Assembly: GCA_045534025.1 (NCBI GenBank) | Contig: JAZSIW010000009.1 | Coordinates: 1-40,000 of the forward strand | Origin: Eubacteriales bacterium | GTDB taxonomy: Bacteria > Bacillota > Clostridia > Oscillospirales > CAG-382 | DNA: 40,000 nt | Direction of reading: 5' to 3' | Part shown: positions 1-40,000 of the stretch, piece by piece | Numbering within the stretch: the stretch's first letter is position 1 | Layout: each line of letters opens with the position of its first letter | The notes under the pieces: generated by a model | The model's input: the letters and a program-made list of their open reading frames with translations, nothing else | What the model was told of the DNA's origin: nothing | Database searches by the model: none | Made by a program: the position numbers and the translations under genes

Positions 1-20
1 ATATACCTCCCTAATGTGGA

Positions 21-415
21 TTAGCCGGGTATTCTTATCTTTTGCCCGACCTTAATTAAATTCGGATTTTCGATGCCGTTGTATTCAGCTATGCTCTTTG
101 CATCTGTAGGTCACCAATAGACTTTCCTATCTTTTCGTGCAAATTCAAGCAACGCCGCTTTGCGAGAGTGGTACTTCCATTGAGCCAAGCCGTAACCCGC
201 TTTGTCGTGCACAAAATTGCTATAGAGCCTTTGTCTACAGCTTTGGTATAGCTTGTATTTGTGTGACAACGTTTTTTCTCAAAGGAATTTTGAAGGTTTG
301 ATGGCGTGCACGCTGACTCTGCCTCGAAGTTGGCTATAACGCCGCAAGCTGCGGCGTTATTAAGCCCTAAAGTTGATGTAAGGTATTTAAAGATTGTCTT
401 TTGCTTTTTTGTCAT
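21..415 (-). pseudogene. Endolysin-like gene whose homology signal is split over two reading frames (lysozyme-like N-terminus plus LysM tail); possible pseudogene or indel errors
   Basis: ATG at 415 with RBS AAAGGAGG. That frame reads LGLNNAAACGVIANFEAES..NLQNSFEKK..YTKAVDKGS (phage tail-lysozyme-type motif), then degenerates. The -1 frame from ~224 reads YSNFVHDKAGYGLAQWKYHSRKAALLEFARK. The first frame resumes with IGKSIGDLQMQ and stops at 89. The other frame ends IAEYNGIENPNLIKVGQKIRIPG* (C-terminal half of a LysM) at 21. Confidence 0.45.
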
Positions 416-450
416 AGTTAAGCCTCCTTTTACGGGGAAGGGTCTGCGAG

Positions 451-852
451 TTAATGGGGGTGCGCCTTGTTATTAAGGTGCTTTTCGAGGGCGGTATGTG
501 CTTTTGTGACGTTCCCATTGCATCCCTGTTGCATTAGGCCATCAAGGGCGGCGAGTAACGCATAGCTCATAACGCATAGCTCCTCGTTTATCGCCTGCAA
601 GCTCTTGCTATCAGTGTCCTTTACGGCCTTTATGTCTTCGTCATGCTTTTTCTCTAAAGCGTCAAACCTTTTATCGAAGTGGTTTTTAAGGTTTTCGACA
701 TCAGCTTTCCGCGCCTCGCTTTCCGCCTTTATATCGGTGTTTTGCTGATTTTGACGTTGTACCCATTTAATAACGCCATAGATAGTGCCGCCTATCGCTC
801 CTAAAGCGCCAAGGGCAGCCCCCGCTTTTATAATGATATCTACTGTTTCCAA
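451..852 (-). CDS. Putative holin / lysis-module membrane protein (N-terminal TM helix plus coiled coil)
   Basis: TTG start at 852 preceded by TAGGAGGTG. N-terminal hydrophobic helix IIIKAGAALGALGAIGGTIYGVI, then a charged coiled coil. Sits directly upstream of the lysin-like gene. The longer 451..1047 ORF would overlap the fibre gene and has no RBS. Confidence 0.5.
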   Translation of the reverse strand: METVDIIIKAGAALGALGAIGGTIYGVIKWVQRQNQQNTDIKAESEARKADVENLKNHFDKRFDALEKKHDEDIKAVKDTDSKSLQAINEELCVMSYALLAALDGLMQQGCNGNVTKAHTALEKHLNNKAHPH

Positions 853-862
853 ATTGCACCTC

Positions 863-1888
863 CTAAAATTTGTAGTACACAGAGCGAAAGCTTGTAGTCG
901 GCGCTTTGGCGGCTTCGGCAAATCTAATTTCCGTGCAAAATACCCCCGAGTGTTCATCAGGCGATGTCTTTGAAAATCCGCCTCGAGTACAATTATGAGT
1001 TGTTGTAGTGTTGAATTGAATAGCAACAGCATCGTCCCCGTAGTCAAAAGAGCCGTCGGGCAACAAGGCGAGAGATATTAATACAATTTTTGCTTCTTCT
1101 GATATAGTGTCGTCGGCTACAACATCGCTTAATTTGGTGGATTTGGAAGAAGCATTATGTGGTTGGTTTGCGGTCCAAGTTAAACTGTTGTCGATGTAGG
1201 CTGCCTTTACGGTGTCTATAACTGCATATTCAGCGCTTAATATATTACAAAGGCCTCCTGTTTCTGCGTTTATAACATACCACAGACTATCGTCGGGGCG
1301 TTGTACTTGCAGTTCTCCCCGGACAAGACGTAACCCGTCGCACCATTCCCTTGTGTTGCCGTTTAAATCGTATATCCCGTCGAGTTTGCCATTGTGGCTC
1401 CACGTGACAGGACCCGTTCCTGTCAACGTTCTTAAGTTGTCTTCGGAACATATCGCTACATACTCGCTTTCGCTTGCGTCCTTTCCGGTGTCGTTGTTGC
1501 CCTTTGGAAAGTAGCCGTTTTTCTTGCACCAAAGTGCAATCGCAGCCCATTCCCAAGCGTTCATAAGATGCCAACAGTTACCTTTGGAAAAACAAGCGTT
1601 CTGAGCTTCTGCAAGGGTAAGTGAGTGGGCGGGGTCTTCTGCCGGCCAAGAATACGCCCTGCCGTCTATGAGCGTGTTAATGTATTTGGAAACATATATG
1701 CCGTCTAACACGGTGTCGCTCACTAAAAACGCCGGGTGCGGCACCTCCGCAGCCCCGGTTATAACGTCGCTTAGGTTGAATTTGGGTATAAACACCATTA
1801 CCGAGGGAACGCCGGCATCGTCATTTATTACGGTGTTGGCGCCATAATGTGTCTTGAGCACCAAATTGGTAAGGTCAAGATTGCTCAT
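863..1888 (-). CDS. Tail fibre / receptor-binding protein with FGE-sulfatase (C-type-lectin-fold) like domain
   Basis: 341 aa. Motifs WHLMNAWEWAAIALW and YDLNGNTREWC resemble the FGE/SUMF1-type fold (GN.WEW). It is the last structural gene before the lysis genes. Confidence 0.6.
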   Translation of the reverse strand: MSNLDLTNLVLKTHYGANTVINDDAGVPSVMVFIPKFNLSDVITGAAEVPHPAFLVSDTVLDGIYVSKYINTLIDGRAYSWPAEDPAHSLTLAEAQNACFSKGNCWHLMNAWEWAAIALWCKKNGYFPKGNNDTGKDASESEYVAICSEDNLRTLTGTGPVTWSHNGKLDGIYDLNGNTREWCDGLRLVRGELQVQRPDDSLWYVINAETGGLCNILSAEYAVIDTVKAAYIDNSLTWTANQPHNASSKSTKLSDVVADDTISEEAKIVLISLALLPDGSFDYGDDAVAIQFNTTTTHNCTRGGFSKTSPDEHSGVFCTEIRFAEAAKAPTTSFRSVYYKF

Positions 1889-1891
1889 TGC

Positions 1892-2035
1892 TTACGCTCC
1901 TCCTTTTTCGTATTTCTGCCCCGTTATTTCTTCAAACTGAGCTTTGGATATAACGCCTTTGCGAACAGCATTTTTCACCATAGCCATGTTCCAAAGGCCC
2001 GCTTCGTAGTAGTATTTAATTCTCTCGTAGCTCAT
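1892..2035 (-). CDS. XkdX-family small phage protein
   Basis: 47-aa ORF below the ORF-track cutoff. ATG at 2035 forms an ATGA overlap with the upstream stop, RBS GGAGGTACAACA. Sequence MSYERIKYYYEAGLWNMAMVKNAVRKGVISKAQFEEITGQ matches the XkdX pattern (YY..G.W....V...V.KG.I....F.EITG). Confidence 0.65.
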   Translation of the reverse strand: MSYERIKYYYEAGLWNMAMVKNAVRKGVISKAQFEEITGQKYEKGGA

Positions 2036-2364
2036 TGTTGTACCTCCTCTGTAACATCAACGTCGTCAAGCGACATCATATTTTGATACTCAAGACTTGC
2101 CGCGATACTTGCAAGAGAAGTAGCGGTCAATTCTCCGACCGTTCCCGCTTGGCTCTTATTCGCAAGGTAAAGAAGCCTCTGAGCGAGGTGTCCGTCTAAA
2201 ATGCCGTCTTCGATATTGTTAAGATTGGCGGCGTTTATGGGAGTACCTTGCTGTATTACTTCGCCGGCGGGAATGAGGGTAATAGTGCCGTCACCGTTTT
2301 CTTGGATGCGGAAAGTGCTTGAGGGGGTGGCAAAATGGTCCTTCCACAATAGTTTGTTATACAT
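2032..2364 (-). CDS. Tail fibre-associated protein
   Basis: 110 aa. GTPINAANLNNIEDGI motif is common at N-termini of Firmicutes phage fibre proteins. RBS AGGAGGTGA. Confidence 0.55.
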   Translation of the reverse strand: MYNKLLWKDHFATPSSTFRIQENGDGTITLIPAGEVIQQGTPINAANLNNIEDGILDGHLAQRLLYLANKSQAGTVGELTATSLASIAASLEYQNMMSLDDVDVTEEVQQ

Positions 2365-2381
2365 ATCTTTTCACCTCCTCC

Positions 2382-2681
2382 TTATTCAAGCTCGTATATA
2401 GGAAACTCCCACGCTGTGAGAACACCCTGTGCGGAGTTGGTTGTAAGTGTGTCGCGCTTTTCTCCGATAACGGTACCGGCGCTGTCAAGCAACCTCATAG
2501 CTGTTATCTTCCCGTCGGTGTTGTTGCTTACGGTGTGTAGCCGTATGCTGTTATCGTCGAGTTCCCTGCTTATGATGGTGCCGTCTTTCCACTCGCCGTT
2601 TCCGTCTAAGAATTGCACCGAATCTATGCACGCAAGCCATTCCGCCCGACGAGTCGCCAAAAATTCATCTTTCCAAAACAT
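2382..2681 (-). CDS. Hypothetical tail/fibre module protein
   Basis: 99-aa ORF with RBS AAGGAGGCAG, located between the baseplate and fibre genes. No recognisable motif. Confidence 0.55.
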   Translation of the reverse strand: MFWKDEFLATRRAEWLACIDSVQFLDGNGEWKDGTIISRELDDNSIRLHTVSNNTDGKITAMRLLDSAGTVIGEKRDTLTTNSAQGVLTAWEFPIYELE

Positions 2682-2693
2682 ATAGCTGCCTCC

Positions 2694-3284
2694 TTAATAA
2701 GCTATACCCGCAGGAACGGTCCCGCAGAGCAAATAATTGACACGATGGTGTGTCGTAACAGCCCTTGAGTCTGCAACAACCGAATGAGCGTGTTTGACAT
2801 AAAACATATAGGCAATATGCGCAGGTATGCGTCTTGCCAATACGGTGTCTATGTCCGTGTAGTTAAGCTTGGGGTTATCGCCGCGCTCCAACTCAATTAC
2901 AAGCGTGCTGTTTCCGGCTTCGTCTGTGCGGTTGAAAGTAACAGCGCTGTCGGCGCCCGTAAAGCCGCGTATAATTTCTCTTATTTTCGTTGCCGATATC
3001 TTGCCGAAGCCAACAAAAAAGGAGAATACAAGGCTACGCCGTTCTTCTAACTCGCGGCTTGTATCAACGGAAATACCCAAAAAGCGCTCTAAGCGTGTTA
3101 TTGTAGCCGCATCTGCCGTTTGTACAAAAGCGTTGGCTAAAACACCGTTCATCTGTTTTATAGCCTCGTCAAGCATTCGTCCGTCTGCCTCAAGAATAGC
3201 TTTCAGCTCTAAAACGTCACGATAAAACAACGGGTAAAAGCTCAACATTTCGTCATAGGTAGACTCATATCCGTGTTCAAACAT
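2694..3284 (-). CDS. Baseplate/tail protein, XkdU (DUF2313)-like
   Basis: 196 aa immediately after the baseplate J gene with an 8-nt overlap, the position of XkdU/gpI-like proteins. Assignment is mainly positional. Confidence 0.55.
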   Translation of the reverse strand: MFEHGYESTYDEMLSFYPLFYRDVLELKAILEADGRMLDEAIKQMNGVLANAFVQTADAATITRLERFLGISVDTSRELEERRSLVFSFFVGFGKISATKIREIIRGFTGADSAVTFNRTDEAGNSTLVIELERGDNPKLNYTDIDTVLARRIPAHIAYMFYVKHAHSVVADSRAVTTHHRVNYLLCGTVPAGIAY

Positions 3285-4359
3285 TGACGTTCACCTCGCC
3301 TACTATGGCTACCGCTTCCGTTCCCGGCTCTATGTTTGCCGTGTTGCCGTTGAGCGTCAGTAACGTATAGTCGATTATGGTGGGCAAGCCCGTGATAAGC
3401 GCCCCTATTTCAGAACGACGCACTATAATGGGAACGTCGTCCGGAGTGTTAAGCGTGAGTTTCTTGAGATACGCCACTACCGCAGCACGCACTTCGTCTG
3501 CAGCTTGTAGTGCCGTTGCACCGGAAGCGAGCTCCGCGTCTATATCGATATTAACAACACACGTTTCCGGGGCAACAGCCGTAAAATGAGCGCCAAGGTT
3601 GGCGTAACCTTCTCCGAGTCCGTCACCCTCACCGTCACCGTCGTTATCGGGGTCAATCTTGGCTTGAATGCGTTGTATAACGGTGGCCTCTGCGGGCGTT
3701 CCGTCGGTGTCAATAATAATGCCCTTAACGGTGTTAGGCCCGTTCCAAAGAGGGATTATCCTCGCCCTGCCTACGCCGTCTTCCTCTTCGCACCAAGTAC
3801 GGTAATGCTGCTTGTTTCCGTTTTCGGCAGGACCCGATATCTTTTCTTGCAAGCGTTCTCGCAAAGAGACGTCGGTTTCTGCGTCTGAGCCTATCTCCAT
3901 AACCTCGCCAAAGGTTGCAGAAACAAGCCCCGATATGTTGTTAACGGGTATTGCCGGGGTGCCGCTGTATATCCCGTTTGCGGCGGTGCCTGCTATCTCT
4001 GCTTCGAGATAAAGCACGTTTTCTCCCGTCTTACGCAGTACGAAATAAATGCCGTCGGCAAAAAACCTCTCTCCAACCTCCGGCGTAGTCCCTTCAAACG
4101 ATACAAAGTAGCAACACTCGGTTGCTTGTAACCTCGCAACGGAATGTTCGCTTGCCTTGAGGTCAAGGTATTCGCCTGTCGCCGTGTCGATAGAAACGAG
4201 GTCTGCTATGTAGGAGATATCTGCATAGAGCATCGCTATCCGCATCAACGGCGCTGAAATGGCGTCATAAAAAATGCTCCCTGGCCGTGTATCTATGCCT
4301 TTGGGAGCGTTTGCTATTGCCTCAGCTAATAGGTTTTCGTAAGTGTATTCTGAAAACAA
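3277..4359 (-). CDS. Baseplate J-like protein (XkdT-like)
   Basis: 360 aa. Its size and position after the gp25-like gene are typical of baseplate J family proteins of Xkd-like tails. Confidence 0.75.
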   Translation of the reverse strand: MFSEYTYENLLAEAIANAPKGIDTRPGSIFYDAISAPLMRIAMLYADISYIADLVSIDTATGEYLDLKASEHSVARLQATECCYFVSFEGTTPEVGERFFADGIYFVLRKTGENVLYLEAEIAGTAANGIYSGTPAIPVNNISGLVSATFGEVMEIGSDAETDVSLRERLQEKISGPAENGNKQHYRTWCEEEDGVGRARIIPLWNGPNTVKGIIIDTDGTPAEATVIQRIQAKIDPDNDGDGEGDGLGEGYANLGAHFTAVAPETCVVNIDIDAELASGATALQAADEVRAAVVAYLKKLTLNTPDDVPIIVRRSEIGALITGLPTIIDYTLLTLNGNTANIEPGTEAVAIVGEVNVNV

Positions 4360-4767
4360 CTATACCACCTCCTCAATCTCTGTCGTGCCAAAAATAGTGT
4401 CGACCCGAAAAGATATATACGCGCTATCGCCTTTAAATTCAAAAGCAAAATCGTATGCATCAATTATTCGAGTATCGGGCTTTAAAGCGTCTTTGATAAA
4501 TCCGGGCAATACTGCATCCGTGTATTCCGGCGTAGCGTCTTGCGCTATTATTGCGTCTTGGATTTCGCTGCCGTATTGGTTGTCGTAGATAAGACATTTA
4601 AATCGCGGGGTGAGTATAGCTTTCTTTATGGCTTGCTTTACAGCCTCAAGTCCATCTACCTTTCCGACTATCCTGCCGTTATCCAAATCAAGTTTGTAAG
4701 TAAGAGACGGTTTTTCCTCCGCCTCCGTAACCTCTGAAATGCCAATAGGTATATAAACCTCGTTCAT
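4360..4767 (-). CDS. Baseplate wedge protein, XkdS/DUF2634 (gp25/W-like)
   Basis: 135 aa. PSLTYKLDLDNGRIVGKVDGLEAVKQAIKKAILTPR pattern is typical of DUF2634 proteins. Confidence 0.65.
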   Translation of the reverse strand: MNEVYIPIGISEVTEAEEKPSLTYKLDLDNGRIVGKVDGLEAVKQAIKKAILTPRFKCLIYDNQYGSEIQDAIIAQDATPEYTDAVLPGFIKDALKPDTRIIDAYDFAFEFKGDSAYISFRVDTIFGTTEIEEVV

Positions 4768-4768
4768 A

Positions 4769-5089
4769 TTACATCACCCTGTCTAACACTAAATATTGTT
4801 TACCGCCTTTAAGCGGTAGCAAATGCACCTTATCGCCTTGCTTAAGTGCATTGTAAATGGTGCACTCTGTTAAGCTCTCCTCTCCGCCGTCGGTAATCCC
4901 TATCGTTACCTTGAAATCAGACAAGCGTTGCGTAACCACAAGCATCGAAGCGGGTATAGTCAGCTTATCGTCATTCAAGGCTCGAATTTTAAGCGGGTGC
5001 AACGAAATCACCACGCCCTGCATTGTTCCGTCGGTGTCGGGGAAAAGCCCTTGAAAAAGCCCTTTTAAACTTGTAGGGGTATCTGCCAT
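4769..5089 (-). CDS. Baseplate spike/plug protein, XkdR/DUF2577-like
   Basis: 106 aa. C-terminal GDKVHLLPLKGGKQYLVLDRV is typical of DUF2577. Confidence 0.6.
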   Translation of the reverse strand: MADTPTSLKGLFQGLFPDTDGTMQGVVISLHPLKIRALNDDKLTIPASMLVVTQRLSDFKVTIGITDGGEESLTECTIYNALKQGDKVHLLPLKGGKQYLVLDRVM

Positions 5090-5098
5090 ACGCGCCTC

Positions 5099-6652
5099 CT
5101 ATCTTACCTTTTGTGCATCGACCCAACCATAGACGTTGGAGTCGCCCTCGGCGTCGTTGTACTTACCTCCGACAAGGTAGTAGGGGTGTTGAGCGCCTTC
5201 GGATATTTTGTTTATTTTTGCGTAACCGGCTGTCCTTTGTCCTCCCGACGATAACGTTGAGTTTTGGGAAAAATACTGAGAGCCGCCGGTGAAGTAAACG
5301 GTATCACCAACTTTACGGCCGTAAGTGTCCGTGTCTTTGTTCTTGCTTCCGGAGGAGCTACCGCTTTGATAAGTGGAGCCGTTAAAGGAAGCAGCATCTA
5401 CCCATCCGTAAACATTGGAGTCGCCCTCTAAATCGTTGTATTTGCCGCCTATGAGGTGGTACGGGTGCTTTCCGTCTTCCGCTATCCTGCTAATTTTTGC
5501 GTAGCCTGCGGTCCTTTTGCCGCCGGAGGATAGGGTGGAGTTTTGAGTGAAGTACTGAGAGCCGCCTGCAAAGTACACAACATCGCCAACCTTGTATTTG
5601 CCGCTTGTGCTTCCGCCGCCACCGCTTCCGCTTCCACTTTTCTTTTTCGGGGTGGCGGTCTTTTGTGACGGGTCGGTGTCAAAAGCCTTGTTAAGCGTGA
5701 GCGTCATTTGGTGGTGGTTTCCTTCAAAAATATGGGTGTCTTCATCCACGTAAAAGGTCCTCGACAAGCCTAAAGCCGGTATAATGATAAATACACCTAC
5801 ACCCGATACGATTTCGGGAATGCCGAGAGCATCTATCTTTAAGCTTTCATTAGGCGCGCTGCGTTCATCAAGCATACTGTCTATAAGCGCTGAAAGCTGT
5901 GCAGAATTGAGCGTATCATCGGCCCTGTCTATGTCCTTCATAATGCCGATTTTAGCCTCAAGTGCAGAGTTTTTACGCTCGATAACAACGGTGTCTTCTT
6001 TGGAAAGCAACGCTATGCGCGTCTTAACCTTTTCGATGCTTTTGCTGTAATTGTGTGAAATGAGGTTTTGGTCCGCCTCTATCACCCATTGCAATACGTT
6101 TTCCCTGCGCGTTAAAAGCCTCAATTTGCCCTTTTTGGAGTCGATGTAGTGTCTAACCTTAGTGGCGTGATAATCTTGGCTCATTGCGTCGCACAGGGCG
6201 TCAAAAGCGGTCGTTTTTGCCCTGTTAAGCTCCGGTACCTTAAAGGTTGTTTGTGCAACATCGGAATACGGTAGTCCGTAGCGATTACAAACGTCCTTAA
6301 ATATCTCCGTCGTGGTTTTGTCGCTGTAAACAAAGGTGTCTCGATTGTTGGCAAGATATATGCCGTTGTCGTAAGCTTTAAGAGTCAAGGTGTTTTGCTT
6401 TCCGCCTTGCGTCATAGCGATGCCTCTGAACAATTCGTCCCCGTTATAGTTGAATATACAATGATACCCTTCTTCGACATCAATATTGACTCTCGCATCT
6501 TTGCGCTTTGAGTCGTCAAGCAAAGATACCTCTATTCTGCGGGCGGAAGAGCCTTTTCTTCCGCCCCACTTGATTTTCTCGACGAGTTGGGATATATCTG
6601 TGCACTTATCGCCTTTTATCAGCAGCAACTCAATCTTTTTCTTTTTTGCCAT
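5099..6652 (-). CDS. XkdQ/YqbQ-like baseplate hub (late control D-like) with two C-terminal SH3-like repeats
   Basis: 517 aa. The N-terminal ~330 aa resemble XkdQ/gpD family. A Gly/Ser linker is followed by two ~73-aa repeats (GDxVYFxGGSQYFxQNSTLSSGG.RTAGYAKI....HPY.L.GGKYND.EGDSNVYGWVDA). Confidence 0.7.
   Translation of the reverse strand: MAKKKKIELLLIKGDKCTDISQLVEKIKWGGRKGSSARRIEVSLLDDSKRKDARVNIDVEEGYHCIFNYNGDELFRGIAMTQGGKQNTLTLKAYDNGIYLANNRDTFVYSDKTTTEIFKDVCNRYGLPYSDVAQTTFKVPELNRAKTTAFDALCDAMSQDYHATKVRHYIDSKKGKLRLLTRRENVLQWVIEADQNLISHNYSKSIEKVKTRIALLSKEDTVVIERKNSALEAKIGIMKDIDRADDTLNSAQLSALIDSMLDERSAPNESLKIDALGIPEIVSGVGVFIIIPALGLSRTFYVDEDTHIFEGNHHQMTLTLNKAFDTDPSQKTATPKKKSGSGSGGGGSTSGKYKVGDVVYFAGGSQYFTQNSTLSSGGKRTAGYAKISRIAEDGKHPYHLIGGKYNDLEGDSNVYGWVDAASFNGSTYQSGSSSGSKNKDTDTYGRKVGDTVYFTGGSQYFSQNSTLSSGGQRTAGYAKINKISEGAQHPYYLVGGKYNDAEGDSNVYGWVDAQKVR
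5102..5602 (-). repeat. Tandem duplication encoding two SH3b-like putative cell-wall-binding modules
   Basis: Repeat copies at 5384-5602 and 5102-5320 are separated by a 63-nt Ser/Gly/Asp-rich linker. They are highly similar at protein level. Confidence 0.8.
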
Positions 6653-6661
6653 AACCGCCTC

Positions 6662-7324
6662 CTAAATCGCCGGGATTTTAAACACCTGACCGGCGTAAAT
6701 GTAGTTGGTCGGGCTTCCGCCGATAATATCTTTGTTTGCCTCGTAAATAACCATATACTTGGAGCCATCGCCGTATAGTTGCTTGGCTATCGTCCACAGA
6801 CAATCTCCCGGCTTCACGGTATAAGTGTTGGGGGTAGTCCGATTATCTGTACGGGCGTTATCCGAGGAAACTGTCGCCTTGTTGCCTTCAACGTTGACTT
6901 TTCGTATCTTTGGGTCCCGGTATTCTTCAAGAGTTATATCGAAATACAAAGTACCAACATCGCCGCCTTTTTCTTTGTAAGTAAAAGACTTTATCCGGCA
7001 GAACATATCTGCATAAAGCCCTGTAAGAATAAAGTGGACGGGTTTATAGCTGCGCTTCCACTTCTGTATCTTCTTGACGGCGTTTATTGGAGTAACCAAA
7101 TCCTTTCTTTTTAGTCCGGGGAATAACGCTATGGGGAAGAAAGAAGAAAAGCTTATCTCAATAGCAGGGCGAGCTTGAGCGACAATAATGTCGCCAAGCT
7201 CTGCTATGTTAACGGTTTTGTCGTTTGTGCCTTCACTTATGATTATGTCTTCGGGTAAAACGGGAAAGCGTAGCTTTTCCTTTTCAGCGTTAAAAGTAAG
7301 CCAAATTTGGTAGTTAATATTCAT
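6662..7324 (-). CDS. LysM domain tail protein (XkdP-like)
   Basis: 220 aa. C-terminal LysM YTVKPGDCLWTIAKQLYGDGSKYMVIYEANKDII...GQVFKIP. Located directly after the tape measure gene. Confidence 0.8.
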   Translation of the reverse strand: MNINYQIWLTFNAEKEKLRFPVLPEDIIISEGTNDKTVNIAELGDIIVAQARPAIEISFSSFFPIALFPGLKRKDLVTPINAVKKIQKWKRSYKPVHFILTGLYADMFCRIKSFTYKEKGGDVGTLYFDITLEEYRDPKIRKVNVEGNKATVSSDNARTDNRTTPNTYTVKPGDCLWTIAKQLYGDGSKYMVIYEANKDIIGGSPTNYIYAGQVFKIPAI

Positions 7325-10300
7325 AGCTGCCGTCGCCCTCCTCGTAGATTTCGCTTTGAACCACGTTCATAAGAACGGGCTTAATGTGAGTGTAAAGCAA
7401 CTCAACAACGGCTTCTTCGCTCATTGACATATCAACATTTATCGCTCCGCTTCCGTTGATGTCTAAGCGGATAGTCTTCGTTCCTCCGTCTGAGTTAGCG
7501 CCGCCTGCAAGTATACGTGAAGTTTCGCCGGCGGGGTATACCTTCTCACCGCCATCAAATCGCATAAGCTCCGGTCCTTCTTCACCAACAAGGTGCCAAC
7601 CGGGCGTTGCGTAGTCAGTACCGTCTGCGTAGCCGGTGAAATTATATAACGCTCCGGCGCCTTGTCTTAAAACCTGTGCCGCGTCAAGGCTATCCACTTT
7701 ACCGTCGCCATTCACATCATACGATGCCATCTGTGCATCGGAGAGAGCACCGTTTCCTGCGTTGTATTCTAACATTAATGCACTTGCAACTTGTTGACCG
7801 ATACTTTTAGCTTCAAGAATAGCGTCCGAGCCATACAACTTCAAATTGTCAATATACGCTTGTATGGTGTCCTTCGCTGCTTGCCCAGCTTCCTCGCCAA
7901 GTTCGAGATTATCTACGCCCTCCGCTATCTTATCGTAGATATCGTCTAAGCCTTTTTCTAAATCTACTTGCATGCCCGCAACCGTGGTAGCCATAGTGTC
8001 CTTTGCGCCTTCTACGTCTTGGAATTGTTTGTTAAAATCCTCAACAAACGCTGCGGCGGCTTCTGGGCTTGCGGTAAGCGCAATCTCTTCTGCCTTTGAT
8101 ATCAAAGTATCAAGGTAGGCGGCGCTTTCTACGCTGCCGTCTGACAAGCTTAAAATGAGGTCTTTATCGAAGCCGTAGCCGAGTGCTTTTTTTAAGTTCT
8201 CGTTATACGTATTTAAATAATCGTATTGGCTTGCGAGCGCCCCTTGCATTTCCTCGATAGACATTTCCGCCTCGACAACCATTTCGTCAAACAGGCCTAT
8301 CTGTCCGTCGATGCTATCACGGGCCGATGTGTATACTTCGTCATAAGCTTTGACGAGTGATGATACCCCTTCTTCAACTGATTGGAAGGACGATGTAAAT
8401 ACAGCCTCGTAATCAATAGTGCTGTCTTCCATTTCGTCCATAGATGTGCCGTATTTTTCTTCAAAGTCGGTTACTGTCGAAGAAAGAGCATTGTACTCTT
8501 TGTCTATTGTTTTAAACGCAGTGTTTTGTGAGTCCCAAGCTTTATAAGTAGCAGTTTGTGCGTTTGCCAATTCTTCTAACTTAAAGTCATACGTGCCGGA
8601 ATAAAAGTGTGTTGTATACTCTGCGGAGGCCATATAGTCTGTCAACGCTTTGAGCGCTTCATCTTTTTCTTTGGCGAGTTCGTCTAATGTTTTTTTTGCT
8701 TCTGTGTGTAGCGGTGTTGTTATTTCGAGCTGACCTACGGCGTTTACATAATTTTTCCACCCTTCTTCAAAGGCTTTGTTGTTATATTCATCAAGTGCAA
8801 TTTTCCGCATCTCGTCAAACGTCATATTAAACCTACCCGTAAGAGAATCAAAGGTCAATCCTAACCCTTCGTATCTCTTGTTTAATTCATCGATGATAGG
8901 TATAATAAGCGCTTGATTACGAGCCGCTAAGGTGCTTTCGCTGCCTAACTCTTGGAGCTTCTCTATAAGAGCTATAGAGCTGTCTCTCTCGTTTTCCAAG
9001 CTCTCGCAAGTAGCCTCGTATTCTTCCCTCGACTTTTGTAAAGACTCGCTAAGTTCGTCTATCTCGGCCCAATGCTCCTCAAGGGTCTGCTTGTTGTTTT
9101 CGTAAGCGGCGGAAAGCTCGTCAATCTCCTCTTTTAACGCCCACGCTTCGTAAGAGGTTTCGCCATAGGTTTCGCAGACCTGCTCGTACTCGGCATTAAG
9201 ATTTTCGAGTTCGTCTGCCTGCTTTTGGGAAGTGGCGGTCAACTGTTCAGAAGCGTCGTTGGCGTCGTCAGCTGTCAAGGCAAGCGACGCCAATCCTGCA
9301 ACAACGCCCACTATAGCTGCGCCCGCGAGTAGGAAGGGGTTTGCTGCCATAGACGCGGTGAGCGCATCTGTGGCGGCTTTTGCGAGTTTTGAAACAACAA
9401 CATATCCGGTAAGGGCCGCAACGAAAACACCGACTCCTACAGCAATACCGGTTACAGCCTTAACTACGCCGGGGTGTCTATCTGCAATGCCCGTCATCCA
9501 CTCGAACATACTTGCCAAGAAGCCGTTGACCTTGTCTATGGCGGGTGCAAGGCTTTCGCCTATAGCAATCTTTAGGTTTTCGGCAGAGTTCTTCATCCGT
9601 TGTTCAGTAAAGGCGGACGTATCTGTCATTGTTTCAAACGCCTTTGCGGTGGCTCCGGCGCTGTTTTGCATATCGTCGAGGACGGCGTTGTATTTTTCGG
9701 CTCCGCTACCCATCAAGGACAATGCACCGATGCCTGCCTCTACGCTGCCCCAAAGCTCGTTAAATTTACCGGTGTTTCCGTTAACAGAGTCGCCGAGGAC
9801 TTGCAAAACATCACCAAGGGAATAGCCTTGCTCTGTAAGCTGTGCAAAGTTGTATCCGGTTTCTTCTACAAGCGTTGAAGATACTACGCTTGCGCTATCG
9901 CCCAACTCGTTAAGCATAGCTTTTAGAGAGGTTACTGTCTCCGCCGTAGCAATACCGTTTGAGGTCATTATTGCCATCGCTGTTGAGAGGTTATCCATTT
10001 CGACGCCGTATGCCGCCGCTATCGGGATAACTTTACCTACCGAGGAGGCGAGTTGGTCAACCGTGGTTTTACCGAGGTTTTGGGTTGTAACCAAATAATC
10101 GGCTATCTGCGAAGCGTTTTCGGTTTCAAGCCCGTAAGCGTTAAGTGCCGTTGTTAGCACGTCTACGGCGGTAGTTACCGATGTAAAACCGCCTACGGCC
10201 AACTCGTTTGCCTGTCCTGCAAAATCAACTGCGTTTGCCGTGTCTACGCCTGCAGACATAGCTTCGTATGCCGCGTTAGCTACGTCGCTTGCTGCTTGGC

Positions 10301-10817
10301 CCGTGTTGTTTGAAAGCGCAATAACTTGCCCCGACATTTCTTCCAGTGATAATACCGAGGTGTCGGCAAGCGTTGACATTTTTGCAACAGACGTCTCGTA
10401 TATCTGAAAAGCGTCAACGCACTCTAAGGCTGCCGCGCCAATCTCTTGCAACAGTTTAGCTACGCCTGCGGCTGCAAGTGCGTTAGCAAATTCTACCGTT
10501 TGGTCCTTTGCCTTTTTCGTTTTGTCGCCGTATTCTTTTGTTTTATCGCCCGTGTCTTCCGTTTCCTCGCCAAGACCTTCGGACGACTTTCGTGCTTTCT
10601 CCAAAGCGTCGGAATAATCGTCCAAGGAGTCAGAGGTGCCGTCAAGCACACGGGCTGTCTTTTCGGTTTCAGCGGAAGCGCCATCAAATGCTACCTTTAT
10701 GGCGCTGCCTGCCCGTTCCCATTGTTCTAAAGCAGCCTGCCCGGCACCGGAAATCTTTTCAAGACGGCTGCTCATTTCGTCAACCATCTTAAACCGTGCT
10801 GTAAGATTTGCGGCCAC
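7314..10817 (-). CDS. Tail tape measure protein
   Basis: 1167 aa. GTG start with RBS AAAGGAGG. Long Ala/Glu-rich helical sequence with a central hydrophobic stretch (VKAVTGIAVGVGVFVAALTGYVVV). C-terminal GWHLVGEEGPELMRF motif is typical of tape measure proteins. Confidence 0.9.
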   Translation of the reverse strand: MAANLTARFKMVDEMSSRLEKISGAGQAALEQWERAGSAIKVAFDGASAETEKTARVLDGTSDSLDDYSDALEKARKSSEGLGEETEDTGDKTKEYGDKTKKAKDQTVEFANALAAAGVAKLLQEIGAAALECVDAFQIYETSVAKMSTLADTSVLSLEEMSGQVIALSNNTGQAASDVANAAYEAMSAGVDTANAVDFAGQANELAVGGFTSVTTAVDVLTTALNAYGLETENASQIADYLVTTQNLGKTTVDQLASSVGKVIPIAAAYGVEMDNLSTAMAIMTSNGIATAETVTSLKAMLNELGDSASVVSSTLVEETGYNFAQLTEQGYSLGDVLQVLGDSVNGNTGKFNELWGSVEAGIGALSLMGSGAEKYNAVLDDMQNSAGATAKAFETMTDTSAFTEQRMKNSAENLKIAIGESLAPAIDKVNGFLASMFEWMTGIADRHPGVVKAVTGIAVGVGVFVAALTGYVVVSKLAKAATDALTASMAANPFLLAGAAIVGVVAGLASLALTADDANDASEQLTATSQKQADELENLNAEYEQVCETYGETSYEAWALKEEIDELSAAYENNKQTLEEHWAEIDELSESLQKSREEYEATCESLENERDSSIALIEKLQELGSESTLAARNQALIIPIIDELNKRYEGLGLTFDSLTGRFNMTFDEMRKIALDEYNNKAFEEGWKNYVNAVGQLEITTPLHTEAKKTLDELAKEKDEALKALTDYMASAEYTTHFYSGTYDFKLEELANAQTATYKAWDSQNTAFKTIDKEYNALSSTVTDFEEKYGTSMDEMEDSTIDYEAVFTSSFQSVEEGVSSLVKAYDEVYTSARDSIDGQIGLFDEMVVEAEMSIEEMQGALASQYDYLNTYNENLKKALGYGFDKDLILSLSDGSVESAAYLDTLISKAEEIALTASPEAAAAFVEDFNKQFQDVEGAKDTMATTVAGMQVDLEKGLDDIYDKIAEGVDNLELGEEAGQAAKDTIQAYIDNLKLYGSDAILEAKSIGQQVASALMLEYNAGNGALSDAQMASYDVNGDGKVDSLDAAQVLRQGAGALYNFTGYADGTDYATPGWHLVGEEGPELMRFDGGEKVYPAGETSRILAGGANSDGGTKTIRLDINGSGAINVDMSMSEEAVVELLYTHIKPVLMNVVQSEIYEEGDGSYEY

Positions 10818-10853
10818 GCCTGCCCGCCTCCTTTCTTTATCGTATCAATTCCG

Positions 10854-11470
10854 CTATTGTTTCTCGGTCCACTTTAATTCTGAGGCTATATACCACGCTT
10901 TCTTTTGAGGTGGCATTGCCTCAAAATCTTCCGGGCGCAGATTATGTTTCTGCCATAAAACGTGCGCCCAAAAGGACTCCGAACCAACAACGGATATTAG
11001 TTTTTTGCGTCGTCAATGTCAGAGGTTTCTTCGCCTTCTTCTCCGGGGAATGTGCCAAGACCAAGCGCCGCAAATACAAGGCGGTTAACGTGCGCATATT
11101 CTTCAGGCTTAGGGAATACCAAATTAGGCATTTCGGTGATATCTACGCATTTGTAGTACTCCATCAAAGCAGGGTCTTTGAGGTCGGGGTATTTAAGCGC
11201 CTCAACGATGATGTGGCGTGTCGCTCTTGCGTTGTCCTTTTCTACCTTCCAAAGCACTTCACCGTTAGCGAAAAGGGGGTTGCCCTTCTTGTCGGTAGCG
11301 ATAGAGCGTTTGCGGTAATAGCTGTTAATCTTTTCAATAGTGGCGTTATCAAGCACGCGTATTTCAAAGTCTATAACGTTACCGTTTTCGTCAACAAAGG
11401 AAGCGGGACCGGGCGCGGTTATAACTTCCTCCTTGTTTTCTCGCATAAAATACTTAAGGTCCTTTTTCAT
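10854..11470 (-). CDS. Tail assembly chaperone, predicted -1 frameshift fusion product (G/GT-like)
   Basis: The -1 frame is open from the slippery site to a TAG at 10854-10856. It reads KKLISVVGSESFWAHVLWQKHNLRPEDFEAMPPQKKAWYIASELKWTEKQ* and has no start codon or RBS of its own. Confidence 0.6.
10997..11470 (-). CDS. Tail assembly chaperone (XkdN-like), zero-frame product
   Basis: 157 aa located between the tube and tape measure genes. RBS AAGGAG. Ends ...DIDDAKN* on the slippery run GCA AAA AAC TAA. Confidence 0.75.
   Translation of the reverse strand: MKKDLKYFMRENKEEVITAPGPASFVDENGNVIDFEIRVLDNATIEKINSYYRKRSIATDKKGNPLFANGEVLWKVEKDNARATRHIIVEALKYPDLKDPALMEYYKCVDITEMPNLVFPKPEEYAHVNRLVFAALGLGTFPGEEGEETSDIDDAKN
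11000..11006 (-). promoter_or_regulatory. Slippery heptamer A AAA AAC for -1 programmed ribosomal frameshifting
   Basis: X XXY YYZ heptamer in the correct phase, immediately 5' of the zero-frame stop codon. Confidence 0.6.
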
Positions 11471-11495
11471 ATAAAAATCTCCTTATCATCAAGTG

Positions 11496-11531
11496 AAAAG
11501 CCCCTTTGCTGTCTTAAACAAAGGGGCTTTT
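11496..11531 (-). terminator. Intrinsic terminator-like hairpin between the tube and chaperone genes
   Basis: Perfect 11-bp stem AAGCCCCTTTG / CAAAGGGGCTT with a 10-nt loop, flanked by A and T runs. On the minus strand it is followed by CTTTTCAC. Confidence 0.6.
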
Positions 11532-11537
11532 ATTGTA

Positions 11538-11972
11538 TTAAAAAATTACGTCTTTTGCGTTGAAGCCGATGGCGTCGTCAAGAACATCGCCGCCGCTATC
11601 AAGGTTTATGAGAGAGAAGTCGCCGGTGAGGACACAGCCAACGGCGGTGCAGGTGATGTTTTTGCCCGTCTCTCTGTAGTAATCGGAGCCTGTGTCGTCC
11701 ATAATGCCCTGTATGGTAAGTTCGGGGGTTTGTCCGGTCCTCTGATACTCTTTGATAACGTCTTCGAGGAAAGGAGTGCTACGACGGCGTGTGATGGTGC
11801 CTTTTACGGAATAGCCAAGCCATCTGCTACTTGAAGACCTATCGCCAAGCTGTCTGCCTTCCCAAACATCGGGGGTGTACTTAATTTCGGCTTTTACGCC
11901 GTCAAGACACTCCACGCCATTGATGAACACCTTACCCTCGCGGATAGATATAGGGGCTCTGTTATGTTCCAT
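11538..11972 (-). CDS. Tail tube protein (XkdM-like)
   Basis: 144 aa directly after the sheath gene. RBS AAGGAGGTG. Confidence 0.8.
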   Translation of the reverse strand: MEHNRAPISIREGKVFINGVECLDGVKAEIKYTPDVWEGRQLGDRSSSSRWLGYSVKGTITRRRSTPFLEDVIKEYQRTGQTPELTIQGIMDDTGSDYYRETGKNITCTAVGCVLTGDFSLINLDSGGDVLDDAIGFNAKDVIF

Positions 11973-11985
11973 GCTTTACACCTCC

Positions 11986-13320
11986 TTATCGTGTTGCGAT
12001 GCTGAAATAAAGCTTCTCGGCGCTGTCTACAGGCTTGATGCCTACGTTAAAGTAAGTCTTATCGCCTGCGGAATTTGCGCGGTCAACTGCAAAATCAGCT
12101 TCATAATCAACATCGGTTATCGCGCCTGCTTCGTAAAACTCTTTAAGAATAGCGCGACCCATTCCTTCCATAACGTCCCAACCTGTAGCGGAGTTGGAGT
12201 ACTTGTTGGGAGGGAACTCCGCCTTAATGCGGTCTTTGAACGCGTTAAACACACGTGCTACTCTGTTTTTGCGATAGCTTTCGTCTTTGCCGTTTGTGAA
12301 AGAAACAAGGCTGTTGATGTCGTATTCTACAACAACGGCGCCTGCTTCGTTGAGGGTGAAGAAAATTTCGCCGGAGTTGATAGCGTTAACCGCTTGTTCG
12401 TGGGTCTTTGCGCCAACGATACCCGTAGCGCCTTCATAAACTCTGTAGGTGTTGGACTCTACATAAGAAGCGCCTGCGGTAGCGCCTGCCACCCACGCCG
12501 TTGCTTGAGCGTTGGTAAGCTCTTTGCCGTCAACAACAACGGAGTTGGTAACATTGATGATGTACTCGTAGTCGACGCCGGCGGTGTCTGCGATAACGCC
12601 AAACACGTTCTTGCCAACGCTTTCCTGCAAGTACTTAATCTTGGATATAGCTGCCGCTACAAGCGCTTCATTGGTAGAAGGGAAGCACAACGCATTAAAC
12701 TGTACGCCTTCAATAGCGTCAAGGAACGCAGTAACGTCTGCGTTTGAGGTTTTTACATCTGCGCCTTCTGCAAGAGCTACGCTTGCTATAGCCGCCAAGT
12801 CGCCTTCCTTGGTGAATGTTACATAAGGGTCAGATATAGCCGCCGCTCCATCTGCGGTCTTAACACCCTCATAGTAGCTTGCTTTTCTGCCGTCGAAGAA
12901 AACAGCTATGTCAAATCCGCCTACGGGGTTTGCGGTAACGCTGTAAGAAAGCTTGTTGCCGCGAGAGCCGGGATATTTAGCCGTTGCGCTAATACCACCG
13001 CCGTTGTTAGTCGCTTTTGTGGTGTTTTCACTCGCATTATAAACAACAACGGTCTGAGCGCACTTCAATGCCTCTCGTATAAGAAGCATATTGGCGTTAT
13101 CGTCGTAAACGCTGTAGCCGAGCTTTTCAAACTGCGCGTCGGGGTTTGAGTTTGTAATCGCTACAAACTCCTTTGTAGGGCCGTAGTCGTGGTCTATTAA
13201 AGGCAATACAACTACGCCGTTAGTGCCTGTACCGGCGCCTGCAAGAACGGTGCTATCCAAATTGATATAGGTACCGGGTCTTACTTTGCCTACAAGCTTG
13301 TCAAATCTTCCGCCTGCCAT
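11986..13320 (-). CDS. Tail sheath protein (XkdK-like)
   Basis: 444 aa. N-terminus MAGGRFDKLVGKVRPGTYINLDS is typical of phage tail sheath proteins. RBS AAAGGAGG. Confidence 0.9.
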   Translation of the reverse strand: MAGGRFDKLVGKVRPGTYINLDSTVLAGAGTGTNGVVVLPLIDHDYGPTKEFVAITNSNPDAQFEKLGYSVYDDNANMLLIREALKCAQTVVVYNASENTTKATNNGGGISATAKYPGSRGNKLSYSVTANPVGGFDIAVFFDGRKASYYEGVKTADGAAAISDPYVTFTKEGDLAAIASVALAEGADVKTSNADVTAFLDAIEGVQFNALCFPSTNEALVAAAISKIKYLQESVGKNVFGVIADTAGVDYEYIINVTNSVVVDGKELTNAQATAWVAGATAGASYVESNTYRVYEGATGIVGAKTHEQAVNAINSGEIFFTLNEAGAVVVEYDINSLVSFTNGKDESYRKNRVARVFNAFKDRIKAEFPPNKYSNSATGWDVMEGMGRAILKEFYEAGAITDVDYEADFAVDRANSAGDKTYFNVGIKPVDSAEKLYFSIATR

Positions 13321-13553
13321 TAGTTTTTAGCCTCCTTTAAGTTTTTTGCTATGCCTCTTTTCCATTTTTCAATGGCAATTTTGGCTTCCTCAACGGTGTA
13401 TTCGCCCTTGAGGTTAAAAGTAGCTCCGTCGAAAGTGCTTGATGTAACCCCAAAGAGCTTCAAGCAATTTTCGCGGAGCTTTGCAAGAGGGTATTTAGTG
13501 GGTGTTGCAATTTCCGCAACAGCCACTTCTTCCACCCTTTCCTTTTTTGCCAT
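13320..13553 (-). CDS. Hypothetical small protein preceding the sheath gene
   Basis: 77-aa ORF with RBS AAGGAGGTTACC. Its stop overlaps the sheath start. Confidence 0.55.
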   Translation of the reverse strand: MAKKERVEEVAVAEIATPTKYPLAKLRENCLKLFGVTSSTFDGATFNLKGEYTVEEAKIAIEKWKRGIAKNLKEAKN

Positions 13554-13565
13554 AAGGTAACCTCC

Positions 13566-14090
13566 TTATTCTTCGTGGAGTTCAGCAAGGCGCCGTATCT
13601 CCTCTAAGGTTTTATCGCTTACTACCCTTTCGAGATAAACGTCTGCTTTGTTCCACATATTTAAGCTATATCTCTGCGATGCGGTATAATCCTGTGTGTA
13701 ATATGGCCTGCGGCTGTCCCACTCTAACGCGAGTTGGTATGCACCGCTGTCGAGCTTCTTAATAGCCGGGTCTGCCAAACGCAGGGAGTCGCCCGTGGCG
13801 CCCCCTTTGGTGTCTATAAGAGGTACACAATTTCTTTTTTCCTTCAAGGCTATAAGAGCCTTAAACGCTAAGTCATATGCTGCCTCTGTTGTTTTGTGGA
13901 AAAACTTAATAAACCACTTGTATCTCAAGCGGTATGTAGAAAATGTTTCGCCGTCGCTGTCTATCTCCGGCGAAGGGAAATAAACAGACGGTACAACAAA
14001 ATCCTCTTTGACCTCATTATAGTACGGGGCGGGGTTGCCCGTGGCGTCGAGAGTGAATTTTATTATGCTTGCGATCTCTTGTTCAAGCAT
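13566..14090 (-). CDS. Tail completion / tail terminator-like protein
   Basis: 174 aa. Assignment is positional, between the HK97 gp10-like gene and the sheath gene. Confidence 0.5.
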   Translation of the reverse strand: MLEQEIASIIKFTLDATGNPAPYYNEVKEDFVVPSVYFPSPEIDSDGETFSTYRLRYKWFIKFFHKTTEAAYDLAFKALIALKEKRNCVPLIDTKGGATGDSLRLADPAIKKLDSGAYQLALEWDSRRPYYTQDYTASQRYSLNMWNKADVYLERVVSDKTLEEIRRLAELHEE

Positions 14091-14106
14091 AGCGTCACCT
14101 CATTTC

Positions 14107-14619
14107 TCAGCTAAAGTATTTGTCAAACCACTCTTGTAGCTTGCGGTCAGCTAATTCGGGGAGCATCTTTTCCAAAATGCGGAGCGCAGAGTCGAAATAG
14201 TGTCTGCCCTCCACCCATTTCTGTTTAAGCACCATGCCGCCTTCCGCCGACCGGTCGTAGATAAATCGGTCGCCTTCCCAATATCCGGGAACAAAGCGAA
14301 TTTCTACGCCCTTTGGGTTAGTCCAATGGCCGTCGTTTACATAGCCGGCATAGTTAACCGAGCTGCCTACCTCAAGGGCAAGCCCGCCCTCCGATATCTC
14401 CCATACGTTGCCGTTTGCGCTTTTATGAAAGCTGGCAAGCAACAAGCGCGTATCAACCGCCTTTAGCCGTATAATTTCATCTTGAACGATGCGTAGAAAC
14501 TCAACACCTATCCCCTCCAAGAATAGCTCTAACTCCCTGCGTAGCCCCCCTTTTGAAGCCGCTTCCACACGTTCAAAAAACTGTCGCATTTCTGTTAGGT
14601 CTATCTCTATACCACTCAT
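14107..14619 (-). CDS. HK97 gp10-family head-tail joining protein
   Basis: 170 aa. N-terminal IEIDLTEMRQFFERVEAASKGGLRRELELFLEGIG pattern is typical of the gp10 family. Confidence 0.65.
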   Translation of the reverse strand: MSGIEIDLTEMRQFFERVEAASKGGLRRELELFLEGIGVEFLRIVQDEIIRLKAVDTRLLLASFHKSANGNVWEISEGGLALEVGSSVNYAGYVNDGHWTNPKGVEIRFVPGYWEGDRFIYDRSAEGGMVLKQKWVEGRHYFDSALRILEKMLPELADRKLQEWFDKYFS

Positions 14620-14987
14620 AACGGTTTTTGCCCTCCTATGCGCTCAATAAAAGCCGCAATGTGATGCCCTCGTATGTTCCGGGGCGGTGCCACTACGGTG
14701 TACTCTAAACCCGTTTCGCAGTTCACAACCTTATCGTGCAACCGTATATCCGTTCCCGCTTTAAGGTTGAGCTTCGTGCGCTCCGAAAATACGTTTTGAG
14801 GCTCTGTTTGCACCATAGAGGTGGAATTGCCCGCCTTTATGTTGAAATGGCATTTTACGGCCTTTTCTGCCGCTTCTGAGGGGTGTTCGTGGAAGGGGGA
14901 GGAGGGCAAGTTGTAGCCGGGGTTGTTTTCTTCCGTTACAAGGTGATAAATATCGCACTTATGGTCGAACAATTCCTCGATACTCAT
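14616..14987 (-). CDS. Head closure / head-tail adaptor protein
   Basis: 123 aa. ATGA-type overlap with the next gene. Position after the gp6-like connector. Confidence 0.55.
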   Translation of the reverse strand: MSIEELFDHKCDIYHLVTEENNPGYNLPSSPFHEHPSEAAEKAVKCHFNIKAGNSTSMVQTEPQNVFSERTKLNLKAGTDIRLHDKVVNCETGLEYTVVAPPRNIRGHHIAAFIERIGGQKPL

Positions 14988-15000
14988 AGCCCTGCCCTCC

Positions 15001-15387
15001 TTATAGTTTACGCATACGCATAATGGTGTTGTTGGTAGACTTTGCTACCGAATATGCCTCAAGCAATGGGGCGAGGTCAAGGGAGTCGATATCAATCGCC
15101 TCGCTGTCCGCCGCCGTGTACGAATAGTCGTCAAAGGTTTCTGACTTTTTCTCACGCTTCGTTAAAGCGGTGTTGTAAGCATACGCCTCTGCTATCAGTA
15201 TAACAGCGGTCTTGACGGAGGCCGGTATCTCCTCGTATTCCTTGAATGTGTTGTTGGTATATGACGTAACATATTGTTCCGCCCTTGCTATATCAACTGA
15301 AAGCTTGAGTATGTCTCGCTCGGCAACGGAGGGATACTCGGTGTAAGCCTTTACCTCTGCCGGTGACACCCAAGGTCTTTGCGCCAT
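15001..15387 (-). CDS. gp6-like head-tail connector protein
   Basis: 128 aa. AEVKAYTEY....ERDILKLSVDIARAEQYVTSYTNNTF resembles the gp6-like connector family. Confidence 0.65.
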   Translation of the reverse strand: MAQRPWVSPAEVKAYTEYPSVAERDILKLSVDIARAEQYVTSYTNNTFKEYEEIPASVKTAVILIAEAYAYNTALTKREKKSETFDDYSYTAADSEAIDIDSLDLAPLLEAYSVAKSTNNTIMRMRKL

Positions 15388-15411
15388 TATATCGCCTCCT
15401 TCAAGGTGCTG

Positions 15412-15777
15412 TTATTCGCCGTGCTCTGCCTCGTCGTCGTCCGTACCGTCGTCGTCCGTACCGTCGTCTAACTCCGTAGCGTCGTCTAACTCCGTAGCGT
15501 CCGCTATAGCCTCTATGATATCAGCCCTCTTAGTTTTGCCTAAGAGCGATATACCGTGTTCAGAGGCATACGCTTTGAGCTTAGGCACAGACATCTTGCT
15601 AAAATCATCCGCAGCGTTTTCCTCTGCGTCGTTGTCGGCTTCTACAAGCACAAAATAGCCCGTACTAACAAGATACTCAGCCTTGGCTTTATCTTCCACC
15701 TCTACAAATGGAGCTTTCTTTGTGGCCTTAACAGACCCGTTGTACGACATACCTTTGACAAGTTTTAATCGTTGCAT
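15412..15777 (-). CDS. Head-associated protein with Rho-N/HeH (SAP-like) motif and acidic repeat tail
   Basis: 121 aa. SVPKLKAYASEHGISLLGKTKRADIIEAI resembles the Rho N-terminal/HeH motif. The C-terminus reads ATELDDATELDDGTDDDGTDDDEAE. Confidence 0.6.
   Translation of the reverse strand: MQRLKLVKGMSYNGSVKATKKAPFVEVEDKAKAEYLVSTGYFVLVEADNDAEENAADDFSKMSVPKLKAYASEHGISLLGKTKRADIIEAIADATELDDATELDDGTDDDGTDDDEAEHGE
15433..15498 (-). repeat. Two perfect tandem duplications (15 bp x2, 18 bp x2) in the acidic tail coding region
   Basis: gtcgtcgtccgtacc occurs at 15433-15447 and 15448-15462. gtcgtctaactccgtagc occurs at 15463-15480 and 15481-15498. Confidence 0.9.
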
Positions 15778-15805
15778 AATTGCACCTCCTTTAATGGTTT
15801 AATGT

Positions 15806-16729
15806 TTAATGAAGACCGGTGATGATAGCGGTAGCGTCAAGCTCCTCGATGATGGGGTCAAAGTCGAGGTGGGTTACATAGAAACGCTTATCAAGCATGA
15901 TAGCGTCCTTGCTTGCTGCGTCCTTGCGTATCTTTACTTCGTAGGTCTTAACGGATATAAGATTCTTAGGGTCGGTAAGAAGGATTATATCGTCGTCAAG
16001 AGAAGGGCAAGATACGGTGGGTATCTTTGCGGGAGCGCTGTAAACGGACTCGGGAACAGCGCCGCCTGCGTCGATAATCTTGTTAAGCAAATACTGTTCC
16101 CACTGCTGAGCTCTGCGAGGGGACATAATCCAACGGAGCTTGCCGTTGTTGTACTTGTTGGGAAGCGCTGCGAGTGCGCCATAGAAACAATCGAGGGTAA
16201 GGTCGCCGCCAATTTCTGCAGCGTTGAATACGTGACCGCCGTTTTTTATCTGTTTTACCCAACCATCGTTAATCTTGAGGAAGTCGTAGTCAGAGTCGGT
16301 GTCGGGTGTATCGGTGTCGCCGTTAAGCTGCAAGTCTTCCATGTCAAGACCGAGCTGAGTAGTCATAAGGTCGGTAATGGTAGCCTCAAGGTCCTCACCT
16401 TCAATGTTCTCACGCAGGGTTTCCTCGGTGATTTCCCAAGGAAGTCTTACTGCGGTAGTAGCGTACTCAACTGCGGAGAAGTTAACGGAAGCTCTGTGGC
16501 CGTCGTCAACATTCTCGGTCTTCTTTCTTACGATGCGGCTTGCGATGCCTATCTTGTCGATTTCGCCGGTCTTGGACTTGCGGATTTCGTGTCTGATAAG
16601 GCTGCCGAGGGTAGTGCTCTCAAATATCTGCTTGAGAAACTTTTTGGACTGTTCGGGGTTAAGCAAACCGCTTGTAACGGTTGCGGTAGAGATGGTTTCC
16701 TTTACAATCTGCTGATTAGTCATACTCAT
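15806..16729 (-). CDS. Major capsid protein
   Basis: 307 aa with a strong RBS AAAGGAGGAAAC. Located directly after the protease-scaffold gene. Composition is typical of major capsid proteins of Xkd-like phages. Confidence 0.8.
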   Translation of the reverse strand: MSMTNQQIVKETISTATVTSGLLNPEQSKKFLKQIFESTTLGSLIRHEIRKSKTGEIDKIGIASRIVRKKTENVDDGHRASVNFSAVEYATTAVRLPWEITEETLRENIEGEDLEATITDLMTTQLGLDMEDLQLNGDTDTPDTDSDYDFLKINDGWVKQIKNGGHVFNAAEIGGDLTLDCFYGALAALPNKYNNGKLRWIMSPRRAQQWEQYLLNKIIDAGGAVPESVYSAPAKIPTVSCPSLDDDIILLTDPKNLISVKTYEVKIRKDAASKDAIMLDKRFYVTHLDFDPIIEELDATAIITGLH

Positions 16730-16750
16730 TCTTGTTTCCTCCTTTTCAAA

Positions 16751-18055
16751 TTAAAGAATGCCTGTGAGATAATGCTTTTTGCTCTTATTAACGGGTGCGC
16801 CTTCACCGTCTATGTTGGTGGGTACACCGCGGCTTTTAAGGATAGGCTCGATAGCCTTGCTAACGGCGGTCTCAACCATCTTTGCGATGTCTTCGGGAGT
16901 AACCTCCTCAGCTTTAGGCTTGAGCGCCTTTGCTACAGCTTCCTCAACCATCTTTTCGATGTCGATAGCGGTGCCTTCCTTAAGCTCTGCCGTTTCTGCG
17001 GCAGGGGTGGTTTCTTCGGTCTTAGATACGGTAGCGGCTTCCATAGCCTTTGTTACCGCTTCCTCAACCATCTTTTCGATTTCTTGTTTAGTCATTTCGA
17101 CTTCAACCTCCTCTGTATTGTTTTCTGCGTCTGCGGGTGTGACTGCGGCAAGCAATTTGCCGAGTGCGTCATAAGCGGATTTAACCGATGCCAAATTCTT
17201 GGCGCTGAGCTGTTTGCCGGCTTTGGATATATATCCGTCGGCAAGGGATTTTGCGATGTTCTTCTTTGTAAGAAGATTGGTGATTATGCCCGAAAAGTCC
17301 TCAAGTGCTTCTCTTATCTTTTCTTCGTTTTCTTCGAATACCATATGTCCCTCGTATTGGTCGTAGCGGTAAAGGGTTTCTTCGAGTGAGTGAAAAGCGT
17401 TCCAAAAAGATGAAGCGAGAGAAGTTTTGTCAAACCTTTCAGCCATTTCTCCCTTTTCAACAACATCAAGCCCAAAAAGCCCGGCGAGCCTCTTAAACAA
17501 GCCTTTCTTTTCGGTTTCATCGGTTTCCGTCATTTTTACCTCTGTGGATTGCAAAGTAACATCCTCCTCGCTATATATGCCTACGCCGCCCATCGAAAAG
17601 CCTGTGATTTCGCCCTTCTCGACGGCGCTCCACACTTCTTTGTCGGCAACCTCAACCGTCATAAGCCACGTGCCTTTCTTTACGGTCTGCCCTTCGCACT
17701 CGAAGTCAGCCTTTGCTACCCAACTCTCAACGACGGAAGCGTTTTCCATCGCTTCAAAATTGTGCTGCAAATCTATGCCGGTGCCGTGCTTAGCAAAACC
17801 GTAAGCAGCCTTGGTTATTTCCTCCTCGGTCATATAGTTACCGTGAGCGTCCTCAACCATAGGCTCGTACACAATACCCGTAAGGTAGTGGTTTTCGGTG
17901 TCGGTCTTGACAATCCTGCCGTAAGTGGAGAATGTCGCCTCCCCGTCTTCCGCTTTCGTGATAAGGAATGCCTTTTTGTTGGCCGCCTTATCTACAAGAG
18001 ATACAAACGATATCTTTGCGTCTGTTATCTCAAAAGCCTTTTGCACATTTCTCAT
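16751..18055 (-). CDS. XkdF-like prohead serine protease fused to a scaffold-like C-terminal domain
   Basis: Start moved to ATG 18055 (RBS AAAGGAGGTGA). FVSLVDKAANKKAF motif matches XkdF-type proteases. The C-terminal third carries three helical repeats (EKMVEEAVTKAMEA / EKMVEEAVAKALKP / AKMVETAVSKAIEP). Confidence 0.75.
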   Translation of the reverse strand: MRNVQKAFEITDAKISFVSLVDKAANKKAFLITKAEDGEATFSTYGRIVKTDTENHYLTGIVYEPMVEDAHGNYMTEEEITKAAYGFAKHGTGIDLQHNFEAMENASVVESWVAKADFECEGQTVKKGTWLMTVEVADKEVWSAVEKGEITGFSMGGVGIYSEEDVTLQSTEVKMTETDETEKKGLFKRLAGLFGLDVVEKGEMAERFDKTSLASSFWNAFHSLEETLYRYDQYEGHMVFEENEEKIREALEDFSGIITNLLTKKNIAKSLADGYISKAGKQLSAKNLASVKSAYDALGKLLAAVTPADAENNTEEVEVEMTKQEIEKMVEEAVTKAMEAATVSKTEETTPAAETAELKEGTAIDIEKMVEEAVAKALKPKAEEVTPEDIAKMVETAVSKAIEPILKSRGVPTNIDGEGAPVNKSKKHYLTGIL

Positions 18056-18112
18056 TGTTTCACCTCCTTTCAATAGTGCATTAACTCTATAGCCGTCCAT
18101 TCGTTGAGGACA

Positions 18113-18137
18113 GCAAAAAAACGGCTACTTAGCCATC
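18113..18137 (-). terminator. Weak terminator-like hairpin after the head morphogenesis gene
   Basis: Minus strand reads AUGGCU-AAGU-AGCCGU (6 bp including one G-U) followed by UUUUUUU. Confidence 0.35.
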
Positions 18138-18172
18138 TTTTTTCGTGTAGGGGTATAAAAAAGGGTATGGCG

Positions 18173-19132
18173 TTATTCTATGCCCGCCTTAGCCCTGTTT
18201 TTAGCCTCAAGCTCCTTTATCCATTTGTCGTCCATATCTGCGACAATCTCAGCTTGTAGGCGTTTACGCTCCTTAAGGTCAAGCCCTAAGACTTCCTTCG
18301 AGACGATGCCTCGGTGAACACAATGACAATTGATGCTTTCGCCGGCCGGCAGGGAAGGGTCGCGGGGGTACATCGGGTAATAGGTACCGCCGTCGGCACC
18401 GTATAAGGTGAACGGCTTGTCTTTGGGAACAACTTGCCCGTTCATTCTTTGGTGGTTTTCCCTTGGCTCGTTTCTGTAAGACCCGGTGTGTACCCACTCT
18501 TTGCTTTCCGTTGCCGGGGATTGCTGTATGGCCTCCTCTTGAGCTACGCTATGTGCTCGTAGGCTCTCGGTGATAGCTGTGGTCCTCGCACGGTATCGCT
18601 CAGTCCTTATGCCGCTATCTTGTATATCCGTTATAAAGCCCTGTATACCCGTTCCGGCTTCAAGGTTTTTATTCAAGATACGTTCAATTTGTTCGTGGGA
18701 GGAAAGCTTCATTAAGCCGCTGAGTTCAGCACTCCAACTCTCCACCCAAGCGGTGGTCCTTTTGGATAAAGTGGAGCAAGTAAGCTCCTTATCCATCTGT
18801 TGGATATAAGGGGTTGCCAATTCGGGAAGATACTCGGCTAATTGCTCTTTGAATATCTCAGCAAGCTTTTCTGCGGCGCCGTCTGTGAGCTTAACGCCGG
18901 GCCATATCTTTTCAGCAAACTCCTCAAGGTCAACCGCCTCTCTCGCGGCCTTTAGAAAGTACTCTGTTTCACTCTCCAAAATATCGGTAACGGCGTCCTC
19001 AATATCGGAGGCCCACATTACCGTCTTTTTTGGCTCAACAAAGCCTTCGTCAGTAAGAGCGTCGATTAAATCGTCGTCCGCCTTTTGGATATAGGCGTCT
19101 ATCGCCTTAATAAGCCTTTCACAATGGCACAT
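18173..19132 (-). CDS. Head morphogenesis protein, SPP1 gp7 / Mu F-like
   Basis: 319 aa. RARTTAITESLRAHS...NHQRMNGQVV...INCHCV matches the conserved gp7-family C-terminal pattern. Located directly after the portal gene. Confidence 0.8.
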   Translation of the reverse strand: MCHCERLIKAIDAYIQKADDDLIDALTDEGFVEPKKTVMWASDIEDAVTDILESETEYFLKAAREAVDLEEFAEKIWPGVKLTDGAAEKLAEIFKEQLAEYLPELATPYIQQMDKELTCSTLSKRTTAWVESWSAELSGLMKLSSHEQIERILNKNLEAGTGIQGFITDIQDSGIRTERYRARTTAITESLRAHSVAQEEAIQQSPATESKEWVHTGSYRNEPRENHQRMNGQVVPKDKPFTLYGADGGTYYPMYPRDPSLPAGESINCHCVHRGIVSKEVLGLDLKERKRLQAEIVADMDDKWIKELEAKNRAKAGIE

Positions 19133-19133
19133 A

Positions 19134-20711
19134 TCACTTGCCCTCCTCCCTCATTTTCAAGAGCAAGGAGCGTACTTCCTTCATAACGGCTACAACGCTG
19201 TCGTCCTTTGCTGCCGCCGCTTTTGCTATCTTTTTTTCAAGCTGTCCCACAACCATAGGCATAGACATATTCTGAGCCGCATTTTGAGCGTTTGCAACCA
19301 CGAGAGGCGTGTTGCCCCATTCGCCTTCAAACTCCTCAAAATCATCGCCAAGTGCGGAATATGCAATCTCCTTGGCCTTGTTGGGCGTGAGTCCGCCCGC
19401 CTTCTCCGCTATGGTAAGTATCTTGAACATATCGTCGGGGTTGGTTGTCTTCGGCTCCTTGAAGTACACCTCTACAAAACGGAAATTGTAACCGTTAAGC
19501 AAGCGGTTGTTGATAATCCACGCAAGGCTTTTGCGCTCCGGTTGGAATACTTGCTTCTCGGTTATCTCTTGCGCCGTCTGTGCTGTGGCACGGTTAAAGT
19601 CCGTTGTATAGCCTACATAGAGGTCGGGAAGGTTGAAAGCGGATTGGGCTCTGCGGCGGTTGTTGTCCAAATACTCTTGGAACAGTTCGTCCTTTTGCAA
19701 AATAGAGGCGAGGTCTTTTATCTCTACCTCTGCGGGCTTTTCTCCCTCGAATACCGCTGCGTTATCTGAGCTCTCTGTTTCAAGCACTATAAAAGCGTGT
19801 TGCCCTGCTTCGCCCTTGATGTCGTTCATATACTCGGTCAGCTTGGTGAACGAGTCCTCGGTGAGCGTGCCGCCTTTAAGAATTATCATCAGAGGCGTAT
19901 GCCTGCCGTTGCGGAAATAGTTGTTGTTAAGCTCCTCTGCACGTCGGCTCCCGTCTACGCCGAGTATCTGACCCGCCCATCGCACTTCTCCGTAAGGCTC
20001 GGTGCCTAACGCAAACTCCAACAGTTCGTTGGCTTGGTCTTTGAGGTCTAATTTTTCGCCGTCTGCAAGGTAATCGCCGCTATACTTATTCATAATACGG
20101 GGGTCGCCAAACTCCTTGAAATAGACGGTTTTGCTGCCTACCGTTTGGCGATATTTACGGAATTTGCGGTCGCGCTTCACTACCTTGCCCTTGTAGTTAA
20201 ACTCGGTGCTTATATAAGGCTCTAACAAGCGGGTCTTTTGTACCGACGGGATATCCTTTACGTACTCGATTTGCGCGACGTTCCCCTCAAGGTTGCGTAT
20301 GCACTCAAGGTACGCTATGCCGTAGGTTTCCCTGCCATCTATAATGTCCTTGAATATCTCCGTAGCGTCGCAATCGTAGTTAAGGAGGTCTATAATCTCC
20401 TCCGCCTGTGCGTACTCTGCCGCCATTTCGGAGGTTTCTTCTTCATCGACCTTATACCTCAAGCCGATGCCGAAGCCTGCTATGTTGTTTTTGTACGCTC
20501 TGATGCATTGAGGCAGAATGGAGGAGTTAAGCACAAACTTCTTCAAGCCTTGCAATTCAAAGTCGGGCGTTATCCATTCAGATGCCGACACAGCGGTTGC
20601 GCTGTCAAACTGCTCCGTTTTGTCTGATTTAAGCAAAGGTTGAGGGGCGGCGGCTCCTTTGATTATCTTAACCTCGTAGCCGGGCCTTTTCTTTAACGTC
20701 GCTTCCATCAC
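19134..20711 (-). CDS. Portal protein
   Basis: 525 aa. ATGA overlap with terL. Its position between terL and the gp7-like gene and its size are typical of portals. Confidence 0.8.
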   Translation of the reverse strand: MMEATLKKRPGYEVKIIKGAAAPQPLLKSDKTEQFDSATAVSASEWITPDFELQGLKKFVLNSSILPQCIRAYKNNIAGFGIGLRYKVDEEETSEMAAEYAQAEEIIDLLNYDCDATEIFKDIIDGRETYGIAYLECIRNLEGNVAQIEYVKDIPSVQKTRLLEPYISTEFNYKGKVVKRDRKFRKYRQTVGSKTVYFKEFGDPRIMNKYSGDYLADGEKLDLKDQANELLEFALGTEPYGEVRWAGQILGVDGSRRAEELNNNYFRNGRHTPLMIILKGGTLTEDSFTKLTEYMNDIKGEAGQHAFIVLETESSDNAAVFEGEKPAEVEIKDLASILQKDELFQEYLDNNRRRAQSAFNLPDLYVGYTTDFNRATAQTAQEITEKQVFQPERKSLAWIINNRLLNGYNFRFVEVYFKEPKTTNPDDMFKILTIAEKAGGLTPNKAKEIAYSALGDDFEEFEGEWGNTPLVVANAQNAAQNMSMPMVVGQLEKKIAKAAAAKDDSVVAVMKEVRSLLLKMREEGK

Positions 20712-22111
20712 TTCTTATCCCCTTTCTTTATTTCGTTTTTTATAGGGACGCATAACAAAAGAACGCAATCCGCCTCGTCGGGTGAAGGCAAATCGCGTTT
20801 CTTCATATCGTCTTTACTCTCTATTCGGATTTTGCTGTTTTCGGTAAGCCTATACTTTCTGCCCGAAAGTTGAGCTACCAAGTCATCGTCGTCCGGTAAT
20901 ATAAGCTCTACCGGTTTTGGCTTTCTTTCCTCGTCAAAAGGGGAAAGCAGGCTTTTAACCGTAGCCATCATATACGATGTGCTGTCGTGGTAATGTTTGT
21001 GCTTGATGCGCTGCCCAAATTTAATCGGCACTATGTTCATTTGTGTGAGGTTATCCGGGGCGTTTCTCTTTAGCTGTCTTAGCCTATCTACAACGCCACC
21101 GCCTACGCCGCCGTCGTCCACGCATACTGTAACGGCTCCTTTGTAGCCGGGGTAGCGCTTCAATAGGTCATAGTACAGTAACACTATATCGTCCGCCGTT
21201 TTCATTGTGTCTTGGCCGTGGCGCTTCTTATCAAGCGTTACCTTTTCGTCTACCTTGGAGCCTATTATAGTCTTATCGTCGCCAAATCTCGCAACGTCGC
21301 ACCCTATACGGATTGAATGTGGTACCGCCGCCGGTGTGTACTCTGTCATTATGGAGCGCTCAACAAGCGTTATCGGTATGAATACATCTGAGTTGCTAAG
21401 AGGAAAATCCCCCGCAACACGTACTCGGAATACGTCGCTATCCTCTCCGTACATTCGGATTATGGTGTCAATAAACTCTTGAGATACACGGCTGCTTTTC
21501 CTGCCGTCTATGTGGAATGTCTTGTATGACGCTCTGTTTTTGTTGTGGCTGTCGTAAAAGAAGCCGGAAAGCTGTGTAGGGTTTCCACACATTAAAAGCC
21601 TTGCGCCGGGCGTTGATAATGCACCAAGCACCGGCTCGAATATGTTATCTCTTACGCCGCTTGCTTCGTCGATGATGTAGAGAATATCGTCTGCGTGAAA
21701 GCCCTGTAAGGCGTCCGGCTTTGTTGCCGTTCTTGCTACCGCAAACCATTCCTCGGAATACCCCTTGAGGTATACTTTCTCACGGGTCCATACAAATTCT
21801 TTTTCAAGCGCCGGCGATTGCCTTAACCACTTGCTTACCTCCGCCCAAAGTATATCGAACAACTGATGCTGCGTCGGTGCCGTGCATGCTATTTTTGGGA
21901 ACGGCCTTGTAGACATAAACCATATAAGGGCCCACGCCTCAACAGCGCTCTTGCCTATACCGTGTCCGCTTCGTACCGATGTCATTGTGTTGTCGGCAAC
22001 ACTTTGCAGTATCTCCGCTTGCTGCGGGTCGGGCTTAATGCCTATGAGGTCTTCTACGAAATGAACGGGATTTTTAGCATAATACAGTATGGCGTCTTGA
22101 CTCAAACTCAT
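20708..22111 (-). CDS. terL: Terminase large subunit
   Basis: 467 aa. Walker A SGHGIGKS, Walker B ILYIIDEASG, and a C-terminal nuclease-like region. ATGA overlap with terS. Confidence 0.9.
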   Translation of the reverse strand: MSLSQDAILYYAKNPVHFVEDLIGIKPDPQQAEILQSVADNTMTSVRSGHGIGKSAVEAWALIWFMSTRPFPKIACTAPTQHQLFDILWAEVSKWLRQSPALEKEFVWTREKVYLKGYSEEWFAVARTATKPDALQGFHADDILYIIDEASGVRDNIFEPVLGALSTPGARLLMCGNPTQLSGFFYDSHNKNRASYKTFHIDGRKSSRVSQEFIDTIIRMYGEDSDVFRVRVAGDFPLSNSDVFIPITLVERSIMTEYTPAAVPHSIRIGCDVARFGDDKTIIGSKVDEKVTLDKKRHGQDTMKTADDIVLLYYDLLKRYPGYKGAVTVCVDDGGVGGGVVDRLRQLKRNAPDNLTQMNIVPIKFGQRIKHKHYHDSTSYMMATVKSLLSPFDEERKPKPVELILPDDDDLVAQLSGRKYRLTENSKIRIESKDDMKKRDLPSPDEADCVLLLCVPIKNEIKKGDKK

Positions 22112-22614
22112 TCGCCGTCCCCCTCCATTCTGTTTTTATATGCTGAAATAATGGTGTCAGCGAGGGATGCAGTTTGTCCGGGGCCGTTTTCGCCAAAGTC
22201 GGATATGCTCTCCTGCCTTGTTTCCTTTTCGAGCTTTGTTCCCAACGAAAGAAAGCGGGCTATATCTTTTGCCGACAAATACTTCAAACTGTCGAGGGCT
22301 TTTACCGCCTTTTTCTGCAAAAGCATCGCCGTTTGTATCTGCCTGTCTTGCATCTTTTTGATGGCGAGTTTCTTTTCTTCAAACTCTTGACGGCGCAAAT
22401 CGTTCTCGTAATCACGAACACGCTTCGGCCATTCCCACATACTGCTCCATCTGCCTATGAGTGCGTGGGATTTGTTCAACTGCTGTTCAACTTTTCGTAA
22501 AGTGCGCTCCCCGCCCATTTGGAGATACAAGTAAAAAGCTTCATAAGCCTGTGCGCTTTCGTTTGGCTGACGTTCCCAAGACAACAAATTCTTGCTCCCT
22601 TTAGCCTTTGCCAT
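22108..22614 (-). CDS. terS: Terminase small subunit
   Basis: 168 aa. N-terminal ESAQAYEAFYLYLQMGGERTLRKVEQQLNKSHALIGRWSSMWEWPKRV pattern (HTH) is common in Firmicutes phage small terminases. Located directly upstream of terL. Confidence 0.7.
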   Translation of the reverse strand: MAKAKGSKNLLSWERQPNESAQAYEAFYLYLQMGGERTLRKVEQQLNKSHALIGRWSSMWEWPKRVRDYENDLRRQEFEEKKLAIKKMQDRQIQTAMLLQKKAVKALDSLKYLSAKDIARFLSLGTKLEKETRQESISDFGENGPGQTASLADTIISAYKNRMEGDGE

Positions 22615-23905
22615 TATCCTCCTCTCCTTTTAGGGCGTATTTATAAACTATGTCGCCGTTTTCGTCTCTGCCAACGGGTCTGAGTATTCCTCCGTACCCT
22701 TTTGCCGGGCTTGTACCCTTGTTGGGGCTGTTCCAATTATCCCTAAGAAACTGCGACATTGTTGTATCATAATTTAACGCACGGTTTTTGTTGTTTCCCG
22801 TGTTGTAGCCTGCGGCTCCGACCCAGGGGAATGAAAAATATTTGTCGATGTTTTCTGAAATATCGGGCCATCGCACCTCTCCGTTTTCTCTTGCTGTTAT
22901 AATCGCTTGACCGAGGTTTCCCGTTTGGCTTACGTCCCATTCCGGTGGTACGCCGCAACAGTTACAAGCATCGTTGCATTCACGGCAAAAAGCGTCGCTA
23001 ACGTGGAAACGCATACCGAGGCTGTGGACGTATTCCCTCATATCGTGGATAATCGGTGCCTTTATGCCTCGGTTAAGCCTCTTGTAGCCATGTTGGGTGC
23101 TATTCTCCATATAGTATTTGTGTATGTCAAAACCACAAATCTTGCTCATTTCAGCGTATCGCTTCTTGAGGTTTTCGTCGGCTCTTGCTTCCATACAGAA
23201 AAACTCTGTCGTAACACTGTCGGCTCCGGCTTCGTGTGCCATTGATATAAGCTTCTTGTAATCCGAGGAAACTCCGAGGATAAACGGTCTAAGGCGTAGT
23301 GTTACGTGTATACCGATGTCTGAAAGCCTCTTTATTGCGGCTATCCTTTCTTCCGGTGAGGGCACGCCCTTTTCTATCCTTCGTGCCTTTTCTTTGTCTG
23401 CGGTTATTATGGAGATTTTAACGTGCCAATTATGGGTGTGTCTCTTGAACAGCTCCATATATCTTTCGTCGGCCGTCCACCAAGCAGCTTTTGTGCTAAA
23501 AGAAAGCGGGTAGTCTATTTTGTCGAAATACTTAAGAAGCTCCAACGTAACACCGTATCTACGCTCCCATTCGTCAAATTCGTCCGCAAGCCCTCCCCAT
23601 TGCATTATCCTGCGATTTTGGATATATGGGAAGAATTGTTGTTCCGTCTTAGTTACTCCCTCGGTATTGTTCAGCATAGCATTCTCAAATAAATTTATAA
23701 CCTTTTGAGGGTTTATGCAACGAGGTGCGCCGCCGCCTCCTATATAACCGTTTAATGTATGGCTTTTTTGGAAATAAGAAAAACAGTAAAGGCAGTTGTA
23801 AGCGCATTTGCTGTATGTGTCGAGGCTCATGGGCATCGAGCAATCGGGGATTTCCATGCTCCACCTTGGTGAGCTATAGTTTTGCTTTAATTGCTTTTCG
23901 TCCAT
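22601..23905 (-). CDS. Radical SAM enzyme, SplB/COG1533-like, 434 aa
   Basis: Start set to ATG 23905 (RBS TAGGAG overlapping the upstream stop). CX3CX2C cluster CAYNCLYC near the N-terminus and a C-terminal Cys cluster CRECNDACNCC. The 3' end overlaps the terS start by 14 nt. Confidence 0.8.
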   Translation of the reverse strand: MDEKQLKQNYSSPRWSMEIPDCSMPMSLDTYSKCAYNCLYCFSYFQKSHTLNGYIGGGGAPRCINPQKVINLFENAMLNNTEGVTKTEQQFFPYIQNRRIMQWGGLADEFDEWERRYGVTLELLKYFDKIDYPLSFSTKAAWWTADERYMELFKRHTHNWHVKISIITADKEKARRIEKGVPSPEERIAAIKRLSDIGIHVTLRLRPFILGVSSDYKKLISMAHEAGADSVTTEFFCMEARADENLKKRYAEMSKICGFDIHKYYMENSTQHGYKRLNRGIKAPIIHDMREYVHSLGMRFHVSDAFCRECNDACNCCGVPPEWDVSQTGNLGQAIITARENGEVRWPDISENIDKYFSFPWVGAAGYNTGNNKNRALNYDTTMSQFLRDNWNSPNKGTSPAKGYGGILRPVGRDENGDIVYKYALKGEEDNGKG

Positions 23906-23916
23906 GCTTTTTTCTC

Positions 23917-24501
23917 CTATTCGTCTATTCTTATAACTGTTGTTTGCGAACCTTCTTTTATCTGCCCGGTGAAGCCTTCGTCTTCGGCCCACCTCTCTGC
24001 ATAGAAGCTGTTTTCAAATACAAGGGTTACAACATAGCTGCCGCCTAAGATTTCTCCCTCGTATTCATCGTCCCACTCACCAAAGTCTGAGTCGTCTATG
24101 AGGTCCGAATTGTTGGCAAGTATAACGGCTATTTCGTCTTCCGAAAAGCCCGAAAGCGCTGCCACTTCGTAATCGAAGTCTTTTAATATCGCTTCCAACT
24201 TTTCGTAGTCCCATTGCCCCTTGATTTTGTTAAGCGCTACATTAAGCAGCTTTTCGTCTGTTTCGTCGAGGTCAACAACAGAGCAAGGGATTGTGTCGTA
24301 TCCTAAATGTTTCATAACGGCAAGGCGCTGATGGCCGCCTACTACGTTGCCCGTTCTTTTGTTCCAAACAATAGGCACCACATACCCTATTTCGGTGATG
24401 CTCCTTTCGAGCTTTTCCCACTCCGGCATCCCCGGTGCCAATTCTACACGGGGATTGTAAGGTGCTGCGTTAAGCTGCGCTATCTTAATTTCCTGTACCA
24501 T
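23917..24501 (-). CDS. ParB/Srx N-terminal domain protein (paralogue 2) with acidic linker and small C-terminal domain
   Basis: 194 aa. APYNPRV...VPIVWNKRTGNVVGGHQRLAV (ParBc-type core), then LNVALNKIKGQWDYEKLEAIL, an acidic stretch, and C-terminal YVVTLVFENSFYAERWAEDEGF. RBS GGAGGGG. Confidence 0.75.
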   Translation of the reverse strand: MVQEIKIAQLNAAPYNPRVELAPGMPEWEKLERSITEIGYVVPIVWNKRTGNVVGGHQRLAVMKHLGYDTIPCSVVDLDETDEKLLNVALNKIKGQWDYEKLEAILKDFDYEVAALSGFSEDEIAVILANNSDLIDDSDFGEWDDEYEGEILGGSYVVTLVFENSFYAERWAEDEGFTGQIKEGSQTTVIRIDE

Positions 24502-25099
24502 ACTCTGTCCCCTCCATCTTGATTGTTATGTTTCGGGCTGCGTCTTTGTATTCCGCCTCTACTCCTCTGTCTGTAAGCCACTTTTCGGCGGCTTCCTTTG
24601 TAGGAAAAGAAATAAACACGTGGAACGGCTTTTGACGCTCTACCGGCTCCGTTTCTTCGTCCGCGTCGTCGTCCGTTTCCTCGTAGTCATCCGTGTCGTA
24701 TTCTTCTTCACCGAACATACTTAAAAGTTCCTCCGCTGTAAAGCCGGTGTATTGTATGTCGTCGGCGTCTATTTCGTCAAAAAGCTCCTCCAATTTCTTG
24801 TAGTCCCATTCGCCGTCTATCTTGTTGATAGCGATATTAAGGAGCTTTTCTTGTTCTTCATCAACTTCTATAAGCACCACTTCCGCCTCCGTTTTTCCCT
24901 TATCTTTTAACACGGTGAGGCGTTGGTGCCCGCTTACGAGGTTTCCGGTGGTTTTGTTAAGCACTAAAGGCTCCACCAAATCAAATCGGTCAAGGCTGTT
25001 TTTCAAAGCCTCGTATTCGTCGTCGCCCGGTTTCAAAGCCTTTCGGGGGTTATAATCTGCCGGGCGGATATCTTCGAGTTTCATTATGGCGGTTTCCAT
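24485..25099 (-). CDS. ParB/Srx N-terminal domain protein (paralogue 1) with acidic linker and small C-terminal domain
   Basis: 204 aa. ADYNPRK...EPLVLNKTTGNLVSGHQRLTV, then LNIAINKIDGEWDYKKLEELF, the acidic run EYDTDDYEETDDDADEETE, and C-terminal FHVFISFPTKEAAEKWLTDRG. Confidence 0.75.
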   Translation of the reverse strand: METAIMKLEDIRPADYNPRKALKPGDDEYEALKNSLDRFDLVEPLVLNKTTGNLVSGHQRLTVLKDKGKTEAEVVLIEVDEEQEKLLNIAINKIDGEWDYKKLEELFDEIDADDIQYTGFTAEELLSMFGEEEYDTDDYEETDDDADEETEPVERQKPFHVFISFPTKEAAEKWLTDRGVEAEYKDAARNITIKMEGTEYGTGN

Positions 25100-25100
25100 A

Positions 25101-25862
25101 CTATTTAGCTCCTTTTCTTCGTTTTAGCTTTACGCTGTTTTCCTTTGAGGGGATAATCTCAAGTATGTCCCCGTGTTTTCTCTTGAGAAGCTTTAACATA
25201 TCGGTTTTGCGCTTCCACGCCTCTGCGCATCCTCCGTCTGCAAATCTGTCAATATCAGCGCAGGTGTCGTCTATGCTAACAAAAGCTCCGTAGCGTTTGA
25301 TTATTTGAGCACACATATCGGTATCTTGGAGGACAACAAAGTTGCGGTCAAATCGCAAATCCGTATTTATCAAGCCGTAAAAGCCCGTATCGCACAGTTT
25401 CCGTCTGTTATGGCCCGGCCGCATAAACATAGCGTTCCTTGTCATTGAAAGCCCAAAGCCAACCGTCTTTTCAAGCCTGCAAATTGCAAACCCTCTGCGG
25501 CAAAGAGTTAAAAGCTCTTCGAACTTTTGTACGTTAACGAGCTTTCGCTTCCCCGTTGCTTTATCTATCGTAAGGCGTTTTATCGCTTTTATGTCGTCTT
25601 CCAATATTACAATTTTTACGCCCTTTGAGTGGTAGTCTAAAAGCGTGTTAAAATTATCCGCAGCGCAACTCCCCCCCCGGTATAAGAAGGCGCCTACACG
25701 CTTGTTGACTCCTGCACGGGTGTACGCCTGCCGGTCCTCCTCTGTCTGCACGGAAAGAGATATCCAATCTTTCGGACATCCCATCGACTCAAGCAAATCG
25801 AGCGTTTTTTGGCGTCCGGCTCTTTTGTAGCTTGGTATGCAAAATAAAAATTCGGGCGTCAT
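25101..25862 (-). CDS. GT-A-fold-like transferase (paralogue 2)
   Basis: 253 aa. N-terminal FCIPSYKRAGRQ resembles the GT2 IPTYNR block. DxD-like IVILEDDI. C-terminal GGCAEAW is shared with the upstream paralogue. ATGA overlap with the upstream gene. Confidence 0.5.
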   Translation of the reverse strand: MTPEFLFCIPSYKRAGRQKTLDLLESMGCPKDWISLSVQTEEDRQAYTRAGVNKRVGAFLYRGGSCAADNFNTLLDYHSKGVKIVILEDDIKAIKRLTIDKATGKRKLVNVQKFEELLTLCRRGFAICRLEKTVGFGLSMTRNAMFMRPGHNRRKLCDTGFYGLINTDLRFDRNFVVLQDTDMCAQIIKRYGAFVSIDDTCADIDRFADGGCAEAWKRKTDMLKLLKRKHGDILEIIPSKENSVKLKRRKGAK

Positions 25863-26626
25863 TCTTTTTTCTTCTTTCTCAAATCTATTCTGTTGTTATC
25901 TCGCAATAGCACCCTTGCTTCGTGGGGCTTGTTTTTCTGTGGTGCTAAAATGTTTGGGTAAGCCTTGGAAAGTCTCTCTACGGTCTTTAAATTTTCGTCT
26001 GAGTGCCAAATTTCGTAGCAACCGCCTGCATTCGTCCGATGCTTTGCATTCGGGGCGAGAAAATTGTATCGCAACACTTCTCCGCCACCTTCGAGCACCC
26101 TTGCACACATTTCTATGTCTTCTTTTGTTTTGTAGCTTTCGTCGAACAACAGCTCATGCCCTTTTGTGAAGCCAATTACCGTGTTCACCGTAACCGTCGT
26201 CGATATGCTCGGCGACATAAAAAAAGCGTTATGCACGGGGTAAATCCCGAACAACGACGCTTTCCTCTTTTGTGCCATATTAAAGCACTTGTTTAGTAAT
26301 TCTGCGAACTCCTCGCGTGTATCGATGGGTACGAGTTTGTTTCCTCTAAGCTTCCCTATGCTTGAAACATCATCGTCAAACATAAGGATATTTGTGGCAC
26401 CCGAAAAATACCTCAGAGCGTTGTTCCTTGCTGCCGCTACTCCGTTTGCCGGGGTAAGGATTATGTTCGCCCTGTCTTCGTGCTTTTTGTAAGCCTCTCT
26501 GTCATTTGCGGTTTGCACAAAAATGTATATACGTTCTTTGGGTATTCCAAGCCCCGATAAATAATCAAGTGTTATCTGTTTTTCGGCTCTCCTGTATGAA
26601 GGTATTGCCATTACAAAGTTCTCCAT
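25859..26626 (-). CDS. GT-A-fold-like transferase (paralogue 1)
   Basis: 255 aa. RBS GAAGGAGGG. MAIPSYRRAEKQ, DxD-like ILMFDDDV, and C-terminal GGCYEIW. Confidence 0.5.
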   Translation of the reverse strand: MENFVMAIPSYRRAEKQITLDYLSGLGIPKERIYIFVQTANDREAYKKHEDRANIILTPANGVAAARNNALRYFSGATNILMFDDDVSSIGKLRGNKLVPIDTREEFAELLNKCFNMAQKRKASLFGIYPVHNAFFMSPSISTTVTVNTVIGFTKGHELLFDESYKTKEDIEMCARVLEGGGEVLRYNFLAPNAKHRTNAGGCYEIWHSDENLKTVERLSKAYPNILAPQKNKPHEARVLLRDNNRIDLRKKKKE

Positions 26627-27068
26627 TAGCTACCCTCCTTCTCAACTCTGTCGAGCTTAATCCGTGCGCCCTGCTATTATAATAAATTTCGATGCCGAGG
26701 TCCCTGCAGGCTTGCTTCCCGGTGAAATCTTTGTCTCTATAATCTTCCCCTACAAATCGTATGTCTATGGGGAGTGAGCGAATGGCTAACTCCAAGTCTG
26801 CCTCGCTTTCAAGTGGTACTACCTCATCTACGGCTCTGTGGCCCACAAGCTGGGCGTATCGTTCGAATACCGATTGTACGGGCTTGTTTTTGAACGGTCT
26901 GTCCGTAGTCGGGTCTGTTATTATGCCGACGTATAAATAGTCGCAGTACATTTTACATTCATCGAGCATCAACGAATGCCCTGCGTGTAACAAATCTCCT
27001 ACAACCGATGTGAAGCCGATAATTAACGGCTTTGCGCTTTTTTTGCTACTCGCTAAAGAGCTGTCCAT
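26565..27068 (-). CDS. Cytidylyltransferase-family nucleotidyltransferase (TagD/ECT/RfaE-II-like)
   Basis: 167 aa. GFTSVVGDLLHAGH carries the HxGH signature. Also YVGIITD and the C-terminal RAHGLSSTELRRRV (R..G.S[ST]T motif). Confidence 0.75.
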   Translation of the reverse strand: MDSSLASSKKSAKPLIIGFTSVVGDLLHAGHSLMLDECKMYCDYLYVGIITDPTTDRPFKNKPVQSVFERYAQLVGHRAVDEVVPLESEADLELAIRSLPIDIRFVGEDYRDKDFTGKQACRDLGIEIYYNSRAHGLSSTELRRRVANGELCNGNTFIQESRKTDNT

Positions 27069-28131
27069 TCTTATCTATCATCCCTTTTGCCATGGTTTTG
27101 ACTATCTGCTTCCCTTTTTCGTCTTTATATCTGTACAGCCTTATAATGTACATCAAGTGGAGCCCTACAACGATATCGTAAATGCCCCTGCGCTTGAGTA
27201 TGCAATCCAATGTTGCGAGGTATGCCGTGTTGTTTGCTTCACTTATGCCGAAAGCGTATTCGTATCCGCTAAGCGACATTCTAAGCTTAGCAAAATCTAA
27301 AAGGTAGCTTGAGCTTTCTCTAAAATAGCGTGGGTCTATGAAATAAAGCTGCCCATCGTCGCCTTTGATGATATTGCTTAATATCATATCGCCGTGAGAA
27401 TAGCTTGCGTGCCTGTGAAAAGCTTCTTTGTGATGTGTGATAAAACGCTTGCACAAATCTATTATCCCGTTCATTTCTTTGTCGCTGGAGTAATTGCCTT
27501 CCAAAATCTCAATATGCGGTGTTATGTCAAACGCTGCCTTCCTTCTCTTTGAAAACTCAAGGATAGTAAATAAGACTTTGGCAAAATCTTCGTCGGTAAA
27601 GCAGTCTACAAGGTTTTTCCCTTCTATGAAGTCCATATAAACTGCGTTGTATAGGCAAGAAATAACCCTCGGAAACTTGCATGCGCCGGCGTTATCTTCG
27701 ACCCATTCGCGAAAACGGGCGGTATCTTCTACGCTCCCAAGCATCTTTTTTACCGTTTTGCCGAGGCGGTATATAGGCTTGTTAGAGCCTCCTCCGTGTA
27801 ACATTCCAAAGGTACCGGAGTGGAAGTCTGCTAAGTTAACCGCTTTGTCGTCAACATACAAATCTCCGATGGGCTTGCCGAATATCAGTTCATCGCACGG
27901 CACATCGTGCTTTTTTAGCCACCTTATTATCTGCGCTCGATTGCGGGCCTCTATCAACGCTAAATCGCCGTTGCATGAAACCTGACCTCTTGCTGTGTGA
28001 ATGACTATCTCGCATCCATCCTCTTTGAGCTGCCGCATCTTCTCGACAGTTTCAAGAATGGGCGTAGCGTTCTCGTAATCACGATTTATGTGAGTGCTTA
28101 TGGTGTCGTCTAAATCAAATACTATGCGCAT
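27046..28131 (-). CDS. Fusion protein: small HAD-superfamily phosphatase (N-terminal) plus choline-kinase/APH-fold kinase (C-terminal)
   Basis: 361 aa. RBS GGAAGGAGAGG. HAD motif I VFDLDDT, motif II IHTAR, and motif III/IV GKPIGDLYVDDK. Kinase part has LHGGGSNKPIYRLGKTVKK, catalytic HGDMILSNII, and YFIDPRY. Confidence 0.7.
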   Translation of the reverse strand: MRIVFDLDDTISTHINRDYENATPILETVEKMRQLKEDGCEIVIHTARGQVSCNGDLALIEARNRAQIIRWLKKHDVPCDELIFGKPIGDLYVDDKAVNLADFHSGTFGMLHGGGSNKPIYRLGKTVKKMLGSVEDTARFREWVEDNAGACKFPRVISCLYNAVYMDFIEGKNLVDCFTDEDFAKVLFTILEFSKRRKAAFDITPHIEILEGNYSSDKEMNGIIDLCKRFITHHKEAFHRHASYSHGDMILSNIIKGDDGQLYFIDPRYFRESSSYLLDFAKLRMSLSGYEYAFGISEANNTAYLATLDCILKRRGIYDIVVGLHLMYIIRLYRYKDEKGKQIVKTMAKGMIDKNGQLFSE

Positions 28132-28160
28132 CGTTCCTCTCCTTCCTTTCGTTGATTTAA

Positions 28161-28198
28161 AGAAAAAACAGCCCTATCCGTAGATGGGCTGTTTTTTA
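28161..28198 (-). terminator. Strong intrinsic terminator in the leader of the late operon (bidirectional-looking)
   Basis: Minus strand reads AAAAAACAGCCCAUC-UACG-GAUAGGGCUGUUUUUUCU. The stem is 7+3 bp with one bulged A, with a tetraloop and a U6 tract. It ends ~30 nt before the RBS of the 28131 gene. Confidence 0.8.
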
Positions 28199-28252
28199 GG
28201 GGAACGTATGAAGAAAATATCAAAAACATATTTGCAATATTTTACATCATAT

Positions 28253-28281
28253 ATTCTACCACACTCTTTTTGCCTTGTAAA
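28253..28281 (-). promoter_or_regulatory. Sigma-A/sigma-70-type promoter: TTTACA - 17 nt - TGgTAGAAT
   Basis: Minus strand has a -35 TTTACA (28281-28276), a 17-nt spacer with an extended-10 TG (28261-28260), and a -10 TAGAAT (28258-28253). It lies in the 189-nt gap after the regulator gene. Confidence 0.6.
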
Positions 28282-28320
28282 TGCCCTGTTTTTGCCCCGA
28301 AACGGAGCACAACAGAGCTG

Positions 28321-28989
28321 CTAAAACTTTTCTATGCCGCAAATCCCGTACAAAAGGGAAGTGAGGCAGGAAACGGCGGCGTCTATGTCCTTGTATACTG
28401 TGCGCTTGTCTATATGCTCCGTGTTGGCTATGCTCTGCGCCGTGGTAGGGATTTCGTCAAGGTACATCGCCTTGAGTATGCGGTAGTGCCTTTTGTCGTC
28501 CTCTCGGTTGGAACGTTCACACATAAGAGCGTAAACATCAAGCATACGGTTAACGTGGGTCATTATTATCTTTGTGCGTACCGTGGAGCTTTTTATGGCC
28601 TCCACGCTAAAATTATCTTCGTAGCCCTTGCTTGACATCATTTCCATAATGTCGATAAAGCTTTCGTCTACTTCTTCCGCCTGTTCTATTTCAAAAATGG
28701 CGTTATTAAAGTGTTCGTTGAGGTGCCTATAGTTCTGCATAAGGAGCTTCGTATTGTGGTATCTGCGGTCATATTGACGCTCTCGGAGCTTCTTTTTCTC
28801 ACGCTCTATAGATTTAATAGCCGCTTTAGCTCCTACCTCTGCACCTACCGCCGCACCGATTTGTGTGCCAAGAGTAATGGCCGCTTTAAGCTTTTCGTCG
28901 ATGTTTTTGTTTGCTACGTCATAAGCTGCGATAACGGCTGCCTTGATTATTTCCTCGATTTCAAGCCCCGTCCTGTTGTTTGTTCCCAT
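28321..28989 (-). CDS. Putative late-gene transcriptional regulator (ArpU/RinA/sigma region-4-like C-terminus)
   Basis: 222 aa. RBS GAGGAGGTG. Central RRYHNTKLLMQNYRHLNEH and C-terminal HTH-like YRILKAMYLDEIPTTAQSIANTEHIDKRTVYKDIDAAV. It is the last gene before the late promoter. Confidence 0.45.
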   Translation of the reverse strand: MGTNNRTGLEIEEIIKAAVIAAYDVANKNIDEKLKAAITLGTQIGAAVGAEVGAKAAIKSIEREKKKLRERQYDRRYHNTKLLMQNYRHLNEHFNNAIFEIEQAEEVDESFIDIMEMMSSKGYEDNFSVEAIKSSTVRTKIIMTHVNRMLDVYALMCERSNREDDKRHYRILKAMYLDEIPTTAQSIANTEHIDKRTVYKDIDAAVSCLTSLLYGICGIEKF

Positions 28990-29218
28990 ACTCTACACCT
29001 CCTCGACACTCCAAATCTTCCGGCGTTATCAGCGTTGCATCTATGCTGTCGTTAAAAGTTTTTACGGCAGCGACAAATTCATCACACGCCATACCCGCGG
29101 TTTCAGCCGTAGCCGACATGCGGCGTACAGCCCTTTTTAAGCGTTTGAGCCTTAAGTTGTGCTTCAATATGGCTTTTTTTATACGCAATTTATTCAGCCA
29201 CTTTTGAAATAACTGCAT
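28961..29218 (-). CDS. Hypothetical basic small protein
   Basis: 85 aa. RBS TAGGAGGA. Lys/Arg-rich N-terminus. Confidence 0.5.
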   Translation of the reverse strand: MQLFQKWLNKLRIKKAILKHNLRLKRLKRAVRRMSATAETAGMACDEFVAAVKTFNDSIDATLITPEDLECRGGVEYGNKQQDGA

Positions 29219-29231
29219 TGTGTCTGTCCTC

Positions 29232-29741
29232 CTAAGTCAAAAATCTAAGTATTCCCCCGACATACGGTACCCGGTACTCTTTTATGTCCTCCGGCTTAAC
29301 ATACTTTCGTCCGTATATCGTTTTCATATTCTTAAAGGTCTGCCAAGGGATTTTGTAGTATCTCTCGAAGCTAAAGGAAACGAGAACAAAGCAATAGGCT
29401 CCGTAGCTTTCGTGTTCGTTCAAGTCCTTCTCTTGTTCATCAGATATCACGCTTTGCTGTATGCGGTCCGTGTCGGTATGCTTTGCATCAAACACCACCG
29501 AGCGCCCGGTTCGCAACGTTCCCTTGAAGTCCGGCTGAGCCTTTTTCTCATAATGTGCTATGAATTTGCCATTGCCTAAATCTTTTATAGGCTTCATAGG
29601 CTCCGGCGTCTTTTCTATCTTTGCTATTCCTTGAATGTTGTAATAATCGCAGGCGGTTTCGATAATCGACTCAAATTCTCTGCCATTATATTTGTTGCGC
29701 CTGCCTTGTATTATCCTTCTGTATTGCGCCGAGTCCATCAT
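29232..29741 (-). CDS. recU: RecU-like Holliday junction resolvase
   Basis: 169 aa. GREFESIIETACDYYNIQGIAKIEKTPEP...DFKGTL.TGRSVVFDAKHT...GAYCFVLVSF follows the RecU pattern (G..fE..I...Y...g.A.i.K.PtP...DY.G....Gr...FeAKeT). Confidence 0.7.
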   Translation of the reverse strand: MMDSAQYRRIIQGRRNKYNGREFESIIETACDYYNIQGIAKIEKTPEPMKPIKDLGNGKFIAHYEKKAQPDFKGTLRTGRSVVFDAKHTDTDRIQQSVISDEQEKDLNEHESYGAYCFVLVSFSFERYYKIPWQTFKNMKTIYGRKYVKPEDIKEYRVPYVGGILRFLT

Positions 29742-30010
29742 AGCACCCCGATTTCTACGGCGTACTGCTGTACTTTGTATGCGGTGGCGCTTTTAACGCC
29801 CTTGCAATCGCCCCTAAACAGCCCTTTAAGCAATTTTTCTACCTTGCCTGCGTCTTTGTTAGGCTCTGCATCTAAAACGGCTTTTTGGGGCGAATTTGCG
29901 CTTTTAAAAGCCTCTACAAGCTGTGCATCTGTCATTTTGCGGAGCTTTACGGCTTCGTTATGTATTTCAAGCTCCTCCGGTGTGTATCTGCATTTTCTCT
30001 TTTTTGCCAT
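29738..30010 (-). CDS. Hypothetical protein
   Basis: 90 aa. Strong RBS AAGGAGGT. ATGA-type overlap with recU. Confidence 0.55.
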   Translation of the reverse strand: MAKKRKCRYTPEELEIHNEAVKLRKMTDAQLVEAFKSANSPQKAVLDAEPNKDAGKVEKLLKGLFRGDCKGVKSATAYKVQQYAVEIGVL

Positions 30011-30022
30011 ATTTATACCTCC

Positions 30023-30421
30023 TTACTTAAACGGTAGTTCATCATCGTTTGCAAGTTCTTCGTAGTGATTTGAGCCGTTTGGCTCACTATAAGACGGTGC
30101 TACCGGTGTGCCTGCCTGCTTGCTGCCGCAAAATTCTGCTTCTTCAACGACGATTTCAATAACCGTCCTGTTGTTTCCGTTTTTGTCTTGGTATCTGCGG
30201 CTCTCCAAATGACCTTCTATAAGTATCTCTTTGCCTTTGTGGAAATTATTACTTATAAATTCCGCAAGGTTTCTCCATGCTACGCAATCGAAAAAGTCCA
30301 CCGTTTCACTTACGTGGGGTCTTTTTACCGCTATTCGAAACGAGCAAACAGCCACTCCGTTAGGCGTCTGTTTTAGCTCCGGGTCGTTTGTTAAACGTCC
30401 CTTCTCTATAACCTTGTTCAT
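30023..30421 (-). CDS. ssb: Single-stranded DNA-binding protein
   Basis: 132 aa. OB-fold pattern GRLTNDPELKQTPNGVAVCSFRIAV...DFFDCVAWRNLAEF, and an acidic C-terminal tip DDELPF. Confidence 0.9.
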   Translation of the reverse strand: MNKVIEKGRLTNDPELKQTPNGVAVCSFRIAVKRPHVSETVDFFDCVAWRNLAEFISNNFHKGKEILIEGHLESRRYQDKNGNNRTVIEIVVEEAEFCGSKQAGTPVAPSYSEPNGSNHYEELANDDELPFK

Positions 30422-30495
30422 ACTGTATCTCCTTTTTCTCTAATTTGCGCTTGAGGCGGGCTATCTTGTAATCCACCTCCGGCTGTATTTTGTTT

Positions 30496-30792
30496 TCACC
30501 CCCAATCCAAAGCCTGTCCGCAGTCCGGGCAGTAAGCACAGCCCCAATTATTGATACCGTACTCAAAGTCGCCGTTACCGCAGTTCGGGCATTTGGCGTT
30601 ATCGTAGATGAGGTTTCCGTCCTCGTCGTAGCCGTCGCCCCAAAATTCGGGTGGTTGCGGTATTTGTTTTAAGATAGCCTTTCTTCCGATTTCGCAAGCC
30701 TCGTTTACAGGCTCAATACTCTCGTAGTGTTCGCGGTGCGTCGGGTCAAGGATTTCGGCGGCTCTTTCGAGCATCATTTCCTGTTTGCTCAT
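30496..30792 (-). CDS. Small zinc-ribbon protein
   Basis: 98 aa. CPNCGNG...CAYCPDCG (two CxxC pairs). Confidence 0.55.
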   Translation of the reverse strand: MSKQEMMLERAAEILDPTHREHYESIEPVNEACEIGRKAILKQIPQPPEFWGDGYDEDGNLIYDNAKCPNCGNGDFEYGINNWGCAYCPDCGQALDWG

Positions 30793-31193
30793 GCACCCAC
30801 CTCCTCAATGGCTTTTATGACCTCCGCTGTGGTCTGTCCTTTTTTTATTCCTACCATAATTGCGGGCGGTGTCGGCATTTCTGCCGCGATAGGCCGCCAA
30901 AGGTGAAGGCAATTAGGGATGTTATTTACATATTCGCTCTTTGCCGGGTGATACTGTACTACGGTTTCATTTTCTCTGAAAAACATATCTTTCAGCTTGC
31001 ACATATCGTCCCATGACGGCGTTATCTTCCTGTTGCACGGTGCTACGCTAACGTGTTCCCAACCTCCGCCGTTGCTCCATATTACCGTAGCCCAACGTTT
31101 ACCGGCTTGAAATATCACTCCGCACCCGCCGTCGGGAGCGGTCCGGGCGATAAGTAAATTCGGTATGTTTTTGAGTTCTTCGTTTGTCTTCAT
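30789..31193 (-). CDS. Conserved phage protein of unknown function
   Basis: 134 aa. GGGWEHVSVAP...PSWDDMCKLKDMFF...VVQYHPAKSEYVNN.PNCLHLWRP is a pattern I recognise from many phage early regions. Function unknown. Confidence 0.55.
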   Translation of the reverse strand: MKTNEELKNIPNLLIARTAPDGGCGVIFQAGKRWATVIWSNGGGWEHVSVAPCNRKITPSWDDMCKLKDMFFRENETVVQYHPAKSEYVNNIPNCLHLWRPIAAEMPTPPAIMVGIKKGQTTAEVIKAIEEVGA

Positions 31194-31885
31194 TTAGCTG
31201 CCTCCATTTCTGCCCGTAGGGACTCTTTGATGTAGTAGTTGAGTCCAAGCTGCCGACAAAGCGTTTCGGCTCTCCTGCCAAAGTCCGCCCAATCAATGTT
31301 GGATTTGTGATAGTTCAGTTTGCCGATTTTGACCTTATCGACAATCGGTGCTACCAAGTGTAGGTTGATGAAAAACTCTCTATCATCGGTTACGGGCTCG
31401 AATGATACCCAAGTCTTTATGCCGAGGCTGTGCGCCTGTGCGAGAGCGTCAACCCTTGCTTTCCATTGCGGGTTTCTGCCGTTGCCAATACCGTCGAGGG
31501 TTATGCCGTACCAATCCTCCGGACCGAGCAAATCAAAATCACGGCTGCCGTCGCCTTTGGTGAGGATTTGCACGTTATTACCGGTGCTTTTCAGTAGGGA
31601 GATTATCTCGCGTGTTACGGTGGTGTCGTAACCGTGAGGGTATGGGTCGCAAGTAAAACAAAGGTGTATAAGCTTCCCTTTGATGCCCTCATGCTCTATC
31701 TGCTTCCGTGTTTCTTCGACGATGTTCGGCTTTGGCTCTACAACGCTATGGAATTTTTCTCTGTCTTTATGTAAGACATTGGGCGCAAAGCAGTAATAGC
31801 ATCTATGAGGGCACCCCGTGTATATGTTTATTGCGTAGTCTCCGTATTCTTTTGCTTTGCCCTTTGGTATGTAAATAGGCTTCAT
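31190..31885 (-). CDS. Radical SAM enzyme, short SplB/COG1533-like, 231 aa
   Basis: INIYTGCPHRCYYCFAPN carries CX3CX2C in the context N.Y.GC.H.C.YC typical of COG1533 'DNA repair photolyase'-type radical SAM proteins. Confidence 0.75.
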   Translation of the reverse strand: MKPIYIPKGKAKEYGDYAINIYTGCPHRCYYCFAPNVLHKDREKFHSVVEPKPNIVEETRKQIEHEGIKGKLIHLCFTCDPYPHGYDTTVTREIISLLKSTGNNVQILTKGDGSRDFDLLGPEDWYGITLDGIGNGRNPQWKARVDALAQAHSLGIKTWVSFEPVTDDREFFINLHLVAPIVDKVKIGKLNYHKSNIDWADFGRRAETLCRQLGLNYYIKESLRAEMEAAK

Positions 31886-32082
31886 CTTTCATCCTCCGTC
31901 AAGTCAATTTCTTCCGTATCCTCCTGCCGTCGCCACGATATGTCTATGTGTCCGCAGTTCTTACACTTCGACACCGTAACAGTAACATTCTTGTATTTTT
32001 CGACATCCTTATATACGCAGGGGTCGAGTTCATGTGCTCCGTCGGGCTTTATAACGGCTCCGCTATGCTTACACTTTTCCAC
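31882..32082 (-). CDS. Small Cys-containing (zinc-ribbon-like) protein
   Basis: 66 aa. GTG start with RBS AGGAGGAAGG. CKNCG motif plus N-terminal Cys/His. ATGA-type overlap with the radical SAM gene. Confidence 0.5.
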   Translation of the reverse strand: MEKCKHSGAVIKPDGAHELDPCVYKDVEKYKNVTVTVSKCKNCGHIDISWRRQEDTEEIDLTEDER

Positions 32083-32109
32083 TCTTTCCTTCCTCCTGTA
32101 TGTTGTCTA

Positions 32110-32232
32110 TTATTTCGGATATTGCTTCGATGGCACCAAACGCAAATATTTGCATTGACTCCGTAGAGAGGATGCCAATCCCTCAAGTATGCCGAGGTTT
32201 CGTTGAATAGCTGCGTAGTTATCGAGGGTCAT
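32110..32232 (-). CDS. Possible 40-aa ORF
   Basis: ATG at 32232 preceded by GGAAGGAG. Reads MTLDNYAAIQRNLGILEGLASSLRSQCKYLRLVPSKQYPK*. It is below the ORF-track cutoff and has no recognisable motif. Confidence 0.3.
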   Translation of the reverse strand: MTLDNYAAIQRNLGILEGLASSLRSQCKYLRLVPSKQYPK

Positions 32233-32248
32233 TTTTCTCAACTCCTTC

Positions 32249-32271
32249 CAAAAACCACCGCTAAAAGCGGT
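32249..32271 (-). terminator. Weak terminator-like hairpin after the Dam-like gene
   Basis: Minus strand reads ACCGC-UUUUA-GCGGU followed by GGUUUUUGG. The stem is only 5 bp. Confidence 0.3.
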
Positions 32272-32314
32272 CTAAACCTAAATGAGTTTAAGTTTTTTGC
32301 TTAACTCGTTTTGT

Positions 32315-33109
32315 CTAATGTTTGTCTAATTGACTTATAAGTCCTTGCAACGGGAAATTCATCCAAAGCTTTTCTGTTCTGTGTAATCCCATTTGCGCCG
32401 TTGTATCAATTAAATCCGTGTACCACCCATCAAGCATAGAGTTATATAATTCGCTGTCGTATCCGCTAATAACGACTTTTGCGTTGCTGTTAAGCAAGGC
32501 GCCCAAAAGGTCCCTATGCTTTTCTTCGGACATTTCGCAAGCATACATATTTCTTTTCCGCAAACTTGGCAGATACGGGGGGTCACAATATATAAGCGTA
32601 TCCGAGCTGTTGTATCGCCTAATAAGCTCAATGGCATCTATTCTTTCTATTTGGGCATCTTTAAGCCGCATACAGCAACTTTGTATAATCTGCGGCAAAT
32701 CATTCCACATAGTTGCACATCGAGGACCGCCATAGGTTTGTACATTGCGCCAGCTCCTTTTACTGCTGTTGCTTGTTCCAAAAGATTGATGATACCGCAC
32801 CAATGTCCTCCGAGCCTGCTCAACCGGGTCTACAGAACGGTGGTAGCACTCTTCAAATTCTTGCCGGCTGAACGGAGTAAGGCTTATTGCTCTTGCAAGT
32901 GCATCGGGCTGTTCTCTGCACACTTGAAACAAATTCACAATGTCGCCGTCAATATCGTTTATCGTTTCTATATAGGTTGGGGTCTTTTGAAAAAACACGC
33001 CGCCCGACCCAAAGAAAGGCTCTAAATAAACCTTGTGTTCGGGGAAATGCGATATTATCCATTGTGCTATGCGCCACTTTGCGCCGGGATACTTAAGAAT
33101 TGCTTTCAT
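32315..33109 (-). CDS. dam: Dam-family (D12 class) N6-adenine DNA methyltransferase
   Basis: Start set to ATG 33109 (RBS AAGGAG). LKYPGAKWRIAQWI, motif I EPFFGSGGVFF, motif IV LIYCDPPYL. Confidence 0.85.
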   Translation of the reverse strand: MKAILKYPGAKWRIAQWIISHFPEHKVYLEPFFGSGGVFFQKTPTYIETINDIDGDIVNLFQVCREQPDALARAISLTPFSRQEFEECYHRSVDPVEQARRTLVRYHQSFGTSNSSKRSWRNVQTYGGPRCATMWNDLPQIIQSCCMRLKDAQIERIDAIELIRRYNSSDTLIYCDPPYLPSLRKRNMYACEMSEEKHRDLLGALLNSNAKVVISGYDSELYNSMLDGWYTDLIDTTAQMGLHRTEKLWMNFPLQGLISQLDKH

Positions 33110-33419
33110 TTTGCATCTCCTTATGCTGTAGTTCGCCGTAACTGCAATAATCATTTGGGTCAAGTCCGTCAGTCATAAAATAAGAACACACAATATCATC
33201 TCCCGAATAGTCGGTAATATCCAATGGGTCTTTTTCCATATTTGCCACATTAAATTTACAATCTTTACACCTTACCACTTCCACAACATCTGCGGTGGGT
33301 ATCTTTGAAAGGTTGGGAGAATACTCTTCTCCGTGGTCGCAATAAGTATTACAACCGCTGTTACTATGATGTCGGCAAGTCTCACATTTGCCTAAATATT
33401 TTGTGTCAATATAGGGCAT
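33093..33419 (-). CDS. Small Cys-rich protein (paralogue B)
   Basis: 108 aa. CETCRHH..GCNTYCDHG, VVRCKDCKF, NDYCSYGE. Confidence 0.55.
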   Translation of the reverse strand: MPYIDTKYLGKCETCRHHSNSGCNTYCDHGEEYSPNLSKIPTADVVEVVRCKDCKFNVANMEKDPLDITDYSGDDIVCSYFMTDGLDPNDYCSYGELQHKEMQNESNS

Positions 33420-33692
33420 TCAATCACCTCTTTCTTTTGGTGTGCCGTAACTACAAAAATCATTTGGTTGCCAAATAGGCGGTGCATAATTATCAAAAGA
33501 ATGTTTATCATCTGACGGAAGACAGCATTTGAGCATAGCCAACGAATAATGCTCGCAATCTTTACATCTCACAACCTTCTCAACATCAACGGCGGGAAAA
33601 TGTGTTTCACTTTCTATCCTACGAACAATAAAATCAGAAACGCCCATATTTTCAAGCCACGCACATAAGGGTTCTTTCTCAATATAAGCCAT
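33420..33692 (-). CDS. Small Cys-rich protein (paralogue A)
   Basis: Start set to ATG 33692 (TGATG overlap with the upstream stop). 90 aa. VVRCKDCEH and NDFCSYG are shared with the downstream paralogue. Confidence 0.55.
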   Translation of the reverse strand: MAYIEKEPLCAWLENMGVSDFIVRRIESETHFPAVDVEKVVRCKDCEHYSLAMLKCCLPSDDKHSFDNYAPPIWQPNDFCSYGTPKERGD

Positions 33693-34258
33693 CACCCCAC
33701 ACCGCCTTTCTCGGTTGGGTGGGCGGGTTCCCAAGCAATAGGCATAAATATGTTTGCCATAGCCATATTTTCTTTAACAAAAACTGTAACAAGGTTAAGT
33801 CTAAAAAATCCGTAAGACTTCCAATTACATTCGCATTCAAACGGAGATTTTGCTTCTGCTCCACATTTCGGGCATCTAAATCCTTTTCCATTCAAACTTT
33901 TATGATAATCTTCCATAGTTTCAAAAACAAAAACTTTTCCGTCTTTGATTTCGGGTTGGTTGCTATCTTGATAATAGTTAAGATACCAATAATCTCTATC
34001 AGTTTCCCAACCTTTCAATATTTCCGTGTAAGGTATGCCTGTTTTTTCTGCATAATGTTTTGCTCTATCTACCGTCCACTTGAATTTATCGCAATACTCG
34101 CACCTGTGTTCGCATAGGTTTCCACTATCGGCATAGTTTCTCATTTTTGCTATGCAATCCTCGGTGAAGTGTTTACACCACCTACCAATAAAATCGCTGT
34201 GTTTTCTTTGCCCATCTACCGTCGCTTCAATGAGGCTTTCAAGTCCTTTATCTTTCAT
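33692..34258 (-). CDS. Hypothetical Cys-rich protein
   Basis: 188 aa. CEHRCEYCDKF and CPKCG...CECNW motifs. No family recognised. Confidence 0.5.
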   Translation of the reverse strand: MKDKGLESLIEATVDGQRKHSDFIGRWCKHFTEDCIAKMRNYADSGNLCEHRCEYCDKFKWTVDRAKHYAEKTGIPYTEILKGWETDRDYWYLNYYQDSNQPEIKDGKVFVFETMEDYHKSLNGKGFRCPKCGAEAKSPFECECNWKSYGFFRLNLVTVFVKENMAMANIFMPIAWEPAHPTEKGGVG

Positions 34259-34260
34259 TT

Positions 34261-34593
34261 TTACAACAATCCCTTTTCGTATATTTGTTTCTCAGCTATC
34301 TTTTTCTCAGCTCTTAACCTCTGTACTTTCCGGCGCCAATTACGGTTGGATTTTTTGAGCCTTGCAATTTCAGCTTGTAATTCTGCTGAATATGCTTGTT
34401 GTTCAAAAAGTGCGTGTTTTTGTTCATCCAACCTTTTTGGGAATTTGTCACTCTCTGCCTGTTGGCGTTTGATTAGGCCAAGGGCGTTTTCCATAGCAAC
34501 GGTTTCTGAACAAGCCATTTTTCTTAGAGGACAATTAGAGCACTTGTTGTTAATACAACACTCCAACGCCTTTATAATCTCGTTATCTGTCAT
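34261..34593 (-). CDS. Hypothetical protein with N-terminal Cys cluster and C-terminal coiled coil
   Basis: Start set to ATG 34593 (ATGA overlap, RBS GGAGGAG). ALECCINNKCSNCPLRKMAC, then a heptad-like Glu/Lys/Arg-rich tail. Confidence 0.55.
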   Translation of the reverse strand: MTDNEIIKALECCINNKCSNCPLRKMACSETVAMENALGLIKRQQAESDKFPKRLDEQKHALFEQQAYSAELQAEIARLKKSNRNWRRKVQRLRAEKKIAEKQIYEKGLL

Positions 34594-35141
34594 ACTATCT
34601 CCTCCACATAACACCAACTCTGAGGCGGCCTTTTAAGCGCCTTACAGCTTTGCTGTCTCTCGTCAACACATTTGGAGCAATCTGTCCCTTCCGGCTTTTT
34701 GCAGGCAGAAAAGAACGTGTTCAACTCTTTTGGCTTGTCATAGATTACAAGGTCGGATATGTGCCACCCAAAAACCTCTTTGCCGTTTGAATATTTCAGA
34801 ATGTCCTCTCGTGAAACGCAAGACAGTTGTTCAGCAATATCGGCGTTTGCCATTTCACAATGGCTTAAAATATAATCGCATATAAACTCGCCTATGACTT
34901 TGCCGTTCATTATATGTTGAAAGCCTGTTTTGTCCGCTTTCCACCATATTCTTGACGGAACACGGTCGGTATTATCCTTTGGGCAATAGATGAAAACCTT
35001 AAATGGTGGTTTGATATTAGGTTTTGACTTTCGCAATTCTAAACACTTTTTGTAGAGAGGTCTGCCATTGTCCCACCCTAAAAACTCAAAAATAAGCTTA
35101 CTCCATTTAGGCTGTGTGCTTATTAGAACAGCTTTGCTCAT
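34590..35141 (-). CDS. ASCH (PUA-like) domain protein with C-terminal Cys cluster
   Basis: 183 aa. AVLISTQPKWSKLIFE...LELRKSKPN.KPPFKVFIYC...VIGEFICDYIL...GWHISDLVIYDKPKEL follows the ASCH pattern. The C-terminus reads CKKPEGTDCSKCVDERQQSC. Confidence 0.65.
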   Translation of the reverse strand: MSKAVLISTQPKWSKLIFEFLGWDNGRPLYKKCLELRKSKPNIKPPFKVFIYCPKDNTDRVPSRIWWKADKTGFQHIMNGKVIGEFICDYILSHCEMANADIAEQLSCVSREDILKYSNGKEVFGWHISDLVIYDKPKELNTFFSACKKPEGTDCSKCVDERQQSCKALKRPPQSWCYVEEIV

Positions 35142-35305
35142 TTTGCCGCGCCTCCTTTCAAGCTCACGGTTTCTGGTATAACCTCAACCCAATATGCGCC
35201 TACTCGTAAGAAAGTGCCGCTGTATGTAGCTTGATAGATGCTTTTGCTTTCTATCCACTCTCCGGTGTCTTTGCGCTTTGCTTTAAATTCGATTTTCCTT
35301 TCCAT
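35138..35305 (-). CDS. Possible 55-aa protein
   Basis: ATG at 35305, and the stop forms an ATGA overlap with the ASCH gene start. Reads MERKIEFKAKRKDTGEWIESKSIYQATYSGTFLRVGAYWVEVIPETVSLKGGAAK*. Faintly YopX-like, which I could not confirm. Confidence 0.4.
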   Translation of the reverse strand: MERKIEFKAKRKDTGEWIESKSIYQATYSGTFLRVGAYWVEVIPETVSLKGGAAK

Positions 35306-35316
35306 AAGTACCCTCT

Positions 35317-35595
35317 TTAAAAAATAAGCTTCCTGCTTTTATCAAGCCCGTGTCTTTTGTAAAGTTCGTCCATATCAACGCCGATGCTGAGGAGCGCCCT
35401 TTGGCAGATAAACGCATCGTCGTCCTCGTTTGCCAAACACTTCTCTCTTATCTCCTCTCTCTGCTTCATAAATGCCGCAAAGTCCTCTTCCAAGCGCTTT
35501 TTGCCGTGTCCTCTTAATGTGTGTAGCATCCAAAGCACGGCTGCGTCGTAGCCTTTTGCGTATTTGATGTCTTCCTCAACTATCGCCCTTCGCAC
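35317..35595 (-). CDS. Hypothetical protein
   Basis: 92-aa ORF that overlaps the upstream gene end by 16 nt. Confidence 0.5.
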   Translation of the reverse strand: MRRAIVEEDIKYAKGYDAAVLWMLHTLRGHGKKRLEEDFAAFMKQREEIREKCLANEDDDAFICQRALLSIGVDMDELYKRHGLDKSRKLIF

Positions 35596-36092
35596 TTCGT
35601 CCTTAATGATGTCGTGCTGTTTGCGAGTGATTTTGTTTGTCCTTGCTTTCGTTGTGATGCACCCTCCATAAGTTCTGCAAAGGCGGTTTTCTTTTGCTCT
35701 GCCACCGTTTTTTCGTCCTTGAGCCGTTTCCTTAGCTCCCTCGTATAATCGGCAGCGGTTTGGTAGCTTACGCCTCTATGCTGCGCCGCTTCCCTAACGG
35801 TCATGCCCGTGAGTATATCTATCTCTAACAGAGCCTTGAGCCTTGCCACTTGTTTGCTTTTGCCCTTGTTTTCGCGCTTTTGAGCTGAGCTTTTCCGGGC
35901 ACCGTAAAGGTCACCTAACACTCGTATAATGTCTGTTTTAGTAACAGAGTAACGCTGTGATAGTGTGCTAACTTGTTTTTCCGGGTCTTTCGCCTGCCGG
36001 TAGCTTGTACGACAAAACTCTATATCTATCTTCTTGCAATTACACTTTTCGCCGGGGTCTAAGTGAGCCCCGCATAATTCGCATATATACAC
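35580..36092 (-). CDS. Putative DNA-binding regulator (N-terminal CxxC..CxC knuckle plus HTH)
   Basis: 170 aa. GTG start with RBS GGAGAG. CELCGAHLDPGEKCNC, and HTH-like MTVREAAQHRGVSYQTAADYTRELRKRL. Confidence 0.55.
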   Translation of the reverse strand: MYICELCGAHLDPGEKCNCKKIDIEFCRTSYRQAKDPEKQVSTLSQRYSVTKTDIIRVLGDLYGARKSSAQKRENKGKSKQVARLKALLEIDILTGMTVREAAQHRGVSYQTAADYTRELRKRLKDEKTVAEQKKTAFAELMEGASQRKQGQTKSLANSTTSLRTKCEGR

Positions 36093-36116
36093 TTTTATCT
36101 CTCCTATCTGTGGCCT

Positions 36117-36192
36117 TTTTCCACAAAATTATCAACTTTATCCACGGAACGGCATCTGTAAGAGTCGCCCCGTGGATAAAGTTCGATGCCGT
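36117..36192. promoter_or_regulatory. Perfect 14-bp inverted repeat carrying DnaA-box-like motifs, plus a third box and an interleaved 8-bp inverted repeat
   Basis: AACTTTATCCACGG (36134-36147) and CCGTGGATAAAGTT (36170-36183). TTTTCCACA at 36117-36125. ACGGCATC (36149-36156) and GATGCCGT (36185-36192). Confidence 0.6.
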
Positions 36193-36194
36193 AT

Positions 36195-38015
36195 TTAATT
36201 TAAAAGCAACATAGCGTTGTTCGTGACGGGAGCGAGGTAATAATTCGCCTTAGCCATAATGTCGTTGTACGCTTGTTCTCCTTGAAAACCGTCTATGACG
36301 TTTTTTTCCTCCTCGGTCATATCGGTGTAACGCTTCCTGCCGTAGCACGGAGGCAGCCACGCTTTATTTTGGGCAGCGTAGATATTAAATCTCTCTATCA
36401 ATTCGGGGCAGGTAAATACAAGGTGTACCGTACCCTTTTTGTAAAACGTTGCTTTGAAATACTTGAGGGGTACGTTTTTGGTTTCTCCATGTTTAAAGTG
36501 CCATTCTAACGTCTGCTCAAGGCTTACGTCTAAGGTCATATTGCCGTCGAGGAAATTGAGTATGCGCTCTATATCTTCTAAAACTTTTCGAGCTTCATAG
36601 GTGCGAGGTTTACCATCCCAACTATCGAACACTCCATAGCAAGGGATGATAACCTTCTTGCCTATTTTGTGGGCTTTGTTTGTAGCCCATCCGTCGTAAT
36701 AATGCCTGTTCTTTTGTGTTTCCGGGTACCACGAATGTTCCTCCGTCAAGCGGTCAAACATCGCTATTATCTCCTCCTCAATTCCGGTCTTGATTTGGGA
36801 GTTCATTTCGGCAAGCAAGGTGTATATGTTGTACTCCGTGTAATCATAAGCAGCTAACTTGCTTACTTTTACGTAGTATTCCTGTTGGAGCTTGCTTGTA
36901 AGCTTGCTTACAAATTTAGGGTTTTTGACTAACGCTATCCAATACTTTAGCCTTACGGCTTTCAAATATTCGTTTACAGAAACGGTGTTGTAGCAACGGT
37001 CGTATGTGTCTTTGAGTTTCAATATAGGCTCCGTGTCTACATATTCTCTGCTTATGGTGCCGTCTGCGTTCTTAACCTCTTTTGTTTCAAAAGAACGTAT
37101 CATATACGGCATCATAGCTCTGTATTGTCTTATAAGCTCTATGCCGGCTTTGACTTCTACTCGGAATAGATTTACGGAAGATTTGATAACGTCGGTTACG
37201 TCTAAGTCTCTGCTTTCAAAATCAAAATCCTCTACCGCCTCAGCTTCCTTCATTCGGTTGTATATTTCGCTTTCTTCCTGTACTGCCGGTATGTCAACCT
37301 TAATTATGGCTACCTCGACGTTTGTTTTTCGCTCTGCCTCCATAAATGCGCCTTCTTCAAATTCGATGGAAGCGCCGTATGTGTTAAGCAAACGTATAAG
37401 CTCTTTTCGGGTTTCTGTGTAAGGGTTGCGGATTGTTTCGGCGTTGACTAAGAACACGATCTTCCCGCCATCCCTTTGTATTTCCAAAGCTTTCAAAAGG
37501 TGTCTATCCGCAACGCTAAAGGGAGGGTTTCCGATGATAAGGTCGTATTGCTTAAACGGCTCAAAGGTAAGAAAATCATCGTGTACGACGTGTATGCCGC
37601 CGTGTATAAAGGTTTTCAGCTCCTCCTCAAGTAGTGCGTGTTCGGCCTTATCCTCTGCAGAGGCCCATACGTATTTATGGGCGTCGGAGCTGTAGTTGCG
37701 TCGGTTTTCAAGTTCTCCTTGCCTTCTGTGAATTTCGCTTTTTCTTTCTTCCGAAAAGTTGTATTTAAGTATCTGCCTTAAATTCGGGTCTATCTCTACG
37801 CAATCAACGTCGTATCTATCGTCGCAGTATCTTGAATATTCATTGGCCGCTTTTTTTGCAAACCCTCGTATGATATCACCTTTCCCGGCGGAAGGCTCAA
37901 GCACGGTGTTAATCTTTCTCAAGTCTACTTCTTCTAACATTTTTTGCACCAAACGTGGAGGCGTAGGGTAAAACTCGCTGCTTTCAGCGTTCTCTACAAG
38001 CTGTACTGCGTTCAT
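36195..38015 (-). CDS. Gamma-class N6-adenine DNA methyltransferase with a large C-terminal extension (DUF4942-like)
   Basis: Start set to ATG 38015 (ATGA overlap, RBS GGAGGAGG). EFYPTPPRLV, motif I LEPSAGKGDI, motif IV LIIGNPPF. About 400 further residues of unassigned function follow. Confidence 0.8.
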   Translation of the reverse strand: MNAVQLVENAESSEFYPTPPRLVQKMLEEVDLRKINTVLEPSAGKGDIIRGFAKKAANEYSRYCDDRYDVDCVEIDPNLRQILKYNFSEERKSEIHRRQGELENRRNYSSDAHKYVWASAEDKAEHALLEEELKTFIHGGIHVVHDDFLTFEPFKQYDLIIGNPPFSVADRHLLKALEIQRDGGKIVFLVNAETIRNPYTETRKELIRLLNTYGASIEFEEGAFMEAERKTNVEVAIIKVDIPAVQEESEIYNRMKEAEAVEDFDFESRDLDVTDVIKSSVNLFRVEVKAGIELIRQYRAMMPYMIRSFETKEVKNADGTISREYVDTEPILKLKDTYDRCYNTVSVNEYLKAVRLKYWIALVKNPKFVSKLTSKLQQEYYVKVSKLAAYDYTEYNIYTLLAEMNSQIKTGIEEEIIAMFDRLTEEHSWYPETQKNRHYYDGWATNKAHKIGKKVIIPCYGVFDSWDGKPRTYEARKVLEDIERILNFLDGNMTLDVSLEQTLEWHFKHGETKNVPLKYFKATFYKKGTVHLVFTCPELIERFNIYAAQNKAWLPPCYGRKRYTDMTEEEKNVIDGFQGEQAYNDIMAKANYYLAPVTNNAMLLLN

Positions 38016-38338
38016 ATCGTCGCCTCCTCCGTGCATATCTTTATACCGATAATAACGTGTTCCGGCGTATGTGTCGTGCCTCTGTCGTACAGCGTAGCCG
38101 TGTCGCCGTCAAACTCCCAAAACGGAGTTTTGCTCCAATATAACCAAGAGCCCTTGCCGCAGTTGGCGGCGGACACTTTGCTTTGAGGCTGCCCCGGAAT
38201 AATACTGTAAAAGCCCTGCGTATTTGCTATGTTTACCTTTCGCCTCTGCCCTATGTATTCGGGCCTACAATGGGCCGTTACTTCAAATTCTGCGCCGGGG
38301 GTTAGCGCCTTCTTTAACTGAGATAAATTTTTAATCAT
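38012..38338 (-). CDS. Hypothetical protein
   Basis: Start set to ATG 38338 (RBS GAGAGG). 108 aa. The longer ORF would overlap the loader gene. Confidence 0.5.
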   Translation of the reverse strand: MIKNLSQLKKALTPGAEFEVTAHCRPEYIGQRRKVNIANTQGFYSIIPGQPQSKVSAANCGKGSWLYWSKTPFWEFDGDTATLYDRGTTHTPEHVIIGIKICTEEATI

Positions 38339-38390
38339 AGTAACCTCTCTTTTGTACGGATTTAGATTTGCCCTGCGGCTTTGGTTGCCG

Positions 38391-39347
38391 CTATTCTTGA
38401 GATATGCGATAATCGTTCCACGCCATTGTGACAACGGTTGATGTTTCACGCAGGCGGCTGATTATTGCAACGATTTTTGTGTTGTCGTAACCTTTTGGAG
38501 TTAAGGCCCTTATCAAATCCTCAGCCCCGTAATTTGTGGTAATAATGGTAGGTTTCATATCCTCGTACCTATCGTTGAGGATAGAGTAAAGGATTGACAT
38601 ACTCCAATCGGTGCATTGTTCTTTTCCGAGGTCGTCGATTATAAGCAAATCGGCGCTCTTGTAAGCTTCGAGTACGGCGCTCTCCTTGATGTACTCTTTG
38701 TCAAAAGTGTTTTTTATATCAAGCAGCATATCGCTCGATGTCTTGCATATTACAGTTCTGCCCTCTTGTATGAGGTGCAAGGCTATGGCTCCGGCGAGGT
38801 GTGTCTTCCCGGTGCCGTTGGTGCCTTCGATGTAAAGCCCGTCGCCGTTGGCGTATCTGTCGTTAAAGGTTTCAGCGTATCTTTTGGCTATTGCAAATGC
38901 GTGTTTGCGCCCCTTGGTGTCTGCTATAAAGTTTTCAAATGTACGTTGCCTAAAACGCTTCTTTATGCCGCTATTTCCGATAAGACGGTCTAACTTCCTT
39001 TGTTTGTTCAAACGCTCTAAGGCTATCCTATCGGCTTCCTTTGCCGCCTTTTCCTCAGCTTCTTTTTGCGCCCAATATTTAACGGACTCCGGGCATTTAC
39101 ATATATCGCTGCCCGGTACCCATACCATTACCTCTCCGCAGAATACAGCCCCCTTTCGTTGGTTTTCTTTTCCGCAGAATTGACATACCGTTGGCGGAGG
39201 AGGTGGGGATTTAAACCTCAAGCCCCTTCTAACGGCTTCATCGGGGGTAACGTAATAATCATCGTTGTTTAAAGCCTCCCGACGGTTTGAAGCCTCCGGC
39301 GCTGTTAGCTCCGATAGTGTTTGTGCTATTGATTGTAGTGCTTCCAT
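38391..39347 (-). CDS. DnaC/DnaI/IstB-like AAA+ helicase loader with N-terminal zinc-ribbon-like segment
   Basis: 318 aa. RBS AAAGGAGG. Walker A GTNGTGKTHLAGAI, Walker B LLIIDDLG. N-terminal CQFCGK...CKCPES. Confidence 0.8.
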   Translation of the reverse strand: MEALQSIAQTLSELTAPEASNRREALNNDDYYVTPDEAVRRGLRFKSPPPPPTVCQFCGKENQRKGAVFCGEVMVWVPGSDICKCPESVKYWAQKEAEEKAAKEADRIALERLNKQRKLDRLIGNSGIKKRFRQRTFENFIADTKGRKHAFAIAKRYAETFNDRYANGDGLYIEGTNGTGKTHLAGAIALHLIQEGRTVICKTSSDMLLDIKNTFDKEYIKESAVLEAYKSADLLIIDDLGKEQCTDWSMSILYSILNDRYEDMKPTIITTNYGAEDLIRALTPKGYDNTKIVAIISRLRETSTVVTMAWNDYRISQE

Positions 39348-40000
39348 AGCTGTTGCCTCCTTTCTTTTGTTGCTCCTCTTCTACTCTATCGGCTACCCAA
39401 TTTAATATTGCTCTATAATCGCTCTTGTAGGTGTAGCCCTTTGCACCCTTTGCATTGTCGAGCTTTTCTATCATCAACTTTGTCTTTTCTTCACCGTATC
39501 TTGCTATAAGTTTTCCGTATTCCTCCTCGGTCATAGAAACTAAGTCGGCGTACTTAACCTTGACCGGCTCCGGTTTCTTCGCCCTCGGTTTACGTGGTGG
39601 CTTTGCAGGAGCTTCGGGGGCGGGAGGTTTTGGAGCGCCCTCGGACGGCTGCTCACTTTCGGCGGAGAACGGTTTTATAGGTCGCTTCGTCGTTCTCTTA
39701 GAGTAAACACCTTCAAGGTTATCTACTAAAGCTTGACACCATATTATCCTTTTCTCCGTCCACAACGGTTTGTCGATGTTTCCGAGTTCTGAAAGCGTGT
39801 CAAGGATTGCCGTGGCCGTTTCCTCCGCAACCTTTGTATAGGCCAATAAGTATTGTTTGTTGGCTGTGGTCGATAAATCATAGTAATGCCCATCGCTGAG
39901 GCATAAGAGCTCAAGCAATTTAAACCAAAAGGCGTAACCGTCGTTGCTCCAAGACTCTTGCAATATGAATAGAGTCCTGCGGCTACCTCCTACGTAATGG
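39259..40000 (-). CDS. Phage replisome organizer / DnaD-like replication protein (5' end probably beyond the window)
   Basis: The frame is open to the window edge. The only in-window start is a TTG at 39963 with no well-spaced RBS. GYAFWFKLLELL...GHYYDL resembles DUF4373/replisome-organizer N-domains. C-terminal LVSMTEEEYGKLIARYGEEKTKLMIEKLDNAKGAKGYTYKSDYRAILNWV resembles DnaD-type C-domains. Confidence 0.6.
   Translation of the reverse strand, partial: HYVGGSRRTLFILQESWSNDGYAFWFKLLELLCLSDGHYYDLSTTANKQYLLAYTKVAEETATAILDTLSELGNIDKPLWTEKRIIWCQALVDNLEGVYSKRTTKRPIKPFSAESEQPSEGAPKPPAPEAPAKPPRKPRAKKPEPVKVKYADLVSMTEEEYGKLIARYGEEKTKLMIEKLDNAKGAKGYTYKSDYRAILNWVADRVEEEQQKKGGNSYGSTTINSTNTIGANSAGGFKPSGGFKQR

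Follow-up and report, generated by a model that had tools for sequence, protein, structure and literature searches.

In kinetoplastids, base J is made by the thymidine hydroxylases JBP1/2, which are 2OG dioxygenases, and by the glucosyltransferase JGT. Thymine is converted to 5-hydroxymethyluracil (5hmU), to which a GT-A-type transferase adds glucose through an O-glycosidic link, a logic that is well established and is outlined in the introduction of PMC13229309. The 5mYOX176/ParB176 pathways (O'Toole et al., PNAS 2026, PMC13229309) also modify DNA after replication. They use an Fe(II)/2OG dioxygenase and one ParB-fold helper, ParB176, which is the activator of the phage T-dioxygenase and whose closest structures are chromosome-segregation ParBs. 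Their partners include glycosyltransferases, P-loop kinases, AADTs, GATase, HAD, APH, and GNAT, and are often encoded near terminase genes. In the contig 53 module (Pyle et al., bioRxiv 2023 / Cell Rep 2024), 5hmC is produced by a C5-methyltransferase and TET, and the co-expression in E. coli of HAD-APH, a CTP-transferase, and a GT-B glycosyltransferase resulted in mono- and di-heptose on 5hmC, all three genes being needed for both. In phages such as M6, ViI, and SP10, which have 5-HMUDK and aGPT-Pplase (AADT), a dUMP hydroxymethylase provides 5hmdU ahead of replication, and a phage polymerase builds it into the DNA. The Pseudomonas phage M6 also encodes gp53, an isomerase of N-alpha-glycinylthymidine in DNA that is a radical SAM enzyme resembling spore photoproduct lyase (SPL). 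The latter performs thymine-methyl radical chemistry on DNA.

We analyzed a stretch of 40 kb (hereafter the window) of a contig of ~57 kb. An ORF check revealed a cassette of seven tightly packed minus-strand genes at 22601-28131, flanked by a promoter and leader on one side and by terS on the other. We think it fairly likely, from sequence comparisons and structural models, that this cassette is a system of late, post-replicative thymine hypermodification, in which a ParB-assisted radical SAM enzyme would make a chemical handle without O2 and transferases would add heptose. The features are the following:

28253..28281, minus strand: sigma-70-like putative promoter of the late operon, TTTACA-17-TGgTAGAAT with extended -10 (consensus match only)
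28163..28196, minus strand: leader hairpin between promoter and g1, with an A-run and a T-run on its flanks, intrinsic-terminator-like
27046..28131, minus strand: g1, HAD phosphatase (residues 1-~112) fused to an APH-fold kinase (residues ~115-361), 361 aa
26565..27068, minus strand: g2, cytidylyltransferase-fold nucleotidyltransferase (RfaE domain II/TagD-like), 167 aa
25859..26626, minus strand: g3, TAGT-family GT-A DNA glycosyltransferase, first paralogue, 255 aa
25101..25862, minus strand: g4, diverged TAGT-family paralogue, second glycosyltransferase, 253 aa
24485..25099, minus strand: g5 (ParBa), free-standing ParB/Srx protein, 204 aa
23917..24501, minus strand: g6 (ParBb), paralogue of g5, predicted partner/activator of the radical SAM enzyme on dsDNA, 194 aa
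22601..23905, minus strand: g7, SPL-like radical SAM enzyme, proposed initiating DNA-base oxidase, 434 aa from the ATG
22108..22614, minus strand: terS (phrog_6299, E=3e-26), overlapping g7 by 14 nt
20708-22111: terL, downstream of terS
19134-20711: portal, downstream of terL

The initial annotation described seven co-oriented genes with overlapping or abutting boundaries, preceded by their own promoter and leader hairpin. All seven ORFs are indeed on the minus strand, and the promoter and hairpin were both located (28281-28253 and 28196-28163). From g1 to terS, the junctions are overlaps of 23, 62, and 4 nt (ATGA), a 1-nt gap, an overlap of 17 nt, an 11-nt gap, and the overlap with terS. Hence, the description of the boundaries fits most junctions, the exception being the 11-nt gap between g6 and g7 if the latter starts at the ATG at 23905; an alternative upstream GTG start would give a protein of 463 aa. 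The domain calls made for the seven genes also hold given the Pfam, NCBIfam, PDB, and motif evidence. The putative promoter, the best site of the region, has 10/12 matches and a TG ahead of the -10. The leader folds at -33.7 kcal/mol (z = -4.2), and 0/200 shuffles were as stable. Since the hairpin resembles an intrinsic terminator, it suggests that the late operon is under antitermination control. On the plus strand, a mirror of the hairpin is found at 28173-28188.

By sequence, the half of the cassette devoted to donor synthesis and transfer is of a known kind. The HAD part of g1 has the motif DLDDT and matches TIGR01689 (E=1e-23) and the PDB entry 1xpj (E=1.7e-17), while its kinase part has the APH-type motifs HGDMILSN and IDP. 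In three relatives (L010, L011, and L064) the equivalent of g1 is split into a PF01636 APH gene and a HAD gene. The protein g2 has the motifs HAGH and RAHGLSST, matches PF01467 CTP_transf_like (39.2 bits, cut-off 21) and phrog_7878 (E=2e-25), and is nearer to RfaE domain II (TIGR02199, E=3.4e-16) than to TagD (E=5e-12). We predict that g1 is a sugar kinase/phosphatase of an NDP-heptose route and that g2 makes the NDP-sugar donor. The Pfam family TAGT is that of the TET-associated DNA glycosyltransferases. It is matched over its full length by g3 (PF20691, 52.8 bits, cut-off 27.5), which also matches phrog_842 (E=1e-22) and has the motifs IPSYRR and DDD. The paralogue g4 (30% identity, E=3e-30), with the motifs IPSYKR and EDD, scores 18.2 bits against PF20691, under the same cut-off. 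The set of HAD-APH, cytidylyltransferase-fold, and DNA glycosyltransferase genes is that of contig 53, to which we liken the cassette by architecture, and this common architecture suggests that the appended sugar is probably a heptose. The differences are the presence of two GT-A TAGT proteins instead of a GT-B enzyme, the lack of a detected methyltransferase or TET in the cassette, and an acceptor that is probably thymine-based instead of 5hmC.

The next two proteins, g5 and g6, share 35% identity (E=2e-40). In g5, a nucleotide-binding domain is followed by a helical segment, an acidic linker, and a small C-terminal domain, and the structures nearest to the AF2 model of g6 are the ParB CTPases 6sdk, 7bm8, and 7bnr. 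Both proteins have a nucleotide-binding domain, a helical segment, a disordered linker, and a C-terminal domain, without a DNA-binding domain, which is the layout of ParB176. In contrast to the 5mYOX176/ParB176 pathways, the cassette has two ParB paralogues, and an SPL-like radical SAM enzyme is in the place of the Fe(II)/2OG dioxygenase, of which none was found here. The word "radical" is absent from the paper describing these pathways (PMC13229309).

The radical SAM core of g7, with CX3CX2C at C34/C38/C41, is common to SplB and M6 gp53, and all three act, or are proposed to act, via a thymine 5-methyl(ene) radical in DNA. The protein is COG1533-like and scores far under the NCBIfam cut-offs of PA0069/Rv2578c. 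Its AF2 model (pLDDT 84) has spore photoproduct lyase as best match, and the top six PDB matches are all SPL; searches by sequence gave no match between g7 and SPL. The homology to M6 gp53 is weak (19% identity, E=3e-4). Unlike SplB and M6 gp53, g7 has an additional C-terminal region of ~120 residues and the cysteines C22, C316, and C317, which are conserved family-wide (C237 partly). Conservation of the Cys-rich stretch C307/C310/C314 does not extend beyond the close clade, and an auxiliary cluster in g7 is therefore no more than a possibility.

To place the cassette among its relatives, we used 71 related loci, of which 58 with at least 3.5 kb upstream served for the partner counts. A constant core, ParB-ParB-radical SAM-terS, is found across the ~58 phage or prophage loci: at least one ParB beside the radical SAM gene was scored in 57 of them (the ParB of L073 is diverged), and two in 52. 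The gene terS is directly downstream of the core in 65 of the 71 loci. The neighborhood survey proposed in the initial annotation thus shows that the radical SAM and ParB families recur upstream of terS. A TAGT is present in 36 of the 58 loci and a P-loop kinase in 18, so that 54 have one of the two, and none has both; in 7, the kinase comes with an AADT and a GNAT. These variable partners, whether TAGT or P-loop kinase with or without AADT, are enzymes that depend on a 5-hydroxymethylpyrimidine. Accessory genes, including glycosyltransferases, are often placed between ParBb and the radical SAM gene, and in other variants the latter is paired with a PLP enzyme or an FkbM methyltransferase. The radical SAM domain is also found in Pfam-confirmed fusions: after a TAGT (P0243 and P0244), before it (P0252, P0258, and P0264), or between a Ploopntkinase3 and a TAGT (P0260), and there is a kinase::radical SAM fusion in L005. 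P0244 adjoins a ParB, P0260 an AADT gene, and P0264 a GATase, an AADT, and a P-loop kinase. Genomically, g7 would thus be the constant, initiating enzyme, in contrast to SplB and M6 gp53, which act in repair or late tailoring. The hosts that could be assigned from genomes (17/17) are strict anaerobes of the gut or rumen, unlike those of the 5mYOX176/ParB176 pathways, and in such habitats a dioxygenase that needs O2 would hardly be useful.

The initial annotation saw no trace of the 5-HMUDK/aGPT-PPlase route. This does not stand, since in close relatives a P-loop kinase, an AADT (PF18724), and a GNAT replace the glycosyltransferases, although the cassette of the window itself lacks the P-loop kinase and the AADT. 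The kinases of the relatives show no significant similarity to the characterized 5-HMUDKs of cultured phages, and neither a dUMP hydroxymethylase nor a phage polymerase like those of M6, ViI, and SP10 is encoded in the examined regions of these phages. We searched for other sources of hydroxymethylpyrimidine with Pfam in the cassette, the early/replication ORFs at 28-40 kb, and two ORFs of the structural region at 1-19 kb, and found no match to TET_JBP, thymidylate-synthase-like, or C5-methyltransferase families. None was found either in the Pfam-annotated contexts of the relatives, including the fusion loci, and the first two are absent from the families listed (best 25 of 68) for 149 representative neighbors. 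C5-cytosine methylases account for at least 5 of these 149, one being directly before the radical SAM gene (L073), which means that 5mC could be the substrate in some members.

In the proposed pathway, g7, aided by g5 and g6, would attack thymine in double-stranded DNA. As comparative genomics and fold lead us to infer, the 5'-deoxyadenosyl radical would take a hydrogen off the C5-methyl, and the allylic radical would be oxidized and capture water, giving 5hmU or an equivalent hydroxyl handle, i.e., the job of TET/JBP without O2. Hydroxylation requires an electron acceptor. The identical architecture of the contig 53 module suggests that g1 and g2 would make NDP-heptose, probably from a heptose phosphate. 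Then g3, a TAGT member, and its paralogue g4 would add one sugar, and perhaps a second, to the hydroxymethyl group, leading to a heptosyl- or diheptosyl-oxymethyluracil that resembles base J. Relative to base J, a radical SAM enzyme would take the place of the 2OG dioxygenase and probably heptose, maybe two, that of glucose, in a different organism and for a different purpose. Because the cassette is in the same late operon as terS and terL, the modification of progeny DNA would take place shortly before packaging or as it proceeds, and would presumably shield this DNA from host nucleases.

Could g7 instead be a downstream tailoring enzyme, with the hydroxymethylpyrimidine coming from an unrecognized source (a divergent 5mYOX, the host, or an outside gene)? 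M6 gp53, a distant homologue also Cys-rich at its C-terminus, is the only characterized SPL-like radical SAM enzyme in DNA hypermodification and is a tailoring isomerase. O'Toole et al. (PMC13229309) report thousands of 5mYOX-like contigs lacking a TET/JBP Pfam match, and the rest of the contig leaves room for one. However, g7 is found whatever the appended group (sugar, phosphate, or amino acid), and it would thus need a common substrate, thymine or the primary handle. Furthermore, P0260 and the adjacent AADT gene together hold kinase, radical SAM, glycosyltransferase, and AADT and nothing else catalytic. Each of the seven cassette genes has an assignment, and the core is not accompanied by any conserved gene that lacks one. 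We regard this explanation as rather unlikely. It is also improbable that g7 initiates a pathway of different chemistry or target, such as 5mC to 5hmC, another hydroxyl or thiol handle, or an electrophilic 5-methylene to which phosphate or another nucleophile would add directly. The C5-methyltransferases of some relatives, including that of L073, would fit it, as would the activity of characterized TAGT enzymes on 5hmC, the pairings with PLP or FkbM enzymes, and the additional conserved cysteines of g7, which could serve sulfur or covalent chemistry. Yet, the ORFs scanned in the window include two methyltransferases, both of the N6-adenine type, and no detected C5-methyltransferase, AADT and Ploopntkinase3 have to date been described only for thymidine (5hmU) pathways, and the SPL fold is built around the thymine-methyl radical.

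The initial annotation also listed virion or envelope glycosylation and signalling-nucleotide chemistry, for which we found no support. Sugars could go to virion proteins or teichoic-acid-like polymers, with the ParB and radical SAM genes forming an unrelated repair or packaging module of the same operon: the best NCBIfam and PDB matches of the HAD domain are capsule-biosynthesis phosphatases, the usual annotation of COG1533 enzymes is DNA repair photolyase, and ParB-like genes beside terS are common in phages. Against this, g3 is in the TAGT family, several phages encode TAGT and radical SAM as a single fused protein, glycosyltransferase genes are interleaved within the ParB-radical SAM core, and the alternative partners AADT and P-loop kinase are DNA-specific. 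As initially annotated, the seven proteins lack transmembrane helices (maximal Kyte-Doolittle 19-residue window of 1.25); they also lack signal peptide-like stretches. Phages of gut anaerobes have small need for UV spore-photoproduct repair. Such a scenario is very improbable.

Returning to thymine hypermodification, the families, neighborhoods, and fusions strongly support the initial proposal of a DNA modification with a phage-made nucleotide-activated donor and radical chemistry, of which we infer the chemical steps. The accompanying claim that no known route is recognizable stands for TET/JBP and dUMP hydroxymethylase, which were not found in the regions searched, but not for the TAGT glycosyltransferases, the HAD-APH/cytidylyltransferase pair, and the ParB activators, which are known. 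As the donor and transfer genes are of known kinds, the novelty is narrower and seems to be the replacement of TET/JBP by a radical SAM enzyme at the start of the pathway. To our knowledge, no radical SAM enzyme has yet been established as a hydroxylase of DNA. If our reading is true, these phages would have an oxygen-free way to hydroxylate DNA.

The window is a phage or prophage sequence in which every gene lies on the minus strand, and the cassette of seven genes (g1 to g7) is enclosed by the following features.

Features of the window around the cassette
28.3-40 kb, minus strand: replication/early module, with a DnaC-like loader, two N6-adenine-type methyltransferases, SSB, and RecU
28321-28989, minus strand: 222-aa protein of PHROG 1558 (phrog_1558), without Pfam match, adjoining the cassette upstream
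28163-28281, minus strand: promoter and terminator-like hairpin, ahead of the first late gene
22601-28131, minus strand: g1 to g7
After the cassette, minus strand, in this order: terS, terL, portal, MuF-like protein, structural genes

The coordinates of the seven reading frames in the initial annotation were borne out. Their boundaries had been described as overlapping or abutting, which holds everywhere except between g6 and g7, where there is an 11-nt gap if the ATG of g7 is at 23905, a start backed by the alignment of homologues. In order, the junctions are overlaps of 23, 62, and 4 nt, a 1-nt gap, an overlap of 17 nt, this 11-nt gap, and an overlap of 14 nt with terS; terS and terL overlap by 4 nt, and so do terL and the portal gene. 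The promoter and leader hairpin proposed ahead of g1 are both present. The promoter is the best sigma-70-like site of the region upstream of g1, with an extended -10 that matches the consensus, and is followed by a stable hairpin flanked by an A-run and a T-run (z = -4.2 relative to shuffled sequence). Since this hairpin is shaped like an intrinsic terminator, the late operon is probably opened by antitermination. The phrog_1558 protein is found at the same position in many relatives and is a candidate late antiterminator or activator.

The first four genes of the cassette resemble the components of a known pathway of DNA glycosylation. The N-terminal part of g1 is a HAD phosphatase (motif DLDDT, TIGR01689 E=1e-23, PDB 1xpj E=2e-17) and its C-terminal part an APH/choline-kinase-fold kinase (motifs HGDMILSN and IDP). 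In three related loci these domains are encoded by separate genes, of which the kinase gene matches Pfam APH. The product of g2 is a cytidylyltransferase-fold nucleotidyltransferase (motifs HAGH and RAHGLSST) whose best curated match is the RfaE/HldE heptose-1-phosphate adenylyltransferase domain, TagD being second; its top matches, phrog_7878 (named for the HldE heptose kinase/adenylyltransferase) and TIGR02199 (RfaE domain II), hint indirectly at a heptose. The product of g3 matches the full length of TAGT (profile positions 4-205 of 205) with 52.8 bits for a cut-off of 27.5. That of g4 scores 18.2 bits, under the cut-off, yet it is a clear paralogue of g3 (E=3e-30), and the pair has the GT-A DxD-type motifs DDD and EDD. 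TAGT, for "TET-associated glycosyltransferase", is a family of DNA base glycosyltransferases (Pfam PF20691). In one viral contig (contig 53), a bifunctional HAD-APH enzyme, a cytidylyltransferase, and a glycosyltransferase are all required to place mono- or di-heptose on 5hmC, with dC products of 449 and 641 Da (Pyle et al., bioRxiv 2023). The cassette likewise has a bifunctional HAD-APH and a CTP_transf_like protein beside a DNA glycosyltransferase, a likeness to contig 53 that is one of architecture.

The last gene of the cassette, g7, encodes a COG1533/SplB-like radical SAM enzyme (rSAM) with invariant CX3CX2C cysteines (C34, C38, C41). It scores below the curated cut-offs of PA0069 (69.6 bits vs 360) and Rv2578c (48.5 bits vs 430). 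Sequence and profile searches of the PDB gave no match, and the fold search alone was informative: the AF2 model (pLDDT 84, pTM 0.87) has as its top six Foldseek matches in the PDB only spore photoproduct lyases (SPL; E=3e-6, TM 0.46-0.57). Structure prediction, which had been proposed as a check, thus agrees with the SplB/COG1533-like assignment of the initial annotation. SPL chemistry runs via a thymine-methyl radical in flipped-out DNA bases. A search of 1.84 billion representative proteins with a profile of the g7 family gave 2042 members at E<=1e-3, of which 213 representatives (50%-identity clusters) reach E<=1e-30; g7 belongs to this family, which is distinct from PA0069 and Rv2578c. 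Besides the cysteines of the SAM cluster, C22, C316, and C317 are kept across the family (93-96%) and C237 in 65% of it; they could be ligands of a second cluster or take part in hydrogen or electron transfer. A CxxCxxxC stretch at 307-314 is conserved in the close clade only, and we rejected it as a family-wide auxiliary cluster site. At least ten representatives (P0246, P0259, P0267, P0270, P0276, P0293, P0330, P0339, P0340, and P0355) have large intein-like insertions, mostly at or within the CX3CX2C motif, and some of these proteins have a second one downstream.

The window encodes a second, small radical SAM protein in the early region (31190-31885, minus strand, 231 aa), of the same PHROG as g7 (phrog_13321), with the gene of a DUF7694 protein directly downstream (30789-31193, minus strand). 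It may be another DNA-acting radical SAM enzyme. In 18 loci of relatives a DUF5131 protein takes the equivalent position, and in one locus (L138) a similar gene lies near a ParB gene, with one 214-aa ORF between them. Since it is absent from related loci, we rejected it as an obligatory partner of the cassette.

The initial annotation had suggested surveying gene neighbourhoods for the co-occurrence of these families upstream of terS, and this co-occurrence was found, with a constant core and interchangeable accessories. Homologues of g7 came from 52 IMG/VR viral contigs, ENA/Logan contigs, and 17 GTDB genomes, and the survey used the 58 loci in which 3.5 kb or more of sequence precedes the rSAM gene, a few being duplicates of the same contig. 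The succession ParB-ParB-rSAM was observed in 52 of the 58 loci; 57 have one or more scored ParBs, and the remaining locus (L073) has a diverged ParB. Directly downstream lies terS in 65 of the 71 loci with enough downstream sequence. A TAGT (36 loci) or a P-loop kinase (18 loci) is present in 54 of the 58 loci, never both. The kinase is joined by an AADT (PF18724, formerly aGPT-Pplase, 65 bits) and a GNAT in 7 loci, whereas the TAGT comes with either a SPASM radical SAM or, as in the window, the HAD/APH/nucleotidyltransferase genes. These accessory genes are often inside the core, between the second ParB gene and the rSAM gene. The co-occurrence with 5hmU-using enzymes that is expected of the ParB-dependent pathways of TET/JBP-type 5-methylpyrimidine dioxygenases (5mYOX) was therefore found here (glycosyltransferases, P-loop kinases, AADTs, GATase). 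All 16 IMG/VR relatives of the P-loop kinase subfamily sit in such clusters; tblastn against cultured phages matched it in Methylophilales phages only, and its PHROGs label is uninformative. Context and a weak Ploopntkinase3 match suggest that it is a 5hmU DNA kinase.

The radical SAM and transferase domains are also found within single proteins, as confirmed by Pfam among the best 150 of the 2042 members.

Fusions in the g7 family, from N- to C-terminus
P0243 and P0244: TAGT::rSAM, the TAGT part of P0244 being 39% identical to g3
P0252, P0258, and P0264: rSAM::TAGT (Pfam)
P0260: Ploopntkinase3::rSAM::TAGT (Pfam)
P0253: rSAM::FkbM methyltransferase, the FkbM-type domain being C-terminal
L005 (one locus of the survey): kinase fused to the N-terminus of the rSAM

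The gene of P0260 comes after an AADT gene, that of P0264 after GATase, AADT, and Ploopntkinase3 genes, and that of P0244 after a ParB gene, and there is no TET/JBP or thymidylate-synthase family within 8 kb of these three. Given such fusions, it is very hard to hold that the rSAM has no functional relation to the DNA-modifying transferases. From the P0253 fusion, O-methylation of the handle may be a further outcome.

Several relatives deviate from the common layout. The locus L001 (1426-2394) and about ten similar ones, which belong to the variant with a single long TAGT, have a SPASM-domain radical SAM gene ahead of the glycosyltransferase, and L038 (3490-4344) also has a truncated UDP-glucose dehydrogenase-like gene, which suggests tailoring of the sugar or of its donor. 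In L110 (6405-9424), L132, and L151, two ParB genes are followed by a divergent, shorter g7-like radical SAM (339 aa, about 24% identical); in L110 and L151 a 281-aa ORF lies between this gene and terS and, in L110, matches the PLP-dependent family PF00291. These three loci have neither a TAGT nor a kinase, so their end product may be different. In L073 (4239-7419), from a Selenomonadaceae MAG, a C5-cytosine methyltransferase and the diverged ParB precede the rSAM, and therefore the substrate may be 5-methylcytosine in some members. Finally, L015 (2816-3883) and two similar loci encode an S-adenosylmethionine synthetase immediately ahead of the late regulator, which fits the high SAM demand of a stoichiometric radical SAM reaction.

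The two genes preceding g7, g5 and g6, encode paralogous ParB/Srx proteins. Among the thymine dioxygenases of the TET/JBP type in phages, one subclass depends on a ParB homologue for the oxidation of T in double-stranded DNA (O'Toole et al., PNAS 2026, PMC13229309). In this activator, the nucleotide-binding and C-terminal domains are connected by a short helical stretch plus a disordered linker, and there is no DNA-binding domain; the ParB-dependent systems co-occur with glycosyltransferases, P-loop kinases, AADTs, GATases, HAD, APH, GNAT, and terminases (PMC13229309). The AF2 model of g6 has the same layout, also without a DNA-binding domain (nucleotide-binding domain 1-95, helices 99-128, disordered region 130-155, C-terminal domain 156-192), and this layout is kept in 29 aligned homologues; it is by this layout that g6 is likened to ParB176, the activator of phage 5mYOX176. 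The structures closest to the model are the ParB CTPases of B. subtilis, C. crescentus, and M. xanthus, the same as in O'Toole et al. (PMC13229309).

The pair had been said to look like the N-terminal half of ParB-methylase fusions, and the closest relatives of its N-terminal part (50-57% identity) are indeed such halves. The ParB::methyltransferase fusions related to this part have 410-470 aa and often occur as tandem pairs, and free-standing ParBs of the subfamily (about 195 aa) adjoin Mom-family enzymes and PAPS-reductase-like proteins, or C5-methylases. From these associations, the ParB module seems to assist post-replicative DNA-modifying enzymes of phages in general, which provides independent support for a DNA-modifying role of the neighbouring rSAM. 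A further layout of ParB plus DNA modifier was observed in L080, L111, and L147, where a free-standing ParB of the subfamily precedes one or two genes of the Mom family (PF25680) and then, in L080 and L147, a PAPS-reductase-like gene, and the arrangement closes with a ParB::methyltransferase fusion.

As TAGT, P-loop kinases, and AADTs act on 5-hydroxymethylpyrimidine in known systems, we looked for the source of this base. The known enzymatic routes to 5-hydroxymethylpyrimidines in DNA are two, one relying on a folate-dependent dNMP hydroxymethylase ahead of replication and the other on an O2-dependent TET/JBP dioxygenase once DNA has been replicated. No DNA polymerase is encoded in the window. 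The Pfam scan, which covered the cassette, the 28-40 kb region, and two ORFs of the structural part at 1-19 kb, revealed no TET_JBP (PF12851, at E<=0.01), thymidylate-synthase-like, or C5-methyltransferase domain; hence, by this profile and on these ORFs, the Fe(II)/2-oxoglutarate dioxygenase expected in a 5mYOX pathway is missing. The Pfam-annotated contexts of relatives gave no TET/JBP, thymidylate-synthase-like, or C5-methyltransferase domain either. When 149 unlabelled neighbour representatives were scanned one by one, the 25 families listed did not include TET_JBP, and among them were C5-methylases (5), SAM synthetase (2), and ThyX (1). Of the catalytic domains, only the radical SAM is never missing. 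In these scans, the TET/JBP supplier of the hydroxymethyl acceptor with which TAGT is expected to be associated was found neither in the cassette nor in its relatives, where TAGT is instead associated with a radical SAM domain, to which it is fused in six proteins. The literature that we searched contained no link between radical SAM enzymes and the formation of a hydroxymethyl handle, or between them and ParB.

Other roles were considered for these genes. The resemblance of g7 to SPL could indicate UV repair of the SPL type, which we rejected. We also rejected a capsule or teichoic-acid-like glycosylation; the initial annotation had seen no obvious transmembrane helix in the cassette proteins, and indeed no hydrophobic stretch in any of the seven would suit a membrane helix. 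The proximity of terS could suggest a role of the ParB and rSAM proteins at the pac site or in packaging, which was discarded as distant family members lie in replication modules far from terminase genes. A related case is M6 gp53 of a Pseudomonas phage, an SPL-like radical SAM that isomerises N-alpha-glycinylthymidine in DNA (Lee et al., NAR 2022, PMC8989533). It is a distant homologue of g7 (19% identity over 199 aa, E=3e-4) and not an ortholog. Of the type of companions that it has (5-HMUDK, clade-2 AADT, PLP decarboxylase), the Pfam-scanned ORFs of the window include no AADT, kinase, or PLP enzyme, and AADT is missing from most relatives bearing the rSAM.

The TAGT match, the conserved neighbourhoods, and the fusions give good support to the DNA hypermodification hypothesis of the initial annotation, and we consider this function of the cassette very probable. 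Its statement that no known route is recognisable does not stand, since roughly half of the pathway belongs to a known kind (TAGT, the trio similar to contig 53, and the ParB layout). The new element, a strongly supported prediction from sequences and models, is that the place of TET/JBP as initiator is taken by a family of SPL-like radical SAM enzymes working with ParB helpers. The ParB pair would help g7 to engage double-stranded DNA, a 5'-deoxyadenosyl radical would take a hydrogen from the methyl of thymine, and oxidation of the allylic radical and its capture by water would then yield 5hmU. From the characterised homologous architecture, g1 and g2 would produce an NDP-heptose, and g3 and g4, as members of a DNA glycosyltransferase family, would glycosylate the hydroxymethyl group once or twice. 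The operon shared with the terminase would time the modification to progeny DNA. That the rSAM is the initiator seems likely to us, and the complete scheme, including the conversion of T to 5hmU and the heptose, is at best somewhat favoured. Two methyltransferases are encoded in the early region besides the cassette, one of 613 aa, N6-adenine-type, with a C-terminal DUF4942 (36195-38036, minus strand) and one D12-class and Dam-like (32315-33163, minus strand); the phage thus appears to layer several DNA modifications.

All 17 GTDB genome hosts are strict anaerobes of the gut or rumen (Lachnospiraceae, Oscillospiraceae, Acutalibacteraceae, other Clostridia, Selenomonas ruminantium S137, Selenomonadaceae, and one Prevotellaceae MAG). 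In cultured GenBank phages, tblastn found no g7 gene, and a DNA similarity search of GenBank phages gave a single 343-bp match. That the identified hosts are all strict anaerobes fits the replacement of an O2-dependent dioxygenase. This may reflect sampling, as the distant family members stem from samples whose ecology is not known. We give about even chances to the boldest reading, namely that the g7 family is the first radical SAM O2-independent DNA-base hydroxylase, the analogue of TET/JBP in phages of strict anaerobes, which would act on double-stranded DNA with a heterodimer of ParB-CTPase fold and feed combinatorial thymidine hypermodifications, here a base-J-like heptosylated 5-hydroxymethyluracil.

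The prediction is directly testable, as three to seven genes suffice and a lysogen is in culture, Selenomonas ruminantium S137, whose prophage (NZ_FNJQ01000002.1, about 99.5-120.8 kb) has the kinase variant. If true, it would be a new enzymatic solution that extends radical SAM chemistry to the writing of a DNA base, beyond repair and tailoring, and an O2-independent writer of 5hmU would be a candidate tool enzyme. ParB-fold proteins would gain a second, independent client enzyme, which sharpens the question of their role for base-modifying enzymes. Gut-phage DNA with bulky sugars on T can withstand restriction enzymes and CRISPR nucleases and bias sequencing. Phages of obligate anaerobes dominate gut and rumen viromes, and the proposed chemistry would explain how their DNA can be hypermodified.

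Follow-up and report, generated by a model that had tools for sequence, protein, structure and literature searches.

The sources of 5-hydroxymethylpyrimidines in DNA appear to be of two kinds, TS-like hydroxymethylases acting at the nucleotide level, which need a dedicated polymerase and takeover of the dNTP pool, and O2-dependent TET/JBP dioxygenases. Phage gene clusters in which a kinase and a transferase derivatise 5-hydroxymethyluracil (5hmU) have been described, and these use either a dUMP hydroxymethylase or TET_JBP as the 5hmU source (Lee et al. 2021, PMC8989533). JBP and the phage TET_JBP dioxygenases, which have a 2-oxoglutarate/Fe(II) double-stranded beta-helix fold, are accompanied by TET-associated glycosyltransferases (TAGT), 5-HMUDK and aGPT-Pplase (AADT). 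Radical SAM genes have been listed among the tailoring genes of metagenomic clusters, and gp53 of Pseudomonas phage M6 is a radical SAM isomerase that converts N-alpha-glycinylthymine to the C-alpha form in a kinase and transferase cluster (PMC8989533). Spore photoproduct lyase (SPL, SplB, TIGR04070; PDB 4fhc and relatives) works on thymine-methyl chemistry in duplex DNA, and together with M6 gp53 it shows that this branch of radical SAM enzymes handles thymine-methyl radicals in DNA. The related families PA0069 (NF033668) and Rv2578c (NF038135), of the COG1533 "DNA repair photolyase" type, are bacterial and uncharacterised.

In this work we have analyzed a radical SAM gene located immediately upstream of the terminase genes in a 40,000-nt stretch of DNA (contig JAZSIW010000009.1, positions 1 to 40,000; hereafter the window). 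A first-pass annotation made from the sequence alone had assigned the gene to the SplB/COG1533 branch, noted that it is coupled to the small terminase gene terS, and suggested that its product could initiate base modification at a thymine methyl or similar position. Our analysis confirms the gene and supports this assignment at the level of the superfamily branch, and comparative genomics favors the proposed role, although the function remains inferred.

Methods

Open reading frames of the window were compared with Pfam, NCBIfam and PHROG profiles, and the enzyme was compared with PDB sequences using both the single protein and a 32-sequence profile. An AF2 model was compared with solved structures by Foldseek. 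Homologs were collected at E<=1e-3, residue conservation was assessed in 130 non-identical homologs, and gene content was tabulated for 147 related loci from gut and rumen anaerobes, most of them inspected within 10 kb on either side of the enzyme gene. GenBank phage records (50,697) were searched by tblastn. Sources of 5hmU were sought with a ThyA seed and Pfam families, and C5-methyltransferases with a crude motif pattern.

Results and discussion

The radical SAM gene and its product

The gene lies on the minus strand (22601..23905) and encodes a protein of 434 amino acids. Its ATG at 23905 is preceded by AGGAGA, whereas a longer form starting with GTG and reaching 23992 would overlap the upstream ParB-like gene and is not supported by the N-termini of homologs. 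The stop codon TAA (22601..22603) lies inside terS, whose ATG is at 22614..22612, giving an overlap of 14 nt (22601..22614, ATGGCAAAGGCTAA), and the ribosome-binding site of terS, GGAGAGGAGG, is located in the last codons of the enzyme gene. The search for homologs gave 1683 proteins, the best of them at 86% identity and E=4e-267, hence the gene is real. The exact protein of the window was not found on record, and the search of phage records gave only two weak metagenomic hits at 23-26% identity, so no cultured phage was found to carry the gene.

The motif CAYNCLYC (C34-X3-C38-X2-C41, the [4Fe-4S]/SAM cluster motif) occupies residues 34-41 (23783..23806, minus strand) and not a position about 45 residues from the start as first annotated. 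It is invariant in 130 unique homologs, and in several homologs inteins are inserted inside this loop. The second Cys-rich patch, CRECNDACNCC, is found at residues 307-317 (22955..22987, minus strand), but across the family only its C316 and C317 are invariant; C310 and C314 occur in about 35% of the 130 non-identical homologs, and C307 was nearly invariant only among the 14 close relatives. Together with the other family-invariant residues C22 and C237, the CC pair may provide ligands of a second cluster or catalytic thiols.

The Pfam Radical_SAM domain (PF04055) covers residues 31-214 with 30.2 bits against a gathering score of 29.5, leaving about 220 C-terminal residues without a Pfam match. 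The best NCBIfam matches are PA0069 (69.6 bits) and Rv2578c (48.5 bits), over residues 18-239 only and far below the cut-offs of 360 and 430 bits, respectively; the cluster motif lies near the N-terminus in the same way, but the C-terminal half is not shared. The AF2 model has pTM 0.78 with alternating strand-helix elements, although the N-terminal cluster region (residues 16-58) is of low confidence with pLDDT below 50. Its top fold matches are SkfB, SPL and NifB, and nearly all significant PDB matches are radical SAM enzymes (SkfB, SPL, NifB, TYW1, LipA), in agreement with a predicted radical SAM barrel unrelated to the fold of TET/JBP. SPL takes 6 of the top 10 fold matches (Foldseek E 3e-5 to 3e-4, TM-score 0.49 on the SPL length). 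The protein is nevertheless not a member of the spore photoproduct lyase family, since the TIGR04070 model scores 11.1 bits (E=0.14) against a cut-off of 400. Searches of PDB sequences with the protein and with the family profile gave nothing relevant, with no match to SPL sequences. The enzyme is also about 95 residues longer than SPL, has different extra conserved Cys residues, and lies in a modification and not a repair context. Membership in the NrdG, QueE and MoaA families was likewise rejected on scores.

Among characterised relatives only M6 gp53 installs a DNA modification. It is an SPL-like radical SAM enzyme of similar size (480 aa) and is detectable as a distant homolog (33 bits with the family HMM; 21% identity, 35 bits and E=2e-6 by BLASTP), the identity being too low for orthology. 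gp53 acts after the kinase and the transferase, and M6 has its own TS-like gene next to the cluster. The 5-HMUDK, glycine:DNA transferase and PLP decarboxylase context of gp53 is missing from the window.

Organization of the module in the window

The neighbors of the enzyme gene, overlooked in the first-pass annotation, proved decisive for its interpretation. Directly upstream on the same strand lie two genes for ParB-like proteins. ParB-like protein 1 (23917..24501; 194 aa) scores 29.9 bits with ParB_N against a gathering score of 26.3 and matches phrog_498 and phrog_620; ParB-like protein 2 (24485..25099; 204 aa) is its paralog (35% identity, E=4e-35; ParB_N 20.5 bits). They are followed by a divergent TAGT-type glycosyltransferase (25101..25862, minus strand; 253 aa), which scores only 18.2 bits with TAGT, below the gathering score, but is 30% identical to the neighboring TAGT (E=3e-30) and matches phrog_842 at 1.7e-7. 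The neighboring TAGT (25859..26626, minus strand; 255 aa) scores 52.8 bits with PF20691 against a gathering score of 27.5 and matches phrog_842, "beta-glucosyl-HMC-alpha-glucosyltransferase", at 1.1e-22; its orthologs lie next to the enzyme in three of the related loci (L001, L004 and L005).

Further upstream, a sugar-phosphate nucleotidyltransferase (26565..27068, minus strand; 167 aa) was identified by CTP_transf_like (39.2 bits), RfaE domain II (3.4e-16) and glycerol-3-P cytidylyltransferase (5e-12) as a candidate maker of the NDP-sugar donor; this gene was found only in TAGT-type loci. The next gene (27046..28131, minus strand; 361 aa) encodes a HAD phosphatase (EcbF/BcbF capsule phosphatase, 1e-23) fused to a kinase-like C-terminal half with an HGDxxxxN-type motif, presumably involved in sugar-donor synthesis, and occurs in 13 loci, all TAGT-type. 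The best sigma-70-like site (28253..28281, minus strand; TTTACA-17-TAGAAT with TG) is located in the 190-nt gap upstream of the module and possibly marks the operon start, but as the promoter and terminator scan was at chance level it is only a weak lead. Downstream of the enzyme gene lie the small terminase subunit (22108..22614, minus strand; phrog_6299 at 3e-26) and the large terminase subunit (20708..22111, minus strand), the latter assigned by position and by membership of the terL_b cluster.

The enzyme is the constant core of a module with exchangeable cassettes

Across the 147 loci the enzyme nearly always sits just before terS/terL, and this position is conserved across three terS and two terL families. 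ParB-like genes lie upstream of the enzyme in 124 loci. The next slot holds either TAGT (55 loci) or a homolog of the 5-hmdU DNA kinase, usually with an amino-acid:DNA transferase and GNAT (69 loci); 3 loci have both and 18 have neither, and GNAT alone or an FkbM-type methyltransferase are rarer. ParB and the radical SAM gene also occur without a cassette, for example in locus L079. No other upstream family is present in more than about 15% of loci, and the recurrent ones that were scanned are replication, recombination or regulatory proteins (SSB, helicase, primase, YqaJ, HTH, DUF6273, ASCH), except for two of the ten scanned, which, like some smaller clusters, remain unidentified. A SAM synthetase gene lies near the enzyme in 30 loci, often directly after it, which fits stoichiometric SAM consumption. 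The module is widespread in uncultured gut phages, and it is also carried by a cultured strain, Selenomonas ruminantium S137. No paper on this family was found.

TAGT and the kinase are repeatedly fused to the enzyme. Among representatives at 50% identity there are TAGT-rSAM, rSAM-TAGT and kinase-rSAM-TAGT proteins (rSAM, radical SAM), and of the 23 proteins of 520 aa or more nine carry TAGT and one carries an FkbM methyltransferase. The cassettes all transfer groups to a nucleophile: the kinase HMM hits M6 gp54, a verified 5-hmdU DNA kinase, at 70.5 bits, the transferase is Pfam ADDT at 4.9e-9, and TAGT matches phrog_842. Loci L096 and L097 are 97.7-98.6% identical in DNA on both flanks and differ by a 732-bp TAGT gene replaced with a 467-bp kinase gene between ParB and the radical SAM gene, and further pairs have 89-94% identical enzymes in the two context types. 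An enzyme this conserved cannot be tailoring both sugars and phosphates or amino acids, so it should act before them.

No alternative source of 5hmU was detected. No ThyA-like ORF was found at E<=10 in any of the 147 loci, including the whole window, although most loci were inspected only within 10 kb on either side, the window may lack a few kb of the genome, and a hydroxymethylase could lie elsewhere. The search was also negative in six early-region loci of phages with a related DnaC-like loader, at least one of which (L154) carries the upstream genes of the module, while the same seed found the TS-like ORF of phage M6 at 4e-9. No TET_JBP or Thymidylat_synt family appeared in Pfam scans of the window's genes between 20.7 and 40 kb or in the precomputed Pfam annotation of five other contexts, TET_JBP absence resting on the window ORFs, recurrent neighbor clusters and these five contexts and not on a TET model run on every ORF. 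One locus (L157) has a weak ThyX-like gene, but it has no counterpart in the other loci and was rejected as a conserved partner. No DNA polymerase or dNTP-pool enzyme family appeared in the window scans. The hosts are almost all strict anaerobes, where O2-dependent TET/JBP could not work.

Proposed role of the enzyme

We infer that the gene encodes the initiating enzyme of a post-replicative DNA hypermodification module, and that this enzyme converts thymine in DNA to 5-hydroxymethyluracil. In the absence of biochemical or analytical evidence for any member of the family, we consider this only somewhat more likely than not. In the proposed mechanism the [4Fe-4S] cluster on C34/C38/C41 cleaves SAM to the 5'-deoxyadenosyl radical, which abstracts a hydrogen from the C5-methyl of thymine in double-stranded phage DNA, 5-methylcytosine being a less likely target. 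The resulting allylic radical would be oxidised by one electron, possibly through a second site built from C22, C237, C316 and C317, and trapped by water. There appears to be no precedent for a radical SAM enzyme hydroxylating a DNA base with water, and the reaction needs an electron acceptor that has not been identified. The two ParB-like proteins look like obligate partners and probably load or move the enzyme on DNA. In the window the new hydroxyl would then be glycosylated by one or both TAGT enzymes, with the donor coming from the adjacent phosphatase/kinase and nucleotidyltransferase genes. Since the module heads the packaging operon, DNA would be modified late, just before encapsidation, and the likely benefit is protection from restriction in the next host.

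In such a role the enzyme would be an oxygen-independent functional analog of JBP/TET. It shares with the JBP and phage TET_JBP systems the genomic niche and the partners, a single enzyme next to glycosyltransferases, a DNA-base kinase and amino-acid:DNA transferases in clusters in which no dUMP hydroxymethylase was detected, and the proposed product is also 5hmU made on the DNA polymer. It differs from them in its radical SAM fold and Fe-S cofactor, in requiring no O2 and in the near-universal ParB-like partner. The wider proposal, that such an enzyme working with ParB-like DNA-binding partners hydroxylates the methyl group of thymine (or 5-methylcytosine) in duplex DNA with oxygen from water, and feeds a swappable set of glycosyl, phosphoryl/aminoacyl, acetyl and methyl transfer cassettes, has in our view about an even chance of being correct.

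Other roles have to be considered. Like M6 gp53, the enzyme might rearrange or oxidise a group already appended to a hydroxymethyl base supplied by some unseen route, a possibility raised by its distant homology to gp53, by the 69 loci with a kinase and transferase type of cluster and by the radical SAM genes listed among tailoring genes (PMC8989533). This seems unlikely, because enzymes that are 89-98% identical serve TAGT-only, kinase-only and kinase and transferase contexts, ParB and the radical SAM gene occur with no cassette at all, and neither a PLP decarboxylase partner nor a source of the hydroxymethyl base was found in the regions searched. It is equally doubtful, though not excluded, that the enzyme initiates modification with a different substrate or product, such as 5-methylcytosine to 5hmC or another hydroxylated or activated position on a base. 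The Pfam family name indicates that TAGT was defined next to TET, which acts on 5mC, the window has two DNA methyltransferases, and the product has not been observed. However, both methyltransferases are of the N6-adenine type (one of the D12 class, the other a DUF4942 protein with only weak Eco57I- and Dam-like matches), and only one ORF in the 147 loci fits a C5-methyltransferase motif pattern, a crude screen on which a conserved C5-methyltransferase partner was provisionally rejected. Moreover, the alternative cassette is a clear homolog of the 5-hmdU DNA kinase, and SPL-branch enzymes handle the thymine methyl radical.

A function unrelated to the cassettes, such as SPL-like repair of packaged DNA or an accessory role in terminase or pac-site processing with ParB-like nucleases, the cassettes being merely inserted at a recombination hot spot, is very unlikely. 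The conserved position before terS and the SPL-like fold would agree with it, and ParB-like nuclease genes are probably common near terminase genes. Against it stand the repeated in-frame fusions with TAGT and the kinase, which argue for functional coupling, the low score of the SPL model, the many hosts that do not form spores, and the adjacency across three unrelated terS and two terL families, which fits shared timing better than a specific physical partnership. The possibility of a non-DNA enzyme such as an NrdG-type activase or a QueE-type deazapurine synthase, likely the commonest radical SAM genes in phages, is remote, as neither family appears in NCBIfam at E<=1 and no NrdD, QueC/D, FolE or DpdA family appeared among the window ORFs scanned.

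Conclusions

How phages of strict anaerobes that replicate with host machinery could build hydroxymethylpyrimidine-based modifications has no known answer. If the enzyme analyzed here is the source, it would define a new reaction for radical SAM chemistry on DNA and would offer an oxygen-free tool for writing 5hmU or 5hmC. It would also explain a large class of uncharacterised "DNA repair photolyase" genes in gut viromes, and would predict that many abundant gut and rumen phages carry hypermodified thymine, which affects restriction, CRISPR targeting, sequencing and virome analysis.

Sequence features of the radical SAM gene

The open reading frame located on the minus strand at 22601..23905 is a real gene encoding a protein of 434 amino acids. 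Its ATG at 23905 is preceded by an AGGAGA ribosome-binding site, whereas a longer form starting with GTG (to 23992) would run into the upstream gene and is not supported by the N-termini of homologs. The CAYNCLYC motif is found at residues 34-41 and a second Cys-rich patch, CRECNDACNCC, at residues 307-317. The TAA stop codon (22601..22603) lies 14 nt inside terS, whose ATG is at 22614, and the terS ribosome-binding site GGAGAGGAGG is located within the last codons of the enzyme gene. The first-pass annotation had placed the cluster motif about 45 residues from the start, which is off by roughly ten; everything else in its observation, including the second Cys-rich patch and the stop codon inside terS, is correct.

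In the Pfam search only the radical SAM core was recognized (residues 31-214, 30.2 bits against a gathering score of 29.5). The best NCBIfam matches were the uncharacterised COG1533-type families PA0069 (69.6 bits, cut-off 360) and Rv2578c (48.5 bits, cut-off 430), whereas spore photoproduct lyase (SPL) scored 11 bits against a cut-off of 400 and NrdG and QueE did not appear at all. PHROGs places the protein in phrog_13321 of unknown function, and no solved structure was found by sequence or by profile. The AF2 model has pLDDT 72 and pTM 0.78, although the N-terminal cluster region is poorly modelled. Its best PDB fold matches are SkfB, then spore photoproduct lyase (6 of the top 10, TM-score 0.49 on the SPL length) and then NifB.

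The family is large, with 1683 hits at E<=1e-3 in one database and 172 50%-identity representatives at E<=1e-30 in another, and strongly conserved, with 66-86% identity among phages whose structural modules differ. In 130 non-identical members the invariant Cys residues are C22, C34, C38, C41, C237, C316 and C317. C310 and C314 of the second patch occur in only about 35% of members, and C307 was nearly invariant only among the 14 close relatives. Several homologs (P0132, P0147, P0151, P0156, P0223 and P0232) carry inteins (Hint/LAGLIDADG) inserted inside the CX3CX2C cluster loop, one protein having two inteins.

Genetic surroundings in the window

The upstream genes all lie on the same strand, with short overlaps. 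The enzyme gene is preceded by two genes for paralogous ParB-like proteins (23917..24501 and 24485..25099), 35% identical to each other, and by those for two TET-associated glycosyltransferases (TAGT; 25101..25862 and 25859..26626), one of which scores 52.8 bits on PF20691 and both of which match phrog_842, annotated as a glucosyl-HMC glucosyltransferase. Further upstream are genes for a sugar-phosphate nucleotidyltransferase (26565..27068) and a HAD phosphatase fused to a kinase-like domain (27046..28131). Downstream come terS, terL and the portal gene. A 190-nt gap upstream of the block holds the best promoter-like site on that strand, though the scan as a whole is at chance level. A 222-aa protein with a weak C-terminal HTH match (28321..28989, minus strand), conserved directly upstream of the modification module in 20 loci, may be a late-gene regulator.

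The rest of the non-structural half of the window encodes RecU, SSB, DUF7694 (30789..31193), a second short COG1533-like radical SAM protein, two N6-adenine-type methyltransferases, a DnaC-like loader and a Lin1244-like protein, and Pfam scans of these genes found no DNA polymerase, no TS-like enzyme, no TET_JBP and no dNTP-pool enzymes. The second radical SAM gene (31190..31885, minus strand; 231 aa; PA0069 5e-12, 'mobile pair B' 7e-7), whose role is unknown, lies between DUF7694 and a D12 N6-adenine methyltransferase (32315..33163, minus strand), and related phages carry DUF5131 or a 280-aa radical SAM gene in the same region. The other methyltransferase (36195..38036, minus strand) is a DUF4942 protein with weak Eco57I- and Dam-like matches. 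The phage therefore probably also carries 6mA marks.

Distribution and organization of related loci

We collected 147 loci with homologs of the enzyme: seven from exact-protein look-ups, 80 from IMG/VR, 59 from GTDB genomes and the window itself. The hosts are almost all strict anaerobes of gut and rumen (Clostridia, Lachnospiraceae, Oscillospiraceae, Selenomonas, Prevotella, Bacteroidales and Victivallales). One host is a cultured isolate, the rumen bacterium Selenomonas ruminantium S137 (NZ_FNJQ01000002.1, about 99.5-120.8 kb), which carries a prophage with the order ParB-ParB-kinase-rSAM-terS-terL and an enzyme 71% identical to that of the window, and offers an experimental handle. GenBank phage records contain no member; a tblastn search gave only two hits, at 23-26% identity.

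The enzyme gene sits immediately before terS/terL almost everywhere, across three terS clusters and two terL clusters, and ParB-like genes are upstream in 124 of 147 loci. The neighbouring slot falls into two nearly exclusive types: 55 loci are of TAGT type and 69 of kinase type, the latter with a P-loop kinase and usually an amino-acid:DNA transferase (PF18724, 4.9e-9) and a GNAT. Three loci have both and 18 have neither, many of the 18 being truncated. The kinase HMM built from these loci hits gp54 of phage M6, the experimentally verified 5-hmdU DNA kinase (PMC8989533), at 70.5 bits. Rarer cassettes are a GNAT alone (five loci) and an FkbM-type methyltransferase, another candidate hydroxyl-derivatising cassette, which is adjacent to the enzyme in one locus (L032, 9318..9983) and fused with it in the homolog P0136. 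In about 10 loci (among them L004 7031..7972, L010 3870..4874 and L157 6582..7532), all of TAGT type, a SPASM-domain radical SAM gene sits next to a longer TAGT variant and may tailor the sugar. ParB + rSAM also occurs with no cassette, for example in locus L079.

A SAM synthetase gene lies near the enzyme gene in 30 loci, often directly after it and before terS, an example being the short SAM synthetase-like gene (PF00438 N-terminal domain) at 6243..7097 of locus L035. Phages related to the window carry one about 5 kb after the DnaC-like gene (loci L151, L152, L154 and L156), while the window itself has none. In locus L051 the radical SAM gene is immediately followed by a gene for a DUF362 / 4Fe-4S protein (3667..4590), which may be an electron-transfer partner.

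Fusions and cassette replacement

Nine of the 23 representative proteins of 520 aa or more are fusions with TAGT, which occur in both orders and include a kinase-rSAM-TAGT triple fusion; most of the other long proteins contain inteins. Enzymes from TAGT-type and kinase-type loci are intermixed in sequence space, with nearest cross-type neighbours at 89-98% identity. Two phage loci, L096 and L097, are 97.7-98.6% identical in DNA on both flanks and differ by a clean replacement of a 732-bp TAGT gene (L096, 9248..9979) with a 467-bp P-loop kinase gene (L097, 9253..9719) between ParB and the enzyme gene.

Search for another source of the hydroxyl-bearing base

A search with a ThyA query found nothing at E<=10 in any of the 147 loci, including the whole 40-kb window, nor in six loci covering the early region of phages with a related DnaC-like loader, at least one of which (L154) carries the module's upstream genes. 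Pfam annotation of the window's genes between 20.7 and 40 kb and of five other contexts shows no TET_JBP or Thymidylat_synt. No other upstream family recurs in more than about 15% of loci; the recurrent ones that were scanned are replication, recombination or regulatory proteins, and two of the ten scanned gave no match. One phage locus (L157) has a weak ThyX-like (PF02511) gene at 1836..2603, 8 kb upstream of the module, with no homolog in the other 147 loci. Only one ORF in the whole set fits a C5-methyltransferase motif pattern.

Proposed role of the enzyme

All the variable cassettes are group transferases that need a nucleophile, and two of them belong to families known to act on 5-hydroxymethylpyrimidines in DNA, whereas the constant elements are the radical SAM enzyme and the ParB-like proteins. 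The enzyme is essentially the same whatever is appended, it can be fused to the transferases and it can occur with ParB alone. The simplest reading is that it acts first and creates the acceptor. The same logic has been used for metagenomic kinase + transferase clusters that lack a dUMP hydroxymethylase and carry TET_JBP instead (Lee et al. 2021, PMC8989533). Here the hosts are anaerobes and the constant enzyme is a radical SAM protein, whose branch includes spore photoproduct lyase and M6 gp53, both of which operate through thymine-methyl radicals in DNA. We therefore propose hydrogen abstraction from the thymine methyl, one-electron oxidation and capture of water, giving 5hmU in DNA, followed in this window by glycosylation; the steps from thymine as the substrate onward are inferred. 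The four extra invariant Cys residues may form an auxiliary cluster or act as catalytic thiols, and the ParB-like pair may load or move the enzyme on DNA. The placement of the module at the head of the packaging operon fits late modification just before encapsidation.

The main alternative is a tailoring role like that of gp53, which is hard to reconcile with the cassette swaps and with the loci that contain ParB + rSAM only. A different substrate or product, such as 5-methylcytosine, remains possible. A repair or packaging role independent of the cassettes is contradicted by the fusions, while NrdG-type and QueE-type roles are excluded by the profile searches and by the lack of partner genes among the window ORFs scanned with Pfam. 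The suggestion of the first-pass annotation that a SplB-like enzyme could initiate base modification at a thymine methyl or similar position is supported in its main lines, although the neighbouring genes that carry most of the evidence had been missed.

DNA hypermodification clusters are already known, but no description of this family, nor of the ParB partnership, was found in the literature that we could search. What is new in the system is the class of its proposed initiating enzyme and the predicted oxygen-free chemistry, and if this chemistry is confirmed, the enzymology itself would be new.

Follow-up and report, generated by a model that had tools for sequence, protein, structure and literature searches.

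The 40-kb window analysed here, the whole stretch of 40,000 nucleotides from a Eubacteriales bacterium (GCA_045534025.1, JAZSIW010000009.1:1-40000), carries on its minus strand two consecutive open reading frames that code for ParB-A (24485..25099, 204 amino acids) and ParB-B (23917..24501, 194 amino acids). The end of the first gene and the start of the second overlap by 17 nt, and each has a good ribosome binding site. An earlier note had described the products as a tandem pair of methylase-less ParB proteins that share four sequence elements, and both parts of this description held. The two amino acid sequences were aligned by BLASTP over 191 residues with 35% identity and 55% positives (E 4e-35), and the alignment spans the N-domain, the LN(I/V)A(I/L)NKI.G(E/Q)WDY(K/E)KLE block and the C-terminal module. 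The four common elements are therefore real and well above chance and, judged by sequence, ParB-A and ParB-B are full-length paralogues.

ParB-A starts with a putative nucleotide-binding domain (NBD) of approximately amino acids 1-95 (nt 24815-25099), which includes N17-P18-R19 and G57-H58-Q59-R60. It is followed by a helical segment (amino acids 96-129, nt 24713-24814) with the LNIAINKIDGEWDYKKLE and TGF motifs, an acidic disordered linker (amino acids 130-158, nt 24626-24712) and a C-terminal beta-alpha-beta domain (amino acids 159-204, nt 24488-24625). The ParB-B NBD, with the motifs YNPR and GGHQRL, covers amino acids 1-93 (nt 24223-24501), the helical segment amino acids 94-126 (nt 24124-24222), the acidic linker amino acids 127-153 (nt 24043-24123) and the C-terminal domain amino acids 154-194 (nt 23920-24042). 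ParB-A was the one modelled with AF2. In this model the N-domain has pLDDT values of 82-89, helices occupy residues 81-129, and the linker that follows is predicted to be disordered (pLDDT <50 at residues 131-160). The linkers are strongly acidic, as had been claimed, with Asp and Glu together making up 52% of residues 128-158 of ParB-A and 37% of residues 127-153 of ParB-B; the net charges of the whole proteins are -31 and -23, respectively. The C-terminal module of about 45 amino acids, which the same note had recognized as alpha/beta, is a beta-alpha-beta unit strongly conserved among 20 orthologues, and the modules of A and B are homologous to each other (hhalign probability 98%, E 2.8e-13).

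Both proteins belong to the ParB/Srx N-terminal domain superfamily (PF02195). In a search with ParB_N, ParB-B scored 29.9 bits, above the cut-off of 26.3 bits, whereas ParB-A scored 20.5 and fell below it. Nonetheless, ParB-A was accepted as a ParB because it matches PHROG profiles (phrog_498, E 7e-40; phrog_620, E 1e-38) and has the corresponding fold; for both paralogues, the E values with PHROG ParB profiles range from 1e-38 to 7e-40. A Foldseek search with the ParB-A model returned pNOB8 ParB-N, B. subtilis ParB-CDP, Noc, M. xanthus ParB-CTPγS (CTPgS) and KorB with probability 1.0 over about 130 columns. Profiles, N-domain model and structural matches thus bear out the fold initially proposed. 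The residues N17-P18-R19 and G57-H58-Q59-R60, which correspond to box I (xPR) and the P-motif (GxxR), are invariant across 21 ParB-A orthologues, and in the ParB-B clade the conservation of YNPR and GGHQRL is 80% or more. The conservation of these site motifs is consistent with the N-domains being nucleotide-binding domains. The catalytic Glu of the GERR box II is replaced, with GHQR present in ParB-A, ParB-B and their ParB-methyltransferase (ParB-MTase) relatives.

Neither protein matches a profile of an HTH family, and the ParB-A model likewise lacks an HTH. No methylase domain follows the N-terminal module according to Pfam and PHROG profiles, both proteins ending after the 45-amino acid module, and no DNA-binding or nuclease domain is recognisable in either of them. 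There was no match to a ParA-type ATPase among the scanned open reading frames of the window, and no centromere-like repeats were seen. With no ParA, HTH or nuclease motif, a function of the pair in partition or as a nuclease was rejected.

The pair lies within a group of minus-strand genes, and an operon structure is inferred because the genes overlap. On the upstream side, the gene for a TAGT-like GT-A glycosyltransferase (25101..25862, 253 amino acids), the weaker of two Pfam TAGT matches, has its stop codon 1 nt before the ATG of ParB-A. It is preceded by a gene for a member of the TET-associated glycosyltransferase family (TAGT, PF20691; 25859..26626, 255 amino acids; 52.8 bits, cut-off 27.5), a cytidylyl/adenylyl-transferase-like nucleotidyltransferase (26565..27068, 167 amino acids), which presumably makes the activated TAGT donor, and a fusion of an N-terminal HAD-phosphatase with a C-terminal kinase-like domain (27046..28131, 361 amino acids), presumably active in the synthesis of the donor substrate. 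Downstream of ParB-B, and starting 11 nt past its stop codon, is the gene for an SPL-like radical SAM enzyme, rSAM-S (22601..23905, 434 amino acids). A mechanical list of open reading frames places the start of rSAM-S at GTG 23992; this was discarded, the most likely start being ATG 23905. The rSAM-S gene overlaps by 14 nt the gene for the small terminase subunit (terS, 22108..22614), which lies directly downstream and is followed by that of the large terminase subunit (20708..22111). Just upstream of the cassette is a gene for a phrog_1558 protein (28321..28989, 222 amino acids), which is conserved in this position in related two-ParB loci; from its position only, it is possibly a late-gene regulator. 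Among the promoter-like sites the best one, TTTACA-17-TAGAAT plus an extended TG (28253..28281, minus strand), lies within the 189-nt gap that precedes the cassette; it is weak evidence, since promoter-like sites in the region are not more numerous than expected by chance in the promoter scan. The 20.7-29 kb region had no match by megablast against 50,697 phage records. A TET/JBP (PF12851) or thymidylate-synthase-like protein was not found among the scanned open reading frames of the 40-kb window, i.e., those of at least 90 amino acids outside longer ones between 18 and 40 kb plus the largest ones of the structural module; a further 17 kb or so of the source contig is outside the window.

The rSAM-S protein has an invariant cluster motif, C34-x3-C38-x2-C41 (CX3CX2C), and four further invariant cysteines, C22, C237, C316 and C317. 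Its radical SAM core scored 29.8 bits with PF04055 (cut-off 29.5). The predicted model (pLDDT 79, pTM 0.83) was used in a Foldseek search, in which the top four PDB matches were all spore photoproduct lyase (SPL) structures, aligned over 315-344 columns with E values from 1.5e-6 to 1e-5 and target TM values of 0.51-0.57, with SplB (PDB 4FHC and related entries) as the best structural match. By sequence, with a single or a profile query, there was no match in the PDB. Against NCBIfam, rSAM-S scored 71 bits with PA0069 (cut-off 360) and 48 bits with Rv2578c (cut-off 430). These results indicated that rSAM-S forms a family of its own in the SPL-like clade, near PA0069/Rv2578c. Its relatives number 1,682 at 90% clustering; at 50% identity and E≤1e-30 there are 210 clusters. 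Spore photoproduct lyase works on thymine in DNA. SplB and rSAM-S have in common the CX3CX2C radical SAM core, and the action of the SPL family concerns thymine C5-methyl chemistry in DNA. However, the two proteins are only about 15% identical, rSAM-S has a C-terminal extension of about 100 residues with an invariant NCCGVP motif that SplB lacks, and SplB is a repair enzyme that needs no ParB while rSAM-S is found in a phage hypermodification setting.

The gene neighbourhood was compared in 64 non-redundant rSAM-S loci with at least 3.5 kb of upstream sequence. ParB is encoded upstream of rSAM-S in 62 of them, as two copies in 38 and as a single copy in 24, the exceptions being L199 and L202. 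ParB-A and ParB-B orthologues form two separate clades, the order A then B is fixed and, with few exceptions, the two genes overlap or adjoin each other in the related loci. For these reasons, the earlier suggestion of a heterodimer is plausible. The mirror-tree correlations (A-B 0.94, A-rSAM 0.85, B-rSAM 0.88) mostly reflect co-inheritance and are not taken as a sign of physical contact. In 59 of the 64 loci there is either one or more TAGTs or a P-loop protein of the 5-hmdU-DNA-kinase type, never both (Fisher p=5e-13, phylogeny not corrected for), and the cassettes with the P-loop kinase often include also an amino-acid:DNA transferase (AADT). The kinase assignment is based on matches to the 5-hmdU DNA kinase family PF18748 (49 bits, cut-off 27, in the rSAM-S::kinase fusion of L203) and to Ploopntkinase3 (36.9 bits, cut-off 27, in L194), and on the homology of the cassette kinase to that of phage Tonitrus (3e-22). 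The AADT belongs to PF18724 (59-65 bits), and a GNAT and a GATase-like protein are also found in related cassettes. The combination of rSAM-S and ParB is constant across three downstream chemistries: glycosyltransferase only, kinase only, and kinase with AADT and GNAT. Thus, the constant partner of the ParB pair is rSAM-S, a gene that the earlier note had not linked to the pair, and not the two glycosyltransferases. The earlier note had considered that the specificities of the two ParBs could correspond to the two transferase paralogues, an idea that does not agree with the number of TAGTs in the 38 two-ParB loci: none in 15, one in 18 and two in five. One ParB per TAGT was rejected on these counts.

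Gene fusions are part of the same picture. A P-loop::rSAM-S fusion is present in L102, in addition to the rSAM-S::kinase fusion already mentioned, and TAGT::rSAM-S, rSAM-S::TAGT and P-loop::rSAM-S::TAGT fusions were found among 150 library representatives. Two candidate ParB::rSAM-S fusions, P0289 and P0282, lack the CX3CX2C region and look like deletion or gene-call artefacts; no genuine fusion of this type was found among the library representatives. The link between ParB and rSAM-S is suggested by gene neighbourhood only. A SAM synthetase gene is located directly upstream of ParB in 10 single-ParB cassettes, mostly of the Bacteroidales type; an 11th homolog is downstream of rSAM-S in L204 and another one was found in L001. 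The presence of SAM synthetase next to these cassettes fits heavy SAM consumption. Single-ParB cassettes occur in other lineages, also with AADT and kinase, and in L137 the A position is taken by a genuine ParB-MTase fusion. Neither a homologue of the Tonitrus TET nor a recurrent candidate among unassigned open reading frames was found in the related loci, as checked with one seed sequence and an accounting of the unassigned frames. With few exceptions, the host bins named for these loci are gut or rumen taxa, including Clostridia, Oscillospiraceae, Lachnospiraceae, Selenomonas, Prevotella, Bacteroidales and Victivallales. One related locus, L161, belongs to a prophage of Selenomonas ruminantium S137 and comprises ParB-A, ParB-B, a P-loop kinase, rSAM-S, terS and terL.

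The closest precedent for the cassette is that of the ParB-dependent phage thymine dioxygenases, or 5mYOX/ParB pairs (O'Toole et al., PNAS 2026, PMC13229309). The ParB associated with 5mYOX lacks a DNA-binding domain and, like ParB-A and ParB-B, consists of an NBD, a helical segment, an unstructured linker and a small C-terminal domain. In both cases ParB is encoded beside an enzyme that primes a DNA base (putatively so here) and beside hypermodification genes, often near a terminase. The 5mYOX neighbourhood includes a P-loop 5-hmdU kinase, AADT, glycosyltransferases, GNAT, GATase and HAD and APH-type kinases; genes of hydroxymethyl-pyrimidine modification are equally found near ParB-A and ParB-B, with two TAGTs in the window and kinase, AADT and GNAT in relatives. 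The systems differ in the partner, which is an SPL-like radical SAM enzyme here and an Fe(II)/2-oxoglutarate dioxygenase in the 5mYOX system, and in ParB itself, which is duplicated into two conserved paralogues here and single there. They also differ in their hosts: the host bins of the cassette are almost all gut and rumen taxa, whereas Tonitrus, in which genes 1-7 encode ParB, TET/JBP, AADT and kinase adjoining the terminase, is a phage of the aerobic Rhodococcus. The similarity of ParB-A to Tonitrus gp1 by hhalign is weak (E 1.4e-4, probability 52%, 117 columns) and limited to the NBD and helical segment, and the A/B C-terminal domain has no similarity detectable by hhalign to the ParBs of single-ParB cassettes or to Tonitrus ParB. 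Therefore, the recruitment of ParB may be convergent.

The N-domains of ParB-A and ParB-B are far nearer to those of the ParB-N6/N4 DNA methyltransferase fusions (phrog_498), which have been surveyed in phages (Kaljevic et al., PNAS 2025, PMC12704722), than to Tonitrus ParB. The N-terminal 130-150 residues or so of these fusions are 45-56% identical to ParB-A/B (tblastn), and the pair matches positions 33-185 of the 633 in the phrog_498 profile with E 5e-40 and 7e-40. Both groups share the motifs YNPR, GGHQRL, LNxALNKIxGxWD and TGF, and the fusions occupy the same slot upstream of terS, often as tandem pairs. Where they carry the methyltransferase, ParB-A and ParB-B have the acidic linker and the 45-amino acid domain. 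The likeness to the N-terminal part of such fusions, minus the methylase, had thus been correctly perceived. Among relatives of the ParB N-domain, only the full-length A/B type is followed by rSAM-S and terS, the others being ParB-MTase fusions; the full-length relatives were found with an alignment as query, while a scan of IMG/VR with the single ParB-A sequence returned ParB-MTase fusions only.

Other known systems are less close. The analogy with DndB (phosphorothioation) and DpdB (7-deazaguanine) is valid at the superfamily level, since these proteins have the ParB/Srx fold, the GxxR P-motif and a tie to DNA-modifying enzymes. It does not extend to family membership, which was rejected: the NCBIfam DndB/DpdB models had no match to ParB-A/B at E≤0.01, and the motif is S/G-GHQR instead of DGQHR. 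Canonical ParABS ParB, Noc and KorB, the last of which suggests the idea of a clamp that keeps a partner bound to DNA, have the same fold as ParB-A and ParB-B; unlike them, the pair has no HTH, no ParA, no parS-type function and a replaced GERR Glu. Post-replicative thymidine hypermodification by 5-HMUDK and aGPT-Pplase/AADT (Lee et al. 2018, 2021) uses the same kinase and AADT families as the related cassettes. However, in that pathway a dUMP hydroxymethylase makes 5-hmdU ahead of replication and there is no ParB, while the cassettes studied here have an invariant rSAM-S and gave no sign of a hydroxymethylase.

Taking these observations together, we favour as on balance probable that the ParB pair are helper subunits of a phage DNA-hypermodification cassette with an rSAM-S core, in which they would activate the priming step. 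ParB-A and ParB-B would then be duplicated "hypermodification-type" ParBs without a DNA-binding HTH, and the role in DNA modification rather than partition that the earlier note had put forward agrees with a cassette that includes rSAM-S and TAGTs and with the lack of ParA and HTH. The cassette would be expressed late and act after replication. ParB-A and ParB-B would heterodimerise through their N-domains and C-terminal domains, and the heterodimer would activate rSAM-S, or hold it on double-stranded phage DNA, as a single ParB does for the thymine dioxygenases. Using SAM-derived radicals and no O2, rSAM-S would convert a base into one with a hydroxymethyl-type handle, most likely at the thymine C5-methyl. 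The two TAGTs would glycosylate the handle with an activated donor supplied by the HAD-kinase and the nucleotidyltransferase, and the modified DNA would then be packaged by the terminase encoded immediately downstream. A hydroxymethyl-pyrimidine handle is suggested because the accompanying genes code for known enzymes of 5-hydroxymethyl-pyrimidine DNA. A more specific proposal, which we hold tentatively and consider possible rather than probable, is that rSAM-S with a heterodimeric ParB activator is an O2-independent replacement for TET/JBP that turns thymine into 5-hydroxymethyluracil or an activated C5-methylene species. To our knowledge, thymine hydroxylation by a radical SAM enzyme is without precedent. 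The lack of an obvious complete auxiliary-cluster motif in rSAM-S counts against a priming function.

Another explanation is that the ParBs direct or time the modification machinery or the terminase at sites such as pac through contacts with terS/terL. The cassette is immediately upstream of terS/terL in the window, a position that is fixed in most related two-ParB loci, in 19% of contigs a terminase is found together with 5mYOX/ParB clusters (PMC13229309), and Aravind and co-workers, as cited by Burke et al. (PMC8256090), suggested that ParB steers modification apparatuses to sites during packaging. Nothing speaks specifically for pac-site recognition or cleavage, the alternative role given in the earlier note, and it is the whole cassette, not the ParBs alone, that is found upstream of terS. 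Adjacency to terS is weak evidence because the slot is one that late accessory genes, including ParB-MTase fusions, commonly occupy. Furthermore, the strongly negatively charged ParBs have no HTH or nuclease motifs, and the published ParB needs no terminase to activate its enzyme, either in E. coli or in vitro (PMC13229309). We consider this explanation unlikely as an alternative, although the two functions are not mutually exclusive and can hold together.

It is slightly less likely that rSAM-S is a late tailoring enzyme, or acts on the sugar or amino acid, with the handle coming from elsewhere and the ParBs serving another component. This possibility has its model in M6 gp53, the only characterised SPL-like radical SAM enzyme in DNA hypermodification, which is an isomerase that acts on DNA at a late tailoring step and not in priming (PMC8989533). 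An enzyme that tailors one adduct would not be expected to be invariant, and rSAM-S and ParB are invariant across the three downstream chemistries. Besides, none of the open reading frames scanned in the window and in the cassettes offers another origin for the handle, and in a tblastn search (E≤1e-3) of deposited phage genomes rSAM-S had only two weak matches, both in uncultured human faecal phage records.

The ParB/Srx fold includes enzymes such as sulfiredoxin and the serine kinases SerK and SbnI. With the nucleotide-dependent phosphotransfer chemistry of the Srx/SerK type, one or both ParBs could be enzymes that add a phosphate or a nucleotidyl group to the base intermediate or the donor substrate. 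Sulfiredoxin, SerK and SbnI appeared as weaker Foldseek matches, there is a weak NCBIfam match to SerK, and the NPR and GxxR residues of the nucleotide site are invariant. Nonetheless, clamp-type ParB, Noc and KorB are closer structural matches than SerK or Srx, the cassettes that need phosphorylation have a dedicated P-loop 5-hmdU kinase, and the GERR Glu is changed to His. In addition, NTP-site mutants of ParB176, from the published 5mYOX system, stayed active (PMC13229309), a result that counts not only against an enzymatic role, which we regard as improbable, but also against the reading that we favour. It is less probable still that the ParBs are matched one-to-one with the TAGTs or that they function in partition, as nucleases or as anti-restriction DNA mimics with no relation to their neighbours: the window has two of each, the ParBs are as acidic as DNA mimics and the PHROG labels read "ParB-like partition protein" or "nuclease", but the variable TAGT counts, the missing partition elements, the near-universal link to rSAM-S and the single-ParB cassettes with AADT and kinase all speak against it.

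No description of a phage cassette with ParB and a radical SAM enzyme was found in the literature. The cassette is apparently a version, itself not reported before, of the recently described ParB-dependent system. It was not until 2026 that a DNA-base dioxygenase was shown to have ParB-fold proteins as obligate activators (PMC13229309). If the proposed function of the pair as helpers of rSAM-S is true, ParB would be a general adaptor for base-flipping enzymes on duplex DNA, whatever their catalytic chemistry. Under the more specific proposal of a replacement for TET/JBP, rSAM-S would be the first ParB-regulated radical SAM enzyme and the first one that primes, and does not tailor, a DNA base modification. 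The duplicated A/B pair is a natural handle on how a ParB dimer engages its partner.

Known pairs of an aerobic and an anaerobic enzyme include FGE/anSME and HemF/HemN, and the contrast between TET/JBP and rSAM-S would parallel them. The cassette is a possible O2-free route to hydroxymethyl-pyrimidine hypermodifications, without TET/JBP or a nucleotide-level hydroxymethylase, in phages of gut and rumen anaerobes; if so, glycosyl, phospho and amino-acid hypermodification would be open to phages of strict anaerobes. It may affect the evasion of restriction and CRISPR by these phages as well as their sequencing, and the rSAM-S family may yield O2-free enzymes for DNA labelling. The large rSAM-S family may conceal unknown DNA chemistry in the gut virome.

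ParB-A (24485-25099, minus strand, 204 aa) and ParB-B (23917-24501, minus strand, 194 aa) are encoded by genes with AGGAG-type ribosome-binding sites and a 17-nt overlap, which suggests translational coupling. The two proteins are paralogues that align over their full length (35% identity, 55% positives, E 4e-35). All four sequence elements that an earlier note had described as shared lie inside this alignment, and the tandem pair is confirmed. The Pfam ParB_N model is matched above its cut-off by ParB-B and slightly under it by ParB-A, and two phage ParB profiles, phrog_620 and phrog_498 (the N-part of ParB-methyltransferases), match both proteins (~1e-38 to 1e-40). ParB-A was modelled with AlphaFold2 from 21 orthologues. 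In the model the ParB N-domain is confident (pLDDT 82-89), the chain is helical up to residue 129 and disordered over residues 131-160, and the C-terminal unit is beta-alpha-beta (pLDDT 56-74). Foldseek matched the first ~130 residues to pNOB8 ParB-N, B. subtilis ParB-CDP, Noc, M. xanthus ParB-CTPgS, KorB and PadC. Asp and Glu make up 52% of the ParB-A linker and 37% of that of ParB-B (net protein charges -31 and -23), and the C-terminal modules are homologous (hhalign probability 98%, E 2.8e-13). The pair is best seen as a ParB of the hypermodification type that has been duplicated and has no methylase.

Every gene in the window is on the minus strand, in a strand-coherent phage or prophage segment of a myovirus (tail sheath, baseplate J, portal, Mu-F, XkdF protease). 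The pair belongs to a tight operon that reads, 5' to 3', HAD-phosphatase/kinase-like fusion, cytidylyl/adenylyl-transferase, two TET-associated glycosyltransferases (TAGT255, which matches PF20691 above cut-off, and TAGT253), ParB-A, ParB-B, radical SAM, terS and terL; adjacent genes overlap or lie no more than 11 nt apart. The radical SAM protein, here named rSAM-S, is similar to spore photoproduct lyase (SPL). Its most likely start is the ATG at 23905 (minus strand), 11 nt past the ParB-B stop and behind an AGGAG site, because the resulting 434 aa fit the 430-440 aa of its homologues. A mechanical ORF call (22601-23992, minus strand, GTG at 23992, 463 aa) that overlaps ParB-B by 76 nt was rejected. 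Directly upstream of the cassette, a gene for a phrog_1558 protein (28321-28989, minus strand) is followed by a 189-nt gap containing the best promoter-like site of the region (28253-28281, minus strand). Most related two-ParB loci have this protein at the same place, just before the cassette, and it may act as a late-gene regulator.

The replication/recombination module of the same phage includes DnaC, SSB, RecU, two DNA methyltransferases and a small radical SAM gene (31190-31885, minus strand, 231 aa, PA0069/'mobile pair B'-like), after which comes a DUF7694 gene (30789-31193, minus strand). Related prophages carry homologues (L001, L155, L028), and the small radical SAM homologue of L028 has a stand-alone ParB of 204 aa ~600 bp upstream, a possible second ParB-rSAM association. 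Among the phage's genes are also one for a DUF4942-domain methyltransferase of 613 aa (36195-38036, minus strand) and one for a D12-class Dam methyltransferase (32315-33163, minus strand), and therefore the phage DNA is probably adenine-methylated too.

A large protein collection contained 1,180 relatives of ParB-A. The top 120 have the full length (205-225 aa) at 55-69% identity, and their source bins are Clostridia, Ruminococcus and Eubacterium. In the contigs of full-length relatives, the order ParB-A, ParB-B, ~435-aa radical SAM, terS, terL is constant. The genes upstream are variable: a 316-aa SPASM radical SAM and a TAGT in some loci, a 168-aa P-loop protein alone in others. When IMG/VR was scanned from the ParB side, the full-length relatives were found in the same arrangement, and the remaining N-domain relatives were all 410-470-aa ParB-N6/N4 methyltransferase fusions. 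Scans with rSAM-S gave 52 loci in IMG/VR and 59 in a set of one genome per species. After families had been assigned by jackhmmer, there were 64 non-redundant loci whose upstream sequence reached at least 3.5 kb. The linkage is near-universal: two ParB genes precede rSAM-S in 38 of the 64 loci, one in 24 and none in 2. A TAGT or a P-loop protein is present in 59 of the 64 and the two together in 0 (Fisher p = 5e-13, shared ancestry uncorrected). This exclusion is not absolute, since an 894-aa library representative (P0261) is a triple fusion, P-loop kinase::rSAM-S::TAGT. Mean pairwise identity is highest for rSAM-S (0.75), followed by ParB-B (0.57) and ParB-A (0.50). The hosts named are almost all gut or rumen bins, with one cultured isolate, Selenomonas ruminantium S137. 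The earlier note was right to look to DNA modification and a heterodimer, and wrong in the neighbours it chose for the pair.

The rSAM-S family comprises 1,682 proteins (E<=1e-5, 90%-clustered collection) and 210 clusters at 50% identity (E<=1e-30); a search of 50,697 deposited phage genomes found none, bar two weak matches. C34-x3-C38-x2-C41, C22, C237, C316 and C317 are invariant. The nearest curated families are PA0069 and Rv2578c (SplB/COG1533 clade), with scores far under their cut-offs, and the AlphaFold2 model (pLDDT 79, pTM 0.83) is best matched by spore photoproduct lyase (four top PDB hits, 315-344 columns). Many rSAM-S genes carry inteins (LAGLIDADG/Hint), some of them two, at or near the Fe-S cluster motif (L202 5708-8179; P0246, P0259, P0268, P0270, P0279, P0293, P0331, P0339, P0340, P0352).

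The alternative partners of rSAM-S are TAGTs or a kinase with or without an amino-acid:DNA transferase (AADT). The P-loop protein is homologous to the thymidine-hypermodification-cluster kinase of Rhodococcus phage Tonitrus (down to 3e-22) and in L194 exceeds the Pfam Ploopntkinase3 cut-off (36.9 vs 27). It is fused to the rSAM-S C-terminus in L203, where it matches PF18748, '5-hmdU DNA kinase' (49 bits vs 27), and to the N-terminus in L102. The best 150 library representatives include TAGT::rSAM-S, rSAM-S::TAGT and P-loop::rSAM-S::TAGT fusions. Most loci from Bacteroidales/Prevotella/Victivallales bins, and some Firmicutes loci, have the order ParB, AADT (PF18724, 59-65 bits), P-loop kinase, GNAT, rSAM-S, (terS), terL; a GATase-like gene occurs in some. 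TAGT, 5-hmdU DNA kinase and AADT have known or predicted action on 5-hydroxymethyl-pyrimidine in DNA (Lee et al. 2018/2021; Burke et al. 2021). Ten non-redundant cassettes, mostly of the Bacteroidales type (L170, L171, L181-L184, L186-L188, L193), have a phage-encoded SAM synthetase ORF (E 2.5e-37 against MetK structures in the PDB) that ends just before ParB and is its immediate upstream neighbour. An eleventh homolog is downstream of rSAM-S in L204, and another is upstream in L001 (1-2). These genes suggest a heavy SAM demand.

A 2025 survey of the ParB-CTPase fold, able to bind CTP, ATP or GTP, found prophages enriched for ParB-methyltransferase fusions and mentions neither radical SAM partners nor tandem pairs (PMC12704722). 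In 2026, one subclass of phage thymine dioxygenases (5mYOX, TET/JBP family) was reported to require a ParB-like activator, on double-stranded DNA only and with specificity between cognate pairs (PMC13229309). The activator has an NBD at one end and a dimerisation domain at the C-terminal end, joined by a short structured helix-helix and an unstructured linker of ~50 aa; it is without a DNA-binding domain, and both end domains are required (PMC13229309). The clusters contain P-loop kinases, AADTs, GATases, GTs and often terminase, and radical SAM enzymes, anaerobes and paired ParBs are unmentioned in that study (PMC13229309). Phage Tonitrus has the aerobic layout, ParB, TET/JBP, AADT and kinase, with terminase a few genes on; the window cassette has the same logic, except that an SPL-like radical SAM enzyme replaces the dioxygenase. 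We found no description of a cassette of a ParB pair and a radical SAM enzyme in the searchable literature. The alignment of ParB-A with the Tonitrus ParB is weak (E 1.4e-4) and confined to the NBD and the helical segment, and hhalign detected no similarity between the C-terminal domains of the Tonitrus protein and of ParB-A or ParB-B. The nearest relatives of both N-domains are ParB-methyltransferase fusions, and clade A nests among them. The pair was not filed in the 5mYOX-ParB family because the defining partner, the dioxygenase, is absent; we propose that it may work like that family.

Other ParB arrangements were seen in related loci. In L137 the ParB-A position is held by a genuine ParB-N6/N4 methyltransferase fusion (1-1296, 431 aa, 5'-truncated by the contig end), followed by ParB-B, P-loop kinase and rSAM-S. 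Adjacent tandem pairs of 410-440-aa fusions of this type are frequent in IMG/VR loci (L037, L042, L044, L051, L064, L066, L070, L075, L076, L088), and the pairing of ParB N-domains seems to be a general phage theme, not one peculiar to the rSAM-S cassette. Three consecutive ParB-domain genes lie upstream of terS in L038 (8001-11490) and L074, two stand-alone (200 and 212 aa) and one a 517-aa fusion (phrog_5475) that carries, in its C-terminal part, a motif resembling those of Rossmann SAM-binding proteins (VDFGAGK). The next ORF encodes 237 aa.

We hypothesize that ParB-A and ParB-B form a heterodimer, because they fall in separate clades in a fixed order, their genes overlap and single-ParB cassettes exist elsewhere. 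The heterodimer would activate or clamp rSAM-S on duplex DNA. rSAM-S would be the priming enzyme, since the downstream chemistry takes three forms (GT only, kinase only, and kinase with AADT and GNAT) and rSAM-S and ParB are constant in all of them. Its product would be a hydroxymethyl-type handle on thymine, a reaction for which we know of no biochemical precedent and which is the weakest link of the mechanism. In the window phage, the HAD-kinase and the nucleotidyltransferase would make a donor from which the two TAGTs would transfer one or two sugar-type groups.

The position of the cassette beside terS and terL could point instead to packaging-coupled targeting by the ParB pair, which we regard as unlikely. 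A slightly smaller chance is given to rSAM-S being a tailoring enzyme rather than the primer. The sole characterised SPL-like radical SAM enzyme of DNA hypermodification, M6 gp53, is a tailoring isomerase; rSAM-S has no detectable similarity to it. As for another source of the handle, neither a TET/JBP dioxygenase nor a thymidylate-synthase-like hydroxymethylase was found among the ORFs scanned (at least 90 aa, not inside a longer ORF, 18-40 kb, plus the largest structural-module ORFs), a scan bounded by the window on a contig that extends ~17 kb further. The Tonitrus TET protein, a single seed sequence and not a Pfam model, had no match in the related loci, and their recurrent unassigned ORFs (a terS-like protein, small regulators, SAM synthetase) include no candidate dioxygenase. 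That the ParBs are themselves enzymes of the Srx/SerK type is favoured by the NPR and GHQR nucleotide-site residues, which are conserved in both, but is improbable: the Foldseek matches to SerK, SbnI and sulfiredoxin are the weaker ones, and NTP-site mutants of the 5mYOX ParB stay active (PMC13229309). The suggestion that two ParBs are matched to two transferase paralogues fails on the TAGT counts of two-ParB loci (0 in 15 loci, 1 in 18, 2 in 5), which rule out a one-ParB-per-transferase logic, and this idea together with partition, nuclease or DNA-mimic roles unrelated to the neighbours retains very little probability.

The ParB pair is best read as serving rSAM-S, and the cassette is widespread among phages whose assigned hosts are gut and rumen bacteria. 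On the boldest reading, to which we give somewhat less than even chances, rSAM-S would replace the TET/JBP thymine hydroxylases without using O2. The ParB and rSAM-S cassette is apparently undescribed, while ParB-activated DNA-base priming enzymes are already known (PMC13229309).

Follow-up and report, generated by a model that had tools for sequence, protein, structure and literature searches.

Two adjacent genes of a siphovirus of gut Clostridia, which we refer to as GT1 and GT2, are added members of a known phage DNA glycosyltransferase family (TAGT), and we judge it somewhat better than an even bet that they act as the transferases of a seven-gene DNA hypermodification cassette, expressed late, in which a radical SAM enzyme (rSAM) makes the acceptor. 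We find that the two genes are paralogous, fall within the TAGT family and lie in a tight operon, that GT1 has a GT-A fold, and that the cassette is conserved across phage backbones; the best reading of this arrangement is a DNA glycosylation cassette fed by a phage-made NDP-sugar, of which the activity is inferred only and the sugar and target base (T or C) are unassigned. The window referred to below is the whole stretch of DNA that was analyzed, 40 kb of a 56,958-bp contig, and a ThyS homolog or dioxygenase in the remaining 17 kb or so, or elsewhere, is not excluded.

GT1 (25859..26626, minus strand, 255 aa) and GT2 (25101..25862, minus strand, 253 aa) share a 4-nt ATGA overlap, and a BLASTP comparison of the pair gave 69/233 identities (30%, E 3e-30), a similarity far above chance that marks them, on sequence grounds, as paralogs. 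When a profile of GT2 relatives was compared with one of GT1 relatives by hhalign, the match extended over 244 columns (probability 100%, E 1.9e-74). An earlier note, made from the DNA letters alone, had described the two ORFs as diverged tandem paralogs with four blocks in common and without a transmembrane segment, and all of this holds: the blocks AIPSYRRA, FVQTANDREAY, FDDDV and GGCYEIW of GT1 correspond to CIPSYKRA, SVQTEEDRQAY, LEDDI and GGCAEAW of GT2, these are the best-conserved columns in an alignment of 28 family members, and no TM-like segment was found, the maximum 19-residue Kyte-Doolittle means being 1.12 for GT1 and 0.66 for GT2. Twelve positions are invariant among the 28 members (P9, S10, R13, Q38, T39, D42, Y46, D85, D86, D170, G202 and W207). 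The R...DDD...ED(Y/F) active-site motif is complete in GT1 (R13, D84-D86, E169-D170), and GT2 is the diverged partner, having EDD for DDD, LSMTRNAMFM for YPVHNAFFM and LQDTD for KEDIE, such that the Arg is kept, Q-D replaces E-D and the invariant Asp is retained.

TAGT is said to have been defined by Iyer et al. in 2013. GT1 matches the Pfam family (PF20691) with 52.8 bits, well over the cut-off of 27.5, and PHROG 842, a beta-glucosyl-HMC-alpha-glucosyltransferase, at 1e-22, and all but one of the 36 GT1 homologs listed carry PF20691. GT2 on its own remains under the cut-off (18.2 bits), and it joins the family by profile comparison, since 14/15 members of its own family match PF20691 and its homology to GT1 extends over the whole length. 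The family takes in the T2/T6 beta-glucosyl-HMC-alpha-GT (PMC13216743), its enzymes characterized to date act on 5hmC derivatives (PMC13216743; bioRxiv 10.1101/2023.12.21.572611), and the active-site motif given above is common to phage GT-A DNA glycosyltransferases, JGT and TarP (bioRxiv 10.1101/2023.12.21.572611). A PDB sequence search with GT1 yielded no meaningful match; its AlphaFold model (pLDDT 91.7, pTM 0.89) confidently predicts a GT-A fold, with top PDB matches that are all GT-A enzymes (WrtF, TarS, TarP and RmlT; E 4e-7 to 4e-6) and that agree at fold level only (TM about 0.5, 12-17% identity), compared with TM 0.72-0.85 for viral TAGT proteins, including a beta-glucosyl-HMC-alpha-glucosyltransferase. 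For GT2 a GT-A fold is inferred from homology. The note's assignment of both proteins to GT-A enzymes, which a non-transferase fold or clear orthology to wall-polymer glycosyltransferases would have refuted, is thereby supported, as the predicted fold is that of a transferase and no such orthology was found for TarS, TarP or RmlT. Its suggestion that DNA is a plausible acceptor also gains support from the family and from the setting, because the neighbors are ParB-like proteins, a DNA-type radical SAM enzyme and a terminase, which speaks for DNA rather than wall polymers, with transfer to DNA itself still an inference.

The order of genes is HAD-phosphatase/kinase, nucleotidyltransferase, GT1, GT2, two ParB-like proteins, radical SAM enzyme and terminase, and from 28131 to 20708 they overlap or stand 1-11 nt apart. 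The first gene (27046..28131, minus strand) encodes a small HAD phosphatase (residues 1-108) fused to an APH/choline-kinase-like kinase (roughly 150-361), with a below-cut-off match to the EcbF/BcbF capsule phosphatase model (NCBIfam TIGR01689, 83.7 bits), a match to PHROG 1238 at 4.5e-21 and only weak Choline_kinase/TCAD9 matches; in a related locus (L002) phosphatase and kinase are encoded separately. The second (26565..27068, minus strand) encodes a cytidylyltransferase-like, HIGH-motif nucleotidyltransferase nearest to HldE domain II and TagD, above the cut-off of 21 for PF01467 (39.2 bits) and below cut-off for TIGR02199 rfaE_dom_II (59.4 bits) and TIGR01518 (46 bits). We propose that the fusion carries out the two opening steps in making the NDP-sugar donor and that the second product is a sugar-1-phosphate nucleotidyltransferase, the trio of kinase, HAD and nucleotidyltransferase being a documented phage route to UDP-Araf (PMC13326640). 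Homologs of both donor genes occur in the cultured Agathobaculum phage AB434P2 (gp4, 44.6% identity over 99% of the fusion; gp5, 73.5% identical to the nucleotidyltransferase), where they sit beside a ThyS-family 'deoxyuridylate hydroxymethyltransferase', and phage S-CBWM1 combines Tet_JBP, GT, HAD, nucleotidyltransferase and APH kinase. In AB434P2 the donor genes and the ThyS homolog flank gp6, which was considered as a TAGT and rejected (hhalign probability 1.9%, no Pfam match).

Translationally contiguous with the cassette at its other end are TerS (22108-22614) and TerL (20708-22111), together 20708..22614 on the minus strand, which serve as context only and have no modification role; the NCBIfam TerS match is weak (21.8 bits), and TerL homologs with Terminase_6N/6C trail the cassette in related loci. 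The cassette is retained across differing portal and terminase types. One caution is that a hot spot for DNA-modification genes may account in part for its constant site just before terS. In the sole intergenic gap upstream of the cassette (28132-28320) there is a promoter-like site, TTTACA-17-TAGAAT with TG (28253..28281, minus strand), and this is only a positional hint, since a scan of the region for promoters and terminators gave no signal above chance (13 promoter-like sites vs 10.4 expected from shuffling). A 10-kb megablast query had no match among GenBank phages. The window also holds genes for an SSB, RecU and a DnaC-like loader, with no polymerase or nucleotide-metabolism genes in its 40 kb, and its methyltransferases are of the N6-adenine type only, without a C5-MTase. 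Two related loci (L001 and L002) have a PF00145 C5-methyltransferase 5-10 kb upstream.

Of the ParB-like proteins, ParBa (24485..25099, minus strand, 204 aa) consists of a ParB N-terminal domain, an acidic linker and a small C-terminal domain, and at about 200 aa is shorter than chromosomal ParBs; it falls below the cut-off for PF02195 (20.5 bits), matches PHROG 620 at 1e-38 and is 26% identical (E 8e-9) to gp60 of Arthrobacter phage Altadena, a ParB encoded beside a Tet-like JBP. ParBb (23917..24501, minus strand, 194 aa) is its paralog (35% identity, E 2e-40) and lies above the PF02195 cut-off of 26.3 (29.9 bits). The pair is kept in most rSAM cassettes, and the idea that the ParB duplication mirrors that of the GTs was dropped, as the pair is present with 0, 1 or 2 GTs. 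ParB is known to activate a subclass of phage T-dioxygenases (PMC13229309).

The seventh gene (22601..23905, minus strand; 434 aa from a likely ATG at 23905, with the ORF reaching a GTG at 23992) encodes a spore-photoproduct-lyase (SPL)-like rSAM with a CX3CX2C motif, whose C34, C38 and C41 are invariant in the alignment, and a conserved C-terminal Cys cluster (C307-C317; FCRECNDACNCCG). It matches PF04055 at 29.8 bits and remains far from the cut-offs of the NCBIfam models PA0069 (71 bits, cut-off 360) and Rv2578c (48 bits, cut-off 430), so that, as far as sequence can tell, it is a family separate from these, set apart by its extra conserved Cys cluster and counting 2088 homologs. A PDB sequence search gave no meaningful match, and its structural model (pLDDT 78.9) is closest to SPL, an enzyme that acts on DNA (4fhg/4fhc/4k9r, E 5e-6, TM (target) 0.55). 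Its kinship to gp53 of Pseudomonas phage M6 is only remote (hhalign probability 77.7%, E 1.9e-5), a tblastn search of M6 with the rSAM found no match, and no ADDT or PLP gene was detected in the window, so by orthology and co-occurrence it is not a gp53-type glycinyl-thymine isomerase. It must be cautioned that this distant relative works after the transferase rather than before it (PMC8989533).

The comparison of about 140 related loci (22 ascertained by the GT and 122 by the rSAM), read only to +/-6-10 kb, bears on the placing of the rSAM upstream of the sugar transfer. Among the GT-ascertained loci the rSAM is present in 10/22 and Tet_JBP in 10/22, and the two are never found together (0/22); among the rSAM-ascertained loci a TAGT GT occurs in 43/122, a P-loop kinase and/or PF18724 amino-acid:DNA transferase in 64/122 and neither in 15/122, with Tet_JBP in 0/122 and a TAGT GT together with the kinase/PF18724 set likewise in 0/122. 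The P-loop kinase and the amino-acid:DNA transferase are enzymes known to act on 5-hydroxymethyluracil. No Tet_JBP or ThyS homolog was found in any rSAM locus or in a six-frame translation of the 40-kb window (E<=10), and Pfam scans of the window's ORFs were likewise without TET/JBP or hydroxymethylase. The Tet_JBP HMM was built from four sequences and used in place of single-sequence phmmer seeds, which had missed the true Tet_JBP of L016, and the ThyS HMM, built from two seeds only, is weak. Fusions exist in both orders (TAGT-rSAM in P0177 and P0178; rSAM-TAGT in P0187, P0192 and P0198; kinase-rSAM-TAGT in P0194), with the proviso that some metagenomic 'fusions' may be gene-calling artefacts, and many distant rSAM loci are without a recognized partner. 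Orthologs of the GT1 type (at least 48% identity) come with donor genes in 15/15 representatives, and no GT2 ortholog (at least 46% identity) was found in a locus without GT1 and the donor genes. The hosts of the rSAM loci are anaerobes of the gut and rumen, among them Selenomonas ruminantium S137, whose prophage (NZ_FNJQ01000002.1) has the rSAM-ParB core, and the cultured phages with Tet_JBP-linked homologs infect Mycobacterium, Arthrobacter and Synechococcus. A role of the mycobacteriophage homologs in virion glycosylation was considered and rejected, as their locus consists of ParB, Tet_JBP, GT, deacetylase, kinase and terminase genes.

Taken together, the pathway we propose would begin with the HAD/APH-like kinase fusion and the HIGH-motif nucleotidyltransferase, which would make a dedicated NDP-sugar from a sugar phosphate of the host (sugar-x-P to 1,x-bisphosphate to sugar-1-P to NDP-sugar). 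With help from the two ParB-like proteins, the SPL-like rSAM would generate the acceptor in a post-replicative step that needs no O2, and this acceptor would be a hydroxymethylated pyrimidine of the phage DNA, with 5-hydroxymethyluracil the likeliest; the rSAM holds the place of the ParB-dependent TET/JBP thymine dioxygenases in related loci, those of phages with aerobic hosts included, and post-replicative rather than pre-replicative modification fits the set of replication genes in view, with its SSB, RecU and loader and its lack of polymerase and nucleotide-metabolism genes. Oxygen-free formation of the acceptor by the ParB-assisted rSAM remains an inference for which there is no proof and no chemistry data, and we know of no precedent for radical SAM hydroxylation of a DNA base. 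A plausible chemistry would have the 5'-deoxyadenosyl radical take H from the C5-methyl, after which the extra Cys-ligated cluster would mediate a one-electron oxidation and water would be captured. GT1 would then attach the phage-made sugar to the base, and GT2, whose acceptor-side motif is altered, may add a second sugar or modify a subset of sites; the finding of GT2 orthologs only with GT1 and donor genes favors a second, sequential addition over simple redundancy, although this too stays an inference. The modified DNA would be packaged and protected from host nucleases. The more specific proposal that the rSAM and its two ParB-like partners form an O2-independent thymine C5-methyl hydroxylase on double-stranded DNA, an anaerobic counterpart of JBP/TET that yields base-J-like glycosylated hydroxymethyluracil here and leads to amino-acid hypermodification in sister cassettes, we hold tentatively, at slightly less than even chances.

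Of the competing explanations, the one that survives best, though we consider it unlikely, is that the GTs do act on DNA, on a hydroxymethyl acceptor made by a ThyS-type enzyme or dioxygenase encoded outside the window by the genome or host, and that the rSAM tailors the product afterwards or is unrelated. It draws on M6 gp53, an SPL-like rSAM that isomerizes an adduct already on thymine (PMC8989533) and to which our rSAM is remotely akin, on the unseen part of the contig and on AB434P2, which pairs the same donor genes with a ThyS homolog. However, a tailoring enzyme should follow one adduct type, and the rSAM does not, being constant whether sugar transferases, kinase/amino-acid transferases or neither accompany it; in another related locus (L095) a member of the present rSAM family stands alongside a gp53 ortholog (43% identity, E 3e-120); Tet_JBP and ThyS went undetected in every rSAM locus and in the 40-kb window; and the replication genes in view fit post-replicative modification. 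More doubtful still is the possibility that the rSAM makes its acceptor on another base or position, for example on 5-methylcytosine from a host or phage C5-methyltransferase to give 5hmC, with no base-J-like thymine, as the C5-methyltransferases of L001 and L002 and the action of characterized TAGT enzymes on 5hmC derivatives would allow; yet our window has no such methyltransferase, the sister rSAM loci carry enzymes of the thymine pathway, namely a 5-hmdU-type kinase and amino-acid:DNA transferases, and association with ParB marks the T-dioxygenase subclass (PMC13229309). Virion proteins are glycosylated in some mycobacteriophages and the prophage enzyme TarP glycosylates teichoic acid, but we give very little credence to a non-DNA acceptor (virion proteins or host wall polymers) with incidental nearness to ParB, rSAM and terminase, since the PDB matches to wall-polymer enzymes (TarS, TarP, RmlT) and the O-antigen enzyme WrtF are far weaker than those to viral TAGTs, the other points in its favor amount to faint NCBIfam EpsD/MftF matches and a HAD domain similar to capsule-biosynthesis phosphatases, the GTs are without a membrane or acceptor-binding extension or TM segment, every homolog with readable context adjoins Tet_JBP or a DNA-type rSAM (the mycobacteriophage one included), and TAGT-rSAM fusions exist.

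If the glycosylation pathway with its rSAM-made acceptor is correct, its importance lies in the setting and not in the GT pair alone. The routes known to us for placing a hydroxymethyl handle for DNA glycosylation are either pre-replicative, through thymidylate-synthase homologs, or require O2, through TET/JBP, and the habitat of gut and rumen phages is free of O2. The mutual exclusivity of TET/JBP and rSAM, the TAGT-rSAM fusions and the pairing of the rSAM with 5-hmdU-type kinases or amino-acid:DNA transferases make this a concrete and testable candidate for an O2-independent route. The architecture of the pathway appears to be undescribed, and our full-text literature search found no description of an rSAM-TAGT association, a search that did not cover Iyer et al. 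2013 (NAR 41:7635), where a mention is possible. If true, it would represent a new reaction type for radical SAM chemistry on DNA, account for DNA protection in many gut phages, draw attention to a type of modified DNA by which virome sequencing and methods based on restriction may be biased, and provide an enzyme for anaerobic installation of 5hmU.

With the wall teichoic acid GT-A enzymes TarP (prophage-encoded) and TarS, our pair shares only the catalytic fold, as GT1 and GT2 are without oligomerization or acceptor domains and wall-polymer genes are absent nearby. The donor module resembles the UDP-arabinofuranose pathway of RB69/DLP3/HY126 (PMC13326640) and ADP-heptose synthesis (HldE/GmhB) in its APH-type anomeric kinase, small HAD phosphatase and sugar-1-P nucleotidyltransferase supplying a DNA glycosyltransferase, but differs in having no phosphosugar isomerase, a fused HAD and kinase, an unidentified sugar and a nucleotidyltransferase of the HIGH-motif (HldE-II/TagD) rather than the MurU/RmlA-like type. 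M6 gp53, the sole radical SAM enzyme we found reported to install a DNA modification (PMC8989533), shares the SPL-like fold and works on the C5-methyl position of thymine; unlike the present rSAM, it occurs strictly together with an amino-acid transferase and a PLP enzyme, and the kinship is remote. The PF20691 TAGT systems (the T2/T6 enzyme and the phage MT/5mYOX cluster GT-A of Pyle et al.) have in common with ours the family, the GT-A fold, the R...DDD...ED motif and a size of about 250 aa, are soluble, adjoin ParB and terminase genes and sometimes include two GTs in succession, and what distinguishes the present cassette is its rSAM, with no TET/JBP or ThyS homolog detected, its dedicated donor-synthesis module and its strictly anaerobic hosts. 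Alike in proposed logic, namely post-replicative C5-methyl hydroxylation on DNA followed by glycosylation or other derivatization, are the ParB-dependent thymine dioxygenase pathways (5mYOX with ParB and a GT or kinase/AADT; PMC13229309) and kinetoplastid base J (JBP with JGT). Unlike the dioxygenase pathways, our cassette has an SPL-like rSAM in place of an Fe(II)/2-oxoglutarate dioxygenase, two ParB paralogs rather than one, and a first step whose chemistry is inferred, and it shares with them a site by the terminase and accessory sets that comprise ParB, GT, P-loop kinase, amino-acid:DNA transferase and GATase.

The two tandem open reading frames that the earlier note had paired by eye as diverged GT-A-like transferases are indeed present, GT1 (25859-26626, -, 255 aa) and GT2 (25101-25862, -, 253 aa) sharing an ATGA overlap and aligning over 233 residues with 30% identity (E 3e-30); when 28 relatives are aligned, conservation peaks in its four motif blocks, and, as it had said of membrane segments, neither protein has a hydrophobic stretch of membrane-span length. 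The GT-A assignment held in profile and structure searches alike: GT1 scores 52.8 bits (cut-off 27.5) against PF20691, the Pfam family of TET-associated glycosyltransferases (TAGT), and 1e-22 against PHROG 842 ('beta-glucosyl-HMC-alpha-glucosyltransferase'), and its confident AlphaFold model (28-sequence input, pLDDT 91.7, pTM 0.89) matches only GT-A enzymes in the PDB (WrtF, TarS, TarP and RmlT; E 4e-7 to 4e-6, TM ~0.5), the same pattern that Pyle et al. obtained for phage GT-A DNA glycosyltransferases (bioRxiv 10.1101/2023.12.21.572611). Among predicted viral structures the model retrieves TAGT-domain proteins (TM 0.72-0.85), one of them the beta-glucosyl-HMC-alpha-glucosyltransferase of a Klebsiella phage, and the T2/T6 enzyme that places a second glucose on glucosyl-5hmC is itself a PF20691 member with a predicted GT-A fold, sister to the glycosyltransferase GT2 family (PMC13216743; PMC13390438). 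GT1 also carries the R...DDD...ED motif (R13, D84-D86, E169-D170) aligned across phage GT-A enzymes, the base-J glucosyltransferase and TarP (bioRxiv 10.1101/2023.12.21.572611). GT2 alone stays under the PF20691 cut-off (18.2 bits), 14 of its 15 relatives match, and its family profile matches that of GT1 at E 1.9e-74; it retains the arginine, the DXD as EDD and the invariant equivalent of Asp170, with LSMTRNAMFM for YPVHNAFFM and LQDTD for KEDIE. Both are TAGT-family members, with the GT-A fold demonstrated for GT1, and the DNA acceptor suggested by the earlier note gains support: we consider it very probable, by inference from computation alone, that they are DNA glycosyltransferases.

Nearly all transcription in the window is on the minus strand, and it resembles a siphovirus or prophage in which terminase, portal and structural genes lie past a replication/recombination module (DnaC-like loader, SSB, RecU) and two N6-adenine DNA methyltransferases (32315-33163, -, and 36195-38036, -; one of the D12/Dam class, one a 613-aa DUF4942 fusion). 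Two related cassettes (L001, L002) have a PF00145 gene, for a C5-cytosine methyltransferase, 5-10 kb upstream; the window lacks one. The GTs sit in an operon running from 28131 down to 20708, its genes overlapping or spaced by 1-11 nt, in the order HAD-phosphatase/APH-like-kinase fusion (27046-28131, -), HIGH-motif nucleotidyltransferase (26565-27068, -), GT1, GT2, the ParB-like paralogs ParBa (24485-25099, -) and ParBb (23917-24501, -; 35% identity, E 2e-40), a radical SAM enzyme (rSAM, 22601-23905, -) and the terminase small and large subunits. Since the genes follow one another in this way also in an Oscillospiraceae MAG and human-gut contigs with differing portal/terminase types, the cassette behaves as a module and not as backbone synteny. 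Directly upstream, in a position kept in many related phages with or without GTs, is a 222-aa PHROG 1558 protein (28321-28989, -) with a weak C-terminal HTH_11, perhaps a regulator of late genes. A small radical SAM protein, the window's second (31190-31885, -, 231 aa), has PA0069/Rv2578c-like and weak 'rSAM mobile pair' matches; after it comes a DUF7694 protein (30789-31193, -), a family repeatedly found upstream of rSAM cassettes (e.g. L022, L027, L047, L121). A 526-aa plus-strand ORF (15809-17389, +), opposite minus-strand capsid-region genes, is probably a non-coding shadow.

Neither a TET/JBP dioxygenase (Tet_JBP) nor a thymidylate-synthase (ThyS) homolog was found by Pfam scans of the window's ORFs and an HMM search of its six-frame translation, these HMMs being built on few seeds and ~17 kb of the source contig, with most of each related genome, lying outside the analysed sequence. 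What accompanies the GTs is rSAM, which has a CX3CX2C motif and an additional conserved Cys cluster FCRECNDACNCCG, weakly resembles the PA0069 and Rv2578c families, and has spore photoproduct lyase (SPL) as the top structural match of its model (pLDDT 78.9; E 5e-6). SPL uses radical SAM chemistry at the thymine methyl position in DNA. A word-seeded search returned 2088 homologs, with 215 clusters (50% identity) at E<1e-30; genome records assign the family to gut and rumen members of Clostridia, Lachnospiraceae, Oscillospiraceae, Selenomonas ruminantium, Prevotella, Bacteroidales and Victivallales, and no close relative was found among GenBank phage records. Many members (P0180, P0193, P0202, P0204, P0210, P0228, P0266, P0272, P0275, P0284) have ~300 additional residues splitting or preceding the profile match, often within or just past CX3CX2C, which look like inteins judging from the sequences without a domain search, and P0190 is fused to an FkbM-type methyltransferase.

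We collected 170 related loci using conserved peptides as bait, which favours close relatives, called their ORFs mechanically and scored them by HMMs for GT, rSAM, ParB, donor genes, Tet_JBP, P-loop kinase and amino-acid:DNA transferase; co-occurrence, mutual exclusion and fusion are all observed. Among the 22 distinct loci ascertained through a GT, rSAM is present in 10, Tet_JBP in 10 (Pfam-confirmed in 3 of them), neither in 2 and both in none. Tet_JBP-linked examples are the Arthrobacter phage Altadena locus (ParB, Tet-like JBP, GT, deacetylase) and a cluster-B mycobacteriophage locus (ParB, Tet_JBP, GT, deacetylase, P-loop kinase, terminase). In Mycobacterium phage Indlovu (MW055906.1, L173), gp2 (809-1687) matches the Tet_JBP HMM at 1e-42 and is annotated 'queuine tRNA-ribosyltransferase', and gp5 (3045-3611) matches a 5-hmdU-kinase-like P-loop kinase HMM at 2e-16 and is annotated 'adenylate kinase', labels that are probably misannotations common to cluster-B mycobacteriophages. 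When loci are ascertained through rSAM (n=122 distinct), 43 hold a TAGT-type GT, 64 a P-loop kinase and/or PF18724 amino-acid:DNA transferase, sometimes joined by a GNAT or glutamine amidotransferase, and 15 neither; GT and kinase/transferase occur together in 0 of 122, and the HMM search found Tet_JBP in 0 of 122. These variable partners belong to enzyme types that are known to act on the 5-hydroxymethyluracil hydroxyl. An identical accessory set has been reported near the ParB-dependent phage thymine dioxygenases, for which ParB is needed to oxidise double-stranded DNA (PMC13229309), and because rSAM loci share it, rSAM, usually with the ParB pair, behaves as if it supplied one precursor to them all. 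The domains are also fused, as TAGT-rSAM (P0177, P0178 and, more weakly, P0199), rSAM-TAGT (P0187, P0192, P0198) and P-loop kinase-rSAM-TAGT (P0194), with TAGT scores of 45-91 bits, some possibly being assembly or gene-calling artefacts.

On the donor side, the kinase/phosphatase/nucleotidyltransferase logic is that of ADP-heptose synthesis (HldE/GmhB). It is likewise that of the phage UDP-arabinofuranose route, in which an APH-type kinase, a small HAD phosphatase and a sugar-1-phosphate nucleotidyltransferase serve DNA arabinosylation (Ara5P -> Ara1,5P2 -> Ara1P -> UDP-Araf; PMC13326640). The best scores of the window's nucleotidyltransferase (HldE domain II, 59 bits; TagD, 46 bits) are both under cut-off, so the sugar is unidentified. 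Two cultured phages have such a donor module adjoining enzymes that make hydroxymethyl-pyrimidine DNA. Agathobaculum phage AB434P2, whose host is a strict anaerobe and whose donor pair is closely homologous to the window's two proteins (44.6% and 73.5% identity), has these genes beside a dTMP-kinase-like gene, a ThyS-family protein annotated deoxyuridylate hydroxymethyltransferase and a Pol III alpha of its own; Synechococcus phage S-CBWM1 encodes consecutively a Tet_JBP-domain protein, GT1 homolog, HAD phosphatase, glucose-1-P thymidylyltransferase and APH kinase. In the S-CBWM1 run (L030, 3729-7921) the Tet_JBP domain (65.5 bits) belongs to gp8, whose annotation is SNF2 repair protein, with the TAGT-like GT next, and the prediction for this phage is glycosylation of hydroxymethylated DNA with a sugar of its own making. 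In AB434P2 (L171, OP172633.1), 328- and 361-aa proteins (2850-3836 and 4497-5582) on either side of the ThyS homolog match no Pfam family, do not resemble TAGT and could represent a DNA transferase not yet described.

We propose that the HAD-kinase fusion and nucleotidyltransferase would turn a host sugar phosphate into a dedicated NDP-sugar, and that rSAM, with ParBa and ParBb, may oxidise a C5-methyl in replicated phage DNA without O2, thymine being the likely target since the window lacks a C5-methyltransferase and sister loci hold thymine-pathway enzymes. The chemistry would likely be hydrogen abstraction, oxidation via the second cluster and water capture; pairs such as BchE/AcsF are precedents for anaerobic radical SAM counterparts of oxygenases. 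GT1, whose orthologs are accompanied by donor genes in 15 of 15 cases and not always by GT2, would then place the phage-made sugar on the resulting hydroxyl. GT2, whose orthologs were found only beside GT1 and donor genes and which is altered in its acceptor-side motifs, might attach a second sugar, as the T6 TAGT lengthens a sugar already on DNA, or serve a subset of sites. That the GTs act in one pathway with rSAM seems likely to us; that rSAM itself makes the acceptor is at best an even bet.

GT1 and GT2 are new members of an already known family, and TAGT GTs and a donor module joined with an SPL-like rSAM and ParB pair, not with TET/JBP, were undescribed in a full-text literature search whose reach excluded the founding TAGT paper; should rSAM be shown to hydroxylate DNA, this would be a new enzyme activity. 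The known DNA-modifying radical SAM enzyme, M6 gp53, isomerises glycinyl-thymine once a transferase has acted (PMC8989533), and is only a remote relative of the rSAM family (hhalign E 1.9e-5). One viral contig (L095, 1735-7320) carries a ParB, P-loop kinase, PLP enzyme, a clear ortholog of gp53 (43% identity, E 3e-120), an amino-acid:DNA transferase and an rSAM-family member, two distinct SPL-like enzymes within a single DNA-modification cluster. Given this remoteness and coexistence, the window's rSAM family does not look like one with gp53-type function.

Follow-up and report, generated by a model that had tools for sequence, protein, structure and literature searches.

Glycosylation of its bases protects phage DNA against restriction enzymes and CRISPR nucleases, and such bases are the target of type IV restriction. 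To our knowledge, the sugars on gut-phage DNA and the source of their donors are largely unknown. The locus described here raises the question of which activated compound is supplied by a phage HAD phosphatase, kinase and nucleotidyltransferase encoded side by side, and to which acceptor. The window (the whole 40,000-nucleotide stretch of DNA that was analysed) belongs to a phage or prophage of myovirus type. The nearest relatives of this phage or prophage are in genomes of Oscillospiraceae, Lachnospiraceae and other Clostridia. A preliminary description had read the genes as a self-contained donor-activation module and had preferred a route from sugar phosphate through sugar bisphosphate and sugar 1-phosphate to an NDP-sugar. 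The fusion protein and the nucleotidyltransferase probably supply the sugar donor for an operon for glycosylation (hypermodification) of phage DNA. The features are listed in Table 1.

Table 1. Coordinates of the operon features in the window, with predicted roles.
Feature	Coordinates	Strand	Size or extent	Matches and motifs	Predicted role
Spore-photoproduct-lyase-like (SPL-like) radical SAM enzyme	22601..23992	-	463-aa ORF	PF04055	
ParB-N-like protein 2	23917..24501	-		PF02195 E=5.8e-7, above cut-off; PHROG_498/620 E~1e-39	
ParB-N-like protein 1	24485..25099	-		PF02195 weak; PHROG_498/620 E~1e-39	
TAGT2, paralogue of TAGT1	25101..25862	-			Second DNA glycosyltransferase (second sugar or second linkage)
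TAGT1, TET-associated-type glycosyltransferase	25859..26626	-		GT-A, DDD motif	DNA glycosyltransferase, NDP-sugar user
HxGH (HIGH-family) nucleotidyltransferase	26565-27068	-	167 aa		Sugar-1-phosphate nucleotidylyltransferase
HAD-kinase fusion gene	27046-28131	-	361 aa		
APH/choline-kinase-fold domain, fusion C-terminus	27046..27813	-	residues ~107-361		Anomeric (C1) sugar-phosphate kinase
HAD phosphatase domain, fusion N-terminus	27814..28131	-	residues 1-106		Sugar-1,n-bisphosphate distal phosphatase
Promoter-like site, upstream of operon	28253..28281	-		TTTACA-17-TAGAAT with TG, 10/12 matches	

The limits of both the fusion gene and the nucleotidyltransferase gene were exactly those given in the preliminary description. 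The fusion translation contains DLDDT at residues 6-10, GKPIGDLYVDDK at 85-96, HGDMILSN at 246-253 and FIDPRY at 264-269. The HAD domain matched TIGR01689 (E=1e-23), PHROG_1238 (E=4.5e-21) and PDB 1xpj (E=1.7e-17), with a weak match to the HAD-IIIA model (E=3e-5). It also matched PDB 9iqw, titled 'D-arabinose 1,5-diphosphate phosphatase AfhF' (E=2.4e-7, 32% identity), and Maestro gp082 (36% identity, E=5e-15), and profile comparison with AfhF-type HAD proteins gave E~7e-19. The AF2 model of the fusion had two domains and a pLDDT of 92.8. Foldseek matched the HAD part to 1xpj and AfhF and the remainder to choline kinase/ethanolamine kinase (3dxq), LicA (4r77) and APH enzymes. The nearest viral fold matches of the kinase domain included an Indivirus nucleotidyltransferase fusion (E=6e-21) and RB69 ORF052c, which is of AfhE type (E=7e-8). 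By BLASTP the kinase domain was 29% identical to the C-terminal domain of Maestro gp083 over 155 aa (E=2e-8), with the motifs HGDxxxSN, IDPRxYF and DxAKxxxxLxGY in common; the profile match to AfhE-like proteins was marginal. The domain matches of the fusion, and those of the nucleotidyltransferase given below, are not due to chance.

A protein collection contained 350 full-length relatives of the fusion. In the 56 that were compared, HAD residues D6, D8, K86, D94 and D95 (motifs I, III and IV) were invariant, as were kinase residues G114, G115, S116, K129, H246, G247, D248, N253 and D266, which make up the P-loop, beta3 Lys, catalytic loop and metal Asp. The active sites of the window proteins are intact. 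Residues D279 and K282 were invariant in the kinase family, and an equivalent D and K were present in both AfhE-like kinases compared. A HAD_2-kinase fusion of Paenibacillus, encoded in a polysaccharide cluster, also matched the kinase domain (E=1e-38).

The nucleotidyltransferase carries H28-A-G-H31 and, near the C-terminus, RAHGLSST, and matched PF01467 (E=1e-9). No equivalog model was matched above its curated cut-off. TIGR02199 (rfaE_dom_II) gave E=3.4e-16 and 59.4 bits against a cut-off of 181.5, and TIGR01518 (TagD) gave E=5e-12 and 46 bits against 165, placing the protein outside both the HldC-type heptose-1-P adenylyltransferases and TagD/LicC as these models define them. The ranking of rfaE_dom_II above TagD was repeated in every orthologue tested from other loci. 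Among PDB sequences the matches were TagD 1coz (2.9e-9), ECT 3elb (4.9e-9) and HldC 5x9q (4.6e-5), and the protein is nearly as close to TagD as to HldC. The ORF shares 23 nt with the fusion gene at its start and 62 nt with the next gene at its end. The N-terminus could be shorter than called because relatives are only 137-155 aa long; within its first 30 codons the ORF offers no other start than a TTG at codon 26. Other phage homologues (Acinetobacter Ab1-TPeters, Vibrio Va1) had uninformative gene contexts. The preliminary assignments, a HAD phosphatase and an APH-fold kinase in one polypeptide (ORF, TIGR01689, AF2 folds) followed by an HxGH protein of TagD/ECT/RfaE-II type (PF01467, TIGR02199, PDB matches), were borne out.

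The two genes stand at the head of an operon with the order fusion, nucleotidyltransferase, TAGT, TAGT, ParB, ParB, radical SAM enzyme, TerS and TerL. Every junction from the fusion gene to TerL is an overlap or at most 1 nt. The sole intergenic gap, of 189 nt, lies upstream of the operon and contains the promoter-like site, which is suggestive by position only since the count of such sites in the region was not above chance. TAGT1 matched PF20691 (E=6.5e-14, 52.8 bits, above the cut-off of 27.5) and PHROG_842 (E=1e-22). TAGT2 was 30% identical to TAGT1 over 233 aa (E=3e-30) and matched PHROG_842 (E=1.7e-7); its PF20691 match was below the cut-off (E=0.0025, 18.2 bits). The preliminary description had missed these genes directly downstream of the pair, which would make DNA glycosyltransferases the users of the donor. 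At the DNA level the operon gave a single weak match of 343 nt against 50,697 phage records. It has no close sequenced relative at that level and was therefore compared through its proteins.

In almost all of about 55 related loci with a full-length fusion, the nucleotidyltransferase gene comes next after the fusion gene; the exceptions were mostly ORF-calling losses or loci ending there. In these loci the pair always adjoins DNA glycosyltransferases and base-modification genes. Five contexts were distinguished. In addition to TAGT with ParB and radical SAM genes, the pair was found with a ThyA homologue, a Tmk-like kinase, a putative glycosyltransferase and Pol III alpha; with a T4 alpha-GT-like protein (PF11440) and a C5-methyltransferase; with a GT4 and a 5-hmdU DNA kinase; and with two GT2 proteins. 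Judged from these neighbourhoods the donor module is portable, with at least five different glycosyltransferase/base-modification partners. No TET/5mYOX was recognised among the scanned neighbours of the module in the sampled IMG/VR loci. The ThyA homologues were considered as 5-hydroxy-dCMP synthases and rejected: they lack D169N, and D169 is kept with N177D. They are predicted to be of the dCMP hydroxymethylase/methylase type. In two loci an SDR NDP-sugar epimerase/dehydratase is encoded between the nucleotidyltransferase and the glycosyltransferase, which argues for an NDP-sugar and against a CDP-alcohol. The SDR enzyme of locus L005 scored similarly with dTDP-glucose dehydratase, GalE and heptose epimerase models. 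The donor module was also present in TAG-recoded large phages.

In the proposed pathway, the kinase domain would phosphorylate a host-derived sugar phosphate at the anomeric position to give a sugar 1,n-bisphosphate. The fused HAD domain would remove the distal phosphate and the nucleotidyltransferase would convert the sugar 1-phosphate and an NTP to an NDP-sugar. The two TAGT enzymes would place the sugar on a hydroxymethyl-pyrimidine of phage DNA, where it would probably form a mono- or disaccharide. The acceptor hydroxyl would probably be made after replication by the ParB-like pair and the SPL-like radical SAM enzyme. The sugar-bisphosphate route preferred in the preliminary description is supported because the same architecture heptosylates DNA (contig 53; Pyle, Lund, O'Toole, Saleh; bioRxiv 10.1101/2023.12.21.572611) and because AfhE/AfhF follow the same logic.

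The sugar would most likely be a heptose, from heptose 7-phosphate, with a pentose or hexose phosphate as possible alternatives. Heptose 7-phosphate is not known to be generally available in Clostridia, the hosts. A search for sugar-phosphate isomerases of GmhA/API type (SIS), seeded with E. coli GmhA and with the 92A1 and Maestro API proteins, found no matches in the window and 37 related loci. Synthesis of Ara5P or heptose-7-P by the phage itself was rejected on this result. As no isomerase was found and the hosts are Clostridia, the heptose observed in E. coli may not be the native sugar. The donor-activation part of the preliminary description stands, but the module is not fully self-contained, as no phage source of the sugar phosphate was found.

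A reversed order of the first two steps is unlikely. The HAD domain would free the sugar from a sugar n-phosphate, the kinase would phosphorylate C1 as in the NahK and AmgK-MurU logic, and the nucleotidyltransferase would activate the product. APH-fold anomeric kinases of free sugars are established (NahK, AmgK and MtnK), which fits this order. Table 1 of PMC13326640 also words the RB69/DLP3 homologues in this way ('dephosphorylates Araf5p to Ara', 'phosphorylates Ara to Araf1p'), but for AfhE/AfhF, which were studied experimentally, the text of that article and the 9iqw PDB title give the bisphosphate route. The invariance of D279 and K282 would fit recognition of a phosphorylated substrate.

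An acceptor other than DNA, namely virion proteins or, by lysogenic conversion, a host cell-surface polymer, is improbable. Phage GT-A glycosyltransferases of this kind resemble the PBCV-1 capsid-protein glycosyltransferase and teichoic-acid glycosyltransferases (bioRxiv 10.1101/2023.12.21.572611), and the related Paenibacillus fusion lies in a polysaccharide cluster. The neighbours in the window are nevertheless DNA-directed (ParB-like proteins, SPL-like radical SAM enzyme, terminase), no membrane or flippase proteins were found in the operon, and PF20691 is defined through association with DNA-base oxidation systems. The ThyA homologue, Tmk-like kinase, Pol III alpha, T4 alpha-GT-like protein and 5-hmdU DNA kinase of other loci also point to DNA.

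A CDP-alcohol route of LicA/LicC or TagD type is quite improbable. Here a phospho-alcohol (glycerol-, ribitol-, choline- or ethanolamine-P) would be converted to a CDP-alcohol for a phosphodiester decoration, with the HAD domain trimming a phosphate afterwards. In single-sequence comparison with the PDB the nucleotidyltransferase matches TagD and ECT best, and choline/ethanolamine kinases and LicA are the best PDB folds of the kinase. Against this, neither the window nor the related loci encode a CDP-alcohol phosphotransferase of TagF/LicD type, glycosyltransferases being the partners in every case, and the tested contig 53 cluster yielded neutral heptose adducts (Pyle et al.). The AfhF-family HAD domain, the AfhE-type kinase folds and the profile ranking favour the sugar route over this one, as the preliminary description had proposed.

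That the kinase acts on antibiotics or proteins and adjoins the nucleotidyltransferase fortuitously is highly improbable: the fold matches do include APH(2''), APH(3') and macrolide phosphotransferases, but fusion to a sugar-bisphosphate-type HAD domain is kept in 350 proteins, adjacency is near-universal over about 55 loci in very different phage backbones, and all three genes were needed in the published reconstitution (Pyle et al.).

With DNA glycosylation as the preferred reading, the acceptor has to be accounted for. No match to Tet_JBP, PF00145 or ThyA was found among the window ORFs scanned, and tblastn with C5-methyltransferase and ThyA seeds was negative in the window. The window lacks the customary enzymes that make the acceptor, whether with oxygen or at the nucleotide level, and a highly conserved set of ParB and SPL-like radical SAM genes replaces them. 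Of 54 related loci, 50 have a gene for ParB-N-like protein 1 beside that for the radical SAM enzyme. No TET/JBP dioxygenase accompanies the TAGT genes in the window, and in the 54 related radical SAM loci the TAGT partners are ParB and the radical SAM enzyme. The radical SAM protein probably starts at the ATG of codon 30 (nt 23905), giving about 434 aa. Its CxxxCxxC motif (C37/C41/C44) and a second Cys cluster are invariant, and the best 120 of its 2088 relatives are at least 68% identical. The AF2 model (pLDDT 84) had spore photoproduct lyase 4fhg/4fhc as best PDB folds (E~1e-7), while no match to PDB sequences was found at E<=1. The match to the PA0069-family model NF033668 (E=8e-20, 71 bits) was below the cut-off of 360; the fold is SPL-like, yet by sequence the protein falls outside the SplB/PA0069 equivalogs. 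We infer that this enzyme makes the acceptor group on a DNA base.

A wider reading is offered tentatively. The ParB and radical SAM cassette would be widespread in phages of gut anaerobes, with the donor module as one interchangeable accessory. The cassette would functionalise the C5-methyl group of thymine (or 5mC) after replication and independently of O2, an anaerobic equivalent of the TET/5mYOX dioxygenases that depend on ParB. The handle would be decorated by a TAGT, with or without an NDP-sugar module, or by a P-loop kinase and an amino-acid:DNA transferase. In the window this would yield a base-J-like 5-hydroxymethyluracil carrying a heptose (or another sugar) and synthesised without oxygen. 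If the ParB and radical SAM proteins do make the hydroxymethyl handle, this would be new DNA chemistry and would account for DNA hypermodification by phages of strict anaerobes. The literature searched contained nothing linking radical SAM and ParB to 5hmU, no study of DNA modification in Agathobaculum phages and no description of a cassette of ParB and an SPL-like radical SAM enzyme.

The sugar-donor module most likely serves DNA decoration against restriction, which is of a known type; the radical-SAM/ParB gene set that accompanies it is unusual. The window is a natural example of the HAD-kinase and nucleotidyltransferase donor module, for which the only earlier functional test was of one metagenomic contig (bioRxiv 10.1101/2023.12.21.572611). 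In this subclass III phage hypermodification cluster, contig 53, a HAD-like/APH-like bifunctional enzyme, a cytidylyltransferase and a GT-B DNA glycosyltransferase were all essential (Pyle et al.). The products in E. coli were 5-heptosyl- and di-heptosyl-methylcytosine, formed by heptosylation of 5hmC; the sugar was identified as heptose by mass and the adducts were neutral, not phosphodiesters (Pyle et al.). The annotation keys were TIGR01689 and TIGR02199/CTP_transf_like (Pyle et al.). The window proteins match the same models, with a small N-terminal HAD (TIGR01689) and a C-terminal APH-fold kinase in one polypeptide, an adjacent CTP_transf/TIGR02199-like nucleotidyltransferase and a predicted DNA glycosyltransferase directly downstream (TAGT1, PF20691 above cut-off), the likeness being one of architecture and shared model matches only. 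Contig 53 has one 429-aa GT-B (GT4) enzyme and a C5-methyltransferase and 5mYOX/TET set making 5hmC, whereas the window has two GT-A TAGT paralogues and, in place of TET, C5-methyltransferase or ThyA homologues, the ParB pair and the SPL-like radical SAM enzyme.

The UDP-D-arabinofuranose pathway is described for the T4-like phages HY126, RB69, DLP3, Maestro and 92A1 (He et al. 2026, as summarised in PMC13326640). According to that summary, the AfhE kinase converts Ara5P to Ara-1,5-P2, the HAD protein AfhF removes the 5-phosphate, and the AfhE nucleotidyltransferase domain makes UDP-Ara. The proposed pathway has the same steps of anomeric phosphorylation of a sugar phosphate, distal-phosphate removal by a HAD protein and nucleotidyl transfer, and the product would likewise go to DNA glycosyltransferases. 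The HAD proteins are homologous (32-36% identity), and the kinases have the fold and C-lobe motifs in common. In AfhE a MurU-like NTP_transferase is fused N-terminally to the kinase, whereas in the window the kinase is fused to the HAD domain and the nucleotidyltransferase is a separate HxGH Rossmann-type PF01467 protein. The phage arabinose-5-P isomerase and D169N ThyA-type 5-hydroxy-dCMP synthase of the AfhE/AfhF system were not found in the window, and its glycosyltransferases are GT-B and not GT-A.

The bacterial ADP-heptose pathway (GmhA, HldE/HldA, GmhB, HldC) also runs from kinase to HAD phosphatase to HxGH nucleotidyltransferase on a sugar phosphate, and the best profile of the window nucleotidyltransferase is the HldE domain II model. 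Unlike that pathway, with its PfkB/ribokinase-fold kinase and GmhB, the window has an APH-fold kinase and a TIGR01689-type HAD domain, no GmhA, and scores far under the equivalog cut-offs. ParB-dependent 5mYOX thymine dioxygenase systems are known in phages (PMC13229309). These systems and base J resemble the window operon in that ParB-like genes lie beside a base-functionalising enzyme (a predicted one in the window), glycosyltransferases or amino-acid:DNA transferases, and terminase. In place of the 5mYOX enzymes, which are O2-dependent Fe/2OG dioxygenases, the window encodes a radical SAM enzyme of SPL-like type, and the host bacteria are strictly anaerobic. The less explored part of the operon is this conserved ParB and radical SAM core, replacing TET/ThyA in phages of anaerobes.

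Both ORFs of the donor module lie on the minus strand at the limits first described and every motif quoted for them was found in place, confirming the original observation. Residues 1 to approximately 105 of the 361-aa fusion form a small HAD phosphatase, which matched the TIGR01689 profile (capsule biosynthesis phosphatase, E = 1e-23), PHROG_1238 (E = 4.5e-21) and PDB 1xpj (E = 1.7e-17). Beyond this domain Pfam matches were faint. The C-terminal part was modelled by AF2 as an APH/choline-kinase-type kinase (pLDDT 92.8). Fold comparison of the model placed it near choline/ethanolamine kinase 3dxq, LicA 4r77 and APH enzymes in the PDB. The TIGR01689 match and this fold bear out the presence of phosphatase and kinase in one polypeptide. 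The neighbouring gene encodes an HxGH nucleotidyltransferase, as proposed, with a match to PF01467. Its best curated profiles were rfaE_dom_II (heptose-1-P adenylyltransferase, 59 bits) and then TagD (46 bits), both far under the equivalog cut-offs. By single-sequence comparison TagD and ECT were ahead and HldC was lower.

In a large protein collection 350 proteins were related to the fusion over its full length, and most came from contigs of phage size (45-60 kb). Fifty-six of these relatives were aligned. In the HAD domain D6 and D8 (nucleophile and acid), K86 and D94/D95 were invariant, as were G114, G115 and S116 (glycine loop), K129, H246-G247-D248, N253 and D266 in the kinase domain. Both halves are expected to be catalytically active because these active-site residues are invariant. 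Among viral structures the fusion as a whole was matched best by BFVD A0A1V0SE67 (E = 6e-21, approximately 400 columns), a 635-aa giant-virus protein of Indivirus ILV1 annotated as nucleotidyl-transferase-domain-containing. This suggests that a eukaryotic virus may encode a still larger fusion with the same activities.

The fusion and nucleotidyltransferase genes are followed head-to-tail on the minus strand by genes for two TET-associated-type glycosyltransferases (TAGT), two ParB-N-like proteins, a radical SAM protein and the small and large terminase subunits. All junctions in this operon overlap or abut. The first TAGT scored over the gathering score of PF20691 and the second is a paralogue with 30% identity to it. 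The fusion gene is preceded by the sole intergenic gap, of 189 nt, which contains a promoter-like site for which the evidence is weak. The gap parts the operon from the gene for a 222-aa PHROG_1558 protein of unknown function, relatives of which (cluster c18) occupy the equivalent position in loci of the window type (type A below). This protein may regulate the late/modification operon. Elsewhere in the window the sheath, baseplate, tape measure, portal and protease genes are of myovirus type. The replication/recombination region encodes RecU, an SSB-type protein, a DnaC-like loader, two N6-adenine methyltransferases and a further radical SAM protein, shorter than the 463-aa one of the operon, which like the latter matches PHROG 13321 and PA0069/Rv2578c-type models. 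The early region also encodes a DUF7694 protein, conserved at the equivalent place in related phages (L003, L038). No TET/JBP, thymidylate-synthase homologue, C5-cytosine methyltransferase or sugar-phosphate isomerase was found in the 40 kb window. The 70%-identical relative L003, carried by the Oscillospiraceae MAG GCA_045606085.1, encodes a PF00145 enzyme in its matching early region.

Coordinates of the donor module, its neighbours in the window and features of the comparison loci
Feature	Location	Strand	Remarks
ParB-like pair and SPL-like radical SAM gene	window 22601-25099	minus	also in L038, L039, L042-L121
HxGH nucleotidyltransferase, 167 aa	window 26565-27068	minus	PF01467
Fusion, 361 aa	window 27046-28131	minus	ORF
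PHROG_1558 protein, 222 aa	window 28321-28989	minus	immediately upstream of fusion gene
DUF7694 protein	window 30789-31193	minus	
Second radical SAM protein, 231 aa	window 31190-31885	minus	
N6-adenine-type DNA methyltransferase	window 32315-33163	minus	D12/Dam class
N6-adenine-type DNA methyltransferase, 613 aa	window 36195-38036	minus	DUF4942 and Eco57I-like matches
Type-B ThyA homologues	L001:11510-12172; L005:13608-14282; L006:6388-7086		
Fusion gene with in-frame TAG codons	L018:8001-9053		
Paenibacillus thailandensis cellular homologue	L014:9470-11454		also L015, L016

The genomic context of full-length fusion relatives was surveyed in approximately 55 loci from GenBank phages, GTDB genomes, IMG/VR and metagenome assemblies. 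The nucleotidyltransferase gene followed the fusion gene in almost all, the exceptions being mostly ORF-calling losses or locus ends. Type A, that of the window, has the order [ParB]-fusion-nucleotidyltransferase-TAGT(-TAGT)-ParB(-ParB)-radical SAM-TerS-TerL; the phages and prophages in which it occurs were assigned to MAGs of Oscillospiraceae, Lachnospiraceae and other Clostridia. Type B, which includes the cultured Agathobaculum phages AB434P2/P3, runs from a primase to a Tmk-like kinase, the pair, in some cases an SDR NDP-sugar enzyme, a protein of approximately 340 aa without Pfam hits, a ThyA homologue, Pol III alpha and RecA. In type C a ThyA homologue lies upstream of the pair, and proteins resembling T4 alpha-glucosyltransferase (PF11440) come after it together with a C5-methyltransferase. 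In type D the pair precedes a GT4 enzyme, a radical SAM/SPASM protein and a 5-hmdU DNA kinase (PF18723), and in type E it follows two GT2 enzymes. From these arrangements the pair is a portable module, and its constant companions are glycosyltransferases and makers or users of hydroxymethyl-pyrimidines in DNA.

The type-B ThyA homologues retain D169 and carry Asp in place of N177. This pattern is associated with dCMP-directed and not dUMP-directed enzymes, and the sequences therefore predict a dCMP-directed hydroxymethylase/methylase type. The homologue of Agathobaculum phage AB434P3 is annotated as a dUMP hydroxymethyltransferase. A 5-hydroxy-dCMP synthase of the arabinose-phage type was also considered and was rejected, as its signature D169N is absent. 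The pair is also present on IMG/VR contigs of up to 188 kb and 30% GC (L018-L021). In L018 the fusion gene is interrupted in frame by TAG five times and by no other stop codon, from which TAG appears to be a sense codon in these large phages. A cellular relative from Paenibacillus joins another kind of HAD domain (HAD_2) to a clearly homologous kinase (E = 1e-38). The gene is followed by an NTP_transf_3 nucleotidyltransferase within a GT2/GtrA/RmlABC polysaccharide cluster. The arrangement suggests the kinase-phosphatase-nucleotidyltransferase logic of the phages, assembled independently, and the set probably activates a cell-wall sugar.

The TAGT family was defined through its association with TET. 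In the window the TAGT genes adjoin the ParB-like and radical SAM genes. The 463-aa radical SAM protein had 2088 relatives, the best 120 of which were at least 68% identical, a conservation far above that of the donor module. The protein matched curated profiles of PA0069/Rv2578c-type radical SAM families. The nearest fold to its AF2 model (pLDDT 84) was spore photoproduct lyase (SPL, E~1e-7). No other radical SAM enzyme with a characterised structure is known to act on the C5-methyl of thymine in DNA. As a rival explanation, phages of spore formers may simply carry the protein as a photoproduct-type repair lyase. Context was surveyed in 54 IMG/VR loci with enough upstream sequence. ParB-like genes adjoined the radical SAM gene in 50, and a TAGT lay beside the two in at least 20. 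The complete fusion-nucleotidyltransferase-TAGT set was present in seven, and a set of P-loop kinase, amino-acid:DNA transferase (AADT, PF18724) and GNAT in approximately nine. In many gut-phage contigs the ParB-like pair and the SPL-like radical SAM gene make up a highly conserved core, with the terminase directly after it. The DNA-decorating genes beside it vary: TAGT, TAGT with the donor module, P-loop kinase with AADT and GNAT, or radical SAM/SPASM with TAGT. TAGT and a kinase with AADT are the two known enzyme kinds which elaborate 5-hydroxymethyl-pyrimidines in DNA. ParB proteins have recently been shown to activate phage thymine dioxygenases in clusters of equal make-up (PMC13229309). 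Given the linkage of the genes and the fold, the parsimonious hypothesis is that ParB and the SPL-like radical SAM enzyme may be an oxygen-independent functional analogue of ParB and 5mYOX. Thymine is the more likely substrate here as the window encodes no C5-methyltransferase. No paper proposing such an anaerobic analogue was found in the literature searched.

The preliminary description favoured a route from sugar phosphate through sugar bisphosphate and sugar-1-phosphate to NDP-sugar. This preference is supported, and the route is the best-supported reading of the donor module, with precedents in AfhE/AfhF and in the work of Pyle et al. The kinase domain would phosphorylate a host sugar phosphate at C1, the fused HAD domain would remove the distal phosphate and the HxGH enzyme would form the NDP-sugar, from which the TAGT enzymes would transfer the sugar to DNA. 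Fusion of kinase and phosphatase may ease hand-over of the bisphosphate. The reverse order, with the phosphatase acting first and an anomeric kinase then acting on the free sugar, is possible and would give the same product. A CDP-alcohol route is unlikely because the pair was never accompanied by a CDP-alcohol transferase.

In the bisphosphate route the leading candidate sugar is heptose. E. coli already contains ADP-heptoses and still required the phage enzymes in the published experiment, which suggests that the phage donor has another nucleotide or anomer. In that experiment the HAD-APH enzyme, cytidylyltransferase and DNA glycosyltransferase of contig 53 were all essential for 5-heptosyl- and di-heptosyl-methylcytosine in E. 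coli also expressing a C5-methyltransferase and TET (bioRxiv 10.1101/2023.12.21.572611). Heptose is a candidate and no more, since the published product was identified from its mass alone, in E. coli (bioRxiv 10.1101/2023.12.21.572611), the phage encodes no isomerase and the natural hosts are Clostridia. Nor does the SDR enzyme in two type-B loci match one particular sugar.

The annotation keys of Pyle et al., TIGR01689 and TIGR02199/CTP_transf_like, are models matched by the window proteins. Contig 53 and the window pair are linked by architecture and common model matches and not by demonstrated orthology. The donor module is of a kind with one functional test already. Its mechanistically characterised cousin is AfhE/AfhF. 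According to PMC13326640 (citing He et al. 2026), the C-terminal kinase domain of HY126 AfhE converts D-arabinose-5-P to the 1,5-bisphosphate, the HAD protein AfhF takes off the 5-phosphate and the N-terminal MurU-like domain of AfhE forms UDP-arabinose. AfhF (PDB 9iqw) matched the window HAD domain by sequence and fold with 32% identity, and the AfhF-like proteins of phages Maestro and 92A1 matched the HAD family profile (E~7e-19). The kinase is more distant: pairwise matches to AfhE-like kinases (E = 2e-8 and 1e-6) had C-lobe motifs in common and the profile-level score was marginal. RB69 ORF052c and other nucleotidyltransferase-kinase fusions were among its best viral fold matches. The cassette as a whole joins GT-A TAGT enzymes to a ParB/SPL-like radical SAM pair, which stands in the place of TET/ThyA in phages of anaerobes.
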